The translations under genes were made by a program, and so were the position numbers. Under the pieces are notes generated by a model. That model searched no databases and was not told the DNA's origin. It saw nothing but the letters and a program-made list of their open reading frames with translations. Positions 1-64,000 of a stretch of 64,000 bases of DNA are shown piece by piece. The DNA lies in IMG/VR virus record IMGVR_UViG_3300021091_000014, positions 64,001-128,000 of that record; one strand, written 5' to 3'. The stretch comes from a virus. Numbering within the stretch: position 1 is the stretch's first letter; the number at the start of each line of letters is the position of its first letter.

Positions 1-1382
1 CCAGGAATCTTTTCAGCTGCTTGTTTATGATGAACAAAGTCCTTCTCAAACATCTCCATAACTTCTTCATTACTAAACTCTCTATTATACTCTGGGGGTA
101 GAGACTTACCATCCCCAATTAAATGTCCTACACCAACTGTCCATAACCCTAAAGAATCTTTATATGGCTTGTGCCTGATACCTTCATGATGTATAATCAT
201 TTTTTTAGTATCAGCATCACTACCGGAAGGTAATTGAAGCCCCATCTTTGATTTTGGTTTAAGCCCGGTACCTAAAGCACCGCTTGATTCTTTAAGCCCG
301 GGGTCCTTACCTCCAGGACTAGATTTAGGCAGTTCAGAGCTTTTCTTTTCTACTTTTTGTGCAGGAGCACTTCCTGCTGGTCCAGGTTTTTCAGCAGCTG
401 CTGCTTCCGGAGCTCCTTCTGGTTTACCTTCTTGTTTTTTAGCTTGCGCTTCCTCTTCTTCTTTAGTTCTTGCTAACGCTACTCCAGCAGCTACCGTTCC
501 ACCAGCAATTGCAATACCAGCGGCAATTTTACCAGCTTTACCCATCTTACCAAACGCAGTTTTTGCTTTTGTAATTAAAGATATAGTTGTAGTAATTCCT
601 TCAGCTACAGATTTTAGTACTCCAGCACCAAGGTAAGTTGCCAGTCCAGCCGCTGCCGCAAGCAACGCAGTTTTAAAAGTATCCAACTCACCACTCGCTT
701 CTCCTAAACCTTTTGAGAACCCAGTGAAAAAACCTGAAATTTTTTCTTTAATATCTTTTGGTAAGAAAAGGTAAACAAGACCAGAAAATGCCGCAATGAT
801 AGCTGGATTTTTAAAAAAGTCACCCAATAAATCTCCAAATGATTTTTCACTACCTGTAGCACCCGTCTGAGTTGGTCTTTCTTTTTTTACAGGTACGGCT
901 TCAGCCTGCTGCTCTTCTAACTTATATTCTTCAACGCTCTTCTTATCAATAGCCTCTTGTAAGGCAGCAGTTACTCTTTCAAAGGACTTCACCACATCTT
1001 TAAGATTGAGAGCAATAGCACTTAAACTTTCTTTAACGTTCTTACCTTCATCTTTCTTACTATCAACAGCATTGCTAGTTGCTTTATTTTTAGCTTCTTT
1101 AACAGGTCTATCAAAAAGCATTTTAGCAACAGTACCGCTGCTAACCAAAGCTTCTAAAGCATCGTACTTTGCTTTTTCAACCTCGTCAGTACCAAGAATT
1201 TTATTAGTAGAAGCTACGGACATTGCTCGAGCATCTCTTTCAGACACAGCAGGCCCAATTATAGCTTCCTTTTCCTTACGAATCGCTGCTTCTTCTCTTG
1301 CAAGCTTGGCTTTTAATTCCTCCGGAGACATTATAAAATCAGGTTCAGGCTTGCTTACTGATGGTTTATTTTTTCTTGCCAT
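1..1382 (-). CDS. Tape-measure/baseplate-hub-like protein with C-terminal GH24 (T4-type) lysozyme domain; truncated at window edge and absent from the ORF track
   Basis: ATG at 1382 overlaps the upstream stop (TAATG). Manual translation gives MARKNKPS..., hydrophobic Ala/Gly helices, then MIIHHEGIRHKPYKDSLGLWTVGVGHLIG with the E-x8-D-x5-T triad (codons 183-185, 156-158, 138-140). Confidence 0.8.
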   Translation of the reverse strand, partial: MARKNKPSVSKPEPDFIMSPEELKAKLAREEAAIRKEKEAIIGPAVSERDARAMSVASTNKILGTDEVEKAKYDALEALVSSGTVAKMLFDRPVKEAKNKATSNAVDSKKDEGKNVKESLSAIALNLKDVVKSFERVTAALQEAIDKKSVEEYKLEEQQAEAVPVKKERPTQTGATGSEKSFGDLLGDFFKNPAIIAAFSGLVYLFLPKDIKEKISGFFTGFSKGLGEASGELDTFKTALLAAAAGLATYLGAGVLKSVAEGITTTISLITKAKTAFGKMGKAGKIAAGIAIAGGTVAAGVALARTKEEEEAQAKKQEGKPEGAPEAAAAEKPGPAGSAPAQKVEKKSSELPKSSPGGKDPGLKESSGALGTGLKPKSKMGLQLPSGSDADTKKMIIHHEGIRHKPYKDSLGLWTVGVGHLIGDGKSLPPEYNREFSNEEVMEMFEKDFVHHKQAAEKIP

Positions 1383-2737
1383 TATACGCCTACTGTTGTG
1401 GAATATGAGTAACTACTATCACTACGGGCTGAAGCATGCTCAGTTTTTGTTATAGTAGTACTATTATCTATATTATTAACTATAATTGGAGCTACCGCAT
1501 CTTTCTTTTCTATAATAATTTCTTCTGATGATTCTGCAATGTTTAAAGTTTTAGGCATAGTAAAGACTGGCAACTCCAGCGTCCCATCAGCCGTTTCAGT
1601 TATCTCACTTTCTCCATCCGAAGTAGCATCTTCTGATAATATTTCCATTGCTGGAGCCGGGACTGCTGTGGATTGGGGAGCAGAAGAAGTAGATGCTGTT
1701 TGAGTTTCTTGCTGAGGCGTTACTGCTTGATTAACAGCCGACTTATTTGATTCTTTAACTAAAGGAGGAACAGCCGACGCAATAGGAGCTTTCTCTATCG
1801 ACTGGGCCTGCACCCCTTCTGTAACTGATTCTTTTTCATCATCATCCTCTTCTTTAACTGCATCTATCTTAGGGGAAGCTCGTTCCTCTTCATCAAAAAA
1901 GCTCACTGCTTCATCATATATTTCATATAGTAAAAGCCCTATTGCTGCAAAAGTTCCTACAAATGGAATAGCAGTGAGTAGTTTTTTTCCAACGTTAGGA
2001 GCAATACGAGACGCAAATGCAAAAAGTTTTGATAGCTTACCTTTACCTTTTAATGCTTGCTTTTCTTTTTTAAGATCATCACGCGCGCTTTTAGCATTGC
2101 GCTTTTTCTCATCTATTACCTTTTCTTCTTTAGCTTTCTTTTTCTTTTCTTTCTCTACTTCTTTTTTATCTTTATCTAACTTTCCTTTTTCATCAACTAA
2201 ATCATCATTAGCAGCATCAGTTATACCAAATAAAATAGAAGTAACTCTAGAAAGCTCTTTCACTGCTTCAAGAGTTGTTCCAATTTGCTTAAAGAGTTTG
2301 TAAGCAAATACTCCAGTAAGCACAGCAGTAATACCTATTAGGGTATTTTTAATTACACCGAGAGTTTCTTGTCCTATAAGCCCGGAAATAAAACTTGCAA
2401 GATATTCTCTTGATTCTTTATTAATAAGAAAAGGAAGTATTAAGCCTAATTTTGCTAAATCAAAAGCTTGTTTCTTAGCTTTCGCAGCAATTTCTGGCAT
2501 ACGACTTTCTGGAATAGCATCAGGGGGAGGAGGAGGCTCCTCTTCACTTAAGTAATTAAGAAGAAGATCACTTAGCTCACTAGCTGATTGTTTAAGCTCA
2601 AGAGATCCTTCTTCTATATTATTTACTTCTGATTTAATATTAAGGAAAAAACCAACGCTTCCAAACATAGCAGATGATGCTTCATTTATAGCATCCTGCT
2701 TTTGTTTATCTCTTGCTTTTTTTCTTACTGATACCAT
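1382..2737 (-). CDS. Tape-measure/hub-like helical protein (gp29-like position)
   Basis: 451 aa with hydrophobic segments, a Lys/Glu coiled coil and a C-terminal 'APIIVNNIDNSTT' motif; lies directly downstream of gp26/gp51-like genes. Confidence 0.5.
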   Translation of the reverse strand: MVSVRKKARDKQKQDAINEASSAMFGSVGFFLNIKSEVNNIEEGSLELKQSASELSDLLLNYLSEEEPPPPPDAIPESRMPEIAAKAKKQAFDLAKLGLILPFLINKESREYLASFISGLIGQETLGVIKNTLIGITAVLTGVFAYKLFKQIGTTLEAVKELSRVTSILFGITDAANDDLVDEKGKLDKDKKEVEKEKKKKAKEEKVIDEKKRNAKSARDDLKKEKQALKGKGKLSKLFAFASRIAPNVGKKLLTAIPFVGTFAAIGLLLYEIYDEAVSFFDEEERASPKIDAVKEEDDDEKESVTEGVQAQSIEKAPIASAVPPLVKESNKSAVNQAVTPQQETQTASTSSAPQSTAVPAPAMEILSEDATSDGESEITETADGTLELPVFTMPKTLNIAESSEEIIIEKKDAVAPIIVNNIDNSTTITKTEHASARSDSSYSYSTTVGV

Positions 2738-2925
2738 TATCGTTGTTTTCTTGCCTTAATGCGTTCTTGTTCTCTTTCCAAGTAATCACGAAGAAGTTCA
2801 ACGTAGAGATCTCTCTCAAAGGGTATCATGTTTTCAATTTCTGTAACTGACCATTTATGGTGCTGAGCCAAACTAAAAATTAAAGTATAATAATTGCTTA
2901 GGTTATTATGACTCAGCCCAACATA
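2737..2925 (-). CDS. gp51-like hub assembly ORF, probably made as a -1 frameshift extension of gp26
   Basis: Reads YVGLSHNNLSNYYTLIFSLAQHHKWSVTEIENMIPFERDLYVELLRDYLEREQERIKARKQR*, resembling the QHHK.S..E.ENM.P.ER..Y small ORF of T4-like phages. No ATG at the 5' end. Its stop overlaps the next ATG. Confidence 0.75.
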   Translation of the reverse strand, partial: YVGLSHNNLSNYYTLIFSLAQHHKWSVTEIENMIPFERDLYVELLRDYLEREQERIKARKQR

Positions 2926-3623
2926 AAAAAATCATTTAACGAGGAAAGCTTAATTGTTCTTTCATTACCAAGACTGTTTGTATATTTAATTTCGTGATAT
3001 AATCTAGGCATTGTCTGAAAGAAATCTTGAATCTTTTTAAAAGATTTAACATCTAAATTTTGTAGAAAATCTTCTAGCTCTTCGCTAGAAGAATCACTTG
3101 CCATATAAACATTATCTCCATCATAAATTTTATCAATACAATTTTTAAGAATATCAAAAAATAAATCTGCTTCACTGTCTGTATTACTAATTTTTTCTGA
3201 CATCCCGGCATGCGGGTAAGCAAGATAAAAGCCAAGCTTATCTGTTACTTCTATTTTGTTAGTATGTGCAGGATCAAATCTTACTTCCACATCATCTAAA
3301 TTTACTTCTACGTCATACTTTAATTCATCTTCTAAATCTTTATAAGTCAACTTAATAACATTGTTAACCGATCTAGCTCTTATTTTTAAAAACAAATACT
3401 CTAAGTCAAAAGTAGCAAGCTTATCAATATCTACATTATTAGTAATAATACAATTATTAATTACTTGCTTAATAGAATTAATAATCTCATCTGAATCATT
3501 ACCCTGCATTGCCATTAATAATATTTTTTCTTCTTTTACTAAAAACGGTCTTACTACTAATTTTTCTTTGCTTGATGGTAATGTCACTTCAAAAGTCGGA
3601 TGACTAATTTTAGGTAAAGCCAT
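2913..3623 (-). CDS. gp26: Baseplate hub assembly protein, gp26-like
   Basis: MALPKI..P.FEVTLPS...RPFLVKEEKILL, FDLEYLFLKIRARSV, C-terminal L.DFF. Confidence 0.9.
   Translation of the reverse strand: MALPKISHPTFEVTLPSSKEKLVVRPFLVKEEKILLMAMQGNDSDEIINSIKQVINNCIITNNVDIDKLATFDLEYLFLKIRARSVNNVIKLTYKDLEDELKYDVEVNLDDVEVRFDPAHTNKIEVTDKLGFYLAYPHAGMSEKISNTDSEADLFFDILKNCIDKIYDGDNVYMASDSSSEELEDFLQNLDVKSFKKIQDFFQTMPRLYHEIKYTNSLGNERTIKLSSLNDFFMLG
2925..2931 (-). promoter_or_regulatory. Putative -1 ribosomal frameshift heptamer T TTT TTT
   Basis: Minus strand GAT TTT TTT ATG TTG GGC TGA gives an X XXY YYZ heptamer in the correct phase, three sense codons before the gp26 stop. Confidence 0.7.
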
Positions 3624-3638
3624 TTTATATCTCCTTAA

Positions 3639-4556
3639 TTAAATAAGTCCTCCAAGAGCAATCTTAGAGTTATTTACAACGTTAATAATATCAGCAACGT
3701 TGTTTGGTTTTCTAAGTGTAGCTAACGTTTGAATAGCTGTGCCAACTTTAATTAAACTTTGAATTGCGCTCGGTGATCTTTTTTCAAGTACTTGATTAAT
3801 GTTAATTCGTTCTATTTTCCAATTAAAAAATGTAAATGTGATTGGTAGTCTACTTACAGAGTCAGTATCGCCCCACCCAAGATTAACGTCACCCATAAAG
3901 ACGGGATATGCCTCTCTAAATCTAACATTAAGTATATCGTTATTAGATTCGTCTACTGTGGTTACTAATATATCAGTAGAATATTGATCCTTAAAGTTAA
4001 CTTCAAAAGGAGCTATAGAATAATCATGAGCATCTCCAACCGGACCGTAAACAACCTCATCAAATTTAATAATACTATTCATCCATTCGTAGAAAAATTT
4101 CTGCACCATACCTGAAGCATCAGTTAAGAATGTCATTGTTGTATCTATAAAAATAGGAGCATATGGTTTATTTTCTACTGGACCATAACCGTATCTTCTT
4201 ATGGGCGAGGTTGCAAAAGATACACCTGGAAGATTAGCTGACTCACAAAGAAATGCTAATGATCTAGCATTATCACTTTGATGTCTCATTGTGTGCGGAG
4301 GTCTTATCTCAATATAAAAATGAGCAGGTCTTGCAAAACCTTTTAACTTAGAAGCAGTGCCAAGAAAATTATTTAAATCTCTTCTATTTTGACCCGGGGG
4401 CAACCCTCTACCTGTACCAAATAAAGAGCCTATTGCATTTCTAAGCCCTTCAGGAACCCCAGGCAAATTGCTCACAGCATCTCCAATAGCTGCTGCCGAC
4501 CCTACAGCGTCTCGAGATTTTGATATTGCGCTATTAATCGCATTAATGGCTGTCAT
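3639..4556 (-). CDS. gp54: Baseplate tail-tube initiator (gp54-like, tube fold)
   Basis: GFARP..F, LCESANLPG, EAYP...GDVNLGW, LPITFTF motifs; synteny. Confidence 0.8.
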   Translation of the reverse strand: MTAINAINSAISKSRDAVGSAAAIGDAVSNLPGVPEGLRNAIGSLFGTGRGLPPGQNRRDLNNFLGTASKLKGFARPAHFYIEIRPPHTMRHQSDNARSLAFLCESANLPGVSFATSPIRRYGYGPVENKPYAPIFIDTTMTFLTDASGMVQKFFYEWMNSIIKFDEVVYGPVGDAHDYSIAPFEVNFKDQYSTDILVTTVDESNNDILNVRFREAYPVFMGDVNLGWGDTDSVSRLPITFTFFNWKIERININQVLEKRSPSAIQSLIKVGTAIQTLATLRKPNNVADIINVVNNSKIALGGLI

Positions 4557-5167
4557 CTAACATTTCCTTTTAGTTTAGCCTGTCTAATCTGTCTTACACT
4601 ATCTCTATGAACTTCTGATTCCGTTGCTTTTTTGAATCTTCTCAAAGGCAGAAAAAGAGCTTTCTCCCACTCCTCAGGAGAAATATGTAAGAATCTAGAC
4701 TTAACATGATTATTTAGATAGTGTTTTAAACAAGGTTTATAATACCTTAGTTTAGAAGTATTAGATAAAACGTTATAAGTTATTTTTAATCTCTGCATGT
4801 CCTCTTCGCCGACAACATAATCATAAAGCATGTCCATTAATTTTGCTCGAAATGCATATGGAAGATAATGCATATTAAGACCAACAAATCCCCCTCTAAT
4901 TATTTTTACAATAAAAATAACAGGAAATGTATCATAATACGGAAGCTCTATTTTAAGTTTCGGGTCATATCTAAAGAGATATAAGTGCCCCAGTCTTACT
5001 CTATTCTCAGCAACAATAGTATTTTTTCTTATAATTTGCTGAGGGTCTACCTTTCTAGGCTCAACATCATAAGCTTTTTCCCTAAGCCAGTTTGTAGCGT
5101 TAACTACTTTACTGCTATCAATATCGTCTTTTATAAAACTGGAAAATAAATTAGCCATTAATACCAA
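4553..5167 (-). CDS. gp2: DNA end protector protein
   Basis: YDPKLK..LPYYDTFP, GLNMHYLP, PCLKHYL..HV.S, WEKALFLP. Confidence 0.9.
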   Translation of the reverse strand: MVLMANLFSSFIKDDIDSSKVVNATNWLREKAYDVEPRKVDPQQIIRKNTIVAENRVRLGHLYLFRYDPKLKIELPYYDTFPVIFIVKIIRGGFVGLNMHYLPYAFRAKLMDMLYDYVVGEEDMQRLKITYNVLSNTSKLRYYKPCLKHYLNNHVKSRFLHISPEEWEKALFLPLRRFKKATESEVHRDSVRQIRQAKLKGNVR

Positions 5168-5591
5168 GTTCTTTCTCAGTCATTATAATAAATTTCCATT
5201 TTTTAAGTTCACAGAACTCCTTTGCAGCTTTCCATTTTGCAGTATTAACACCGTAAGTTTTAACTTCATTTAAATATCTTCTTGTTGGTTTTGTAAGCAC
5301 TTTAGGAGCTTGTACTTGTTTTAAAGGTTTTACCTCTATTACTAAGGATTCAATAATACCCTGAGGGTTCTTTTTTCTCACAAAAAAATCTGGAAAATAT
5401 CGATGGACTTTACCATCTATAGGAGATCTATAAGGAATGCAGAATTCTTCACTAGACCATTGAATTACATCAGGATGTGAGTCTAAATGAATCATAAGCT
5501 TAAGCTCCCAACCGCTACGATAAATAACGTTACTAGGATCACCTTTGTATTTGGCCGGGTTTTTCGGCTTAAAAAATCCCTTATAACTCAT
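5151..5591 (-). CDS. gp4: Head completion nuclease
   Basis: YKGFFKPKNPAKYKGD, YRSGWE, WSSEE, HRYFPDF, EVKP, NTAKW. Confidence 0.95.
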   Translation of the reverse strand: MSYKGFFKPKNPAKYKGDPSNVIYRSGWELKLMIHLDSHPDVIQWSSEEFCIPYRSPIDGKVHRYFPDFFVRKKNPQGIIESLVIEVKPLKQVQAPKVLTKPTRRYLNEVKTYGVNTAKWKAAKEFCELKKWKFIIMTEKELGING

Positions 5592-5597
5592 AGAAAA

Positions 5598-5605
5598 TAT
5601 TTATG
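5598..5605 (-). promoter_or_regulatory. T4-type late promoter variant (CATAAATA) for the leftward operon
   Basis: NATAAATA 6 nt upstream of the gp4 ATG; overlaps the gp48 start codon. Confidence 0.55.
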
Positions 5606-6706
5606 CCAATACGTACAGAGCAAGACAATTTTAAAAATAATACTTCTCTTTCTGAGCAGTTTAGTAAAACATTCAGTAGCTCTGTACAAGAAGTTAATAG
5701 TGCAACTGACGGATTTTTAAAGTCATCTCCTACAAGCGTTGGACAGGCTCTTAATAATGTAAGCGCTATAGCCGGCGCGTTTGGTAGATTAGGTATGTCA
5801 GCTGTAGGGTCTGTATCCTCTGCTTTAGGTCAACTTGGTAGTCTTGGAACATATACTAAATTTAAAGATAATTTTGTCCCTCCATCTAAACTCAAAGATA
5901 GAACTCCTGAAGATGCTGTCAGGAGAAATAGGGATAGATTTAACGGCCAACTTAGCTTTCCAAATAACATCGGCGAATATTGGATATCTTTTGTATTTGA
6001 AGCTTATGAAAGAAAGGTACCTTTATCCTCAGCGAAAAGTTTACCTACACAGACAATAAATCTCCCCATTCCATCTAATTTGCAAGAGCAATTTGCAATG
6101 CAATATGCTGATAAGCAATTAGGAATTGCAGGCTTCTTAGAACAAAATATACCAACAGGTATTAATTTTTCTGATGCTAAGTCTGTTGGAGAGGCCGTAG
6201 GTAAAGCTACCTCTGAAACTTTTAAACAAGCTGGCAATATTCAAGGAGCTTTTTACCTTGGTAGATCTGTTGCTGGATTAAGTGATAGTGTGGGTAGTGC
6301 TGTTGATAAAGCAACAGGCACAATTTTGAATCCATTTCAATCCTTGGTATTTCAAGGCATAAATTTAAGAACTCATTCTTTTACATATAAATTTTCTCCT
6401 AACAATGAAACAGAAACAAAAACCCTTAAAGAAATTTTATATGAATTTAAAAGAAGAATGCACCCTCAAAAAGATAATTTACTTTTTACTTTTCCAGATA
6501 CAGTTAAAATATTTTTTGGTAAAGTAAACAGTGAGCCATACTTTTTTAAAAAATGTTTTTTAGAATCTATGTCTATTAATTATGCACCATCCGGAGTACC
6601 TGCCTTTTTTACACAAACATCTTCTCCTGTTGAAGTAGAATTTTCTTTATCGTTTAAAGAAATTGAACCAATGACGAGAGATGATATAGAGAAGAACGGA
6701 AAATAA
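5603..6706 (+). CDS. gp48: Baseplate tail-tube cap
   Basis: I.LPIP.NL, NPFQ.L.FQG...R.HSF..KF.P, P..V...LSF.EIE; next to gp53. Confidence 0.85.
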   Translation: MPIRTEQDNFKNNTSLSEQFSKTFSSSVQEVNSATDGFLKSSPTSVGQALNNVSAIAGAFGRLGMSAVGSVSSALGQLGSLGTYTKFKDNFVPPSKLKDRTPEDAVRRNRDRFNGQLSFPNNIGEYWISFVFEAYERKVPLSSAKSLPTQTINLPIPSNLQEQFAMQYADKQLGIAGFLEQNIPTGINFSDAKSVGEAVGKATSETFKQAGNIQGAFYLGRSVAGLSDSVGSAVDKATGTILNPFQSLVFQGINLRTHSFTYKFSPNNETETKTLKEILYEFKRRMHPQKDNLLFTFPDTVKIFFGKVNSEPYFFKKCFLESMSINYAPSGVPAFFTQTSSPVEVEFSLSFKEIEPMTRDDIEKNGK

Positions 6707-6707
6707 A

Positions 6708-7577
6708 ATGGCACTGTACAATTATTTTAGCAAACTTGGAACCACGACCTATAATGGTGAGCTAGTTGTTGATATTATTAAAAACGTAAGGTTTAAAGAG
6801 TTTGTTAAGAAGAATGTTGTAACCTATTACCCTTATACAGTCAAAGAAGGGGAAAGAGCGGAAACAATAGCTTACAATTACTATGAAGATGAACGCTACG
6901 CCTGGGTAGTTTACTTAAGTAATAATATTATAGATCCATATCACCAATGGCCTCTTTCTGTAAAAGACTTTAGTAAGTTTATTATTGCAAAGTATGGATC
7001 TATTGAAACCGCTCAGCAAAAAATATCGTTTTATAGAAACAATTGGTATAATGATGATTCAATTTTAACCACAAGCGCTTACAGTGCACTTACTGGCAAC
7101 TTAAAAAAATACTGGAATCCTATTATTGGATATAGCGGAGAGATAGGTTCTTACGAGCGTAAAAAAGATGACAGCATTGTAGAAACAAATTTAGTATTAG
7201 ATATTAATGTAAATAGCTCGGATGATTTTATCGTTGGAGAAAGAGTAACTCAAAAAACATCCGGTGCAGTTACTGGTGCAGGATGGATAAAAGCAATTAA
7301 AGAAGGTGCTATTACTATTAATAATATCTCCGGGCAATTTAGCAACACTTCCGGATCAGTAGGTTCTATAGTAGGATCAACTTCAGAAATAAGCAGAACT
7401 GTTACTGAGGTTATAGAAACATATAGAGCTATTTTATTAATAGAGCAAGCATATTGGTCTCCAATTTCTTTTTATGATTATGAAGATGAATTAAATGAAT
7501 CTAAAAAACATATTAAACTTATTGATCGACAGTATATCCCAGTAATTGAAGATCAGATGACAGAATTGCTTTCATGA
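6708..7577 (+). CDS. gp53: Baseplate wedge subunit
   Basis: YTVKEGERAETIAYNYY....WVV...N.IIDP..QWP; YE..LNE.K..I.L. Confidence 0.9.
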   Translation: MALYNYFSKLGTTTYNGELVVDIIKNVRFKEFVKKNVVTYYPYTVKEGERAETIAYNYYEDERYAWVVYLSNNIIDPYHQWPLSVKDFSKFIIAKYGSIETAQQKISFYRNNWYNDDSILTTSAYSALTGNLKKYWNPIIGYSGEIGSYERKKDDSIVETNLVLDINVNSSDDFIVGERVTQKTSGAVTGAGWIKAIKEGAITINNISGQFSNTSGSVGSIVGSTSEISRTVTEVIETYRAILLIEQAYWSPISFYDYEDELNESKKHIKLIDRQYIPVIEDQMTELLS

Positions 7578-8848
7578 CAAATAAAACGTACGAACCTGGT
7601 GATGTTAATATATTAAAGGTTACATTAAGAAAAAATGGCTCTGGCTCTCAAATTCCAGTAGACATTAGATCACAGATGCTTTCAATGTCTGTTTATGAAG
7701 ACATTGAAGAGCCGTCCATGCTTTTAGAACTAACAATGGTTGACTCTATCAACTTAGTTCAAGATTATCCTATTGTTGGAGAAGAAATTATATCAGTAAG
7801 CTTTTTTACTCCTGGTAGAGACAATCCTACCAAGCTAGACTTTTATGTTTATAATGTAGAGAGTACCGGTACAAGTCCTACTGCTAAAGGATCTATTTAC
7901 ATTCTTAAAGCTGTTTCGCCATGTCATTATTATAATGCAAGTGAGCTTATAGAGAAATCTTATAAAGATACTATTGATGAAATGGTTAAAGATATTTTGA
8001 AGACGACTCTTAGTAATAGCAGTGCAGGATCAAACAAATATACGGTTGAAAAAACTAAAGGTATACTTCCATTAACTGTTCCAAGATTAAAGCCATTTGA
8101 AGCAATTGATTTCTTAAGACAGAAAGCTATAAGTGCGGAGTTTGCTTCTGGAGGATCATTTGTATTTTTTGAGAATCAATTTGGACATCAATTTAAAAGC
8201 GTAGAAGCTCTTCTTAAAGAAGGTAAACAAGACATACAATCAAAAGTATTTACTTACGCTCCAGATACCATAAGTGATAAAGAGAGACAGCAATATGCAT
8301 TTAGAAATATTATTAGGTACACACACTTAGGTAAATTTGATTCAATTGAAAAAATTAATAGTGGGGTAGTTGTTAATACAGTTCAAGCTTTTGATATACT
8401 TACTAAACAAGTAGCAACAACAAAATTTAATTTATCTGAAAAAGCAAAGAGTTTTGTATCTACTGATAATAAAGGTCGATTACCTAACTCAACAGAATTT
8501 GTAGAAAAATACTCTAAATCAGCTTCTAAAAAATTCTTTATGGCTAAAGACAGCTCTAGAGGAGATGATTATATTGATACTAATTTAGGATCTAAATCAG
8601 CTTACGCCTCTTTATTAAATCAAAATGCCGTGCGTATTTTAATTTACGGAGACAGTTACTTAACAGCTGGTGACCTTATACAACTTGATCTACCCGAACT
8701 TTCTGGTACTACAGAAAAAAAAGTTAGTGATAGAAATAATTCTGGAAATTATTTAATTACTAAACTTAGACATATTTTAACAATGGAAGAAGGTGGTAAA
8801 CCAAAACATCAAATTTCTCTTGACTGCGTTAGAATGGGATACAAATGA
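7574..8848 (+). CDS. Baseplate hub protein (gp27-like position)
   Basis: Between gp53 and gp5; VYEDI..P, F.FFEN..G..F.S, GD..L.AGD, SGNYLIT..RH. Confidence 0.65.
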   Translation: MTNKTYEPGDVNILKVTLRKNGSGSQIPVDIRSQMLSMSVYEDIEEPSMLLELTMVDSINLVQDYPIVGEEIISVSFFTPGRDNPTKLDFYVYNVESTGTSPTAKGSIYILKAVSPCHYYNASELIEKSYKDTIDEMVKDILKTTLSNSSAGSNKYTVEKTKGILPLTVPRLKPFEAIDFLRQKAISAEFASGGSFVFFENQFGHQFKSVEALLKEGKQDIQSKVFTYAPDTISDKERQQYAFRNIIRYTHLGKFDSIEKINSGVVVNTVQAFDILTKQVATTKFNLSEKAKSFVSTDNKGRLPNSTEFVEKYSKSASKKFFMAKDSSRGDDYIDTNLGSKSAYASLLNQNAVRILIYGDSYLTAGDLIQLDLPELSGTTEKKVSDRNNSGNYLITKLRHILTMEEGGKPKHQISLDCVRMGYK

Positions 8849-9651
8849 CGACTAAAAATTTAGGTCAAGAAGGTATTGTTTGGTTTGTAGGCAAAGTTGA
8901 GGACAGACAAGATCCTTTAATGCTTGGAAGGGTAAAAGTCCGCGCTTACCATTTTCACACTGATAATAAATCGCTGATGCCTACTGACGAATTGCCTTGG
9001 GCATTAATTATGATGCCTCCTAATAATCCAAGTCACGATAAAGTTGGACTATCACCAAACGGGCTAACCGTAGGATCTACGGTTATAGGATTTTTTATGG
9101 ATGGGCATGATGCCAATCAGCCTGTAGTAATGGGTACCATTCATGGTATTCCAGATAATGATAAGTCAAAGCATGATGTGGCTGAACCTGCTCGTGAGAA
9201 TAACAATATAAGTAAAGAATACGATAGTAAAGAACCTAAGTCTGCCTATAAGGCGAAATACCCATATAATAAAGTTTTGAGAACTGAAGGCGGGCATGTA
9301 GTAGAAATAGATGACACACCAGGAGAAGAACGGCTACACATCTATCATAAATCTGGAACCTATACTGAAATTGATAAAGATGGTCGTAAAGTAGAAAAGG
9401 TAGTAGATAACGGCTTTGAAATAATCCTTAAAAATCAAACAGTACATATTAAAGGCAACTATGACGTGTTTGTAGATGGTGTTACAACGTTTACTTGCGA
9501 ACAGGTAAATATGACAGGTAATTTAAGAGTAGATAAAGATGTAAGTGTTGGCAAGGACGTCTTTACTGACGTTGGTGTTAGCCTTAACAAGCATACCCAT
9601 ACAGATACTCCTGGACTTGGTGCCGGAGTCACAACTCCTCCTAACAGATAA
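8845..9651 (+). CDS. gp5: Central spike, gp5-like: OB fold + short beta-helix + HxH tip, no lysozyme domain
   Basis: WFVGKVEDRQDPLMLGRVKVR, YPYNKV..TE.GH..E.DDTPG.ERLH..H.SGT, C-terminal LNKHTH; only 268 aa. Confidence 0.9.
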   Translation: MTTKNLGQEGIVWFVGKVEDRQDPLMLGRVKVRAYHFHTDNKSLMPTDELPWALIMMPPNNPSHDKVGLSPNGLTVGSTVIGFFMDGHDANQPVVMGTIHGIPDNDKSKHDVAEPARENNNISKEYDSKEPKSAYKAKYPYNKVLRTEGGHVVEIDDTPGEERLHIYHKSGTYTEIDKDGRKVEKVVDNGFEIILKNQTVHIKGNYDVFVDGVTTFTCEQVNMTGNLRVDKDVSVGKDVFTDVGVSLNKHTHTDTPGLGAGVTTPPNR

Positions 9652-10598
9652 TGGCAAATTATATAAACGAAAGTGGATTTGAGCTAGGCATTAATGGGCT
9701 TAGAATTGTTGATGACTCCGGAACAGTTAAATATAAACTGCCGATTAATGATGGAACTAACGGTCAAATTATAAAGACTGACGGGTCCGGTCAGCTTTCT
9801 TTTATTACACCTCAATCCCTAGTTGGATCAAAAGGTGAAAAAGGTGATAATGGTGTAAAGGGTGATCAAGGTACTGCAGCTTCCAAAGGGGATAAAGGTG
9901 ATAAAGGAGATAAAGGTGAAAAGGGAGCAGACGGCATTGGTACTAATGGGGCGCAAGGTGCCCAAGGCGCGCAAGGACCTCAAGGCGCAAAAGGAGAAAG
10001 AGTAAGCAGTGCATCCTATTCTGACAGCACTAATGTTATTACATTTACTAATTCTGACTCTTCTGTATTTACAGTATCAGGAGTAAAAGGACAGAAAGGT
10101 GATACTGGATCAAAAGGAGATAAAGGTGACAGTGGTTCAAAAGGAGATACAGGCCCACAAGGATCTCAAGGCGCTTTCTCAACTAATTCGGACGGACAAA
10201 TAAACTCTCTCGGTGTAGGAACAGCAGCATCTACCGTAACTGGTCAAATTAGAGCTACTAATAGCATTACAGCTTTTTATTCTGACGTTAGATTAAAAGA
10301 AAATATTCAGGAAATAGAAAACGCACTAGACAAAATTGAACAACTAAGAGGGGTTTTTTATAATCAAAATGTATTAGCTGAGAAGTTTGGTTACAATGAT
10401 TATAAAAGGCAAGTAGGTGTAATCGCACAGGATGTACAGAAAATATTGCCCGAGGCTGTAACAGGAGCTCCTTTTGATATTGATAAAGACGGCAATAGTA
10501 TTTCAGGTGAAAATTATTTAACCGTGTACTATGAAAAAATAATCCCACTTCTTATTCAGTGCATAAAAGAACTTAAACAATTAATAGACAATAGGTAA
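9651..10598 (+). CDS. Collagen-like fibre protein with C-terminal S74 intramolecular chaperone
   Basis: G-x-K and GAQ triplets; YSDVRLKENI, GVIAQDVQKILPEAV, Y..IIPLLIQ.IKEL. Confidence 0.85.
   Translation: MANYINESGFELGINGLRIVDDSGTVKYKLPINDGTNGQIIKTDGSGQLSFITPQSLVGSKGEKGDNGVKGDQGTAASKGDKGDKGDKGEKGADGIGTNGAQGAQGAQGPQGAKGERVSSASYSDSTNVITFTNSDSSVFTVSGVKGQKGDTGSKGDKGDSGSKGDTGPQGSQGAFSTNSDGQINSLGVGTAASTVTGQIRATNSITAFYSDVRLKENIQEIENALDKIEQLRGVFYNQNVLAEKFGYNDYKRQVGVIAQDVQKILPEAVTGAPFDIDKDGNSISGENYLTVYYEKIIPLLIQCIKELKQLIDNR
10095..10149 (+). repeat. 55-bp perfect repeat, copy 1 (copy 2 at 34347-34401)
   Basis: AAAGGTGATACTGGATCAAAAGGAGATAAAGGTGACAGTGGTTCAAAAGGAGATA is identical in two collagen genes. 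Confidence 0.9.
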
Positions 10599-10601
10599 TA
10601 T

Positions 10602-11030
10602 ATGGCTACAGTAAAAAGAGCTGATAGATACACACCTTTAGAAGGCTCGTATACAATATATCAAGATTTATTTACTAAGATATTGTTTGAAAGAGATACA
10701 AAAGATGCTTCGTTAATTGAAAACGAGGACGCAGTTAAACAAGCTATAATCAATATTATTCTTACTAATGTAGGAGAAAGATTATATAATCCTACTTTCG
10801 GAAGTGAAATTAATAAAATGCTTTTTGAGAACGTTACTCCTCAAACTACATCTACGCTGATAAATTTAATTCGCAGCGCAATAGAAAACTATGAGCCAAG
10901 AGCTAATCTAATTGATGTGATTGCTTCTCCTCTACCGGATAATAACGCATATACTGTATCTATTGTTTTTAGCGTAATAAATAAAACTGAACCAGTGTAT
11001 CTAGAATTTTTACTTAACAGGGTAAGATAG
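10602..11030 (+). CDS. gp25: Baseplate wedge subunit
   Basis: AVKQAI.NI.LT..GER...P.FGS, I.NYEPRA. Confidence 0.92.
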   Translation: MATVKRADRYTPLEGSYTIYQDLFTKILFERDTKDASLIENEDAVKQAIINIILTNVGERLYNPTFGSEINKMLFENVTPQTTSTLINLIRSAIENYEPRANLIDVIASPLPDNNAYTVSIVFSVINKTEPVYLEFLLNRVR

Positions 11031-12835
11031 TGGCAAATACTAATCTCAAACTTACAGGGTTAGATTTCAATGAGTTAAAAAATAACTTTAAAGAATTTTT
11101 AAAGCGATCTGACTCACCTTTTAAAGACGTTGATTACGAAGGCTCAAACATTAATCAGCTTCTTGACATATTTTCCTATAACACCTACTTGAATGCTTAC
11201 TATCTTAATATGTTAGCAAGCGAGATGTTTTTAGATACAGCCACACTAAAAGATAGTATTATTTCTCACGTTAAAGAATTAAATTATGTACCTAGATCAT
11301 ATAGATCAGCAGAAGCAAAAATTTCTTTTAGCATAACCCCTGCATCAGCTCTTGATAACTTATTAGTTCCTAAAGGTACCTCTTTTACTACTAAAATTGG
11401 ATCTAATAATTTTACCTTTACTACTGCAGACAATTTAGTTTTAGCTGCTAATTCAAGCGGTGCTTTTAACGCGTCAGAGATTACAGTTTACGAAGGTAAT
11501 TATGTAACTGACTCTTTTGTTTACTCTGCAGCCAACACATCACAAAGATTTGTAATTTCCAATCCTAACATTGATATTAGAAGCCTTTCCGTTTATGTTA
11601 TTGAGAACGAAGGTGCTAATACAATTACATATTCTAAAGCATCTTCGCTTTTAGACGGAACAGCCAATTCAAATATTTTCTTTCTACAGGCAGCTGAAAA
11701 TTCTCAATATGAAATAATTTTTGGAGACGGAGTCATAGGAAGAGTTCCTCAGAACGGCGCTACAATTATTTCTGAGTATAGAGTAAGCAATGGCGAGCTT
11801 CCTAACGGAGCTTCAAATTTTACTATTGACGGTACAATTCAAGGACAATCAAATATTTCTTCTATATCGACCTCACAAGCAGCAAAAGGAGGAGGAGTTA
11901 GCGAAAGTATAGACTCGATTAAATTTAACGCACCAAGAGCGTATCAGAATCAAGAGAGAGCAGTTACCGCTTTAGATTATGAAAATATTTTATTAGCAAA
12001 CTTTCCTGAAATAGAATCTGTTGCTGTGTTTGGTGGTGAGGAAGCTACCCCTCCACAATATGGAAGGGTTCTTATTTCTATTGATCTTAATACAGGGGAA
12101 GGCATACCTGATATTGATAAGAGAAGATTTTTGGATTTTATTAAATTAAGAGCTCCTATTGGATTAGAGCCTGTTATTGTTAGCCCAGAATTTCTTTATC
12201 TTGAAATTGACGTTACAGCCAGGTATAATACAAATGTTACCAAGCTAACCACTCAAGCAATAGAAGTTTTGATTAGAAGTTTGGTGAGTGAATATAACAT
12301 TGACAAGCTTAACGGGTTTAAAAAGACAATAAGAACAAGTAAACTTATAGAAAACATTAACAACTGCCATTCAAGTATTGTTGGAGTAGACACCCTAGTA
12401 GTTCCATTCTCCAGGTTATCAGTTATACCAACAGTTGCTTTTAACAAGACTATAAATTTAGGATTTTCTCTTAATAGATATTATAATCTTTCTACAGGTG
12501 TAGGAGAATACATTAGATCTAACGTTAAAGCTGTATATAGTTCAAAATTTACATTTAATGGCATACCATGCACCATACAAGATAACGGTAGTGGTGTGTT
12601 AGGAATTTACAGCTATAGTGATACAGCTGCTCATTCATTTGTTAAATCTATTGGAACAGTAGATTATGATACTGGCTCTATTGTTATTGATGGTTTAGTA
12701 GTAACAGCAATAGAAGGTAATTATTTAAATCTTCACTACAATCCTGTCTCAAAAGATATTGCTTCCACTAAAAATACAATTCTTCTTATTAAAGATTCTG
12801 ACGTCGAAGTTACAGCGGTACAAATTAAAGAATGA
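11030..12835 (+). CDS. gp6: Baseplate wedge subunit
   Basis: LDF..LK.N, DYEGS...LLD, E.FLDTA, L.Y.PRS, Q.RAVT..DY. Confidence 0.92.
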   Translation: MANTNLKLTGLDFNELKNNFKEFLKRSDSPFKDVDYEGSNINQLLDIFSYNTYLNAYYLNMLASEMFLDTATLKDSIISHVKELNYVPRSYRSAEAKISFSITPASALDNLLVPKGTSFTTKIGSNNFTFTTADNLVLAANSSGAFNASEITVYEGNYVTDSFVYSAANTSQRFVISNPNIDIRSLSVYVIENEGANTITYSKASSLLDGTANSNIFFLQAAENSQYEIIFGDGVIGRVPQNGATIISEYRVSNGELPNGASNFTIDGTIQGQSNISSISTSQAAKGGGVSESIDSIKFNAPRAYQNQERAVTALDYENILLANFPEIESVAVFGGEEATPPQYGRVLISIDLNTGEGIPDIDKRRFLDFIKLRAPIGLEPVIVSPEFLYLEIDVTARYNTNVTKLTTQAIEVLIRSLVSEYNIDKLNGFKKTIRTSKLIENINNCHSSIVGVDTLVVPFSRLSVIPTVAFNKTINLGFSLNRYYNLSTGVGEYIRSNVKAVYSSKFTFNGIPCTIQDNGSGVLGIYSYSDTAAHSFVKSIGTVDYDTGSIVIDGLVVTAIEGNYLNLHYNPVSKDIASTKNTILLIKDSDVEVTAVQIKE

Positions 12836-15800
12836 GTATAATAGAAAAAAATATCTCCTCACTAATTGAGTCACAGTTCCCAGAATTTTATAAGGAACAG
12901 GGACCTCTTTTTATTTTATTCGTTGAGGAATACTATAAATGGTTAGAGAGCAATGATCCTGATTATGCCACGTATTCAGATACAACCTTTGTTGGAAATC
13001 CTTTATATCATTCTAGAAGATTACAAGAGTATAGAAATATCGATCAAACGGTTGATGAATTTTACGTATACTTTAAAGAAAAATTTTTAAAAAACGTAGA
13101 AATTACCGCTCAGGTTTCTGAAGATAGACTAGTAAAGGCATCGAATGATCTTTACAAATCTAAAGGATCTGAAAGATCTTTAGATTTATTTTTTAAACTT
13201 CTCTACGGAACTAAAATAGAAATATACAATCCGGGAGAAGATATTTTAAAGCCATCAGACGGCACCTGGGTTATACCTCAATACCTAGAATTAACAGTAT
13301 CATCAAGAACAAAAAACTATGTTGGTAAACAAGTTACCGGTAGTATTTCTGGTGCAACAGCTTTCGTAGAATATATTATTACAAGAAATATTAATGGTAA
13401 AATAATTGACTATGCCTTCTTAAGCAATAAAAGCGGTACTTTTATTGCTAATGAATTATTATTAGATGAACCGTCTGTAGTTAATGCTCCTAAAATTTTA
13501 GGTTCTCTAACGAGTTTAGATACAACTCTAGGAGGGGAAGGCTTTGCCGTTGGTGAAACGGTAAAAATTATTTCATCTAATGGTGTCGAAGGCATAGCTC
13601 GTGTTACATCAATTGAATCAGTAACAGGGCTTGTTCAGTTTACATTAGTTGACGGAGGGTGGGGGTATTCAAATACTACTGCTGAGACTGTCATTAGCTC
13701 GGATGTGTTAAGAATTACTAACGTAACAAATGCTAATACTGAAATAACAACTTTTTTTAGAAATGAAATAGTAACCCAAGAACTATATGAATTTAGATTA
13801 AATAATGTTACTGGTAATTTTACCAAGAACAAAGAAATTTATAACGGCAACATCGCCGCGCCATCGGTATCAATAATTGCTGATGTTAGTCAAAATACCA
13901 CCACTGTTATAGGCAGTAGCAACACCGCAAACTTAATTATAAATTTGGTTGAAAATGATATTTTTTCAAACAACGTTTTGTATTTACCAGATCAGCAAAT
14001 AATTTTTGCCACCCTAGATTACTTTGCAATTGGAGACGAGGTTGTTCAATCTAACGGCACAGGTAATAACGTTACAGGTACTGTTAGTGCAATAGTTAGT
14101 TCAACAGCTATTTCTCCAAATACATCTACTATTGGTGCTAATGGTATTCATGTTGGAACTTATGTCATACAACCAGGTACCGGCGCAACCGGATATGTAA
14201 CTGCTATTCCAAGTCAAAATTATTTTACATATACAAACGTTAATGTGTTTACAGTAAGAGGAGGATCCGGCACATTTAATAATCTTTCCTCTATTTCTAA
14301 CTATACAGATTCAACCCAGACTACTCTGATTGGAACTTTTGATCCAAATATTATTTTGTTTGGATATGAATATACTATTTCTGATACATCAACTACAGGC
14401 ACTGATAAGTGGTCATATGCTAATACGATTGTTAAAGTAGGATCTCAAAGTGTTAATGCAGTCATTCATCTGGCATCAGATATTGGAGGTATAGTTCAAG
14501 CGTATACAAATGTATCAGCTAGTGCCAATCTTTTTGCATCTAATTCTACAGCAATTGGTATTACAAGTGTTACTGGAGATTTTTATGGCTCCGGTAACAC
14601 AATAATTATTGGACAGACCTCTAACACTCGAGCAAAAACTACATTACTTTTTACCGGGTTTGGAGCTGATTTTAATTTAGGTATTATTTCGGACGCCGAG
14701 ACAGTAAGACTATCTCCTGACTTAATTAGTAGTAATAATGATGGTCCAGGAGCTAATTCTGTTAAATTTACAGAAATGCTTATATCTGGCGCAAACTCAA
14801 CGTATAATAATTTAAACTCTGTTTATATTATGACCGGGGGATCTGGTTACGACAATACCAATATAGTTACTTTTTCTGGTGGTAATTCTGGTGCTGGTTC
14901 ATTTACAGCTGGCAACGCTTCTATCATAACAGATACTAGTGGAGTAATTGTAGCAGTAGGACTATCAGCTAACGTAGGTAATAAAATAGTATCTACTCCT
15001 TCTACATCAGTAGTCAATTCAACCGGCGGATCCACAGGAGTTGGTACCGGGGCTGAACTTATACCTGTATCTTCCCTTGGCTTTATAAAACAACCCGGTG
15101 GAGATATTACATATACAATTTTAGATCTTCTACGGTTTAATACTTTAACTATCGGGACAATATCATCACTTACTAATATTAACCCTGGAGAAAATTATAA
15201 CGTTAATCCTTTTGTATCTGTTTATGAGCCATACGTTGCTTCTTACGGTAGGAGAGATATAGTAATTGAGGTGGCTGATCTTACAGGACCTGGATTTGCT
15301 GTTGGTGAGTACGTTGAACAGACTATTAGTACCCCAGGAGTAGAGATTAAGTCTAACACCTTCTCAGGTAATTCAAGCAACGTTTATGAGGTTCAAGAGC
15401 AGGTTTACTCAACAGACGGAATAAATAACACCGCTACTGGATTTATTTACAGCGCATCTAAAGATAATACCACAGGCATTTATACAACTGTATTAGTGAG
15501 TAATACTGGTACGTGGCAAAATTCAGTTAACGTTAGTATTTTAACCGTGCTTTCTAATACTAATTTTGAACCAGGTAACGAAATTTTTCAAAGCACAACA
15601 GCCAATGGAATTTTAGTTGCATCTAACTCAACTACCCTTGTAGTAAGAAGTGTCGAAGGGACGTTTACATCAGGAGCTATTACTAGTAATGCAAGCCCCA
15701 CACCTGGTTCAACAACAGTAACAGCTGAAGCTAATACTAAAATTTTTAAACTTATTGGTGCTACTTCAAACGGTGCATCAGTGATAACAAATACATCACC

Positions 15801-16389
15801 CTATATAGCATCAGCTACTGCAAAAGCTACAGTAAAAATAAACGACAGTGATAAATTTTTAACCCTTAAAAGAGTAAGTTTATTCACAGAGTTTGTAGTT
15901 AGTAATACTGTCGTTGGAAAAACTACCGGTTCTACAGCTAATGTTGTATCAGTGTCTGCTGATCCTTCCTCTAACGTTATCGGTGATAATGCAATTGTGG
16001 TAGCTAACGTTGTTGCCACTCAAGGAACTATTTCTGGATTAGAAGTAACTGACTCAGGAACTGGTTACATTAACAACGAAGGAGTAAACGTTAGCTCGCT
16101 TGATGGTAGCAGATTTGCATCTGCTAAAGCAAACGTATCTACAAGTGGTATTGGAACAGGGTATTATTCCTCTACACGAAGCTTTTTAGACGACACTAAA
16201 TACATACAAGATGGTGAATATTATCAGAACTTCTCTTACGAAATACAGACATCAATACCAGTAGAAAAATATTTTGATACTCTTAAGCAAGTTCTACACG
16301 TTGCTGGCAAAAAAATGTATGGTAGAGTTCTTTTAGATATTGATGGCAATTTTAATATTATTTCCAATTCAAACATCACTATTACATAA
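12832..16389 (+). CDS. Baseplate wedge initiator, gp7-like
   Basis: IESQFPEF, Y.SKGS..S...FF.LLYG, C-terminal IQD..YYQ.FSY....H.AG; follows gp6. Confidence 0.75.
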   Translation: MSIIEKNISSLIESQFPEFYKEQGPLFILFVEEYYKWLESNDPDYATYSDTTFVGNPLYHSRRLQEYRNIDQTVDEFYVYFKEKFLKNVEITAQVSEDRLVKASNDLYKSKGSERSLDLFFKLLYGTKIEIYNPGEDILKPSDGTWVIPQYLELTVSSRTKNYVGKQVTGSISGATAFVEYIITRNINGKIIDYAFLSNKSGTFIANELLLDEPSVVNAPKILGSLTSLDTTLGGEGFAVGETVKIISSNGVEGIARVTSIESVTGLVQFTLVDGGWGYSNTTAETVISSDVLRITNVTNANTEITTFFRNEIVTQELYEFRLNNVTGNFTKNKEIYNGNIAAPSVSIIADVSQNTTTVIGSSNTANLIINLVENDIFSNNVLYLPDQQIIFATLDYFAIGDEVVQSNGTGNNVTGTVSAIVSSTAISPNTSTIGANGIHVGTYVIQPGTGATGYVTAIPSQNYFTYTNVNVFTVRGGSGTFNNLSSISNYTDSTQTTLIGTFDPNIILFGYEYTISDTSTTGTDKWSYANTIVKVGSQSVNAVIHLASDIGGIVQAYTNVSASANLFASNSTAIGITSVTGDFYGSGNTIIIGQTSNTRAKTTLLFTGFGADFNLGIISDAETVRLSPDLISSNNDGPGANSVKFTEMLISGANSTYNNLNSVYIMTGGSGYDNTNIVTFSGGNSGAGSFTAGNASIITDTSGVIVAVGLSANVGNKIVSTPSTSVVNSTGGSTGVGTGAELIPVSSLGFIKQPGGDITYTILDLLRFNTLTIGTISSLTNINPGENYNVNPFVSVYEPYVASYGRRDIVIEVADLTGPGFAVGEYVEQTISTPGVEIKSNTFSGNSSNVYEVQEQVYSTDGINNTATGFIYSASKDNTTGIYTTVLVSNTGTWQNSVNVSILTVLSNTNFEPGNEIFQSTTANGILVASNSTTLVVRSVEGTFTSGAITSNASPTPGSTTVTAEANTKIFKLIGATSNGASVITNTSPYIASATAKATVKINDSDKFLTLKRVSLFTEFVVSNTVVGKTTGSTANVVSVSADPSSNVIGDNAIVVANVVATQGTISGLEVTDSGTGYINNEGVNVSSLDGSRFASAKANVSTSGIGTGYYSSTRSFLDDTKYIQDGEYYQNFSYEIQTSIPVEKYFDTLKQVLHVAGKKMYGRVLLDIDGNFNIISNSNITIT

Positions 16390-16395
16390 TAAATA
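16388..16395 (+). promoter_or_regulatory. Late promoter variant AATAAATA
   Basis: At the gene boundary, 5 nt before the ATG at 16401. Confidence 0.55.
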
Positions 16396-16400
16396 ATTGT

Positions 16401-18416
16401 ATGACCACTTTAATTACCAAAAAATTTAAAAAACATATTGGCGAGCAGTTAATAGAGTCTATTACAGAACCAGCTAATAATGTTTATTATCTATTAGCTG
16501 CTAGACATTTTCCATTTGCCAATAATGACGCAACTATTCCAGTTCCTGATAATACTTTCAAAGAGCTTGAGACTGTTGTATATGAGGAAGCTATCTTTGG
16601 TAAAAAAATTAATTCATCTGATGTAAATCTAGTTATTCCAAAATATATTTGGACTTCTAATACAGTATACTCTCCATACGATGATACAGATACAGGATTA
16701 CTTGATAAGAAATTTTATGTAGCGGTTGACGGAGGAGCAACCTATTACATCTACAAGTGCTTAGATAATAATGGGGGAGTAGCTTCTAACGTTCAGCCTA
16801 CAAATACAAGTGAAAGTGCATGCAACTTTGTAACAACTGCTGACGGGTATGTTTGGAAGCTAATGTATAAACTTCCGGAAGCTACGTTTGAGAAGTTTCA
16901 AACGGCCGATTATATGCCAGTAACTACAAATGCTAATGTAGCGGGCAATACTGTCTCTGGTGCAATTGACGTTATTAAAATTACTACACCAGGTTCAAAT
17001 TATGTTGCCACTCTTAACGGACAATTTACCGCTAGTGATTTAAGAGAGTCTATTCCTGGAGTTACCGGTAATACTACAACTTACAGACTAAACGAGTCTG
17101 CTTCCGCCAATGCTGATTTTTATGTTGGTAGTGCACTTTATATTTCTACAGGAACTGGCGCTGGACAGCTAAAAAGAATTACTGACTATAATGCAGTATC
17201 AAGAGTTGCTACAATTAATTCTATATTTACGGTTCCTCCATCAACAGATTCTACCTACGTTGTTGCCCCAAATATTATAATTGGAGGAGATGGATCTGAC
17301 GCAACTGCCTATGCCACCGTAAGTTCTAATAATTCCGTCAACAATTATATTAGTAAGGTTAATATTATTAATAGAGGAACTAATTATACTTACACGTCTA
17401 TTACTGTTACAGGTAATACGGGTGGCGTAAGTAACGCAGCCTCATTAAGAGCAATTATTCCTCCAGTAGGAGGACACGGAAAAAATCCTGCATCAGAATT
17501 AGGAGCAAAAGCAGTCGCTATATCGCTTTCATTCAATACAACTGAGAGTGGCTACATTACTGCAGAAAATGATTATAGAAAATTAGCACTTATTAGAGAC
17601 CCTCTTTTTAGAAACGTTACACTTACACTCGGTAGTGAGATAGGAACGTTCACTGCCGGGGAAAATGTACATCAGATTGAATATAAAACACTTTTAGGTA
17701 CTGTGGCTGGTAATACAAGTACTAATGCTATTACGGGTACGGGCACGAGTTTTAATATTTCTTTAAAAGCAAATGATAGAATTTTAATTTATGATACTAT
17801 TACAGGACTGTATAGCTTGAGAACCGTTACCACGGTTACAAATGCTACCTCTATTATTGTAAATGATGAGCTTCCTTTTATTTCTTCTATTGCAAGATAT
17901 TCTTTTGTAAGTATATTAGCTAGCGGAGTTAAAACAGGCAATTCATCTCCTTATCTTACTATGAGTAACGTGGAACCAAAATTTACAACAGGTAAAATTA
18001 TAGTCGGTGAAACATCAGGCGCTATCGCTAATGTAACTAATATTGATGTAAATGAAAAAAATTATAATAACTGGAACACATTAGACAATAGAACAAGAAT
18101 ATCATACACAACTAAATCTGGCTCGATGCCAGAAGATGCAGTAGTGCTACAAACAGACATCTCATTAAGTAATGCATATTTTCATTCTTCTAATAGCACT
18201 TACATTTTTCTTACAGCTGAAAGGGGACCAATTAACGCAGATCCTGCCGAGCTGATAAGAGAAAACCAAGGTGCAGCTACCTTTACGCTTGGTAGTGTTA
18301 AGTACCTACCTGACATAATAAAAGGTTCTGGAGAGGTTATATACATAGAGAATACTACTGCAATTTCAAGAGCAAATAATCAATCAGAAACTTTAAGATT
18401 AATTATAAATTTTTAA
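16401..18416 (+). CDS. gp8: Baseplate wedge subunit, gp8-like
   Basis: YKCLDNN, T.DGY.WK.MY, P..GHG, SGE.IY.EN...I.R...Q.E. Confidence 0.8.
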   Translation: MTTLITKKFKKHIGEQLIESITEPANNVYYLLAARHFPFANNDATIPVPDNTFKELETVVYEEAIFGKKINSSDVNLVIPKYIWTSNTVYSPYDDTDTGLLDKKFYVAVDGGATYYIYKCLDNNGGVASNVQPTNTSESACNFVTTADGYVWKLMYKLPEATFEKFQTADYMPVTTNANVAGNTVSGAIDVIKITTPGSNYVATLNGQFTASDLRESIPGVTGNTTTYRLNESASANADFYVGSALYISTGTGAGQLKRITDYNAVSRVATINSIFTVPPSTDSTYVVAPNIIIGGDGSDATAYATVSSNNSVNNYISKVNIINRGTNYTYTSITVTGNTGGVSNAASLRAIIPPVGGHGKNPASELGAKAVAISLSFNTTESGYITAENDYRKLALIRDPLFRNVTLTLGSEIGTFTAGENVHQIEYKTLLGTVAGNTSTNAITGTGTSFNISLKANDRILIYDTITGLYSLRTVTTVTNATSIIVNDELPFISSIARYSFVSILASGVKTGNSSPYLTMSNVEPKFTTGKIIVGETSGAIANVTNIDVNEKNYNNWNTLDNRTRISYTTKSGSMPEDAVVLQTDISLSNAYFHSSNSTYIFLTAERGPINADPAELIRENQGAATFTLGSVKYLPDIIKGSGEVIYIENTTAISRANNQSETLRLIINF

Positions 18417-18425
18417 GAGGAAGCA

Positions 18426-21400
18426 ATGCCTTTAGATTCTAATTTAAATGTATCACCATACTTTGATGATTTCGATGAGCAGAAAAACTTTCATCGAGTA
18501 TTGTTTAGACCAGGCGTTGCAGTTCAGGCTCGCGAGCTAACTCAACTTCAAACAATTCTTCAAAATCAAATTGAGAGATTTGGCGATAACATTTATCGCA
18601 CAGGTACGATTATTAAAGGGTGCGCTCTCAACCCAGATTACAGATATAACTATATAAAAATTCTTGATAATCAGGCCGACGGTCAGCCTGTATCAATGGC
18701 TCTTTATTCTAACTCTTTAATTATTCAAGAGTCTTCTAACTTACGGGCTTTTGCCGTTAACTACAAAACCGGTCTTGAATCTCAAGATCCCGATCTTAAT
18801 ACTCTTTATATTAAGTATCAAAATACTGGTACCGGTGGAGAAAAAACTTTTTCAGCGAGTCAAGTAGTAAAAGTATTTAACAGAAATAGAACAATCGAAG
18901 ACATAAATGTTGTTCTTGGCGGCACATTATATTCTAATAATGATACTGTAGTATTTTCTGGAGGTAGCGGAGCCGGCGCATCAGCAGTTCTCACTACCGA
19001 TGCAGGAGGTAAAATTGTAGATGTATCCGTACAATCAAAAGGATCGGGCTATACTACTACACCAAATGTATCGATAACTACCTCTACAGGGTCAGGCGCT
19101 AACATAGCTGCATTAAACTATATTGCTGAGTTAACTGTAGCTGCGGTAACTAATGCTGTGGGTATTGGTGCAGCTGTTAAGACATCAGAAGGTATTATAT
19201 ACCAAAAAGGTAACTTCATAAGAGTAGATGAGGAAGAGATCGTTATTGAAAAATATAGCAATCTTCCAAACAATAAAGTTGTTGGTTTTAGAAGTGCTGA
19301 AACGTTTGTAAATAGCGCTATTGATACATCACTTTTAGATGTTGCTACTGGTACACCTAATTATGCAGCACCAGGTGCTAACAGATTAAAGCTTACACCT
19401 CAGCTTGTTGTAATGAGTAGATCTGAAGCAAAATCTAATAATGAGTTTTTAGCCCTGTTAGAATTTGAAAATGGACGAGTTATTAAAGATAGAACCTACA
19501 CTCAATTTAATTCTTTAAATAGAGAAATTTCAAGAAGAACTTTTGAAGAGAGTGGTAATTACGTTATTAATCCAATGCCTTTGGATACTGAAGATATTAC
19601 ACCTGCTAACACAACCCACTTTAATTTAGTTACCGGAGGTGGTACCTCTTATGTAAACGGTGAGCGCATTCAAATTCTTAATTATGTTAAGACACCTATT
19701 AGAAAAGCTGACGATTCAGCTAACGTAGCTAATCAAACAATTAATACACAATACGGAAGCTATATCTTAGTTAAGCAGCTTTTAGGTTATTTTGAAATTA
19801 AAGAAGGCACTACTTTAAATTTAAGAGAAACAGCTGCCACTGATGTATCAGACAACGCTGGTAGCACACCCACAGCACCAGGTAATCTTGTTGGAACAGC
19901 TAGAGCAAGAGCATTAGAATATCATAGTGGAACAATTGGAACGCCTGACTGTGTATATAGATTATACATTTTTGATATTAGAATGGCTACAGGATTTCCA
20001 TTTAATCGTATTAGGTCCGTTTCAGTTGGATCAACTGCAGTTGCAGATTTAGTTTTAGAAAACAGCCAGGCAATTCTTAAAGATGTAGAGAATGATATTT
20101 TAGTATTTAAAACAGGTACGTTTGCTGTTAAAGAGCTTAATTCTGAAGAATTTATTTTTAGAACTTCTACAAATAGCACCTTTACACTTTCTGGAGATCA
20201 AACCATAACGTTCTCCGGAGGAAATACAGTACCATATGGAACTGGTTCCCTTACCGATATTCAAATAAATGATTTTATAGTTGTACCAAGCGCCACCTTC
20301 AGATACAGCGCTAACAATACCGGTACAGTTGATATGACAAACGGAGAGGCAAACGTATTAGGGACCTCCACAACTTTTACATCAACGTATAAAGTTGGTG
20401 ATTTTATTCAAATAGGTCAATCCGGTAAGCTAGACAGAATTGTAACAATTTTTAGTGATGTAAAATTAGCAGTAGCTAATACTACCGCAGCTTCTTACAC
20501 CGCAAACGCACACTACACAGCTTTTCCTAGAGGGGTACCTATCGACTTTAATAGGGACAGTAGAGATATTTCTATTCCATCTACAACAAGTATTACTGTT
20601 GATATTGGTACAAGTATTAACGTTGCTGCGTCTTTTGTAATGTACCATGATTTAGAAAATTTTGAACCAGCTGTTAGAACCAAAACTGTAAGTAATCCGG
20701 TTTATGTGAAAGTATCATCATCGAGAGTTACTGCAACACCTAATGGACCGTGGTGCCTAGGTCTTCCGGACGTAATAAGTCTTGAGGGAGTTCACGTTGG
20801 CACTTCTTCTACTTATTCCGATACAACAACTAATTATGCTGAACAGTTTGAATTAATTACTGGACAAAAAGATAATTTTTATGGTCTAGCATACCTTCGT
20901 AAGAAGCCGGGATCAACTCTCTCACTTTCAGGTAGTAATAATTTAACTGTTAAACTAAAAGTATTTACCCACTCATCTGGAAAATACTTTTCTACTGAAT
21001 CATACCCTGTTGATGATTCAACTGATCCTTTACCATCTAATAAAATTAGAACAGAATCAATTCCTGTTTTTGTATCTCCAACATCCGGTGAACAATTTCC
21101 TTTAAGAGATAGTGTTGATTTCAGGCCAATTGCTTCTAATACTGCTGTATATTCTAGCACTGTAGGATCAGCCTCTATAGACCCGGATGCTACTGAAACA
21201 ATACCTGCTGGTGAAAAATTCTTTCCATCTCCATCAAGAAGCTTTGAATGTAATATTGAAGCATATATGTCTAGAGTAGATAGAATTGTCTTAGGTAGCG
21301 ATGGTAATATAAGAATTATAGAAGGTCTACCCGCATTCAACCCAGTGGCACCCCCTAAAGAAAATACATCTATGGATTTAGGGCTTATTAGAATTATGCC

Positions 21401-24400
21401 CTACCCTAGCCTCACATCTAGGGCAGCAATGCTTAATAAGAGACCAGATCTTAAGAGTATGATCACCCCACTTCAGACAAGAAGATATACAATGGGGGAT
21501 ATAAGAGACTTAGAAAATAGACTTCAAAGACTAGAGTATTATACATTACTTAATACACTTGAGACTGACGCAGCTACTTTAGCAATTCCAAGCTCAGCTT
21601 GTAATACAGTAGAAGTATTTAAAAACGGGTTTTTTGTTGATTCATTCGATAACTACGTTATTTCTAATATTAATGATGGCGAGTATAAAGCTTTAGTAGA
21701 CACGACGAGATCACGTTTAGTACCACAAGAAGAAATTTTCTCTATTGATTTAAAATTTGATGCTGTTAATAGCGTAAACGCTACGAGAAATGGCGACCTA
21801 GTAACATTAAATTACACCCAAAAAGAACTGCTTAGTCAACCTCTTGCTAATAAAGAAAGAACGCTTGTTGAAGGATTTTGGTCATTTAGAGGCAAGATGA
21901 CTGTTATACCTAGAGTAGATAACTTCTTTGATAGGGAAGTTACCGCTACATCTTCAGTAGAAATAAACATTGCCGATCCTATTAACGCTTTAGTTAATGC
22001 GCAAAATGAAATAAATTCTAGAGTGGCAACGGCTACTTCATTAATTAATACTGTAAATCAAACTTCATCTGCTCAAAGAATGGAAGGTAATTTTTTAAGA
22101 ACAGATTTTTCTGAGAATATTACTGAAACATTTGAAGATGAGTTCACTACAATAACAGTACCTCCCGTACAAACTTCTATAACGCAGATTAATAACCTAC
22201 TTACAAGCGTTCATATTAATCCATATATGCGCGGTCAAAAAATTGGTCTTTATGTTGTTGGTTTAAGACCGGGCGCCCAGCACTATCTATTTTTTGACGG
22301 TGTTGATTTAACGAATGAAGCTGTATCGGCTACTTTAAATACGTTTAGTAACGCCACAATTAATGATTTTGTTCCAAGATACAATAAGGGCTCTTCACCT
22401 GGACTTTTTGCCGATGATAAAGGTAACTTAGGTATTGTTGTATGGATGCCCGCTGATACATTTACCACAGGCGAAAAAGAATTTTTAGTTGTAGACGTCA
22501 GTACTTTAGATTCTGAACAATCAGCAACTTCTAAAGCTACAGGTAAGTTTGCTTCTTTTACAATGTCAGGAGAAGCTACCAATATTACTATTGGAACAAA
22601 ATCATTTGATCTTTCAGAATCTTCTTTTGATACCGATACATTTACACAAACAAGATCTGTTACAACTAATAGGGAATGGACAGAGTTTGAATTTATACCT
22701 CCCAGGGACCCTCTCGCTCAGACATTTTTAGTACAAAAGCAAGCAGGTAGATCTCAATTTGTTATGATTTCTTCTATAGATGTATTTTTCAAGCAAAAAG
22801 ATTCTACAAAAGGAGTCACTTTAGAAATTAGAGAGGTTGATGAAGGAGGATATCCAACTAATCAGGTTTTACCTTTCTCAAGTGTATATAAAACTTCTGC
22901 TGAGGTAAGTACTAGCGCCACTGCTTCCTCTGCTACAACATTTACTTTTCCAGCGCTTGTTACTTTAAAGACTGGCAGAGAATATGCAATTACACTTACA
23001 CCAGATAGCAACTCACCAGAGTATAGAGTGTGGACTGCAATTGCTGGTGTTCCCGATGTTACTAATACTAACCTCATTACTAATTTAACCTGGGGACTTG
23101 GAACACTGTTCTTCTCAACAAGCGGAAGAGCATTTACCGCAGTTCAAAATGAAGACTTAAAATTTACAGTAAGATATGCTGAATTTAATCCAACCACAGG
23201 TACCGTTGAATTAACTAACGGGGATATGGAATTTTTAACAATAAGTGATGTAAGCGGATCTTTTGTTGACGGTGAAGATGTAGCCCAGCTCGGCACATCC
23301 TACCTTAATGTTAACCTTACTACAAATACAACTAGCTACGTTATAAACACTTCTACAAGTCTTACATCTACCCTGGCAGCTAATGATTATGTTTTAGTTG
23401 TATATGGCACTAACAAGCAAGTAGGAACTGCTAACGTTAAAGCTGTTAGCACTACAGTAAGTAATGCCGGCTCAACATCAACCGGATTTACAACAAAGTA
23501 CGCTGTTGGTGATTATATTAATATTGGTACAGAAATAAGATTGGTAACTGCAGTTGCTAGTGATACAAGCCTAACCGTTGACTCAGCATTTAATGCAACT
23601 ATTACAGATAGCAACCATTATTCTGTAGATGAAAAATTTGATATTTTTAGAATAATAAGTGCTAACTCAACTTCTATTACAGTTAATAGACCGCCCGCAT
23701 ATGTTGCAAACACAACAGCTGGAGCAAGTATTCAAAAAGCCGTACACGGTGTTGTCAATTATTATAGTCCAAGCAAAAATACAATTTATTTATCCGACAG
23801 CAATTCAACTAATAGTACATTTAAAGTTGCTCCTAATACCGCTACGTATTTTGCTTATTTGATCGGCGACAGATCTGATGCAGTTGCTAAAGTAACAAGT
23901 ATTAATAATCTTACCGCTACAGGATATACACCTTTAATAAACATATTACAGCTACCAAGCACAACGGTTAGTTTAAGTGCAGAATTAGCAAAAACAGCTG
24001 GAGGTACAGACTCTGCATCTTATGTCTTTGGCGGTAAAAACACATTAAGATTTAACGATACAGCTCTTATTAAAAGTAAGAGTAATGAAATTTCTGGAGT
24101 TGGTATTACTAAGTCATTTAAAGCTACTATTAATTTTGATACTGATAAAGCAGATATTTCTCCAGTACTTGACGTTAATCCTATTAGTATAGCTATTCAA
24201 AAATATAATATTAATAATGATTCTACAAATGAAAACACTCGCTACGGAAGCGCAAGCTCAAAGTATATTTCTAAGAGACTTGAATTAGCAGAAGATCAAG
24301 ACGCAGAAGATATCAAAGTATTTTTAAAAGCTTACAGACCTAGCGGAACTGATATTGAGGTTTATGCTAAGATATTAAACTCCGGAGATAGTGAGTCATT

Positions 24401-24929
24401 TGATGATAAAGACTGGTCAATGTTGCAGATGATAACTTCTTCTACTCTTTACAGCTCTTCTGTAAATGAAAATGATTTAAGAGAGTATGAGTTTACATTT
24501 AGAAGAACCCCAACAACAACAGGTATAAGCGGTAAAGTTACTACTGCGGCTTCAACAACGCTTGAAGGATTTGGTACTACGTTTACTACAGACTTTACCA
24601 CGAGCGATTTAATAAAAATTGTTTACTCTAACACTGAAACAGATTTTGAAATTATTCCTATCGCATCAATCACGGATAATGATACATTGGTTCTCGCTTT
24701 TGCACCATCTGCTTCTAAAATTGGTCCCGGCTACTCTATAGAAAAAGTAACTAAACCAAAAGAAGCTTATAAAAATAATCAAAATGGAAATGTTGTAAGA
24801 TATTTTGATAGCAGCAGAGCCGCACACGACACCTATAAGTTTATGGCAATTAAAATTGTTCTTAAAGCGACAGGCAACTATTTGGTTCCATCCGTTGATG
24901 ATGTAAGAGCTATAGCGATTTCAGTATGA
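18426..24929 (+). CDS. Very large virion structural protein (VrlC/DUF4815-like; baseplate or fibre attachment)
   Basis: N-terminal PYFDDFD..KNF..VLFRPG.AVQARELTQ.Q, APGA.R, RT..ESG.Y, DPLAQTF; 2167 aa. Confidence 0.75.
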   Translation: MPLDSNLNVSPYFDDFDEQKNFHRVLFRPGVAVQARELTQLQTILQNQIERFGDNIYRTGTIIKGCALNPDYRYNYIKILDNQADGQPVSMALYSNSLIIQESSNLRAFAVNYKTGLESQDPDLNTLYIKYQNTGTGGEKTFSASQVVKVFNRNRTIEDINVVLGGTLYSNNDTVVFSGGSGAGASAVLTTDAGGKIVDVSVQSKGSGYTTTPNVSITTSTGSGANIAALNYIAELTVAAVTNAVGIGAAVKTSEGIIYQKGNFIRVDEEEIVIEKYSNLPNNKVVGFRSAETFVNSAIDTSLLDVATGTPNYAAPGANRLKLTPQLVVMSRSEAKSNNEFLALLEFENGRVIKDRTYTQFNSLNREISRRTFEESGNYVINPMPLDTEDITPANTTHFNLVTGGGTSYVNGERIQILNYVKTPIRKADDSANVANQTINTQYGSYILVKQLLGYFEIKEGTTLNLRETAATDVSDNAGSTPTAPGNLVGTARARALEYHSGTIGTPDCVYRLYIFDIRMATGFPFNRIRSVSVGSTAVADLVLENSQAILKDVENDILVFKTGTFAVKELNSEEFIFRTSTNSTFTLSGDQTITFSGGNTVPYGTGSLTDIQINDFIVVPSATFRYSANNTGTVDMTNGEANVLGTSTTFTSTYKVGDFIQIGQSGKLDRIVTIFSDVKLAVANTTAASYTANAHYTAFPRGVPIDFNRDSRDISIPSTTSITVDIGTSINVAASFVMYHDLENFEPAVRTKTVSNPVYVKVSSSRVTATPNGPWCLGLPDVISLEGVHVGTSSTYSDTTTNYAEQFELITGQKDNFYGLAYLRKKPGSTLSLSGSNNLTVKLKVFTHSSGKYFSTESYPVDDSTDPLPSNKIRTESIPVFVSPTSGEQFPLRDSVDFRPIASNTAVYSSTVGSASIDPDATETIPAGEKFFPSPSRSFECNIEAYMSRVDRIVLGSDGNIRIIEGLPAFNPVAPPKENTSMDLGLIRIMPYPSLTSRAAMLNKRPDLKSMITPLQTRRYTMGDIRDLENRLQRLEYYTLLNTLETDAATLAIPSSACNTVEVFKNGFFVDSFDNYVISNINDGEYKALVDTTRSRLVPQEEIFSIDLKFDAVNSVNATRNGDLVTLNYTQKELLSQPLANKERTLVEGFWSFRGKMTVIPRVDNFFDREVTATSSVEINIADPINALVNAQNEINSRVATATSLINTVNQTSSAQRMEGNFLRTDFSENITETFEDEFTTITVPPVQTSITQINNLLTSVHINPYMRGQKIGLYVVGLRPGAQHYLFFDGVDLTNEAVSATLNTFSNATINDFVPRYNKGSSPGLFADDKGNLGIVVWMPADTFTTGEKEFLVVDVSTLDSEQSATSKATGKFASFTMSGEATNITIGTKSFDLSESSFDTDTFTQTRSVTTNREWTEFEFIPPRDPLAQTFLVQKQAGRSQFVMISSIDVFFKQKDSTKGVTLEIREVDEGGYPTNQVLPFSSVYKTSAEVSTSATASSATTFTFPALVTLKTGREYAITLTPDSNSPEYRVWTAIAGVPDVTNTNLITNLTWGLGTLFFSTSGRAFTAVQNEDLKFTVRYAEFNPTTGTVELTNGDMEFLTISDVSGSFVDGEDVAQLGTSYLNVNLTTNTTSYVINTSTSLTSTLAANDYVLVVYGTNKQVGTANVKAVSTTVSNAGSTSTGFTTKYAVGDYINIGTEIRLVTAVASDTSLTVDSAFNATITDSNHYSVDEKFDIFRIISANSTSITVNRPPAYVANTTAGASIQKAVHGVVNYYSPSKNTIYLSDSNSTNSTFKVAPNTATYFAYLIGDRSDAVAKVTSINNLTATGYTPLINILQLPSTTVSLSAELAKTAGGTDSASYVFGGKNTLRFNDTALIKSKSNEISGVGITKSFKATINFDTDKADISPVLDVNPISIAIQKYNINNDSTNENTRYGSASSKYISKRLELAEDQDAEDIKVFLKAYRPSGTDIEVYAKILNSGDSESFDDKDWSMLQMITSSTLYSSSVNENDLREYEFTFRRTPTTTGISGKVTTAASTTLEGFGTTFTTDFTTSDLIKIVYSNTETDFEIIPIASITDNDTLVLAFAPSASKIGPGYSIEKVTKPKEAYKNNQNGNVVRYFDSSRAAHDTYKFMAIKIVLKATGNYLVPSVDDVRAIAISV

Positions 24930-25141
24930 AATTAATAAAGACTCAAAACCCTGACTTTAGTAGAGATCAAAGTAATTTTGCTCTAATAAATACTAACGTA
25001 AATGCTTACAAACAATATAAGCTTCAGAGAAATAATAGAAATCAAATTGCCAAGCAAGAAGAAGAAATAAAAAAACTTACTTCTGATATTGAGCAATTAA
25101 AGGAACTTGTTAAACTTTTAGTAAAAGATAAAAATGGCTAA
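24926..25141 (+). CDS. Small coiled-coil hypothetical protein
   Basis: 71 aa, coupled to both neighbours; RD...A.INT motif. Confidence 0.7.
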   Translation: MKLIKTQNPDFSRDQSNFALINTNVNAYKQYKLQRNNRNQIAKQEEEIKKLTSDIEQLKELVKLLVKDKNG

Positions 25142-25958
25142 AACAGTTGCTAATGTTGCTATTGCAACAGACACATTTGCTGGATGGGTTGGTAAAACAA
25201 ATGTACTTCTCGATGCTTTAACATACGAGATTGTTACTTGTGACGACACTTCAGGAGGAGCTAACACTTCTGGAAATGGTAACGTTATTGGAATTCTTAC
25301 AGCAAATGTTTTTAGCACCCCATTACTAAGAGGGGGAACAGCCGGTAACACAGCTAACATATCCACTCTTACTATCGGTATATCAAATTCGTCAATTTCA
25401 TCAAATGTTATTGTATCAGGGTATACAGCTAATATTATAGCTAATACTCTTAATATAACATCCAATACTAATATTGGATCTGGCACTCAAGACTTGATTG
25501 TTAATGTGTCTGATATAGTAGTAAATGCTGCTTCACTTGATATTACTCTTTCAAGTGATCTAGTAGTTAATTCAAATCTCACAGTAAGCGGCAACGCCAT
25601 AGTAAATAGCTCTCTTACGTTTGTATCGAAGTCTCAAATTTTAGCTAAGACGATTACCTTGGCGTTTCCAGATACAGTAACACAAAATCTTGTTGATAGC
25701 TTTGCTATTGCTGACTTTGTCGGTGCAAAGTACACCGTTAGTGTAACAGATCAAAATAATTCTAATAATAAAGCAATGACAGAGCTGTCAGTAGTATATG
25801 GGTTCTCTAACGCACACATGACAGAATACGGTACAATTTATTCGAATACTCAGTTTGCAACATTTTCTATAAATGCGACCGCAACTCACGTTAGATTGTA
25901 TGCTAACTCTGCCACTTCAAGCGCACAGTTTAAGATTCATAGAGTGTCTTTTGTATAA
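25134..25958 (+). CDS. Virion structural/fibre-associated protein
   Basis: N-terminal TDTF..W..KTN motif, beta-rich repeats, C-terminal AKY...TEYG domain. Confidence 0.6.
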   Translation: MAKTVANVAIATDTFAGWVGKTNVLLDALTYEIVTCDDTSGGANTSGNGNVIGILTANVFSTPLLRGGTAGNTANISTLTIGISNSSISSNVIVSGYTANIIANTLNITSNTNIGSGTQDLIVNVSDIVVNAASLDITLSSDLVVNSNLTVSGNAIVNSSLTFVSKSQILAKTITLAFPDTVTQNLVDSFAIADFVGAKYTVSVTDQNNSNNKAMTELSVVYGFSNAHMTEYGTIYSNTQFATFSINATATHVRLYANSATSSAQFKIHRVSFV

Positions 25959-25970
25959 TAAAGGTTAACA

Positions 25971-27596
25971 ATGCCAGCTAATACCCAATATTTCAGAGTA
26001 GAGTACGGATTAGATGTTAATCTAGATGCCGTTATAGGAAAAGAACTATCTGTAACTAATACAGCTTCTTTTGGTAATAATGTAACTATTCAAGGCGATC
26101 TAGTAGTTAATGGTCAAACAACCTTTAACGACTCCCAATTAGTTGAACTTGGTACCGGACAGGTAGTTTTTGTTTCAGGTGCTCAGGGAGCTCCATCTAC
26201 AGATGCAAGATTAACTGTCAACAGAGGTGCAAGCGCTAATGTAGAAATAAGATGGAATGAGACTCTTGACACATGGCAATTTACAAATAATGGAACTAAT
26301 TACTACCCATTAAAATCTTACTCTGATTTAACTTATCAGTTTAGCACCCTTAACTCAACCAATGTTGATCCAGGATCCGGACTATTAAGATTTAATAACG
26401 GCACCCCCTCTCTAGTTACTCAAATTTCTATTGATAATACTGAGCTTGGAGGAACTGATGTTTCTGCATATATTGATTCTTTAGATGACAGCAACAATAC
26501 AGTAAAAGGATTTTTACTTTTTAGAAGCTCTGTTAATCAAGATCGATTTATTGTATATGAACTTAATTCAATAACTACCCAGACAGGGTATCGTCAGTTT
26601 TCAGTAACACATGTTTCTGGTAGCACATTGTTTACTAATGATGATGTTTTATTTTTAAGCTTTCTTCGTTCAGGAGATAAAGGTGATAAAGGTGAAAAGG
26701 GTGAAAAAGGTCAGAAAGGTGAAAGGGTAAGCTCGGGTAATTTTGATAGCGGCACCAACTCTTTACTATTTACTAATTCTGACGGATCTACTTTTACAGT
26801 GGCAGGTATAAAAGGTGATAAGGGTTCTTCAGGAGAAAAAGGTAATAAAGGCGATACAGGTGCTCAAGGCATTGGGGGTCCAGGAGCACAAGGCGATTTA
26901 GGTCCCGGAGGGCCTCAAGGTAATAAAGGCGATACAGGTGCTAAAGGTGAACCAGGAGGTCCAGGTGGTCCAGGTGTTGCAGGGCCTCAAGGGAATTTGG
27001 GCGCTCAAGGTCTTAAGGGAGATGTCGGCCCTCAAGGTTCTAAGGGAGATAAGGGAGATAAAGGTGCACAAGGCGGACCAGGTCCTGCAGGTCCTCAGGG
27101 ATCTGGCGGTGATAAAGGTAATAACGGTGCTCAAGGGCAACCCGGCCCGGCCGGTACTGTAATTGACTCATCTAGTGATTTAAATATTAGATCTTTAAGA
27201 GTTAATACAGGTGCAGTTTCAATCAATGCAGGAGAAATATTAGCAGCTGGTGATATTACAGCATTCTATTCAGACTTAAGACTTAAAAAGAATATTGAAG
27301 AAATAAAAGATGCCACAAAAAAATTATTAATGCTAACCGGAGTTTATTACTCCCAGAACGAATTAGCAGAAAAGTTTGGTTATAACGACTACAGAAGACA
27401 ACTTGGACTAATAGCTCAAGAAGTACAAAAAATATGCCCTGAAGCTGTTAGACTAGCACCATTTGATTTAGATGAAAACGGAATAAGCAAATCCGGAGAA
27501 AACTATCTTACTATTAAATACGAGAGATTGATTCCTCTTCTCATTCAGTCTATAAAAGAAATTGATAAAAGGGTTAGTGATTTAGAAAATAAGTGA
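25971..27596 (+). CDS. Collagen-like fibre protein (Pro- and Lys-containing Gly-X-Y) with S74 chaperone
   Basis: GDK/GEK/GPQ/GGP triplets at about 26670-27155; YSDLRLKKNI...GLIAQEVQ. Confidence 0.85.
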   Translation: MPANTQYFRVEYGLDVNLDAVIGKELSVTNTASFGNNVTIQGDLVVNGQTTFNDSQLVELGTGQVVFVSGAQGAPSTDARLTVNRGASANVEIRWNETLDTWQFTNNGTNYYPLKSYSDLTYQFSTLNSTNVDPGSGLLRFNNGTPSLVTQISIDNTELGGTDVSAYIDSLDDSNNTVKGFLLFRSSVNQDRFIVYELNSITTQTGYRQFSVTHVSGSTLFTNDDVLFLSFLRSGDKGDKGEKGEKGQKGERVSSGNFDSGTNSLLFTNSDGSTFTVAGIKGDKGSSGEKGNKGDTGAQGIGGPGAQGDLGPGGPQGNKGDTGAKGEPGGPGGPGVAGPQGNLGAQGLKGDVGPQGSKGDKGDKGAQGGPGPAGPQGSGGDKGNNGAQGQPGPAGTVIDSSSDLNIRSLRVNTGAVSINAGEILAAGDITAFYSDLRLKKNIEEIKDATKKLLMLTGVYYSQNELAEKFGYNDYRRQLGLIAQEVQKICPEAVRLAPFDLDENGISKSGENYLTIKYERLIPLLIQSIKEIDKRVSDLENK

Positions 27597-27605
27597 AAGG
27601 TTATT

Positions 27606-28175
27606 ATGAGAAGTTTTTGGGCAGTATGGACCGGTGTTGTTAGTGAGTTGGCTTGTAATAGAATTATAGAAAGAGGACTGGCGTTAAACCATCAAAAAGC
27701 TATTGTTGGATATGATGATAATGCTAGAACTTCTGATAACAGGTCAACTACTATAGGATGGTTTGATCGTAAAATAGATAAAGACATTGCTGATCTTATT
27801 ACTATGTACGCAACTGAAGCAAACAGAGAATTTTTTGATTTTGATATCTCTCATGGCGTTTTTGAAATGCAGTTTAGCATCTATAAAACTGAAGAAAAAG
27901 GCCGATTTGGATGGCATAGTGATACTCAGTATAAGACAAATATAATGACAGATAGAAAACTGTCTTTTGTTTTACAGTTGTCCGAGCCATCAGATTACGA
28001 AGGTGGTGAATTTGAATTTAAAGTGCCCGATGGTTCAACTTTAGACAGAAACAATTTTTTACCTAAAGGTTCAGTGCTAGTTTTTCCATCTATATTTGAA
28101 CATAGAGTAACAGAAATAACTAAAGGTACAAGATATTCTTTAGTGTCCTGGATTGAAGGGCCTAAGTGGAGATAG
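27606..28175 (+). CDS. 2OG-Fe(II) oxygenase (prolyl-hydroxylase/PKHD-like)
   Basis: WHSD, RKLS, YEGGEF, VFPS..EHRVT..TKG.RYSLV.W (HxD...H...R). Confidence 0.9.
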   Translation: MRSFWAVWTGVVSELACNRIIERGLALNHQKAIVGYDDNARTSDNRSTTIGWFDRKIDKDIADLITMYATEANREFFDFDISHGVFEMQFSIYKTEEKGRFGWHSDTQYKTNIMTDRKLSFVLQLSEPSDYEGGEFEFKVPDGSTLDRNNFLPKGSVLVFPSIFEHRVTEITKGTRYSLVSWIEGPKWR

Positions 28176-28188
28176 TTTTTTTTAATAT

Positions 28189-28196
28189 TATAAATA
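28189..28196 (+). promoter_or_regulatory. T4 late promoter TATAAATA
   Basis: Exact consensus, intergenic. Confidence 0.8.
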
Positions 28197-28219
28197 CTAA
28201 TAATAATATTTAAGCGGCT

Positions 28220-28543
28220 ATGGCTACTAAAGTAAACTTTTTAATAGATCAAGGTACCACGTTTGAAACGTCGATTAACCTAAATGATGATGACGGTAAC
28301 CCTATTGATTTAACCGGGTTCACTGTTGCCGGTCAGTTGAGAAAGCATTATACATCATCTAATTATATTCAGTTTAATGCTAATTTAGCGCTCGGTGAAT
28401 TAAACCTAGCATTATCCGCTAATACAACTGATGCGTTAACTCCTGGTAGATATGTTTATGATGTAGAATTAACAGATACTAATGGATTAATAACAAGGTT
28501 GTTAGAAGGTATTATTACTGTAACTCCGCAGGTAACGAGATAG
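28220..28543 (+). CDS. Small Ig-like virion protein (BppU-N-like)
   Basis: IDQG.TF, DLTG.T...Q.RK, GRY.YDV, R..EG...V.P.VT. Confidence 0.65.
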   Translation: MATKVNFLIDQGTTFETSINLNDDDGNPIDLTGFTVAGQLRKHYTSSNYIQFNANLALGELNLALSANTTDALTPGRYVYDVELTDTNGLITRLLEGIITVTPQVTR

Positions 28544-28547
28544 AACA

Positions 28548-28811
28548 ATGCCAATTAATCAGTCAGCTCTTTCGTTAAACGTAAGGTTAAATCTTGCTAA
28601 CACAAAAATTACTACTACCCCTGCGCAGCCAGTAACGTTAAAATCGCAATTTAAAACAATAAGTACACTTAATGAATTGACAGACGTTGTGGAAACGGCG
28701 CCAGAATCTGGCCAGACGTTAGTTTACGATGCTACAGTTGATAAATATATAGTAAAGAAACTTACAACAGCAGACTTAGACTTAACGTCCTTGGACGGGG
28801 GAACCTTTTAA
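28548..28811 (+). CDS. Small fibre-associated protein
   Basis: L..L.DV......GQ.LVYD motif; ends LDGGTF. Confidence 0.6.
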   Translation: MPINQSALSLNVRLNLANTKITTTPAQPVTLKSQFKTISTLNELTDVVETAPESGQTLVYDATVDKYIVKKLTTADLDLTSLDGGTF

Positions 28812-30824
28812 ATGTCAGAGACCATACTCCAAATTAAACGCAGTACCACAACATCAGTACCTGCAAATCTACAACCCGGAGAATTAGCATATACCAGTAA
28901 CGGACAAGTTCTATTTGTTGGAAGTCCGGAAGGGTCTAATACTGCTAACGTTATAGCTATTGCCGGGGAAAGATTTCCCGGAGTCTTAACTGCTAATCAA
29001 GCGTTAGTCTCTAATACCTCAGCCTGGATTGACAATATTCAAACAGCCAAGTTAATACTTGGACCTGTAGGAACATCAACAAACGTAACCTCTATTGTAA
29101 CGGATAGCTCTCTAGCAAGCGTTTCAAATAATACATTAGCAACTGCCTGGGCTGTTAAAACCTATATTGATACACAGGCCGGCTCTTCTACACTCGGCGG
29201 TCTTTCTGATGTAACAATAACCTCTGCTGGCAATAATCAAATATTAGTATACGATGCAATTAGTGGCCAGTGGGAAAATCATTCAATTTCTGGAACTGCA
29301 AATGAAGTAGAAGTTACATTTGATGGACAAGACATAACAGTTGGACTGCCTGATGCTGTAACAGTAACATCATCTATTACTGTTGGTACCGTTGGAATAA
29401 ATGGATCATCTTTCCATGTTGGTAACAGCACTGTTAACACATTTATCAATTCTACAGCGGTAGCAATTGACGGGGTATTCTCAGCTGGCAATACAACAAT
29501 TAATGGATCAGCAACCATTACTGGTGAGTTGATTTTAGGTTCTAACCTCAGCGTTAATACTACTCATATCTCTGTCGGTAACAGCACGGTTAATACAACC
29601 ATTAACGCTGTTAGTATTGATACAGATGGTATTTTAAATGTAGAAGGCACTGCAAGACTCGGTAACACAACGATTGTAGGCTGGGCTAATGTTTCAGATA
29701 CAATAGCTGTAGGTGCAAACGTTGTTGTTAATACAGCAGGAATTTCAATTGGAAATTCTACAGTTAACGCACAAATTTATTCTGCTAACGTTAATTTAAA
29801 CGGTACGCGTTTACACGTTGGTGATGCAACAAACAATACTGTAATTACTGGGGTAGGAATAACTGCCACCGGCAACGTTAATATCACCGGATCAGCTAAC
29901 GTCGGATCTCATATTCACGTTGGTTCGAACCTACAGATTAATACGTCGACAATTACTTTAGGCAACTCTTCAGTTAACACGACGATTACATCCTCGTTTA
30001 TAACTGTCAACACAGTATCTACTTCTAACGTATATGTTACCGGTAATGCTCAAATAACTGGCGATTTAAGAGCAGATAATGATGTAAGACTAGGTTCAAA
30101 CCATACAGATGCAATTTCAATTCTTGGAGCTGTTAATACTAGTGTTGTTCCATTCAGTAATACCACATACGACTTAGGTAGTGCAACTCAGCAATGGGCT
30201 AATGTATACGGTAATAATATTATCGGGATGTATGGCACGTTCCATAACGATGTAAGCATTAGTGGAAACCTTACAGTCACTGGTTCTTTAGTAACAATTA
30301 ACGTTTCAACATTATCAATCGTTGACCCGTTAATTCAACTTGCATCTAATAATACTGTAAGTGATGCTATCGACATTGGTTTCTTTGGCTCGTTTAACGT
30401 AGGTGGTGGCAATCACGAACACGCCGGTTTATTCCGTGATGCTACTGACGGCAAATTTAAATTATTTACTAATTTAGAGCCATCGCCAACTACCACAGTT
30501 GACACATCAAATAACACCTACACTGTTGCTACGTTAAATGCATTCTTAGAGTCAGGTGCATTTATATCTAATAGCTCAGGTGTTACAATTACTGCAAACT
30601 CTTCCTCTGCAGTTAATATAACAGCTAACTCATTAAGTTTAAGCACCGCGCTAACAGTTCCAAATGGCGGTACAGGTCAAGCAACATTTACTAACAATGC
30701 TGTTCTATTAGGCAATACAGCCGGAGCATTGAAATCTGTTTCAAGCTCAACACAAGGGCACGTATTACAGATTAATGGCTCAGGCGTTCCTACATTCGCA
30801 ATGCTTGACGGAGGCACGTTCTGA
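28812..30824 (+). CDS. Tail-fibre-like structural protein
   Basis: N-terminal IKRS....P..L..GELAY, repeated VGNSTVN units, HAGLFRDATDG, ends LDGGTF. Confidence 0.7.
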   Translation: MSETILQIKRSTTTSVPANLQPGELAYTSNGQVLFVGSPEGSNTANVIAIAGERFPGVLTANQALVSNTSAWIDNIQTAKLILGPVGTSTNVTSIVTDSSLASVSNNTLATAWAVKTYIDTQAGSSTLGGLSDVTITSAGNNQILVYDAISGQWENHSISGTANEVEVTFDGQDITVGLPDAVTVTSSITVGTVGINGSSFHVGNSTVNTFINSTAVAIDGVFSAGNTTINGSATITGELILGSNLSVNTTHISVGNSTVNTTINAVSIDTDGILNVEGTARLGNTTIVGWANVSDTIAVGANVVVNTAGISIGNSTVNAQIYSANVNLNGTRLHVGDATNNTVITGVGITATGNVNITGSANVGSHIHVGSNLQINTSTITLGNSSVNTTITSSFITVNTVSTSNVYVTGNAQITGDLRADNDVRLGSNHTDAISILGAVNTSVVPFSNTTYDLGSATQQWANVYGNNIIGMYGTFHNDVSISGNLTVTGSLVTINVSTLSIVDPLIQLASNNTVSDAIDIGFFGSFNVGGGNHEHAGLFRDATDGKFKLFTNLEPSPTTTVDTSNNTYTVATLNAFLESGAFISNSSGVTITANSSSAVNITANSLSLSTALTVPNGGTGQATFTNNAVLLGNTAGALKSVSSSTQGHVLQINGSGVPTFAMLDGGTF

Positions 30825-30851
30825 TATTATAATTGAGTTTTAAGGATTGTA

Positions 30852-31052
30852 ATGGAAACTGAATTTATTAATGCTTTTATTGATAAGCAAAGAAAACTAA
30901 TAGAAGAGTTAGTTTCAAAAAATCTACTAGCAGAGGCAAAGATCACTATCTTAGAAAAAAAGGTAGCTGATCTTTCCTCCCAGGTAGAATCTCTATCATC
31001 AAAATCCAATAAAAAAGAGAATGTGAAGCATGACGAAAATACTGGTGATTAA
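30852..31052 (+). CDS. Small coiled-coil hypothetical protein
   Basis: 66 aa heptad pattern; AAGGA Shine-Dalgarno upstream. Confidence 0.6.
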   Translation: METEFINAFIDKQRKLIEELVSKNLLAEAKITILEKKVADLSSQVESLSSKSNKKENVKHDENTGD

Positions 31053-33042
31053 TTTATCATCCAGACCTGATAGGCTTTCTTTTATGAATCAACAGCTTTC
31101 AGGTTTAGAGTGGGAGAGAATTGATGCTCTTAATGGATATAATCTAGGACTTAATGATTTTAAATCTCTCGGGTTTACACCCTATAGCCAATGGACTGAC
31201 CCACTTTTAGGTCGCAACCATACTAACACAGATATTGCTGCAATGATCTCCCATTACCGGGCATGGGAAAAATGTATCGAATATGACTGCCCGGTTTTAA
31301 TTTTAGAAGATGATGCTGAAAAAATTAATAAATTAGATTTAAATGAAATAGAAAATTTGCTTCAGACATATGATGTAGTGTATCTTGATCATAGAGAAAT
31401 GGTAGAAGAAAAAACTCAGTATATTGATAAAAACTTTTTTAAGCCATACTACCCTTACTGGAATAGCGCATATGCTATTTCACCAGCAACAGCTAGAAAA
31501 ATAGTAGAACTATCTAACTATAAAAATAATTTAATACCTGTAGATGAATTTTTTCCTAGCTTGTTTCTTGTTGATTATAATGAATACTGCCTATCAAAAA
31601 ATAAAAATGTAATTAATAATTTTAATAGTTTACAACGCATTTTTACCGAGCATTTTAGCTTATCACCAATAGCTTATAAGAATAAAGTATTTAAACAAAA
31701 ACCACGCAGTGAGCTTGGTTCTGATATTGAAAGAGGTATTTTAATGAACACAATTGAAAACTTGCACCTACTTACTGTTGCAACTGATATTACAAAACTA
31801 GGATACCTAAACAAGTCTGTTAATGAAATTGGAAATCAATTTGTTAATTTAGGACAAAATAAAATGTGGACCGGTGGTGACATGAGTAAGCCCGGCGGAG
31901 GAATGAAATTAAACCTGGTAAAAAATTATATTAAATTCCTGTCTGATAACGATATAATTTTATTTGTTGATGGATATGATGTCTTTATTAATGATGATAG
32001 GAATACTATACTTGAAAGATTTAAAGGATTTAATGTTGATGTACTTTTTGCAGCAGAAAAAAATTGCTGGCCCTCTAATGAATTAGAATCTTTCTTTCCA
32101 AAAAGCAACACTGAGTATAATTATTTAAACAGTGGTGTTTATATCGGATACGTTCATGCATTAAAGAAATTACTTGACCAAACTATTTCAGATAGTGAAG
32201 ACGATCAGTTGTTTTTACAAAAACAATATTTAAAGCAAAAAATTCTTTCAACTGAAAGCCAAGTTAAAATAGCATTAGATCATGAAAATTATATTTTTCA
32301 ATGTCTGGCTGGAGCTGAAAAAGAATTATCTATTAAAAAGAATAAACAGATACTAAACAATGCCACAAGATGCTGCCCATGTATTCTTCACGGGAACGGA
32401 GGCAGCAGCACAAAAGCAAAATTTGATAGTTTAGTGAATGATATTTTAAACAATAATATTTTTATCACTAGAAAGACTTCAGTTGAAATGATTCATACAA
32501 CTGAATTCAATGAAATTTCTCCCGGTTCAGATATTATTGAAATGGATTTTATGACGCCAGAAAATTGTCAAAAGCTTATAGATCTAGCAGAACAAAATGG
32601 CAAATGGGAATCTATGTACGGTGATAAATTTCCAGGTCAAGAAATAAGGATTAGAGAATTTTCTATGGACTTCTGGAATGATTTAGAAGAACACTTTAAG
32701 AATACTATTAATCCTGTGATAGAAAAACACTGGTGGCCATTAATGATGTATGGTTTGAGAGATGCTTTTATTATTAAGTACGATCAAAAAACTCAATCTA
32801 ATTTAAAATGCCATCACGATGCCTCTTTAGTTTCCGGGATGGTCAAATTAAACGATGGATACACAGGTGGTGAAACTTATTTTTACAGGCAGAATTTATC
32901 AAATATAAATACTTCAGTAGGAAAAATGATTCTATGGCCTGGGCAAGTTACCCATGGACACGAAGGTAGAACGGTACATACCGGCACCAAATACAATCTT
33001 GTTATTTGGACTTCACGACATAGAAACGATATTAATTACTAA
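31030..33042 (+). CDS. Three-domain collagen-modifying-like enzyme: GT25 + PLOD-type glycosyltransferase + lysyl hydroxylase
   Basis: GT25: VINL..RPDR, SH..AW, LILEDD, AY.IS, PVDEF. PLOD-GT: LLTVAT, W.GGDM..PGGG.K, FVDGYDV, FAAE..CWP, LNSG..IG, DDQL, HGNG. Hydroxylase: HHDAS, GG..F, PGQ.TH.HEG, GT.Y. Confidence 0.9.
   Translation: MTKILVINLSSRPDRLSFMNQQLSGLEWERIDALNGYNLGLNDFKSLGFTPYSQWTDPLLGRNHTNTDIAAMISHYRAWEKCIEYDCPVLILEDDAEKINKLDLNEIENLLQTYDVVYLDHREMVEEKTQYIDKNFFKPYYPYWNSAYAISPATARKIVELSNYKNNLIPVDEFFPSLFLVDYNEYCLSKNKNVINNFNSLQRIFTEHFSLSPIAYKNKVFKQKPRSELGSDIERGILMNTIENLHLLTVATDITKLGYLNKSVNEIGNQFVNLGQNKMWTGGDMSKPGGGMKLNLVKNYIKFLSDNDIILFVDGYDVFINDDRNTILERFKGFNVDVLFAAEKNCWPSNELESFFPKSNTEYNYLNSGVYIGYVHALKKLLDQTISDSEDDQLFLQKQYLKQKILSTESQVKIALDHENYIFQCLAGAEKELSIKKNKQILNNATRCCPCILHGNGGSSTKAKFDSLVNDILNNNIFITRKTSVEMIHTTEFNEISPGSDIIEMDFMTPENCQKLIDLAEQNGKWESMYGDKFPGQEIRIREFSMDFWNDLEEHFKNTINPVIEKHWWPLMMYGLRDAFIIKYDQKTQSNLKCHHDASLVSGMVKLNDGYTGGETYFYRQNLSNINTSVGKMILWPGQVTHGHEGRTVHTGTKYNLVIWTSRHRNDINY
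32904..32911 (+). promoter_or_regulatory. Possible late promoter TATAAATA for the large collagen gene
   Basis: Exact consensus inside the 3' end of the enzyme gene, about 160 nt before 33069. Confidence 0.45.
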
Positions 33043-33068
33043 CAAAATTGTTAGATGGATGATGCCAC

Positions 33069-36473
<3,405 letters not shown>

Positions 36474-36480
36474 CTAACTA

Positions 36481-39628
<3,148 letters not shown>

Positions 39629-39639
39629 TAATTAAGCCG

Positions 39640-39647
39640 TATAAATA
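39640..39647 (+). promoter_or_regulatory. T4 late promoter TATAAATA
   Basis: Exact consensus before gp13. Confidence 0.85.
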
Positions 39648-39668
39648 CTTCTAACTATAGGAGTTAAT

Positions 39669-40640
39669 ATGGGCGTTCCTTCCTCTCGCGCAGAATTCAA
39701 AGAATATTGCCTTAGAAAACTGGGCAAACCAGTTATTGAAATCAACGTTGATGATGATCAAGTTGATGATAGGGTTGATGAAGCTCTTAAATACTTCTGG
39801 GATTATCACTTCGATGGCTCAGAAAAAGTATTTTACAAATATAGAATTAATGGTAGTGAATCAAGTAACGCTATTAATAATATTGTAATTAACAGCGGTG
39901 GTACCGGGTACTCAAACTCTCAAACAGTCACGTTTACTGGAGGCTCTGGAGCACTTGCTAACGTATCAACTTACTCCAACGGCACAATAAAATCCCTAAA
40001 TTTTACTTCCTACGGATCAGGCTACACTACTAGCTCGGCAGCAGTATTTTCAAACAATACTGGAAGCGGGGCTAACCTTGCAGTGACTGTTGGTGATGGC
40101 GCAATTATCCTACCAGATAATATTATTGGTGCAGTAAGAGTGTTCCCAATTGGCGATCCAACGGTTGGAACTAATGACATGTTTAGTATTCGCTATCAGA
40201 TCGCTCTAAACGACCTGTATACACTTACATCAGTATCAATGGTTCCATATTATATGGTTATGCAGCACCTTGCGCTAATACAGGAAATATTAGTTGGCCA
40301 GCAGCCTATCAGATATAACAGACACAGAAACAGACTCTATGTAGATATGGACTGGTCTAAAATGAAAGTTGGCGATCATCTTTTAGTAGAAGCATATGAG
40401 GTTGTTAATCCTGATATTTTTACTGACGCATGGGGTGATCGCTGGTTACAAGAATACGCAACAGCTAAGATTAAATATCAATGGGGTACTAACCTTACGA
40501 AATTCATAGGTATGCAGCTCCCAGGAGGTGTACAGTTTAACGGTGAAAAAATATTAGACGATGCCAAAGCTCAAATAGATAAGCTAGAAGAAGCAATGAT
40601 AAACAACTATAGCCTTCCAGTATACGACATGATAGGATAA
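39669..40640 (+). CDS. gp13: Neck protein
   Basis: YCLR.LG.PVIEINVDDDQ, YHFDG, K.QWG.NL.KF....LPGG...NG. Confidence 0.95.
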   Translation: MGVPSSRAEFKEYCLRKLGKPVIEINVDDDQVDDRVDEALKYFWDYHFDGSEKVFYKYRINGSESSNAINNIVINSGGTGYSNSQTVTFTGGSGALANVSTYSNGTIKSLNFTSYGSGYTTSSAAVFSNNTGSGANLAVTVGDGAIILPDNIIGAVRVFPIGDPTVGTNDMFSIRYQIALNDLYTLTSVSMVPYYMVMQHLALIQEILVGQQPIRYNRHRNRLYVDMDWSKMKVGDHLLVEAYEVVNPDIFTDAWGDRWLQEYATAKIKYQWGTNLTKFIGMQLPGGVQFNGEKILDDAKAQIDKLEEAMINNYSLPVYDMIG

Positions 40641-40649
40641 GGAAGAAAA

Positions 40650-42371
40650 ATGTCACTTACGCAAATTAGAACAGAAAGTCTTGCAGCAGAAGTTACAACT
40701 GCTATTGTAAGCGCAGCCGGGGTACCTCCTAAGATTACTTCATTAGATTATCCAGGTGATGATACTGCAGCTGACCCTGCTGGAGGACAGACTGTTGTAA
40801 TTAACGGAGCAAATTTTACAGCAAGCAGCACTGTTTATATTAATGGTAATCAAGCTGGTGTTGTTAGCTACATTAATGCAACAGCTCTTTCCTTTACGAC
40901 TCCAGCAGGCTCAGCCGGTGTTGTCTCACTCTATGTTGTTAACGCTGATGGAGGAACGGCTATTGCTGTTCCTGGTCTTTTGTATTCTGGTACCCCTACC
41001 TGGACAACATCCGCAGGCACATTAGGATCACCATATGAAGCTAATTCTTTTTCAGTAACTCTTCAAGCATCAGGTGACGGCAATGTTACTTTTAGCGTAT
41101 CCGCGGGCAATACTATTCCTGCCGGGCTTACTTTAGCGTCTAACGGACTTCTATCAGGCACAATCCCTGCCACGGACCCTACTACAACATATACATTTTA
41201 TGTTGATGCTATTGACGCACAAAATCAAGAAACTACTAGAACATTTAGTGTTACCTATACTAAAGATACAGTCACCTGGTCCTCACCAGCAAACGGAGCT
41301 GCTTATTCTTTTAATACAGGAGCTGCTAACACTATAGCACTAGAAGCAAATAGCGCGGCTGGAAAGTCAATAACATACACTATTCAATCTGGCTCATTAC
41401 CAGCTAACGTCTCAATTTCAGGTTCAGATATTACAGGCACACCAAACACGGGGCAAAATAATACATCGGTTATTATTAGAGCTACAGCTGCTAGTACAAA
41501 TAGATTTGCTGATAGAACGTTATATTTTACTATAATTGCAAATACACCTTATAGCCTGAGATATCCCAGCAATAATGCACCAGCACCACTGCTGCAGGAA
41601 CATAACGGAACATTTGAGTCTGACACGTTTGGAGATATTTTTATCTCCAGCGATGGTACTAAGTTTTATTCCACTCAATCATCAGTAATATATCAGTACG
41701 CCCTAAGTCCTGCATACAGCATCACTACCTTAACACAAACAAGAGTGTTTAGTGCAGGATCAGGTGTATCGGGAGTCTTCTTTAAACCTGACGGTACAAT
41801 TTTATATGATGTAAATTATTCTACTAAAAAAATCACTCAGCGACCATTATATACTGCATGGCAAATTGGTGACGATGGATACATTAATACATCAGGGGTG
41901 AAAGAATTAAGTGTTCAATCAGTACAAAATTTTCCTTTTGGTATGCACATCTCTCCTGATGGGACAAAGTTATTTATTATAGGTAACGCTGGCGGTAACA
42001 AAAACGTTCACAGGTATGACCTAGGTACAGCTTGGGAAATAGACACTGCTGTCTTTAATTCAGGGACAACATTAAATCTTCCTACAGCATGGAACGCATG
42101 GAATCTTACATTTAGTTCCTCTGGTGACAAACTTTTTGTTAGTCAGGGACTTGTTTCTGGAAATAACGTTATTTTAGAGTATGGTCTTTCTACTCCCTGG
42201 AACCCTTCTACCGGAACATTAAACTATACTCTCGATACTGGAGGCAGTCAATCGTCGGGATATCGAACAGCCGGACAAGGCGGTATATGTTTTAGTGCTG
42301 ATGGATCTAATTTCTATATGGGAGTTCCTGCAAGCGGCACATATCTCTACAGGTTTAATACATCACTATAA
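40650..42371 (+). CDS. IPT/TIG + Ig-like + beta-propeller virion protein
   Basis: AGGQTV.ING.NF, P.GLTL..NG..SGT, repeated F.PDGT..(Y/F) and Y.L.T.W units. Confidence 0.7.
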   Translation: MSLTQIRTESLAAEVTTAIVSAAGVPPKITSLDYPGDDTAADPAGGQTVVINGANFTASSTVYINGNQAGVVSYINATALSFTTPAGSAGVVSLYVVNADGGTAIAVPGLLYSGTPTWTTSAGTLGSPYEANSFSVTLQASGDGNVTFSVSAGNTIPAGLTLASNGLLSGTIPATDPTTTYTFYVDAIDAQNQETTRTFSVTYTKDTVTWSSPANGAAYSFNTGAANTIALEANSAAGKSITYTIQSGSLPANVSISGSDITGTPNTGQNNTSVIIRATAASTNRFADRTLYFTIIANTPYSLRYPSNNAPAPLLQEHNGTFESDTFGDIFISSDGTKFYSTQSSVIYQYALSPAYSITTLTQTRVFSAGSGVSGVFFKPDGTILYDVNYSTKKITQRPLYTAWQIGDDGYINTSGVKELSVQSVQNFPFGMHISPDGTKLFIIGNAGGNKNVHRYDLGTAWEIDTAVFNSGTTLNLPTAWNAWNLTFSSSGDKLFVSQGLVSGNNVILEYGLSTPWNPSTGTLNYTLDTGGSQSSGYRTAGQGGICFSADGSNFYMGVPASGTYLYRFNTSL

Positions 42372-42390
42372 TAACTAGTGTTTTAGGATA

Positions 42391-43116
42391 ATGACAACTA
42401 ATTTCTTCTTTAATAACTATACTAATAGTCAAGAACAGCTTCTTATAGAAGACCTTGTTGTTGAGTCTATTAGAATGTATGGTCAGGACATGTACTACAT
42501 GCCCCGTGCATTAAAGGCTAAAGATGAAATATACGGTGAAGATCCCTCTTCAGAATATAAAGCATTTTATAATGTTGAGCTTTACATTAAAAACGTGGAA
42601 GGGTTTGAAGGAGAAGGCGAGTTTCTTAGTAAGTTTAATTTAGAAATAAGAGACAAAATTACATTTACTATTGCTAAGAAAGTTTATGATAATGAGATAG
42701 CTGCAGTAGAGGCGACAACGAGACCTCAAGAAGGTGATTTAATTTACTTCCCAATTAATCAAAAACTATACCAAGTTAAGTTTGTTGAGCATGAAGCAAT
42801 CTTCTATCAGTTAGGCTCTATACAGACATATGATTTACAATGCGAACTGTTTGAATACAGCGGGGAGCTGCTTCAAACAGGGCTGTACGAAGTTGACGAT
42901 CTCATGGCCAGATACAGCTTTATTACATCGTCATACGCTCTTTATACAGAAGATAAAAACTACTTCTCTTTAACAGATGAGGATGGCTATAAGTTGTCTC
43001 TAGAGTGGGAATTGGATACCGTCGATCCTATCGCTGACAATAATGAAATACAAGCAGAGTCCGACGCATTTGTTGACTTTTCAGAAATAGATCCATTTAG
43101 TACTGGAGCAATTTAA
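42391..43116 (+). CDS. gp14: Neck protein
   Basis: EQ.L.EDL..ESI..YG, RP.EGDLIYFP, FVEHE..FYQLG, DFSE.DPF. Confidence 0.95.
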   Translation: MTTNFFFNNYTNSQEQLLIEDLVVESIRMYGQDMYYMPRALKAKDEIYGEDPSSEYKAFYNVELYIKNVEGFEGEGEFLSKFNLEIRDKITFTIAKKVYDNEIAAVEATTRPQEGDLIYFPINQKLYQVKFVEHEAIFYQLGSIQTYDLQCELFEYSGELLQTGLYEVDDLMARYSFITSSYALYTEDKNYFSLTDEDGYKLSLEWELDTVDPIADNNEIQAESDAFVDFSEIDPFSTGAI

Positions 43117-43928
43117 TGTTCGGTCAAACGTTCTATCACGGACATCTACGTAAATACGTTATACTTTTCGGTACATTATTTAATGATCTTTATATTAATA
43201 GAGATGATGCTGATGGTGATCATATTTCTTCAATAAAGATACCAATTACATACGCACCAAAAGACAAATTAATTACTCGCAATGTACAGGACCCCAATCT
43301 AAAAAAGCCCTTCTCAGTAATTCTTCCTAGAATAAGCTTTGAGCTAACTTCTTTAAATTACGCCCCTACAAGAAAATTATCTACTGTAAAAAAAGGCTTT
43401 ATTAAGCAAGACAGTTTAGATAAAAATCAACTCAAGTATGCTTACAATCCTGTACCATACGATTTAAACTTCTCTCTTTATATTGCTGTAAAAAATACTG
43501 AAGACGGTACAAGAATATTAGAGCAAATTTTACCTTTTTTTACTCCAGAATGGACAGCTACAGTTAATTTAATTCCGGAACTAGATGTTAAATTAGATAT
43601 TCCTACTACTTTAATAAACGTTACATCTGAAGATATTTACGAAGGTAGTTATGCCGAGAGAAGAGCGTTAGTTTGGACACTTGATTTCACAATGAAAGGT
43701 TATATATTTGGACCTATCAGAAAATCAGAAGCTATTACTCTTGCAAATACAAACTTCTTTTCTTCCTTTAATACTAATACTGATCATGAAAACGTAACAA
43801 TATATCCAGGTCAACTTGCAAATGGTAGTCCTACTAATAGTGCTAACGACACTATAAATAGATCACAGATAACAGCCAACAGCAATTATGGATACGTAAT
43901 TAATTATGAATCAATTAAAGAAGAGTGA
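43116..43928 (+). CDS. gp15: Tail sheath stabiliser/completion protein
   Basis: FGTLFN, P..YAPK.K, LPR.SFE, PVPY, EQILPFF.P. Confidence 0.95.
   Translation: MFGQTFYHGHLRKYVILFGTLFNDLYINRDDADGDHISSIKIPITYAPKDKLITRNVQDPNLKKPFSVILPRISFELTSLNYAPTRKLSTVKKGFIKQDSLDKNQLKYAYNPVPYDLNFSLYIAVKNTEDGTRILEQILPFFTPEWTATVNLIPELDVKLDIPTTLINVTSEDIYEGSYAERRALVWTLDFTMKGYIFGPIRKSEAITLANTNFFSSFNTNTDHENVTIYPGQLANGSPTNSANDTINRSQITANSNYGYVINYESIKEE
43853..43860 (+). promoter_or_regulatory. Late promoter TATAAATA upstream of terminase genes
   Basis: Exact consensus in the 3' end of gp15. Confidence 0.6.
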
Positions 43929-44301
43929 TACCATAAGTCAAGCACTAGATCTTGCCCCTATAGAGATAGTTGAAGCAGAAAAGATCAAAGTTGATAATGA
44001 CGAGATAAAAACAGACTTTGAGTATGCAAGAGGCAATCTAATAAACATTATTGAGAAGGGCAATGAAGCTCTCGATGGCATTCTTGACGTTGCAGGAATG
44101 TCTCAACATCCACGCAGCTTTGAAGTAGCTGCTACTATAATCAATTCTCTCGCTGCAGCAAATAAAGATCTTCTTGAACTTTCAAAAAGAAGAAAAGAAC
44201 TAGAAGGAGAGAAATCTCCTACTACAATAAACAATAATTTATTTGTTGGTAGCACAGCTGAATTACAAAAATTAATTAAAAATAATGGTACAAAAGAGTG
44301 A
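43906..44301 (+). CDS. gp16: Terminase small subunit
   Basis: D.EYAR.NL, HPR.FEV, NN.FVGST.ELQK. Confidence 0.95.
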   Translation: MNQLKKSDTISQALDLAPIEIVEAEKIKVDNDEIKTDFEYARGNLINIIEKGNEALDGILDVAGMSQHPRSFEVAATIINSLAAANKDLLELSKRRKELEGEKSPTTINNNLFVGSTAELQKLIKNNGTKE

Positions 44302-45919
44302 TATCTATCTTGGTAATAAAAACCTAAAACGCAACGATGTACAAGTAGAATGGACTAAAGAGCTAGTTCAAGAGTTTTTAAAGTGCTCTAAAGACCCTGT
44401 TCATTTTATAGAGACATATGTTAAAATAGTTAACGTTGATTTAGGTTTTATACCGTTACAGCTGTACGACTATCAGGCCGATATCGTTCGCACAGCATCA
44501 CAAGAGCGATTTCTCATATGTAAAATGCCTAGACAGGTTGGTAAAACAACCACTATCGCAGCATTTATTCTTCATAGTGTTATCTTCAATGAAAACTATT
44601 CCGTAGCTATCTTAGCTCATAAGGCCGAACAAGCTAGAGAAATTCTGGGTAGAATTCAGATGGCCTACGAAGCTTTACCTAAATGGCTTCAGCAAGGAAT
44701 TATTAAATGGAATGAAGGTTCTGTTGAATTAGAAAACGGATCAAGGATTATAGCAAGCTCTACCGCTTCTAGTGCTATTCGAGGAACTTCTCAGAACTTA
44801 GTTTACTTAGATGAGTTTGCATTCGTACCAAATCACATACAAGAAGACTTCTTTGCTTCTGTCTATCCTACTATTTCTTCTGGTAAAACAACTAAAGTAT
44901 TAATTACCTCTACACCAAAAGGATTAAACTTATTTTATAAAATTTGGAAAGATAGTGAAGACGGAAGAAATGATTATAAAAGAATTGACGTACATTGGAG
45001 CCAAGTTCCAGGACGAAATGAGAAGTGGAAACAAGAAACTATTCGCAATACTTCTGAAGAACAGTTTAGAGAAGAATTTGAATGTGAGTTTTTAGGCTCT
45101 ACTTCAACTTTAATATCTGGTACCAAGCTAAGAATGCTCTCTTATTCTAACCCAATAAAGTCTGATAAGCATTTAAAGGTATATTTTGAACCGGAAGAAG
45201 GACATGTATATTTTATAGTGGTCGATACGGCGAGAGGAAAAGAGGGGGACTATTCTGCGTTTAAGGTATTTGATGCAACCGAGCTCCCATATAAAGATGT
45301 AGCATCATATAGAGATAATTTAATAGATCCAGTTTTATACCCTAATATTATTATTCAAGTAGCAAAGCACTATAATAATGCTTTTGTATTAGTAGAAACT
45401 AATGATGTAGGACAGCAGGTAGCCGACATATTATATCAGGATTTAGAATACGATAACATGCTTTTTACAGCTGGCACTAACATCACCGGTATTAAAATAT
45501 CTGCAGGATTTGGAACATCGTCACATGCAGGAGTTAGAACCACAACATCAGTTAAAAAACTAGGATGTAGTAATTTTAAATCTTTAATTGAAAATGACAA
45601 ATTAATTATTCACGATTATGATACCATTCAGGAAATGTTCAGATTCATACATAAAGGTACATCCTTCGAAGCCGAAGAAGGTAACGATGATTTGGTAATG
45701 TGCTGTGTGCTTTTTAGCTGGATGTCTGATCATAATTATTTCAAGGAATTAACCAGCCTTGATTTCCGCAAACGTCTTTCTATGGAGAATGAGAAGAGAC
45801 TAGAAGATAATTTACTTCCTTTTGGTATTAAAGAAGACGGTCGAGACGAATATGTCGTCCAAGAAGAAAAAATAGTAGATTTAGAAAACATGTCATTCGA
45901 ACAGTGGATGAGAAATTAA
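44285..45919 (+). CDS. gp17: Terminase large subunit
   Basis: PRQVGKTT Walker A, YLDEFAF Walker B, STPKG, DDLVM. Confidence 0.97.
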   Translation: MVQKSDIYLGNKNLKRNDVQVEWTKELVQEFLKCSKDPVHFIETYVKIVNVDLGFIPLQLYDYQADIVRTASQERFLICKMPRQVGKTTTIAAFILHSVIFNENYSVAILAHKAEQAREILGRIQMAYEALPKWLQQGIIKWNEGSVELENGSRIIASSTASSAIRGTSQNLVYLDEFAFVPNHIQEDFFASVYPTISSGKTTKVLITSTPKGLNLFYKIWKDSEDGRNDYKRIDVHWSQVPGRNEKWKQETIRNTSEEQFREEFECEFLGSTSTLISGTKLRMLSYSNPIKSDKHLKVYFEPEEGHVYFIVVDTARGKEGDYSAFKVFDATELPYKDVASYRDNLIDPVLYPNIIIQVAKHYNNAFVLVETNDVGQQVADILYQDLEYDNMLFTAGTNITGIKISAGFGTSSHAGVRTTTSVKKLGCSNFKSLIENDKLIIHDYDTIQEMFRFIHKGTSFEAEEGNDDLVMCCVLFSWMSDHNYFKELTSLDFRKRLSMENEKRLEDNLLPFGIKEDGRDEYVVQEEKIVDLENMSFEQWMRN

Positions 45920-45931
45920 GTGTTTTAGATT

Positions 45932-45939
45932 TATAAATA
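45932..45939 (+). promoter_or_regulatory. T4 late promoter TATAAATA
   Basis: Exact consensus before gp18. Confidence 0.85.
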
Positions 45940-45983
45940 ACAATAAGCTTTGTGCTAAATAAAACCTTTTGAGGGAGATCAAA

Positions 45984-48101
45984 ATGCCATTTCAAGTAAG
46001 TCCAGGAGTAAATGTTTCTGAGATCGACTTGACCACGGTAGTCCCTGCAGTCTCAACTACCGAGGGCGCTATTGCTGGCGTCTTTCGCTGGGGACCAGTG
46101 GACAAACGTGTTCTGGTTGATTCTGAAGCTAACCTAGCTGCACGCTTTGGTAAGCCAACAAATCACAATGCAGAAACATTCTTTACTGCCGCCAATTTTC
46201 TTTCTTACGGTAACAAACTTTATGTCGTAAGAACAGCCAATACTACTGATTCATCTGGTACAAACGGCGTATTAACCGCCTATGGTGCAGTAGGTGCAGT
46301 TAGTAACGTAGCCAATCTTATTGTAAAAAACGATGATGCAATCGATGAGACAGCCGTTATTTCTGCTCTAGTAGGAGAGTCAGCTGCAAAATACGTTGCA
46401 CGCTATCCAGGCTTAATTGGTAACTCTTTAAAAGTTTCAGTTTGCGATACCGCAACCGCATATTTTTCTAACACATTAATTACCGGTGGTAATGCAAATC
46501 TATCAGCAAATGGTGAACTTACTTGCATCGTTGCTACAACAGGCTCAAACAGCCACATCTTAAAGATAGCTAATTCTTCTTCTGGAACAGTAACAGAAGC
46601 CAACACAAGAGCTACAACTCTTAACGGATTTCTTACCGTTGGAGATTTAATTGAGCTTGGTAACTCAACAATTGGTACTCAGTACTTAAGAATTACATCT
46701 ATAGGTTCTGTATCGACAAACTCTACCCACGCTTACTTTAATATTAATACTGAATCTAACTATACATTAACATCGTTTGGAGATGTTGTAACTTCAAACA
46801 ATGCTACCGTAGCTAGCGGTTATTTAAAGCGTCATTGGGAGTATGCATTTAGTGTTGATTCAACACCTGGTACTTCTAACTACACAAAGAATTTTGGTAA
46901 CTCTAGTGCAGTGGATGAAGTTCACGTTGTCGTAGCAGATCAAGACGGTCTTATCTCTGGTGTGCCTGGAACTGTTTTAGAAGTATATCAAGGACTTTCT
47001 AGAGCAACAGACGCAAAATTAGAAGACGGTGCTACTAATTATGTTAAAAATGTAATTAATCAAAGCTCACAATTTGTATACTTTGCTAACGATAGGGCAA
47101 CTGGTGGATCCAATACAGCTGTTAATATGGCCTCTTTAGCAAATACAGTTCCATTAACCCTCTCCTTAACCGGAGGTTCCGATGGACTCAACGAAGAGAA
47201 TGTTCCAATGAATATTCTTCAGGCTGGCTACGATATGTTTGAGTCAGCAGAAGATGTAGATATCTCTTTAGTTCTTCAAGGTAAAGCAAGAGGCGGTACA
47301 AATAGTGCCCAGCTCGCACAATACATTATTGACAACGTTGCTGAAAAGAGAAAAGATTGCGTGGCTTTCATTTCTCCAGATAGAGCAGACTCTGTTCTTA
47401 ATTCTTCTAAGCAGGAATCTCAAGATACCGTCTCGTATCGTAACAGTCTTTCTTCAACATCGTATGCCGTGCTTGATTCCGGATACAAGTATCAATATGA
47501 CAAATACAATGATGTCTACAGGTACATTCCATTAAACGGTGATGTAGCTGGCTTATGCGTGAGAACAGATGATACAAGAGATCCTTGGTTCTCTCCAGCA
47601 GGATTCAATAGAGGTGTAATTAAAAATTCTGTAAAGCTTGCTTTTAATCCAAGCAAGGCAGACAGAGACCTTCTCTATAAGAATGGCGTTAACCCTGTAG
47701 TAACATTCCCAGGTCAAGGCACATTGCTGTTTGGTGACAAGACTCTGCTTACCAAGCCTTCTGCATTCGATAGAATTAACGTTCGCAGATTGTTTATTGT
47801 GCTTGAGAAAGCAATTGCTACAGCAGCTAAATTTACACTGTTTGAATTTAACGACGAGTTTACTCGTGCACAGTTTAAAAACTTAGTAGAGCCTTTCCTA
47901 AGGGATGTGCAAGGTCGAAGAGGTATTTACGACTTTAGAGTAGTTTGCGATGAAACAAATAACACCCCAGAAGTTATTGATCGTAACGAGTTTGTTGGAG
48001 ACATTTACATTAAGCCAGCTCGCTCAATCAACTATATTCAATTGAACTTCGTGGCAGTTAGAACTGGTGTTGAGTTCTCCGAGATTGTTGGACAGTTTTA
48101 A
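45984..48101 (+). CDS. gp18: Tail sheath protein
   Basis: SPGV...EIDLT, PWFSPAG..RG, FDRINVRRLF; start placed at ATG 45984 after GGGAG. Confidence 0.97.
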   Translation: MPFQVSPGVNVSEIDLTTVVPAVSTTEGAIAGVFRWGPVDKRVLVDSEANLAARFGKPTNHNAETFFTAANFLSYGNKLYVVRTANTTDSSGTNGVLTAYGAVGAVSNVANLIVKNDDAIDETAVISALVGESAAKYVARYPGLIGNSLKVSVCDTATAYFSNTLITGGNANLSANGELTCIVATTGSNSHILKIANSSSGTVTEANTRATTLNGFLTVGDLIELGNSTIGTQYLRITSIGSVSTNSTHAYFNINTESNYTLTSFGDVVTSNNATVASGYLKRHWEYAFSVDSTPGTSNYTKNFGNSSAVDEVHVVVADQDGLISGVPGTVLEVYQGLSRATDAKLEDGATNYVKNVINQSSQFVYFANDRATGGSNTAVNMASLANTVPLTLSLTGGSDGLNEENVPMNILQAGYDMFESAEDVDISLVLQGKARGGTNSAQLAQYIIDNVAEKRKDCVAFISPDRADSVLNSSKQESQDTVSYRNSLSSTSYAVLDSGYKYQYDKYNDVYRYIPLNGDVAGLCVRTDDTRDPWFSPAGFNRGVIKNSVKLAFNPSKADRDLLYKNGVNPVVTFPGQGTLLFGDKTLLTKPSAFDRINVRRLFIVLEKAIATAAKFTLFEFNDEFTRAQFKNLVEPFLRDVQGRRGIYDFRVVCDETNNTPEVIDRNEFVGDIYIKPARSINYIQLNFVAVRTGVEFSEIVGQF

Positions 48102-48107
48102 TAAATA
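48100..48107 (+). promoter_or_regulatory. Late promoter variant AATAAATA
   Basis: Before gp19, which has an AGGAG Shine-Dalgarno. Confidence 0.6.
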
Positions 48108-48129
48108 ACAACAGACAAGGAGACACTAA

Positions 48130-48681
48130 ATGGCTTTCAATGTAAACGAAATTAGAAGTCAATTAACACTTGGAGGAGCTCGTAACACGCTCTTCCAAGT
48201 TACGATTCAAAACCCCGCTAACAGTGTTGCAGATATTAAGGTTCCTTTTCTAGTTAGAACAGCTCAGATTCCTTCTTCCGATCTGGGCGTTATAGAAGTG
48301 CCTTACTTCGGACGCAAAATTAAATTAGCTGGAGACAGAACGTTTGCCGATTGGACAGTCACCGTTATTAACGACGAGGACTTTTTAATTCGTAACGCTA
48401 TGGAGCAGTGGTCAAATCAGATTAACTCCCTTAGAGGTAATCTGCGCACATTTGGTGCTGCATCCCCATCGCTTTATAAAGCAAACGCTCAAGTTGTTCA
48501 GTATTCAAAAACAGGTGTGCCTATTAGAACTTACACCTTCAACGGTATCTTCCCACAAGTGGTGTCAACCATTGATTTAGATTGGAATGCAACAGATACT
48601 ATTGAAGAGTTTACAGTTACCTTCCAGTACGACTGGTGGGAGGTTACTGGTGGAGTAACTGGCAACGCCGGTGGCGCTTAA
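48130..48681 (+). CDS. gp19: Tail tube protein
   Basis: GGAR..LF.V, GR..K.AGDRTF..W..TV.NDEDF, IEEF.VTF.Y. Confidence 0.96.
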   Translation: MAFNVNEIRSQLTLGGARNTLFQVTIQNPANSVADIKVPFLVRTAQIPSSDLGVIEVPYFGRKIKLAGDRTFADWTVTVINDEDFLIRNAMEQWSNQINSLRGNLRTFGAASPSLYKANAQVVQYSKTGVPIRTYTFNGIFPQVVSTIDLDWNATDTIEEFTVTFQYDWWEVTGGVTGNAGGA

Positions 48682-48691
48682 TATTAATGAT

Positions 48692-48715
48692 AGCGGGCCC
48701 TCGAGGCCCGCTTTT
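48692..48715 (+). terminator. Rho-independent terminator after gp19
   Basis: GCGGGCC-CTCGA-GGCCCGC followed by TTTT. Confidence 0.8.
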
Positions 48716-48730
48716 CCTATTGAGGTTTAA

Positions 48731-50296
48731 ATGAGATTATTCGGATTTGAAATAAAACGCCAAGATAAAGAACCTGAACCACAATCGTTCGCACCGCCAC
48801 AGGAAGATGACGGTGCTGTAATTGTTGCTGCTGGTGGTGTATATGGCACCTATGTTGATCTAGAAGGATCAGCTAAGACAGAAGCAGAACTAGTAACAAA
48901 GTATAGAGATATGACTAACCAGCCTGAAGTTGATCAGGCTGTAGATGACATAGTTAATGAAGCAATTGTAAGTGAACCAGAAGTAGAAACTGTTTCACTT
49001 AATCTAGACAAGACAAATACTTCACCTAACATAAAAAAACTTATTATTGAAGAATTTGAAAATATTAAAAAGCTTTTAAATTTTGATAATCAAGCCTTTG
49101 ATATTTTTAGAAGATATTATGTTGATGGACGCCTTTACTATCATGCTATCATAGATGATAAAAAGCCTGAACTTGGACTTAAAGAATTAAGATATATTGA
49201 TCCTAGAAAAATTAGAAAAATAAAAGAGATTAAAAAGAAAAAAGATCAAGTTACTGGAGCAACACTTACAGAAAAGGCTGCAGAGTATTTTCTTTATAGT
49301 GAAAAAGGATATTACAATGCCGGTAATAGTAACCTTGGCAATCAAGGAATGACTGGTGGTATAAGAATTGCTAAAGATAGTATTATTCATATTACATCCG
49401 GCCTAATGGATACAAATAATACTATAGTTTTATCGCATCTGCATAAAGCAATAAAAGTTCTTAACCAGCTTAGAACTTTAGAAGACGCTACAGTAATTTA
49501 TAGAATATCTAGAGCGCCTGAGCGTAGAATATTTTATATCGACGTCGGTAACTTGCCAAAGATGAAGGCCGAGCAGTACCTACGTGACATGATGATACGT
49601 CATAAGAATAGAGTCGTTTACGATTCACAGACAGGTGAAATAAGAGACGACCGTAAGTTTATGACAATGCTTGAAGATTACTGGCTGCCAAGACGCGAAG
49701 GTAATAAAGGTACAGAAATTACTACTCTTCCCGGGGGTCAGAACCTAGGTGAGATGACCGATGTAAATTATTTTCAAAAGAAATTATATCGCGCATTAAA
49801 TGTGCCTGGATCAAGATTAGAAGCTGAGCAGACATTTAATGTAGGAAGATCAACAGAAATTACTCGCGATGAAGTAAAGTTTTCTAAGTTTGTAAATCGT
49901 TTAAGAAGCAAATTCTCTTCTTTGTTTTTAAAGAGTCTAGAAAAGCAACTAGTGCTAAAAAAGATTATGACTCTTGAAGAATGGCAAGACATTTTACAAA
50001 GCATTAAGTTTGATTATGCTAAAGACAATTACTTTGCCGAGCTTAAAGAGATAGAAGCAATAAGAGAGCGTGTTTCAATACTTAGAGACATTGATGACTT
50101 TGCTGGTAAGTACGTATCTCATGCATGGGTTAGAAAGAATGTTCTTCGTCAAACGGAAGAAGAAATAGAACAAAATGATGAGGAAATGCAAGCAGAACTT
50201 GATGATCCTAGATACGCAGCACCTGATCCTCCTCCTAGTGAAACTGATGGAAGTCAAGGTGATAGTACGCAATTAGACAATGAAAGACCACAATAA
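48731..50296 (+). CDS. gp20: Portal protein
   Basis: IYRISRAPERRIFYIDVGNLPK.KAEQY, EDYWLPRREG..GTEI.TLPGG. Confidence 0.98.
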   Translation: MRLFGFEIKRQDKEPEPQSFAPPQEDDGAVIVAAGGVYGTYVDLEGSAKTEAELVTKYRDMTNQPEVDQAVDDIVNEAIVSEPEVETVSLNLDKTNTSPNIKKLIIEEFENIKKLLNFDNQAFDIFRRYYVDGRLYYHAIIDDKKPELGLKELRYIDPRKIRKIKEIKKKKDQVTGATLTEKAAEYFLYSEKGYYNAGNSNLGNQGMTGGIRIAKDSIIHITSGLMDTNNTIVLSHLHKAIKVLNQLRTLEDATVIYRISRAPERRIFYIDVGNLPKMKAEQYLRDMMIRHKNRVVYDSQTGEIRDDRKFMTMLEDYWLPRREGNKGTEITTLPGGQNLGEMTDVNYFQKKLYRALNVPGSRLEAEQTFNVGRSTEITRDEVKFSKFVNRLRSKFSSLFLKSLEKQLVLKKIMTLEEWQDILQSIKFDYAKDNYFAELKEIEAIRERVSILRDIDDFAGKYVSHAWVRKNVLRQTEEEIEQNDEEMQAELDDPRYAAPDPPPSETDGSQGDSTQLDNERPQ

Positions 50297-50316
50297 ATAA
50301 ATATTTGGAGACAATA

Positions 50317-50547
50317 ATGGAATACTCAATACAAGATATTATTGACGGAGCTGTAGAAAACGAACCTACTAAAGTGCAAGCAGCTTTTGACGGTATTATT
50401 GGCCCAAGAGTACTTGCTGCTTTAGAAGCTAGGAAGAGAGAGATTGCTACAGCAATGTTCTCTCAACAAGAAGCAGAAGTAGAACAAGAAAACAACACAG
50501 AGGTTTCTAACGATGAAAACACTGAGCCAGCTACAGAAAATAATTAA
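50317..50547 (+). CDS. Prohead core protein (gp67-like position)
   Basis: Small acidic ORF after portal; GGAG Shine-Dalgarno before ATG 50317; AATAAATA at 50292. Confidence 0.6.
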   Translation: MEYSIQDIIDGAVENEPTKVQAAFDGIIGPRVLAALEARKREIATAMFSQQEAEVEQENNTEVSNDENTEPATENN

Positions 50548-51331
50548 GCAAGCTCAAGGTACAACTGGTACCACAGCTTATCGTCCCAAAGGTGGAGACG
50601 AACAACAGTTTATGGATAAACATGTTATTCAAAAAACTGATGATGCTAATGGAAATGGAGACGAAGTCTTCAATGGTACAGGTGTAAAAAAAATTGATCG
50701 TAAAAAAGAGCTCCATGGATACGAGCCAGGTGAAGACGCCGCTGTGCATGAAGAGATTAATGAGATTAGCAAATCAACACTTGGATCGTATGTTAAAAAA
50801 GCATCTGTTGACATGTCTAATAGAAGTGCAGAGGTAGAAAAAGATTTAGCTACTGCAAAATCTGATTATAGCATGATGAGAAGACATGGATTTAAAAAGA
50901 AAATAGCACAAAATATGATGAAAAAAGATGTTGACACCGCACTTTCAAAAGTTGGTAAAGTATCAAAACGTATGAGAGGAATTGATAAAGCTACAGATCG
51001 TTTAACAAAAGAAGAAGTCAATGAATTAGAAATTGATGAGCGCACTTTATCAACAGGCGAAATGAAAAAGCGTGAAGATATTGTTAAGGGCATGAAAAAA
51101 GGTTTAAAGGATTTTAAATCACGTTACGGTAAAGATGCTAAGTCGGTAATGTATGCTACTGCTACCAAGCTTGCAAAAGAAGAAACCGAAGAAGAGTATG
51201 ATGTTCAAATTTTAGAATTATTTGCTGGTCTGGATGATGAGAACAGACAGTTTATGTTAGAGATGCTTGACAAAGGTCTTGAGAAAGAAATTTTAGAATA
51301 CATTAAAGAAAGCGAGTCTGATAATGGCTGA
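50513..51331 (+). CDS. Prohead core/internal protein, highly charged
   Basis: Between portal and protease; Lys/Glu-rich; RYG....VMYATATK motif. Confidence 0.55.
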   Translation: MKTLSQLQKIIKQAQGTTGTTAYRPKGGDEQQFMDKHVIQKTDDANGNGDEVFNGTGVKKIDRKKELHGYEPGEDAAVHEEINEISKSTLGSYVKKASVDMSNRSAEVEKDLATAKSDYSMMRRHGFKKKIAQNMMKKDVDTALSKVGKVSKRMRGIDKATDRLTKEEVNELEIDERTLSTGEMKKREDIVKGMKKGLKDFKSRYGKDAKSVMYATATKLAKEETEEEYDVQILELFAGLDDENRQFMLEMLDKGLEKEILEYIKESESDNG

Positions 51332-51596
51332 TTTAGTAAAGTTTTTAGCTCAAGAAATTACTCTTGGTACTGTTGCTAATAACGTTAGTACAGGCTCACT
51401 TGTTAGAGTTGTGAACACCACAGCCGGATTAGTTTTAATTACTCAAAAATTTGCTAACGGAACCACGATATCTACATTTACCCTTAGCGCAGCAACTGCG
51501 GATTTTGCTGGAACGTTTGTAATTAAACAACCAACGGACACGCTTCAATCAAATGCTGCATCTGGTGTACTAGCCGTATCAGTAGGATACTATTAA
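51324..51596 (+). CDS. Small hypothetical head-associated protein
   Basis: 90 aa, beta-rich, immediately before gp21. Confidence 0.6.
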   Translation: MADLVKFLAQEITLGTVANNVSTGSLVRVVNTTAGLVLITQKFANGTTISTFTLSAATADFAGTFVIKQPTDTLQSNAASGVLAVSVGYY

Positions 51597-51604
51597 GGAC
51601 TAAC

Positions 51605-52264
51605 ATGAAACTTATTTCCGAATTAGTCGAACAAGTTAATGTGCTAGTTGAAGAAAAAGAATCTGGCAAAAAAGACTTTTTTATTGAGGGTGTATTTCTT
51701 CAAGGCAATTTAAAAAATAGAAACAATCGAGTATACCCAATGGAGATTCTCGATAAAGAAGTTAAAAGATATAATGAAGAGTATATTGATAAGAATAGGG
51801 CCTATGGTGAATTAGGTCACCCTCAGGGACCAACGATTAATTTAGAGCGCGTCTCTCATATGATTAAAGATCTTAGACGCGAAGGTACTAATTATGTTGG
51901 CCGAGCTAAGATTATGGACACTCCTTATGGAAACATTGTAAAAAATTTGATGCAAGAAGGCGCACAACTTGGTGTTTCTTCTAGAGGTATGGGAAGCTTA
52001 AAAGAAACAACTAAAGGCGTTAGTGAAGTTCAGGATGATTTTTATCTTGCTACAGCTGCAGACATCGTAGCTGATCCTTCCGCACCTGATGCTTTTGTTA
52101 GAGGTATTATGGAAGGTGTTGAGTGGGTTTGGGATAATGGCGTTTTAAAGGCTCAAAAAATAGAAGAAATGAAAAAAGAGATTATTAAAGCCTCCTCTAA
52201 ATCTATAGAAGCTACTAAAGTTAAAGTATTTGAAAATTTCTTCAAAGAATTGTCCAAGAAATAG
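51605..52264 (+). CDS. gp21: Prohead protease
   Basis: NRN.RVYP, GELGHP, GVSSRGMGS, DIVADPSAPDA. Confidence 0.97.
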   Translation: MKLISELVEQVNVLVEEKESGKKDFFIEGVFLQGNLKNRNNRVYPMEILDKEVKRYNEEYIDKNRAYGELGHPQGPTINLERVSHMIKDLRREGTNYVGRAKIMDTPYGNIVKNLMQEGAQLGVSSRGMGSLKETTKGVSEVQDDFYLATAADIVADPSAPDAFVRGIMEGVEWVWDNGVLKAQKIEEMKKEIIKASSKSIEATKVKVFENFFKELSKK

Positions 52265-52267
52265 ATT

Positions 52268-52275
52268 TATAAATA
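52268..52275 (+). promoter_or_regulatory. T4 late promoter TATAAATA
   Basis: Exact consensus before gp22. Confidence 0.85.
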
Positions 52276-52305
52276 ACTATAATAAATTCCATTAAGGAGC
52301 TTAAA

Positions 52306-53277
52306 ATGAAAGAAAAAGAATTATATGAGAAGGTGATCAACAAAGGTGGCGAGAACGGCGACACCGAAGTTGCAGATCCTGTTGCAAAAAACACAACACT
52401 TCCAGGTAATAAAGAAGGCGGAGAAAAAACACCTCCCCTCAGATCAGCTAGCGATCTCGATTCTGCTACTCCTACAATGGGTGGGAATGATTCTGCTGAC
52501 ACCAACAAAGCAACATTAAACATGAAGCCATCAGCTGCATCCGCCAAGATGGAAGATTTTACTATTGAAGTTGCATTTGAAGGTGAAGAGCTTTCAGAAG
52601 AGTTTAAAGAGAAAGCTGTTACAATATTTGAAGCTGCAGTTAATGCTAAGGTAGAGATGTTGAGAGCAGAAATTGAAGCTGAGTCGGTTAAGAAATTAGA
52701 AGAGCAAGTAGCTGAAATTACTACTAAACTTTCCGATCAAATCGACAACTATCTTAATTACATTGTCGAGCAGTGGATGCAAGAGAACGAAATTGCTATT
52801 GAATCCTCGCTCCGTACAGAAATTACAGAAGAGTTTATTGGTGGATTAAGAGATTTGTTCGCCGAGAATTACATCGAAATTCCTGAAGAAAAGTTAGATG
52901 TTTTAGAAGAGCTTGCTTCCATAGTTGAAGAGTTAGAAGCTAAGTTAAATGAGACTATCAACACAAATATTGATCTGAATAATTCCGTTAAAGATTATGC
53001 CAGACAGTCGATTTTTAGTAAGGTGGCAGAGGGATTAACAGTATCGCAAAAAGAGAGACTTTCTTCGTTAGCAGAAGGTGTTGATTTTATTGATGAAGAC
53101 TCGTATGCTAAAAAACTTCAGATTGTTAAAGAGAACTATTTTAAAGAGAAATCAGTTACTCAGACAATCAGCGAGACAGAAGTAGAGTCAGCAGAAGAGC
53201 CTCAAGCAGAAAAGCAAAAGCTTTCTGGACCTGTTGCTAACTACGTTCAGGCTATTTCACGTACCATTAAGAAATAA
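52306..53277 (+). CDS. gp22: Prohead scaffold protein
   Basis: LSEEFK.KA.TIFEAAV, YL.Y.VE.W..EN. Confidence 0.93.
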   Translation: MKEKELYEKVINKGGENGDTEVADPVAKNTTLPGNKEGGEKTPPLRSASDLDSATPTMGGNDSADTNKATLNMKPSAASAKMEDFTIEVAFEGEELSEEFKEKAVTIFEAAVNAKVEMLRAEIEAESVKKLEEQVAEITTKLSDQIDNYLNYIVEQWMQENEIAIESSLRTEITEEFIGGLRDLFAENYIEIPEEKLDVLEELASIVEELEAKLNETINTNIDLNNSVKDYARQSIFSKVAEGLTVSQKERLSSLAEGVDFIDEDSYAKKLQIVKENYFKEKSVTQTISETEVESAEEPQAEKQKLSGPVANYVQAISRTIKK

Positions 53278-53281
53278 TTTT

Positions 53282-53289
53282 TATAAATA
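53282..53289 (+). promoter_or_regulatory. T4 late promoter TATAAATA
   Basis: Exact consensus before gp23. Confidence 0.88.
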
Positions 53290-53326
53290 AAAATAACCCA
53301 ATTTTTAATAGGAAGGGGAAACTCAA

Positions 53327-54679
53327 ATGTATTTAAATGAAGAAATTCAAAACAAGTGGAAACCAGTACTTGAGCATCCTGATCTTGACCCGATCAAGGA
53401 TACGCACAAGCGTGCTGTAACCGCTCAAATTCTCGAGAATACAGAGAAAGCTCTCCGCGAAGCATCGTATCAAGTTCGTGGAAGCCAGAGTCTGTTTGAA
53501 GCCAACAACCCAACAAACGCTATGGGAGCTTCTTCTTCCACAGCTGGTGATGGCGCAGTTGACATTTTCGATCCAGTTTTAATCTCGTTAGTTCGCCGTG
53601 CAATGCCTAATCTTATTGCTTATGACATCTGCGGTGTTCAGCCAATGACTGGTCCTACAGGTCTTATCTTCGCAATGCGTTCGCGCTTCACTTCACAGTC
53701 TGGCGATGAGGCATTCTACAACGAAGCAAATACAGAGTTTTCTTCGCACAATAAGAATTCTGCTGCTCTCGGCAATAACCACGTTGGTACAACAGGTGCA
53801 GGTGCAAATCTGACCCAACTAGCCACCAACACAGAAGTTAACTTTGCTGGTGGCGTTCCAACCTCCGAGTTAGAGCGTTTCGGTAACGGTACAATTACAT
53901 TCCCTCAGATGGCTTTCTCTATCGAGAAAGTAACAGTAACAGCTAAAGGTCGTGCACTAAAGGCTGAGTACTCTATGGAACTTGCCCAGGACCTGCGCGC
54001 CGTTCACGGTTTAGATGCAGAGACTGAGCTCTCCAACATCCTGTCGGCAGAGATTCTCGCCGAAATCAATCGCGAAGTTATTCGCTCAATCTATGTAACA
54101 GCTAAAGTTGGTGCTACAGAGAACACAACAACATCTGGTGTGTTTGACCTGGATACCGATTCTAATGGTCGTTGGTCCGTTGAGAAGTTCAAGGGTCTGA
54201 TGTTCCAACTCGAAAGAGAAGCTAATAAGATTGCAAAAGACACCCGTAGAGGTAAAGGTAACATCGTTATCTGCTCATCGGACGTTGCTTCCGCACTGCA
54301 GATGGCCGGTGTTCTGGACTATGCTCCAGCTCTGAACTCCAACAACCTTCAAATCGATGACACAGGCAATACATTCGCCGGTGTTCTGAACGGCCGTATC
54401 CGCGTTTACATCGATCCATATGCTGGTGGTAACTACTTCGTTATGGGCTACAAGGGCTCGTCAGCATTTGACGCAGGTCTGTTCTATTGCCCATATGTTC
54501 CTCTCCAAATGGTTCGTGCAGTTGACCCTGACACATTCCAGCCAAAGATTGGCTTTAAGACTCGTTATGGAATGGTTGCAAACCCATTCAACGACGGTTC
54601 GTCAGCCGCTGGTACAGGCGCACTTGCCGAGGACACAAACGTGTACTATCGCCGCGTCCGCGTTAACAACATTATGTAA
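53327..54679 (+). CDS. gp23: Major capsid protein
   Basis: LVRR.MP.LIAYDICGVQPM.GPTGLIFAMR, ELAQDL.A.HG.DA, FQPKIGFKTRYG. Confidence 0.99.
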   Translation: MYLNEEIQNKWKPVLEHPDLDPIKDTHKRAVTAQILENTEKALREASYQVRGSQSLFEANNPTNAMGASSSTAGDGAVDIFDPVLISLVRRAMPNLIAYDICGVQPMTGPTGLIFAMRSRFTSQSGDEAFYNEANTEFSSHNKNSAALGNNHVGTTGAGANLTQLATNTEVNFAGGVPTSELERFGNGTITFPQMAFSIEKVTVTAKGRALKAEYSMELAQDLRAVHGLDAETELSNILSAEILAEINREVIRSIYVTAKVGATENTTTSGVFDLDTDSNGRWSVEKFKGLMFQLEREANKIAKDTRRGKGNIVICSSDVASALQMAGVLDYAPALNSNNLQIDDTGNTFAGVLNGRIRVYIDPYAGGNYFVMGYKGSSAFDAGLFYCPYVPLQMVRAVDPDTFQPKIGFKTRYGMVANPFNDGSSAAGTGALAEDTNVYYRRVRVNNIM

Positions 54680-54715
54680 TTCAAATAATAAGAATAATAA
54701 CATAATGATGTACTT

Positions 54716-54742
54716 AAAGGGGATCTTCGGATCCCCTTTTTT
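54716..54742 (+). terminator. Rho-independent terminator with C(UUCG)G tetraloop after gp23
   Basis: AAAGGGGATC-TTCG-GATCCCCTTT followed by further T residues. Confidence 0.93.
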
Positions 54743-54749
54743 ATTATAG

Positions 54750-54757
54750 GATAAATA
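54750..54757 (+). promoter_or_regulatory. Late promoter variant GATAAATA
   Basis: Just after the terminator, 5 nt before the gp3 ATG. Confidence 0.6.
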
Positions 54758-54762
54758 TCAGT

Positions 54763-55311
54763 ATGACAGCTATTTCAAGCCTACCAGAAAATAAAAACTT
54801 CCTATCACCTCTAGGGTTTACTTTTACTATAAAGAAGACCCCCGGGGTTAATTACTTTGTTCAATCAGTCTCTCTACCAAGTTTAACTCTAGGTCAATCA
54901 GACATACAGACACCCTTTGTTAAACTGCCTATTCCAGGGGATCACATTGACTTTAGTACTCTCTCTATTACCTTTCGTGTAGATGAGAACCTAAAGAATT
55001 ATAAAGAGATATTTGATTGGATTATTGCATTAGGATTTCCAGAAGGATTTAATCAATATAACGCCATTGCTCCGAGCAGGGGCAAATTTGGCGGATCGAT
55101 TAATAATCCTGTGGCAGGAACAGGGGTTTATTCGGATGCATCTTTAATGATACTTAACTCAGTGAAAGCGCCTATCGTTGAGTTTGCATTTAAAAATTTA
55201 TACCCTATTTCTCTTTCAGACATTCTGTTTGATACAAGAGATACAGACGTTAATTATGTTGACGTTACTGCAATGTTCGCATTTGAACAATTTAAGTTGA
55301 ATTACGTGTAG
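54763..55311 (+). CDS. gp3: Tail tube terminator/completion protein
   Basis: NFLSP.GF, P.V.YF.Q...LP, F.VDE.L.NY.EI..W, SDA.L.IL. Confidence 0.9.
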   Translation: MTAISSLPENKNFLSPLGFTFTIKKTPGVNYFVQSVSLPSLTLGQSDIQTPFVKLPIPGDHIDFSTLSITFRVDENLKNYKEIFDWIIALGFPEGFNQYNAIAPSRGKFGGSINNPVAGTGVYSDASLMILNSVKAPIVEFAFKNLYPISLSDILFDTRDTDVNYVDVTAMFAFEQFKLNYV

Positions 55312-55325
55312 CAGTAGTCTATAAT
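55297..55325 (+). promoter_or_regulatory. Sigma70-like promoter upstream of uvsY
   Basis: TTGAAT-17 nt-TATAAT. Confidence 0.7.
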
Positions 55326-55348
55326 ATTATGATTACTGTGAGGTGAGT

Positions 55349-55783
55349 ATGAAATTAGAAGAAATTCAATCCATGTGGGAAAAAGATAGTAGTATAGACA
55401 GAACCGAGCTCGGTGAAGAGAGTCTTCGTATCCCGCAACTACATGCAAAGTACTTCAAGATCTTTTCTGAAGAAAGATTAACTTTAAGAAAATACGAAAC
55501 TGCATATAAAAAACTACACAAATCAAAGTTCGAATACTATAACGGAACTATTAGTGAGGAAGACCTGAAAGAGAACGGATGGGATCCTTTTCAGTTAAGA
55601 GTTCTAAAATCAGACATTGGTGTGTACTTGCAGTCTGATAGTGAAATGTGTGACTTAGAGTTACGTGTAGAACTACAAAAAGAAAAAGTAGAATTTTTAG
55701 AATCAATAATAAAAAATCTTCCTGCGAGAGGCTACCAAATTAATGCCGCTATCGCATGGGAGAAGTTTAAGGTTGGTGCGTGA
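55349..55783 (+). CDS. uvsY: Recombination mediator
   Basis: W.KDS.ID, IP.LH.KY, YY.G, R.YQI..AI.W.KF. Confidence 0.9.
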   Translation: MKLEEIQSMWEKDSSIDRTELGEESLRIPQLHAKYFKIFSEERLTLRKYETAYKKLHKSKFEYYNGTISEEDLKENGWDPFQLRVLKSDIGVYLQSDSEMCDLELRVELQKEKVEFLESIIKNLPARGYQINAAIAWEKFKVGA

Positions 55784-57234
55784 TAACCGTAGAAAAAATT
55801 AATGACGTTCACATTAAACTACTTTGTGAGAGTGACGTTGCACAAGAATTAAGCGAGTACTTTACCTTTAACGTGCCAGGTGCACGATTTTCACCTGCCT
55901 TTAGGAACAAGATGTGGGATGGAAAGATTAGACTCTTTTCAACAGCCACACATTTAATTTACGGCGGGCTCTTACTCCATGTTCAAAGATTTGCAAAGGA
56001 ACGAGATTATGAAATTAATTTTGCCGGTAATTATTTTTGTGACGAGAGCCTTTCACTGCATGAAGCCAATGAATTTATTAAAGAATTAAACTTATCAATA
56101 ACTCCCCGTGATTATCAAATTGATGCTTTTGCCCACGCTGTAAGAAAAAAAAGAGCACTTTTATTATCCCCTACAGCATCGGGTAAGTCCCTTATAATTT
56201 ACCTTCTTAGCTCCTATTATCTTTCCGATACTGATAAAATTTTAATCATTGTACCTACAACGTCACTCGTACATCAAATGGCGTCTGATTTCGTGGATTA
56301 TGGTTGCGATAAAAACTTTATCCACAAGATATTCTCGGGACAAGAGAAAATGACAGACTCTCCGTTTGTTATTACTACTTGGCAATCAATTCACAAACTA
56401 CCTAAGCCATGGTTCCATCAATTTAACTGTGTTATTGGTGACGAAGCGCATCTCTTTAAAGCTAAGAGTCTTTCATCAATAATGTCAAAGCTTGTAACTT
56501 GTCCGATGAGGTTTGGATTTACCGGTACTCTAGATGGCTCACAAACTCATAAACTTATACTAGAGGGACTGTTTGGTGAAGTTAAAAAAGTCACTACAAC
56601 TGCTGAACTAATAGATCAAAAACATTTATCTCAATTTCAAATAAAAGCAATTGTACTCTCTTATACAGAAGAAACTAGAAAGCTTTTAAGGGGTATTGAT
56701 TACCAAACAGAGATAGATTATATAAACGGCAATGAACATAGAAATAATTTTATTGCAAATCTAACAGCTTCACTTAAAGGTAACACCCTTGTTCTTTTTA
56801 AGATTATTGATCACGGAAAGGGACTTTTTAATTTAATTAGTTCAAAATGTAATCAACAAAAAGTATTTTATGTTGATGGTGCTGTAGATGGGCTTTTAAG
56901 AGAAGAAATAAGAAAATCTATCGAAGAGGAGAAAAATGGTATTATTGTTGCTTCACTTGGCACTTTTTCAACAGGTGTAAATATCAAAAACCTACATAAT
57001 ATTATATTTGCAAGCCCAAGCAAGTCTAGAATTAAAACATTGCAGTCAATTGGTAGAGGGTTAAGATTAAGTACCAATAAAGAGATTGCAACTCTATATG
57101 ATGTCGTCGACGATATTTCTTGGAAATCAAAAAAAAATTACACTCATCAACATTTCTTAGAAAGAGTTAAAATGTACGATGATGAAAGATTCGATTATAA
57201 GATTTATAACGTTAATTTAAAGGACCAAGCTTAA
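55780..57234 (+). CDS. uvsW: DNA helicase
   Basis: SPTASGKS, DEAH, GFTGT, LQSIGRGLR. Confidence 0.96.
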   Translation: MITVEKINDVHIKLLCESDVAQELSEYFTFNVPGARFSPAFRNKMWDGKIRLFSTATHLIYGGLLLHVQRFAKERDYEINFAGNYFCDESLSLHEANEFIKELNLSITPRDYQIDAFAHAVRKKRALLLSPTASGKSLIIYLLSSYYLSDTDKILIIVPTTSLVHQMASDFVDYGCDKNFIHKIFSGQEKMTDSPFVITTWQSIHKLPKPWFHQFNCVIGDEAHLFKAKSLSSIMSKLVTCPMRFGFTGTLDGSQTHKLILEGLFGEVKKVTTTAELIDQKHLSQFQIKAIVLSYTEETRKLLRGIDYQTEIDYINGNEHRNNFIANLTASLKGNTLVLFKIIDHGKGLFNLISSKCNQQKVFYVDGAVDGLLREEIRKSIEEEKNGIIVASLGTFSTGVNIKNLHNIIFASPSKSRIKTLQSIGRGLRLSTNKEIATLYDVVDDISWKSKKNYTHQHFLERVKMYDDERFDYKIYNVNLKDQA

Positions 57235-57630
57235 ATGATTTCTATTGTCAAATTACTTAATAGCTCTGAGTTAATTGGAGATATTGTTAATGATGAAAAG
57301 GAATCTATCACATTAAATAATCCGCTTGTAATTAATTATCGTTACAAGAATGAACTTTCCCCTCCTATTATTTCCCTTTTAAGATATTCTTCTTTTACTA
57401 GTACAAAAGATATTACACTTAAAAAAGAGCATATCTTAACGATATTATCTCCTACAGATAATATGATAGGTTACTATAAAACGACTTTAAAAAATATAGT
57501 TGAACATATTGATCCTGCTGTTGATCAAGAACTTGCAGCAGCTGCTGGAGAACAAAGCGATCTTTCTCCTGAAAGCAAAGCCAAGCTTGCATTAATTGAA
57601 AGACATGTTACAAAGGCAACTCTCAATTAG
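57235..57630 (+). CDS. Hypothetical protein (Sm-like conserved T4-like ORF)
   Basis: IVKL...ELIG, L.NPL; conserved position between uvsW and gp55. Confidence 0.6.
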   Translation: MISIVKLLNSSELIGDIVNDEKESITLNNPLVINYRYKNELSPPIISLLRYSSFTSTKDITLKKEHILTILSPTDNMIGYYKTTLKNIVEHIDPAVDQELAAAAGEQSDLSPESKAKLALIERHVTKATLN

Positions 57631-57660
57631 TTGTATAAACATCCTAAAGTAAATTATAAT
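57631..57660 (+). promoter_or_regulatory. Sigma70-like promoter upstream of gp55
   Basis: TTGTAT-18 nt-TATAAT. Confidence 0.6.
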
Positions 57661-57688
57661 TAATACGTTTACTACGTATGAAAGATTT

Positions 57689-58276
57689 ATGGCTAACGCG
57701 CACTATGTTGATAATAAAAAACTATATCAGGCAATTGTAGAATATAGAAAAATTGTAAGAGAAAAAGAAGAACAGGGACTAGAGATACCACCTATTCCTT
57801 CTTATATTGGGCATTGTATGTTAATGATCGCTCAAAGACTTTCTCTTAAACCAAACTTTGTTAACTATTCATATAGAGAAGAAATGATCTCCGACGGAAT
57901 AGAAAACTGTGTGTGTTATTTTGATAATTACAATCCCGATCGCTACGATAATCCATTTGCTTATTTTACGCAAATTATTTACTTTGCATTTCTTCGAAGA
58001 ATTCAAAAAGAAAAAAAGCAACTTTACATAAAGCATAAAACTCTAGAAAATTCATTTATAATGAATGAGCTTGTAGAGCAAGGAGAGCATGATGATGGTG
58101 ACTTTACACCGGTGTATATTGATTTAGAAAACGAAAATATGAATGAGTTTATTAAAGCGTTCGAAGATGGTTTAGATAAAAAACGAAAGAAAAGAAAACA
58201 AGGTTTAGAAAAATTTATAGAATCAGAAGAGCAAGAAGAAGTTATTGATACTGACGACGAAGAAGAAAATACATAA
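57689..58276 (+). CDS. gp55: Late transcription sigma factor
   Basis: HYVDNK, PNF.NYSY.EEMI.DGIENC, NPFAYFTQI...AF.RRI.KEK. Confidence 0.96.
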   Translation: MANAHYVDNKKLYQAIVEYRKIVREKEEQGLEIPPIPSYIGHCMLMIAQRLSLKPNFVNYSYREEMISDGIENCVCYFDNYNPDRYDNPFAYFTQIIYFAFLRRIQKEKKQLYIKHKTLENSFIMNELVEQGEHDDGDFTPVYIDLENENMNEFIKAFEDGLDKKRKKRKQGLEKFIESEEQEEVIDTDDEEENT

Positions 58277-59334
58277 TGCAAATTGCAATCTTAGGTGATA
58301 CTCACTTCGGTGCGAGAGGTGATAGTCCTTTCTTTCATAAGCATTTCAAGACATTTTACACCGATGTCTTTTTTCCTTACCTAGAGAAAAATAATATTGA
58401 ACATATTATTCAGTTAGGGGACGTATTTGATAGACGCAAGTTTGTTAACTATCAAACTTTAAATCACTGTAAATTATATTTTTTTGAAGCATTAAACTCA
58501 AAACATAAATCCTGGTTATTAGTTGGTAATCATGATACCTATTATAAAAATACTAACAAAGTAAATTCCCTCGATCTATTACTTAAAGAATATAAAAATA
58601 TTAATCAAGTACAGCAACCATACGAGATTTCTTTCGATGGAGTTAGCGTTCTTATGGTACCTTGGATATGTGCCGATAATTACAACGAAGTAATGCATGC
58701 AATAGATATTTCACAATCGCAAATACTTATAGGGCATTTTGAAATAAACGGGTTTGAGATGCACAAAGGTTCATTCTGTGATGGTGGTATTGATCCATCA
58801 GTATTTAATAAATTTGACTTAGTAATATCAGGTCACTTTCATACTAAATCTACTAGAGGCAATATTGTTTATACAGGTACTCCTTATGAGATGACGTGGA
58901 ATGATTATGAAGACAAAAAAGGATTCCATATTTTCGATACCAACACAAGAGAGCTTAAGTTCGTACCAAACCCTCTTTCTATGTTTCACAAGATATGGTA
59001 CGATGATAGCAACTCCTCGATGAACGAAATTGTTGCTCAGGACTTCGACAAGTATAAAGATACGATCGTAAAAGTAATTATCAAGAATAAACTTAATCCA
59101 GTATGGTTTGATATCTTTATTGAGAAGCTGGAGAAGTCCGGAGTTATTGACATGCAAGTAGTTGAGGATCACCTTAACCTAAATCTTGAGGATGATTCCG
59201 ATATTGTTAACGAAGCGGAAGACACTCTTACGATACTTAACAAGCATGTGTCTCAATTGGAACTAAAAGCGGATAAACAAAAGCTGGAAAACTTATTACG
59301 TACACTTTACAATGAAGCATTATCTATGGAGTAA
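58276..59334 (+). CDS. gp47: Recombination nuclease (Mre11/SbcD-like)
   Basis: DTHFG, GD.FD.R, GNHD, GHF, SGHFH. Confidence 0.95.
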   Translation: MQIAILGDTHFGARGDSPFFHKHFKTFYTDVFFPYLEKNNIEHIIQLGDVFDRRKFVNYQTLNHCKLYFFEALNSKHKSWLLVGNHDTYYKNTNKVNSLDLLLKEYKNINQVQQPYEISFDGVSVLMVPWICADNYNEVMHAIDISQSQILIGHFEINGFEMHKGSFCDGGIDPSVFNKFDLVISGHFHTKSTRGNIVYTGTPYEMTWNDYEDKKGFHIFDTNTRELKFVPNPLSMFHKIWYDDSNSSMNEIVAQDFDKYKDTIVKVIIKNKLNPVWFDIFIEKLEKSGVIDMQVVEDHLNLNLEDDSDIVNEAEDTLTILNKHVSQLELKADKQKLENLLRTLYNEALSME

Positions 59335-59336
59335 TC

Positions 59337-59822
59337 GTGAATATTTTCTTTCTTAGTAATAAACCTAATGATTGTGCTCGTCAACACTGCGACAAACATG
59401 TCGTAAAGATGATACTTGAGACAGCCCAGCTGCTATCAAATGCCCATCATATGCTAGACGGTGATCAAGTTATTAAACCAATCTATAAACTAACACATAA
59501 AAATCACCCATCAGCAATATGGACACGTTCAAGTATTGTGCATTATGAGTGGCTCTGGCTACTGCTTGGTGAACTATGTAAAGAGTATACACATCGTTAT
59601 GGTAAAGTACATAAAGCAGAACGCGACGGACTTATTGAAATACTTAAGACACCCCCTAAAAATATCCCAAAAGGTGTCTTAATGTCCGAACCTCCTCCTG
59701 CCATGCCCGATGAGTATAAAGTATCTAACGTAGTAGAGTCGTATAGAAATTACTATAGAGGTGCAAAACGTTCATTTGCACGTTGGACCAATAGAGAAAT
59801 TCCTGAATGGTTTAATGGATGA
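59337..59822 (+). CDS. Pyrimidine-dimer DNA glycosylase (DenV/Pyr_excise-like family)
   Basis: MNIF.L, HCDKHVVKMILETAQLL, H.NHP...W, EY..RYGK.H, YR.YY...K. Confidence 0.75.
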   Translation: MNIFFLSNKPNDCARQHCDKHVVKMILETAQLLSNAHHMLDGDQVIKPIYKLTHKNHPSAIWTRSSIVHYEWLWLLLGELCKEYTHRYGKVHKAERDGLIEILKTPPKNIPKGVLMSEPPPAMPDEYKVSNVVESYRNYYRGAKRSFARWTNREIPEWFNG

Positions 59823-61534
59823 TTATATTTGAAAAAGTAAGATGGAAAAATTTTCTTTCTACCGGTAACGCGTTTACAGAAATAGCATTAACAAAAAATA
59901 AGTCTACTCTTATTATTGGTGAGAATGGTGCAGGTAAAAGTACCATTCTCGATGCTCTTTCTTTTGGCTTATATGGTAAGCCTTTTAGAAAGATTAATAA
60001 ACCTCAACTACTCAATACTATTAATCAAAAAAGTCTTGAGGTAGAGATTGAGTTTAGAATTGGTAAACGTCAATTCTTGGTAAAGCGTGGAATGAAGCCC
60101 TCGCTATTTGAAATATATCAAGACGGCAAACTTCTTAACCAAGATGCCGAGTCAAAAGAATATCAAGAGATGTTTGAGAGAAATATTCTCAAACTAAATC
60201 ATAAGTCATTTAACCAGATTGTAGTACTCGGTAGCGCATCGTTCGTACCCTTCATGCAGTTACCAGCAGCACATAGAAGAGAGGTAATCGAAGATCTCTT
60301 AGATATTCAGATCTTCTCTACAATGAATCTTCTGCTAAGGGATAAAGTACAGAAAAATAAAAACGATATTACTGATATAGATTATAATATGCGGTTAGTT
60401 GCCGAGAAGATTGAAATGCATAAAAAGCATTTACAGGCAATGAAGCAAAGTAATGAAGAAGTTATTGAGCAAAAGAAAAACAAAATTATTGAGTTAGAAA
60501 CAAGTATTGCAGACGTTAAGACTAATATCACGAGACTTAATAATCAGCTTGAAAAAGCAACAAGTAGTATTTCTGATCAAGAAAAAGTTAAGCTAAAATT
60601 TGACAATATTGTTGATCTTAAAACAAAGCTTGACATAAAGCTTGACAAGCTACAAAAGGAAATAGAATTCTTTAGAGATCACGACGACTGCCCGGTATGT
60701 AGACAAGGCATTGATCATGTACATAAGAAAGAGATTGTCTCTAATGATAACGATCAGATACTCGAAGTACAGAATGCAATTCAGAAACTGAATGAGGACA
60801 TATCTTGGTATACTCATCGTATAAAAGAAATCAGTTCAGTTAATGATAAGATTACTCTCTTGAACAGAGACATATCAAACGATAACGTTCAAATTACTAC
60901 TCTACTCTCATTCATTACAGGCCTTAATGATGAGATTGATAAACTTAAAAAAGATAAAACTGTAACAGAAGATAACTCAGAAGAACTTAAGCAACTAAAA
61001 GGTGAATTAAAAGAGCATGTAACTAATAAAGAAGAATTATTACAAAATAAATTAGTTCTTGATGTTGCGTCTATGCTGTTAAAAGATAGCGGTATTAAGA
61101 CCAAGATTATTAAGCAGTATGTGCCTATAATGAACAAGCTAATTAACAAATACCTGGCTGCAATGGACTTTTTTGTTAATTTTGAACTTAACGAAAATTT
61201 TGAAGAAAAAATAAAGTCGAGATTTAGGGATGAGTTTTCATATGAGTCGTTCTCTGAAGGTGAAAAAATGCGTATCGATTTGGCACTCCTGTTTACTTGG
61301 CGTGCTATTGCTAAGCTTCGTAACTCTGCTAGCACAAATTTACTTATTATGGACGAAGTATTCGACAGCTCACTCGATCATAACGGCACAGATGAATTCC
61401 TAAAGATACTCAGCACTTTGACTACTGATACAAATGTGTTTATTATAAGTCATAAAGGTGATACATTATTTGATAAATTTGAAAATATTATTAAATTTGA
61501 AAAACATAAAAACTTCTCACGGGTAACCGCATGA
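59819..61534 (+). CDS. gp46: Recombination ATPase (Rad50/SbcC-like)
   Basis: GENGAGKS, CPVC zinc hook, FSEGEK signature, MDEVFD, IISH. Confidence 0.96.
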   Translation: MIIFEKVRWKNFLSTGNAFTEIALTKNKSTLIIGENGAGKSTILDALSFGLYGKPFRKINKPQLLNTINQKSLEVEIEFRIGKRQFLVKRGMKPSLFEIYQDGKLLNQDAESKEYQEMFERNILKLNHKSFNQIVVLGSASFVPFMQLPAAHRREVIEDLLDIQIFSTMNLLLRDKVQKNKNDITDIDYNMRLVAEKIEMHKKHLQAMKQSNEEVIEQKKNKIIELETSIADVKTNITRLNNQLEKATSSISDQEKVKLKFDNIVDLKTKLDIKLDKLQKEIEFFRDHDDCPVCRQGIDHVHKKEIVSNDNDQILEVQNAIQKLNEDISWYTHRIKEISSVNDKITLLNRDISNDNVQITTLLSFITGLNDEIDKLKKDKTVTEDNSEELKQLKGELKEHVTNKEELLQNKLVLDVASMLLKDSGIKTKIIKQYVPIMNKLINKYLAAMDFFVNFELNENFEEKIKSRFRDEFSYESFSEGEKMRIDLALLFTWRAIAKLRNSASTNLLIMDEVFDSSLDHNGTDEFLKILSTLTTDTNVFIISHKGDTLFDKFENIIKFEKHKNFSRVTA

Positions 61535-62049
61535 TACACAAACTAATTGAATGTGATAATCCAATACTACTCACTCCAACTGATCATTTCGATTTTAATA
61601 ATCCTCCCATTAATCCTGTTGAACTAGTAAATGATTTAATAGAGACATTAGCTCACTATAAAGGAATGGGCCTTGCCTCACCACAGATCGGTCTTTCTTA
61701 TCGCGTGTTCGTTTTATGGTCTCAAGAAACGCTTGCATGCTTTAATCCTAAAATTGTTGATCAAACTACTGAAGAAGTTTTATTAGAGGAAGGATGTCTA
61801 TCTTTTCCTAATTTGTTTATACCTATTAAGAGACCAAAATCTATTAAGGTAAGATTTGCTGATCCATTTGGTAACATAAGGACAGAAAAATTTACTGGTA
61901 TGACAGCAAGATGTTTCATGCATGAGCTTGATCACCTAGATGGGATAGACTATACTAGGAGAGCTACTCAATTTCATCTTGAACGCGCACAAAGAAAACA
62001 AAAAATTATGAGTCGTCAAATGCGACGTAATGAGAAGGTCGCTATATAA
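61531..62049 (+). CDS. def: Peptide deformylase
   Basis: GMGLASPQIG, EGCLS, HELDHLDG. Confidence 0.95.
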   Translation: MIHKLIECDNPILLTPTDHFDFNNPPINPVELVNDLIETLAHYKGMGLASPQIGLSYRVFVLWSQETLACFNPKIVDQTTEEVLLEEGCLSFPNLFIPIKRPKSIKVRFADPFGNIRTEKFTGMTARCFMHELDHLDGIDYTRRATQFHLERAQRKQKIMSRQMRRNEKVAI

Positions 62050-62086
62050 TAATACGTGCCCTTCCACGTAAACTAGGAGTAATAAC

Positions 62087-62935
62087 TTGTCAAAACTAAA
62101 AGTATCAGAATTATTTTATTCTATTCAAGGTGAGGGGCGCTATATGGGCGTTCCTTCAGTCTTTTTAAGAACGTTTGGTTGTAACTTTACTTGCTCGGGC
62201 TTTGGAATGCCTAAAGGAGTACAAAGTGATGAACGTCTTAACATCAATCCAAAAAAATATGAAAAGTATAATGAACTTCCCCTTGTTCATACTGGGTGTG
62301 ATAGTTATGCTTCCTGGGATCCTCGCTTTAAGCACCTTAGTCCTGTTATTGAATGTTCCCAACTGGCTAAAGACATCGTTAACATCTTACCGGAAAAGAA
62401 GTGGCAGGACGAGCACTTAGTTATTACCGGCGGTGAGCCTTTATTAGGGTGGCAACGCTCGTACCCTGATTTACTTGAGCAAGAATGTATGATGGGATTA
62501 GAAGAACTAACCTTTGAAACAAATGGTACGCAGGAGCTAACAAAAGAGTTTGCTGATTATTTGTTTGTAGAGTTTACTAGACACGGTCGAGGATACGACA
62601 AACTTACTTTTTCTGTATCACCTAAACTTTCTATTTCTGGGGAAAAAAGAGATGAAGCAATTCGTCCAGAGATTGTTGCCCAGTACAGTTCAATCGGATA
62701 CACCTACGTTAAGTTTGTTGTTGCTACAAAAGAAGATGTAAAAGAGGCAAGACAGGCTGTGAACGATTACAGAGCAGCAGGATTTGCAGGACCGGTATAT
62801 ATTATGCCTTGTGGTGGTACTGATGAACTTTACTATCTTAATCACAGACAGGTAGCAGAGTTAGCAATGAAAGAAGGGTTGAGATATTCTGATCGGCTAC
62901 AAATACCTCTATTTAAAAATGCCTGGGGTACATAA
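62087..62935 (+). CDS. queE: 7-carboxy-7-deazaguanine synthase (radical SAM)
   Basis: E.FYSIQGEG...G.P.VF.R..GCN..C...CDS, VITGGEP, ETNGT, SPKL. Confidence 0.9.
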   Translation: MSKLKVSELFYSIQGEGRYMGVPSVFLRTFGCNFTCSGFGMPKGVQSDERLNINPKKYEKYNELPLVHTGCDSYASWDPRFKHLSPVIECSQLAKDIVNILPEKKWQDEHLVITGGEPLLGWQRSYPDLLEQECMMGLEELTFETNGTQELTKEFADYLFVEFTRHGRGYDKLTFSVSPKLSISGEKRDEAIRPEIVAQYSSIGYTYVKFVVATKEDVKEARQAVNDYRAAGFAGPVYIMPCGGTDELYYLNHRQVAELAMKEGLRYSDRLQIPLFKNAWGT

Positions 62936-63378
62936 TGGAACATTTAGTTTATAATTTTAAAAACTACATGGATGATTTTGTAGATTTAGTTTACAACATA
63001 GAAAAATCTAACATAAAATATGACTTAGTGGTTGGTATTCAAAGAGGTGGTTTGATTGCAGCAGTTCACATATCAAATGCACTTAATATACCATTTGCTA
63101 ATTTAAATTGGTCACACAGCGAAGGTAAGGTACGTGACAGTTCTAACCCTCATCTTAAGACATCACTTGAAAGAGGTAGAAGAGTGTTAGTTGTAGATGA
63201 TATTTGTGATACAGGAATAACTTTGTGTGAAGTTCAACTAGCTTACCCGGGTATAGACACTGCTGTATTAGTCTATAATGAAGAGAATGAAAAACAATTT
63301 ATACCGACATATTATGGATGGAAGTTAAAAAGATCTGAAATTCCAGAATGGTTAGATTTTTGGTGGGAGAAGAAATAG
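62935..63378 (+). CDS. Type I purine phosphoribosyltransferase (Gpt-like)
   Basis: GIQRGG, VLVVDDICDTGIT PRPP loop, W..F.WE C-terminus. Confidence 0.85.
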   Translation: MEHLVYNFKNYMDDFVDLVYNIEKSNIKYDLVVGIQRGGLIAAVHISNALNIPFANLNWSHSEGKVRDSSNPHLKTSLERGRRVLVVDDICDTGITLCEVQLAYPGIDTAVLVYNEENEKQFIPTYYGWKLKRSEIPEWLDFWWEKK

Positions 63379-63885
63379 ATGTCAAATTTAAAACCTATTA
63401 CTTATAAGTTTGTTTCTACAAAAGAGTATGTTGATCAATTTCCGTGCGCATATCGTCAATGGAAAGCGGACAGTCACTGTAACTTAATTCACGGTTATTC
63501 TTTTTCAATGAGGTTTTGGTTCGGTAGTAATGACTTAGATATTCGCAACTGGGTTGCTGATTATGGAGGATTTAAAGAACTTAAAGAAATATTGCAAGAT
63601 CAATTTGATCACACTCTGCTTGTCGCAGAAGATGATCCGGAATTAGAAGTATTTAAAATGTTACAGGAGAAAAAGCTTGCCAAGCTGACCATACTTCCTC
63701 GACTTGGTTGTGAAGGACTAGCTGACATGCTTTATAAGTTTGTTAATGGTGTTTATGTCCCTGACTACTGGGGGCCAGGTGAAGCAAAACGTTTATGGTG
63801 TTTTAGAGTTGAGGTTAGAGAGACTCAATCAAATATGGCCTTCAGAGAAGGGCACCGTGAATGGAATGAAAATTTATTGGACTAA
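63379..63885 (+). CDS. queD: 6-carboxy-5,6,7,8-tetrahydropterin synthase
   Basis: SHC..IHGY, D.GG.K.LK, FDH, V.ET..N.A. Confidence 0.88.
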   Translation: MSNLKPITYKFVSTKEYVDQFPCAYRQWKADSHCNLIHGYSFSMRFWFGSNDLDIRNWVADYGGFKELKEILQDQFDHTLLVAEDDPELEVFKMLQEKKLAKLTILPRLGCEGLADMLYKFVNGVYVPDYWGPGEAKRLWCFRVEVRETQSNMAFREGHREWNENLLD

Positions 63886-63888
63886 ATT

Positions 63889-64000
63889 ATGGAAAAAAAT
63901 CTTGCACAAGTATTAAGAGAGCAAATGAAAGCTGATGGCAAGCGTTTTTGGGCCGGTGATAATATTTCTGAATATGTCGATCCCATCACAAAAGAAATTT
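63889..64000 (+). CDS. folE: Probable GTP cyclohydrolase I, N-terminus only
   Basis: MEKNLAQVLREQMKADGKRFWAGDNISEY resembles the N-terminus of phage FolE; follows queE and queD; catalytic motifs lie outside the window. Confidence 0.55.
   Translation, partial: MEKNLAQVLREQMKADGKRFWAGDNISEYVDPITKEI

Follow-up and report, generated by a model that had tools for sequence, protein, structure and literature searches.

We studied a gene in the structural module of a marine myovirus that encodes, on one chain, a GT25 glycosyltransferase domain, a PLOD/LH3-type glycosyltransferase (GT) domain and a lysyl-hydroxylase-type (LH) oxygenase domain, and we conclude that its product is probably a cytoplasmic trifunctional enzyme that modifies collagen lysines in the phage's own collagen-like fibres before their triple helices fold. 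The window, i.e., the whole stretch of 64,000 nucleotides that was analysed, corresponds to the structural gene module of a marine, T4-like myovirus, in which the enzyme gene is flanked by two fibre genes (Table 1). All the catalytic and acceptor-binding residues mapped from human COLGALT1 and LH3 and from mimivirus R699 were present in the phage enzyme, and nearly all of them were invariant in 27 homologues. The gene lies directly before that of a collagen-like fibre with Lys only at the target position of the triplets, and the phage therefore probably decorates its own fibres in the manner of animals. From these comparisons we infer the activity of the enzyme, the order of its steps, the identity of the sugars and the biological role.

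Table 1. Positions of the enzyme gene, its domains and the neighbouring features in the window
Feature	Coordinates	Strand	Basis
Small collagen-like fibre gene with S74 chaperone domain, possible substrate	9651..10598	+	Pfam
Collagen-like fibre gene with C-terminal S74 chaperone domain, possible substrate	25971..27596	+	Pfam Collagen, Peptidase_S74
Sigma-70-like promoter match, 5' of the enzyme gene	30805..30833	+	TTGACG-17-TATAAT, 11/12 positions; consensus match only
Three-domain enzyme gene (P0001), 670 aa	31030..33042	+	Single uninterrupted ORF; Pfam and PDB matches; model pLDDT 90
GT25 domain, predicted hydroxylysine galactosyltransferase, residues about 1-235 to 1-242	31030..31734	+	Pfam, COLGALT1 matches
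PLOD/LH3-type GT domain, predicted galactosyl-hydroxylysine glucosyltransferase, residues 243-474	31756..32451	+	Pfam GT_PLOD, 6wfv
Short linker replacing the PLOD accessory domain, residues 475-495	32452..32514	+	pLDDT; LH3 structural alignment
Lysyl-hydroxylase-type Fe(II)/2OG oxygenase domain, residues 496-670	32515..33039	+	L230, LH3 matches
Collagen-like fibre gene (P0003), 1134 aa, predicted main substrate	33069..36473	+	Pfam Collagen E 1.4e-78
Fibre gene with two short collagen tracts, possible substrate	36488..39628	+	Pfam Collagen, He_PIG, TIG

Domain architecture and active sites

The start codon of the enzyme gene is credible because the N-terminus MTKILVINL aligns with the N-termini of all homologues. 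The translation contains the motifs TVAT, WTGGD, GGGMK, FVDGYDV, AEKNCWP, LNSGVYIG, DDQLF, HGNGG, HHDAS, PGQVTHGHEG and LEDD. A sequence-only reading of this DNA had described a three-domain protein of 670 residues, GT25-like with an EDD motif at residues ~1-235, following the PLOD glycosyltransferase motif by motif at ~239-475 and matching the PLOD hydroxylase (HHD, PG..TH.HEG) at ~495-670, with the central accessory (AC) domain of animal PLODs absent; the single reading frame, the motifs listed and the Pfam, PDB and structural matches given below bore out this description in each of its parts. A scan of the enzyme against the NCBIfam profiles matched no family. An artefactual fusion caused by a missed stop codon or a frameshift was rejected since the same architecture recurs in over 100 full-length homologues from independent contigs, and degenerate or non-enzymatic domains were rejected since the catalytic residues are invariant in homologues down to 41% identity.

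The AlphaFold2 model of the enzyme had a mean pLDDT of 90, the only low-confidence stretch (pLDDT <50) being the linker at 476-482; its pTM was 0.46, so that the geometry between domains is not fixed by the model. We compared the model with solved chains using VIA-align, with Foldseek also used, and took the conservation of active sites from an alignment of 27 sequences 41-78% identical to the query. Structure prediction and superposition on LH3 and COLGALT1, proposed in the sequence-only reading, gave matches for all the domains (Z 32.0, 26.1 and 22.6), and its view of the three modules as collagen-type enzymes was supported, as both sequence and predicted fold were closest to collagen enzymes; the grouping with non-collagen enzymes that would have spoken against it was not found (COLGALT1 Z 26 vs 16; L230 Z 22.6 vs at most 16.8).

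The GT25 domain matched Pfam Glyco_transf_25 over residues 1-174 (E 1.3e-16, 61.5 bits vs a cut-off of 24), and a PDB sequence search with residues 1-240 returned COLGALT1 chains only, the match being to the catalytic domain (E 2e-15). The model of residues 1-242 superposed on COLGALT1 339-580 with Z 26.1, an rmsd of 2.2 A and 24% identity, against Z 16.1 for a bacterial beta-1,4-galactosyltransferase (PDB 8xkd). In the sequence alignment with COLGALT1, E93-D94-D95 corresponded to COLGALT1 E435/D436/D437 and D172/E173 to D522/E523, all five residues being invariant in the 27-sequence alignment; R15 corresponded to R354 and was kept in at least 90% of the aligned sequences, Y143-W144 to Y494/W495, and R122 to K470, with Arg in place of Lys. 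In COLGALT1 the EDD residues are the Mn2+/ribose motif, R354 is the pyrophosphate Arg, D522 the catalytic base, E523 the proposed anchor of the hydroxylysine (Hyl) epsilon-amine, the YW pair the Hyl cradle and K470 the basic residue of the constriction that selects Gly (PMC11897130, PMC12987934). The human W495A substitution abolishes activity (PMC12987934); W144 varies in the phage family, with Leu, Met or Asn in some of the 27 aligned homologues. The region of the COLGALT1 lid loop (Y561/T562/S569/T571) aligned structurally only, as part of the superposition of model residues up to 242 on the chain up to 580; residues 176-242 used as a sequence query for this loop gave only a chance match (E 2.9), and the region is filled by a conserved RSxxGSDIE motif.

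In the middle domain, Pfam GT_PLOD (PF25342) was matched over residues 243-474 with E 1.4e-57 and 195.1 bits (cut-off 27), covering profile positions 3-238 of 246, and the PDB sequence search found the human LH3 GT domain (E 2e-38) and mimivirus R699 (E 1e-27). Residues 244-472 of the model superposed on the human galactosyl-hydroxylysine glucosyltransferase (GGT) domain 6wfv with Z 32.0, rmsd 1.5 A, 220 aligned residues and 34% identity; Z was 30.9 with R699, and Foldseek gave a TM of 0.89 to the solved GGT domain. The features of GT_PLOD enzymes were present: a D-x-x-D plus His Mn2+ site, a UDP-stacking Trp (W347), a poly-Asp helix (D391-D392-Q393) and the residues that contact the donor and acceptor sugars in R699 and LH3. 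Invariant in the 27 homologues were K293, D314, D317, E343, W347, N367, D391, D392, Q393, H454 and N456, which by spacing equal R699 K62, D83, D86, E114, W118, N138, D162, D163, Q164, H216 and N218. These eleven residues of R699 are important by mutagenesis or structure, and E114, whose phage equivalent is E343, is tied to the glucosylation of the acceptor (PMC12279948).

For the LH domain, Pfam 2OG-FeII_Oxy_3 was matched over residues 583-661 just below the cut-off (E 3.6e-5, 25.1 bits vs 27), and the PDB sequence search found only the LH domains of mimivirus L230 (E 2e-8) and LH3 (E 1.5e-7), with no prolyl hydroxylase at E up to 0.1. The model of residues 478-662 superposed on L230 682-895 with Z 22.6 and rmsd 2.1 A, whereas prolyl 4-hydroxylases reached Z 16.8 at best. 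H595-x-D597 and H644, invariant in the 27 homologues, aligned with the His-x-Asp...His iron triad of LH3 and L230; the LH3 equivalents of the triad and of the Arg in its GTRY motif are H667, D669, H719 and R729. Ten residues after the distal His, where lysyl hydroxylases have Arg, the phage enzyme has K654, which aligned with the GTRY-motif Arg of LH3 and with an Arg in L230. Lys occupied this 2-oxoglutarate (2OG) anchor position in 138 of 139 compact homologues. Of 15 long forms (see below) 12 had Arg, as did the two metazoan sequences in which the position was aligned. Lys at this position is the state found in prolyl 4-hydroxylases. Binding of 2OG by K654 stays plausible since Lys is still basic; with Lys and not Arg anchoring the C5 carboxylate of 2OG, the substrate residue or the kinetics could differ. 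The phage enzyme also carries an extra C-terminal tail, WTSR..D.NY, with an invariant Arg.

The spacing between the GT and LH domains is ~20 residues in the phage enzyme vs ~270 in LH3. When the model was aligned with LH3 as a whole (residues 242-663 on chain 35-738), only ~409 residues were paired and the AC domain was skipped. The enzyme thus differs from a full-length PLOD (GT-AC-LH) by the missing AC domain and from full-length COLGALT1/2 by the missing N-terminal non-catalytic UDP-Gal-binding GT domain and ER signals. The GT25 fold begins at residue 1, so that there is no room for such an N-terminal domain or for a signal peptide; neither a signal peptide nor an ER retention signal is apparent, which points to a bacterial cytoplasmic setting.

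Collagen-like fibre genes, transcription signals and sugar supply

The collagen-like gene next to the enzyme gene starts 26 nt past the enzyme stop codon, and no terminator-like site was found in this gap. Its product has 186 Gly-X-Y triplets, the second tract spanning residues 178-282, with Lys 86 times at Y and never at X; the tracts are almost Pro-free, and Thr is the second commonest Y residue (58 times). The other three fibres repeat the pattern, Lys at Y and X being counted 16 and 0 times in the 45 triplets of the fibre encoded from 25971, 8 and 0 in the 27 triplets of that from 36488, and 13 and 0 in the 29 triplets of that from 9651.

This linkage extends to other phages. A collagen-like ORF was present at 59 of 78 related IMG/VR loci, and at each of the 19 others the upstream flank is shorter than 5 kb. 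Among loci with sufficient flank (5 kb or more upstream, 3 kb or more downstream), a collagen-like ORF on the same strand lay within 10 kb in 30 of 30 and within 3 kb in 29. In the 7445 triplets of these collagen-like neighbours, Lys was found 1821 times at Y and not once at X; across related loci Thr was counted 1794 times at Y. X-Lys does occur in viral collagens: in 40 viral loci chosen for G-K-x runs, where Lys was counted 240 times at X and 103 times at Y, no GT25 or GT_PLOD domain was found within the stretches examined. The bias of Lys to Y alone is not specific, because Y-Lys followed by Gly-Asp/Glu would also be favoured by electrostatic stabilisation in Pro-poor triple helices.

The promoter match in Table 1 was the best sigma-70-like one in positions 28000-37000. 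The T4-type late promoter TATAAATA matched 7 times vs 11 expected by chance, a count that is uninformative; all 7 matches are on the positive strand and 6 of them lie 20-40 nt 5' of a start codon. None was found directly 5' of the enzyme gene; one (32904) falls within the 3' end of that gene, 158 nt 5' of the collagen gene.

The same genome, of 156.6 kb, encodes GalE (270 bits vs an NCBIfam equivalog cut-off of 262.3), which would supply UDP-Gal. In five related phage records GalE-like genes were absent or distant in two and just under the cut-off in the other three.

Predicted pathway and alternative readings

In the pathway that we propose, the C-terminal Fe(II)/2OG oxygenase would first hydroxylate the Y-Lys of X-Lys-Gly to 5-hydroxylysine. 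The GT25 domain, an inverting transferase with D172 as base and Mn2+ held via E93-D94-D95, would then transfer a hexose to the Hyl hydroxyl, most likely galactose from UDP-Gal, and the LH3-type GT domain, a retaining transferase with Mn2+ on D314/D317/H454, would add a second hexose, most likely glucose from UDP-Glc, yielding Glc-Gal-Hyl. The modification may stabilise or solubilise the Pro-poor fibres, shield them from proteases or shape receptor binding.

It is rather unlikely that the fibres are the target but receive another glycan or are modified in another order, i.e., by direct glucosylation of Hyl, by a different GT25 sugar or at separate sites that include Y-Thr. Donor-sugar specificity is unreadable from alignments, GalE is not universal among carriers of the enzyme, and Thr ranks second at Y in the neighbouring collagen and at the related loci. 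The GT domain of L230 reportedly attaches glucose directly to Hyl (Luther et al. 2011), and so the LH3-type domain need not act second. R699 takes either glucose or galactose as the acceptor sugar and produces kojibiose (PMC12279948). Yet E173, the YW cradle and a basic residue at the constriction are all retained in the GT25 domain and fit Hyl-Gly and not Thr, the GT domain keeps E343, the equivalent of the R699 residue tied to acceptor glucosylation, and the two transferases fused here are precisely those brought together in animals by the COLGALT1-LH3 complex (PMC11897130).

The Lys at the 2OG anchor bears on the oxygenase step, as the basic residue ten positions after the distal His is that of prolyl 4-hydroxylases and not the Arg of LH3 and L230. 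Prolyl hydroxylases were also the next-best structural matches (Z 15-17), and cyanophages encode many 2OG oxygenases of unknown substrate (PMC2938197). An oxygenase acting on Pro, on Asn/Asp or on a host protein such as a translation factor, with the transferases working on its product or independently, is nevertheless highly improbable: L230 and LH3 were clearly better matches than any prolyl 4-hydroxylase (E 2e-8 vs none up to 0.1; Z 22.6 vs 16.8), the adjacent collagen tracts are almost free of Pro and rich in Y-Lys, and the acceptor-binding residues of the fused transferases fit Hyl and Gal-Hyl. We give even less credence to a glycosyltransferase that modifies the host surface or its LPS, for superinfection exclusion or surface remodelling, a role to which database names point. 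Some homologues carry the automatic JGI name 'GR25 family glycosyltransferase involved in LPS biosynthesis', Pfam describes GT25 as an LPS biosynthesis family, and the hypervariable regions of marine myophages, rich in glycosyltransferases, have been so interpreted (PMC7029224). The JGI name, however, takes account of only one of the three domains, GT25; the chain shows neither a membrane anchor nor a signal sequence and opens straight into beta-strand 1 of the GT fold; the fit to COLGALT1 is far above that to the bacterial beta-1,4-galactosyltransferase, and the linkage to collagen genes is strict.

Relatives and distribution of the compact enzyme

The closest known systems are human LH3/PLOD3 with COLGALT1/GLT25D1 (6fxr, 6wfv, 8zgc, 9evj) and mimivirus L230 (LH + GT, 895 aa; 6ax6), R699 (a Gal-Hyl glucosyltransferase; 9dyt) and R655 (9crz). 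The human pair shares with the phage enzyme the three catalytic modules and their residues for metal binding, catalysis and acceptor binding, but has them on two proteins of ~740 and ~620 aa; the phage enzyme, with the domain order GT25, GT, LH, lacks the accessory domain of LH3 and the N-terminal non-catalytic domain of COLGALT1, has Lys for the 2OG-binding Arg and bears the C-terminal tail. The mimivirus enzymes are likewise virus-encoded and collagen-modifying, and act on the virus's own collagen-like proteins. The phage C-terminal domain was matched best by the LH domain of L230, both in sequence and, among single domains, in structure, R699 nearly equalled LH3 as a match for the middle domain, and R655 matched the GT25 domain with Z 18. 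In mimivirus the activities reside on separate proteins that keep accessory regions, judging by the numbering of the solved chains, whereas the phage has all of them on one compact chain; the host of mimivirus is a eukaryote, while the virus studied here is a tailed bacteriophage.

Marine metagenome contigs encode long fusions of GT25, GT_PLOD, AC and LH (850-1190 aa; P0189, P0152 and P0162 are examples), with the same domain order as the phage enzyme but retaining an insert of 250-470 residues and mostly with Arg at the 2OG position, where the compact phage forms have Lys. The inserts of P0189 and P0162 are homologous to the metazoan PLOD AC domain (BLASTP 8e-30 and 8e-19 vs residues 270-540 of Lingula PLOD1). 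The contigs of P0152 and P0189 also carry ubiquitin, RING, ELO, FtsH, topoisomerase IA and PIF1 genes, a content that suggests giant viruses. In a GT-domain tree built with FastTree, midpoint-rooted only and with 55% support for the basal split, so that no direction of transfer was read from it, most of the long fusions grouped with metazoan PLODs and apart from a compact phage clade.

Glc-Gal attached to hydroxylysine is considered characteristic of animal collagen, and among viruses mimivirus is the known exception. In a 2022 review of prokaryotic collagens, those of phages were dismissed as stretches of ~18 residues in capsid proteins and the collagen systems of giant viruses were taken to depend on the eukaryotic host (PMC8968730). 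The far-reaching proposal that marine tailed phages bear fibres with animal-type Glc-Gal-hydroxylysine, made in the bacterial cytoplasm by one enzyme lacking the AC domain, that their compact lineage, with Lys as 2OG anchor and a clade of its own in the GT-domain tree, is an independent and possibly older branch of the PLOD/COLGALT machinery, and that the animal system derives ultimately from virus-borne fusions, is speculative and in our opinion unlikely as a whole. If the enzyme is active as its sequence predicts, the full three-step chemistry would take place in bacterial cells during infection by common marine phages, with fibres of hundreds of triplets as the substrate, and new data would be gained on the origin of the PLOD and COLGALT modules, fused forms being found in phages and in giant-virus-like contigs. 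This would suggest that phage host-recognition fibres are glycoproteins, with a bearing on phage adsorption and host range in the ocean. The enzyme would also offer a compact and probably bacterial-cytoplasm-compatible means of producing recombinant collagen in E. coli with hydroxylated and glycosylated lysines, and a minimal system, free of the accessory domains found in LH3 and COLGALT1, in which to study the coupling of lysyl hydroxylase, galactosyltransferase and glucosyltransferase.

The compact three-domain architecture is not confined to the window: hundreds of phage homologues share it, and uncultured marine phages are a widespread source of the family. A DNA-level search of positions 28000-37000 against deposited phage genomes gave no match, the homologues being found at the protein level. 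Among published phages, full-length homologues (at least 93% query coverage, 36-38% identity) were found in Synechococcus phages S-CAM9, S-PRM1 and S-8S53/55/56 and in Roseobacter phage CRP-6; they are 55-60 residues shorter than the enzyme studied here, and their annotation, 'hypothetical protein' or '2OG-Fe(II) oxygenase', assigns them no function. Full-text searches of the literature found neither a description of the family nor a biochemical or mass-spectrometric report of activity for this enzyme or any phage homologue. In S-CAM9 the homologue gene lies ~1.5 kb 3' of a gene for a tail fibre that includes a collagen tract. Species-representative prokaryote genomes had only 8 loci, of which 6 were on MAG contigs, 4 of those shorter than 5 kb; in that collection the family is essentially virus-borne. 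Where a collagen-like gene was present at these prokaryote-genome loci, it adjoined the enzyme gene.

Domain composition, fold and active-site residues

The enzyme gene coded for three domains joined in one protein, as the sequence-only reading had proposed, and Pfam, sequence matches in the PDB and structural superpositions agreed on this arrangement (see table below). Against PDB sequences, the middle domain matched human LH3 (E 2e-38) and the mimivirus Gal-Hyl glucosyltransferase R699 (E 1e-27), the only match of the N-terminal domain was the catalytic C-terminal domain of COLGALT1 (E 2e-15), and the C-terminal domain matched the LH domains of mimivirus L230 (E 2e-8) and human LH3 (E 1.5e-7), with no prolyl hydroxylase among its matches to E 0.1. 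COLGALT1 has a non-catalytic N-terminal domain whereas the phage enzyme does not. An AlphaFold2 model based on 27 homologues had a mean pLDDT of 90 and a pTM of 0.46, i.e., the domains are confident singly but not in their relative placement. Kinship with non-collagen enzymes, named beforehand as the finding that would count against the proposal, was not what the predicted model suggested: its domains superposed on collagen enzymes at Z 22.6-32.0 and on the listed non-collagen comparators at lower values (bacterial beta-1,4-galactosyltransferase, 16.1; prolyl 4-hydroxylases, at most 16.8). The gap between the GT and LH domains was only about 20 residues, with pLDDT below 50 at residues 476-482, and from this spacing the PLOD accessory domain is absent, as had been supposed.

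Active-site residues were followed in an alignment of the query with 26 homologues (41-78% identity), with residue roles taken from three recent papers. In COLGALT1, Mn2+ is held by E435-x-D437, the ribose is bound by D436, R354 touches the pyrophosphate, the catalytic base is D522, the proposed anchor of the Hyl amine is E523, Y494/W495 cradle Hyl, and K470 forms a constriction selecting the following Gly (PMC11897130; PMC12987934). By phmmer, the phage counterparts were E93-D94-D95 (E435-D436-D437), R15 (R354), D172 (D522), E173 (E523), Y143-W144 (Y494/W495) and R122 (K470); E93, D94, D95, D172, E173 and Y143 were invariant across the family, and W144 was not invariant in the 27-sequence alignment. 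In R699, structure or mutagenesis showed the importance of K62, D83, D86, E114, W118, N138, D162, D163, Q164, H216 and N218 (PMC12279948), which correspond with identical spacing to K293, D314, D317, E343, W347, N367, D391, D392, Q393, H454 and N456 of the phage enzyme, all 11 of them invariant.

The His-x-Asp...His motif of LH3 and L230 has its aligned counterparts in H595-x-D597 and H644 of the C-terminal domain. Ten positions beyond the distal His, the alignments to LH3 and L230 show Arg in those two proteins, but the basic residue there is Lys in the phage enzyme (K654) and in 138 of 139 compact homologues (GT25-GT-LH without accessory domain); Lys at this site is the state of prolyl 4-hydroxylases. 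K654 should still be able to bind 2OG, but it marks the compact lineage as a distinct subtype. The compact forms also had an additional C-terminal tail, WTSR..D.NY, whose Arg was invariant.

Coordinates, domain scores and superpositions of the features discussed
Feature	Position	Strand	Remarks
Enzyme gene	31030-33042	+	Single ORF, 670 codons
Collagen-like fibre gene	33069-36473	+	Pfam Collagen, E 1.4e-78
Upstream fibre gene	28812-30824		No collagen tract; 6 Lys in 670 residues
Collagen-like, S74-chaperone fibre gene	25971-27596		Some Pro within triplets
Separate 2OG-Fe(II) oxygenase gene	27606-28175	+	189 aa; Pfam 2OG-FeII_Oxy_3, E 1.7e-14
Coiled-coil-like ORF	30852-31052	+	66 codons
Sigma-70-like promoter match	30805-30833		11/12 positions, best of the region
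Glyco_transf_25	residues 1-174		Pfam E 1.3e-16
GT_PLOD	residues 243-474		Pfam E 1.4e-57
2OG-FeII_Oxy_3	residues 583-661		Pfam E 3.6e-5, 25.1 bits against a cut-off of 27
VIA-align, human GGT domain 6wfv	model 244-472		Z 32.0, rmsd 1.5 A
VIA-align, R699	middle domain		Z 30.9, rmsd 1.8 A
VIA-align, COLGALT1 339-580	model 1-242		Z 26.1, rmsd 2.2 A
VIA-align, L230 682-895	model 478-662		Z 22.6, rmsd 2.1 A
GalE and following ORF	G000:C1 (phage contig) ~49.2-51.2 kb (locus L209:1492-2457, 2402-3448)		~13-15 kb before window start

Genome setting and linkage to collagen genes

PHROGs matches to baseplate wedge, tail fibre, sheath, portal and major head proteins identified a T4-like myovirus. The source IMG/VR record has 156,637 bp (estimated 91% complete, the window being bases 64001-128000) with a G+C content of about 36%, and its major capsid protein was at most 68% identical to the counterparts of Stenotrophomonas, Methylophilales, Pelagibacter and Synechococcus myophages. 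The enzyme gene lay within a run of same-strand structural genes and was flanked by fibre genes on both sides. The collagen-like gene began 26 nt past the enzyme stop codon, and the interval up to its start at 33069 held no terminator-like site. Its product had 186 Gly-X-Y triplets, in which Pro was rare and Lys occurred 86 times at Y and never at X; three further collagen-like fibre genes in the window followed the same rule (in total, Y held 123 Lys and X none).

The two flanking fibres had in common an N-terminal motif, Q-[IL]-K-R-S ... G-E-L-A, which suggests a common attachment domain. The separate oxygenase gene began 9 nt past the S74-chaperone fibre gene, and its product, whose closest solved relatives were PKHD/PiuC-type hydroxylases, may be a second fibre-modifying hydroxylase; elsewhere in the phage genome were four more 2OG-FeII_Oxy_3 genes, including a cluster of three at C1:12.7-15.8 kb. 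The 66-codon ORF occupied the gap 5' of the enzyme gene and overlapped its start by 23 nt in a different frame, and the promoter match, just 5' of this ORF, spanned the upstream fibre gene's stop codon. T4 late-promoter-like TATAAATA sites, all seven on the positive strand and as a total in no excess over chance in the window, were located at 28189, 32904, 39640, 43853, 45932, 52268 and 53282. Six of them sat 20-40 nt 5' of start codons (the 28220 ORF, 39669, 43906, sheath 45969, 52306 and the major head gene 53327), and the seventh (32904) was in the 3'-terminal part of the enzyme gene and preceded the collagen gene by 158 nt.

A scan of IMG/VR found 479 loci encoding relatives. A collagen-like ORF was present in 59 of the 78 loci examined, usually on the upstream side of the enzyme gene; in the other 19 the upstream flank was always shorter than 5 kb and mostly shorter than 2 kb. 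Wherever the flanks reached at least 5 kb upstream and 3 kb downstream (30 loci), a same-strand collagen-like ORF was present, at most 3 kb away in 29. The 7445 neighbouring triplets held Lys 1821 times at Y and 0 times at X. A rough control, biased by its selection for three consecutive Gly-Lys-X triplets in IMG/VR, gave 40 loci with true collagen tracts, in which Lys occurred 240 times at X and 103 at Y and no GT25 or GT_PLOD domains were found in the stretch examined; thus, viral collagens generally tolerate X-Lys but avoid it beside the enzyme. Y-Lys-Gly-Asp/Glu is also favoured by salt-bridge stabilisation, and the Y-Lys bias is supporting evidence, not proof, of a collagen-lysine substrate.

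Seven control contigs (L107, L126, L138, L144, L148, L159 and L164) carried tandem arrays of 4-6 2OG oxygenase genes (E 1e-15 to 1e-6 against the LH-domain HMM). They resemble the cyanophage dioxygenase arrays noted, with no collagen link drawn, in a 2010 comparative genomics study which predicted that bacterial collagen-like proteins are hydroxylated by other dioxygenase families (PMC2938197).

Predicted pathway and alternatives

The enzyme is a compact, phage-borne, accessory-domain-free variant of the animal and mimivirus collagen Lys hydroxylase-glycosyltransferase system, and the collagen-lysine-modifying function predicted for it was well supported by every computational test available. 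We infer its activity, step order, sugars and role from homology, fold, residue conservation and genomic linkage. The C-terminal domain would hydroxylate Y-Lys of nascent, unfolded fibre chains using Fe2+, 2OG and O2; the GT25 domain would then attach a first hexose (inverting, Mn2+) and the LH3-type domain a second one (retaining, Mn2+), with Glc-Gal-Hyl as the expected product.

The main rival keeps the target and changes the glycan, e.g., Hyl would be glucosylated directly, as is reportedly the case for mimivirus L230. The phage genome also encodes a UDP-glucose 4-epimerase, GalE (TIGR01179, 270 bits against the NCBIfam equivalog cut-off of 262.3), which would be a source of UDP-Gal; GalE-like genes slightly below the cut-off were present in three of five related records. 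That the oxygenase hydroxylates another target is a weaker alternative, given its LH-domain matches, and so is a role in LPS, which has the JGI automatic name in its favour and the adjoining collagen genes against it. For the ORF overlapping the GalE end, NCBIfam glycosyltransferase families matched only weakly (E 4e-8 to 1.6e-6).

Distribution and relationships of the family

The family to which the enzyme belongs is large and unstudied. Searching 5.8 billion proteins returned 435 matches; among the 120 listed, almost all had GT25 and GT_PLOD and some also a scored oxygenase domain. Full-length relatives (36-38% identity) from Synechococcus phages S-CAM9, S-PRM1 and S-8S53/55/56 and Roseobacter phage CRP-6 were annotated as hypothetical protein or 2OG-Fe(II) oxygenase. 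Full-text literature searches turned up no account of the phage family, and a 2022 review presents bacteriophage collagens as ~18 residues inside capsid proteins, not useful for expression (PMC8968730). Among 185,579 species-representative prokaryote genomes there were only eight loci: six on MAG contigs, four of these under 5 kb, and variants in Streptomyces kronopolitis and Kaistia terrae.

These two are cultured bacteria, and their copies lie on large chromosomal contigs. In Streptomyces (L085) the copy was split into ORFs of 478 aa (7857-9293) and 259 aa (9827-10606) and adjoined a small Pro-rich collagen-like ORF; the Kaistia copy (L086, 8001-9266) matched only query residues 234-670 (GT and LH), with a collagen-like ORF ~7.4 kb upstream at the locus edge.

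With the middle domain as query, a full HMMER search gave 2924 cluster representatives at E <=1e-3, which were typed with domain HMMs made from the 27-sequence alignment. Four types were distinguished: compact GT25-GT-LH; GT-LH and GT25-GT forms, fragments among them; metazoan PLODs, e.g., Lingula PLOD1; and long GT25-GT-insert-LH forms of 850-1190 aa. In the two long proteins compared, the insert was a homologue of the accessory domain of metazoan PLODs (BLASTP 8e-30 and 8e-19). In a FastTree phylogeny of 165 GT domains, 45 of 47 compact forms fell in a single group (SH-like support 87) and metazoan PLODs were nested among forms with the accessory domain. The tree is unrooted and its basal split weak (55%), and it supports no direction of descent.

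Two long fusions of GT25, LH3-type GT, accessory and LH domains (L090:1666-5004, 1112 aa; L091:6515-9094, 859 aa) came from marine contigs which are probably of giant viruses, judging from their ubiquitin, RING, ELO, FtsH, topoisomerase IA and PIF1 genes; another GT25 gene, standing alone, adjoined the fusion in L090. Additional N-terminal regions were observed in the proteins P0095 (875 aa), P0097 (954 aa) and P0098 (942 aa), one of which had a Methyltransf_24 domain (PF13578) ahead of the GT25-GT-LH core.
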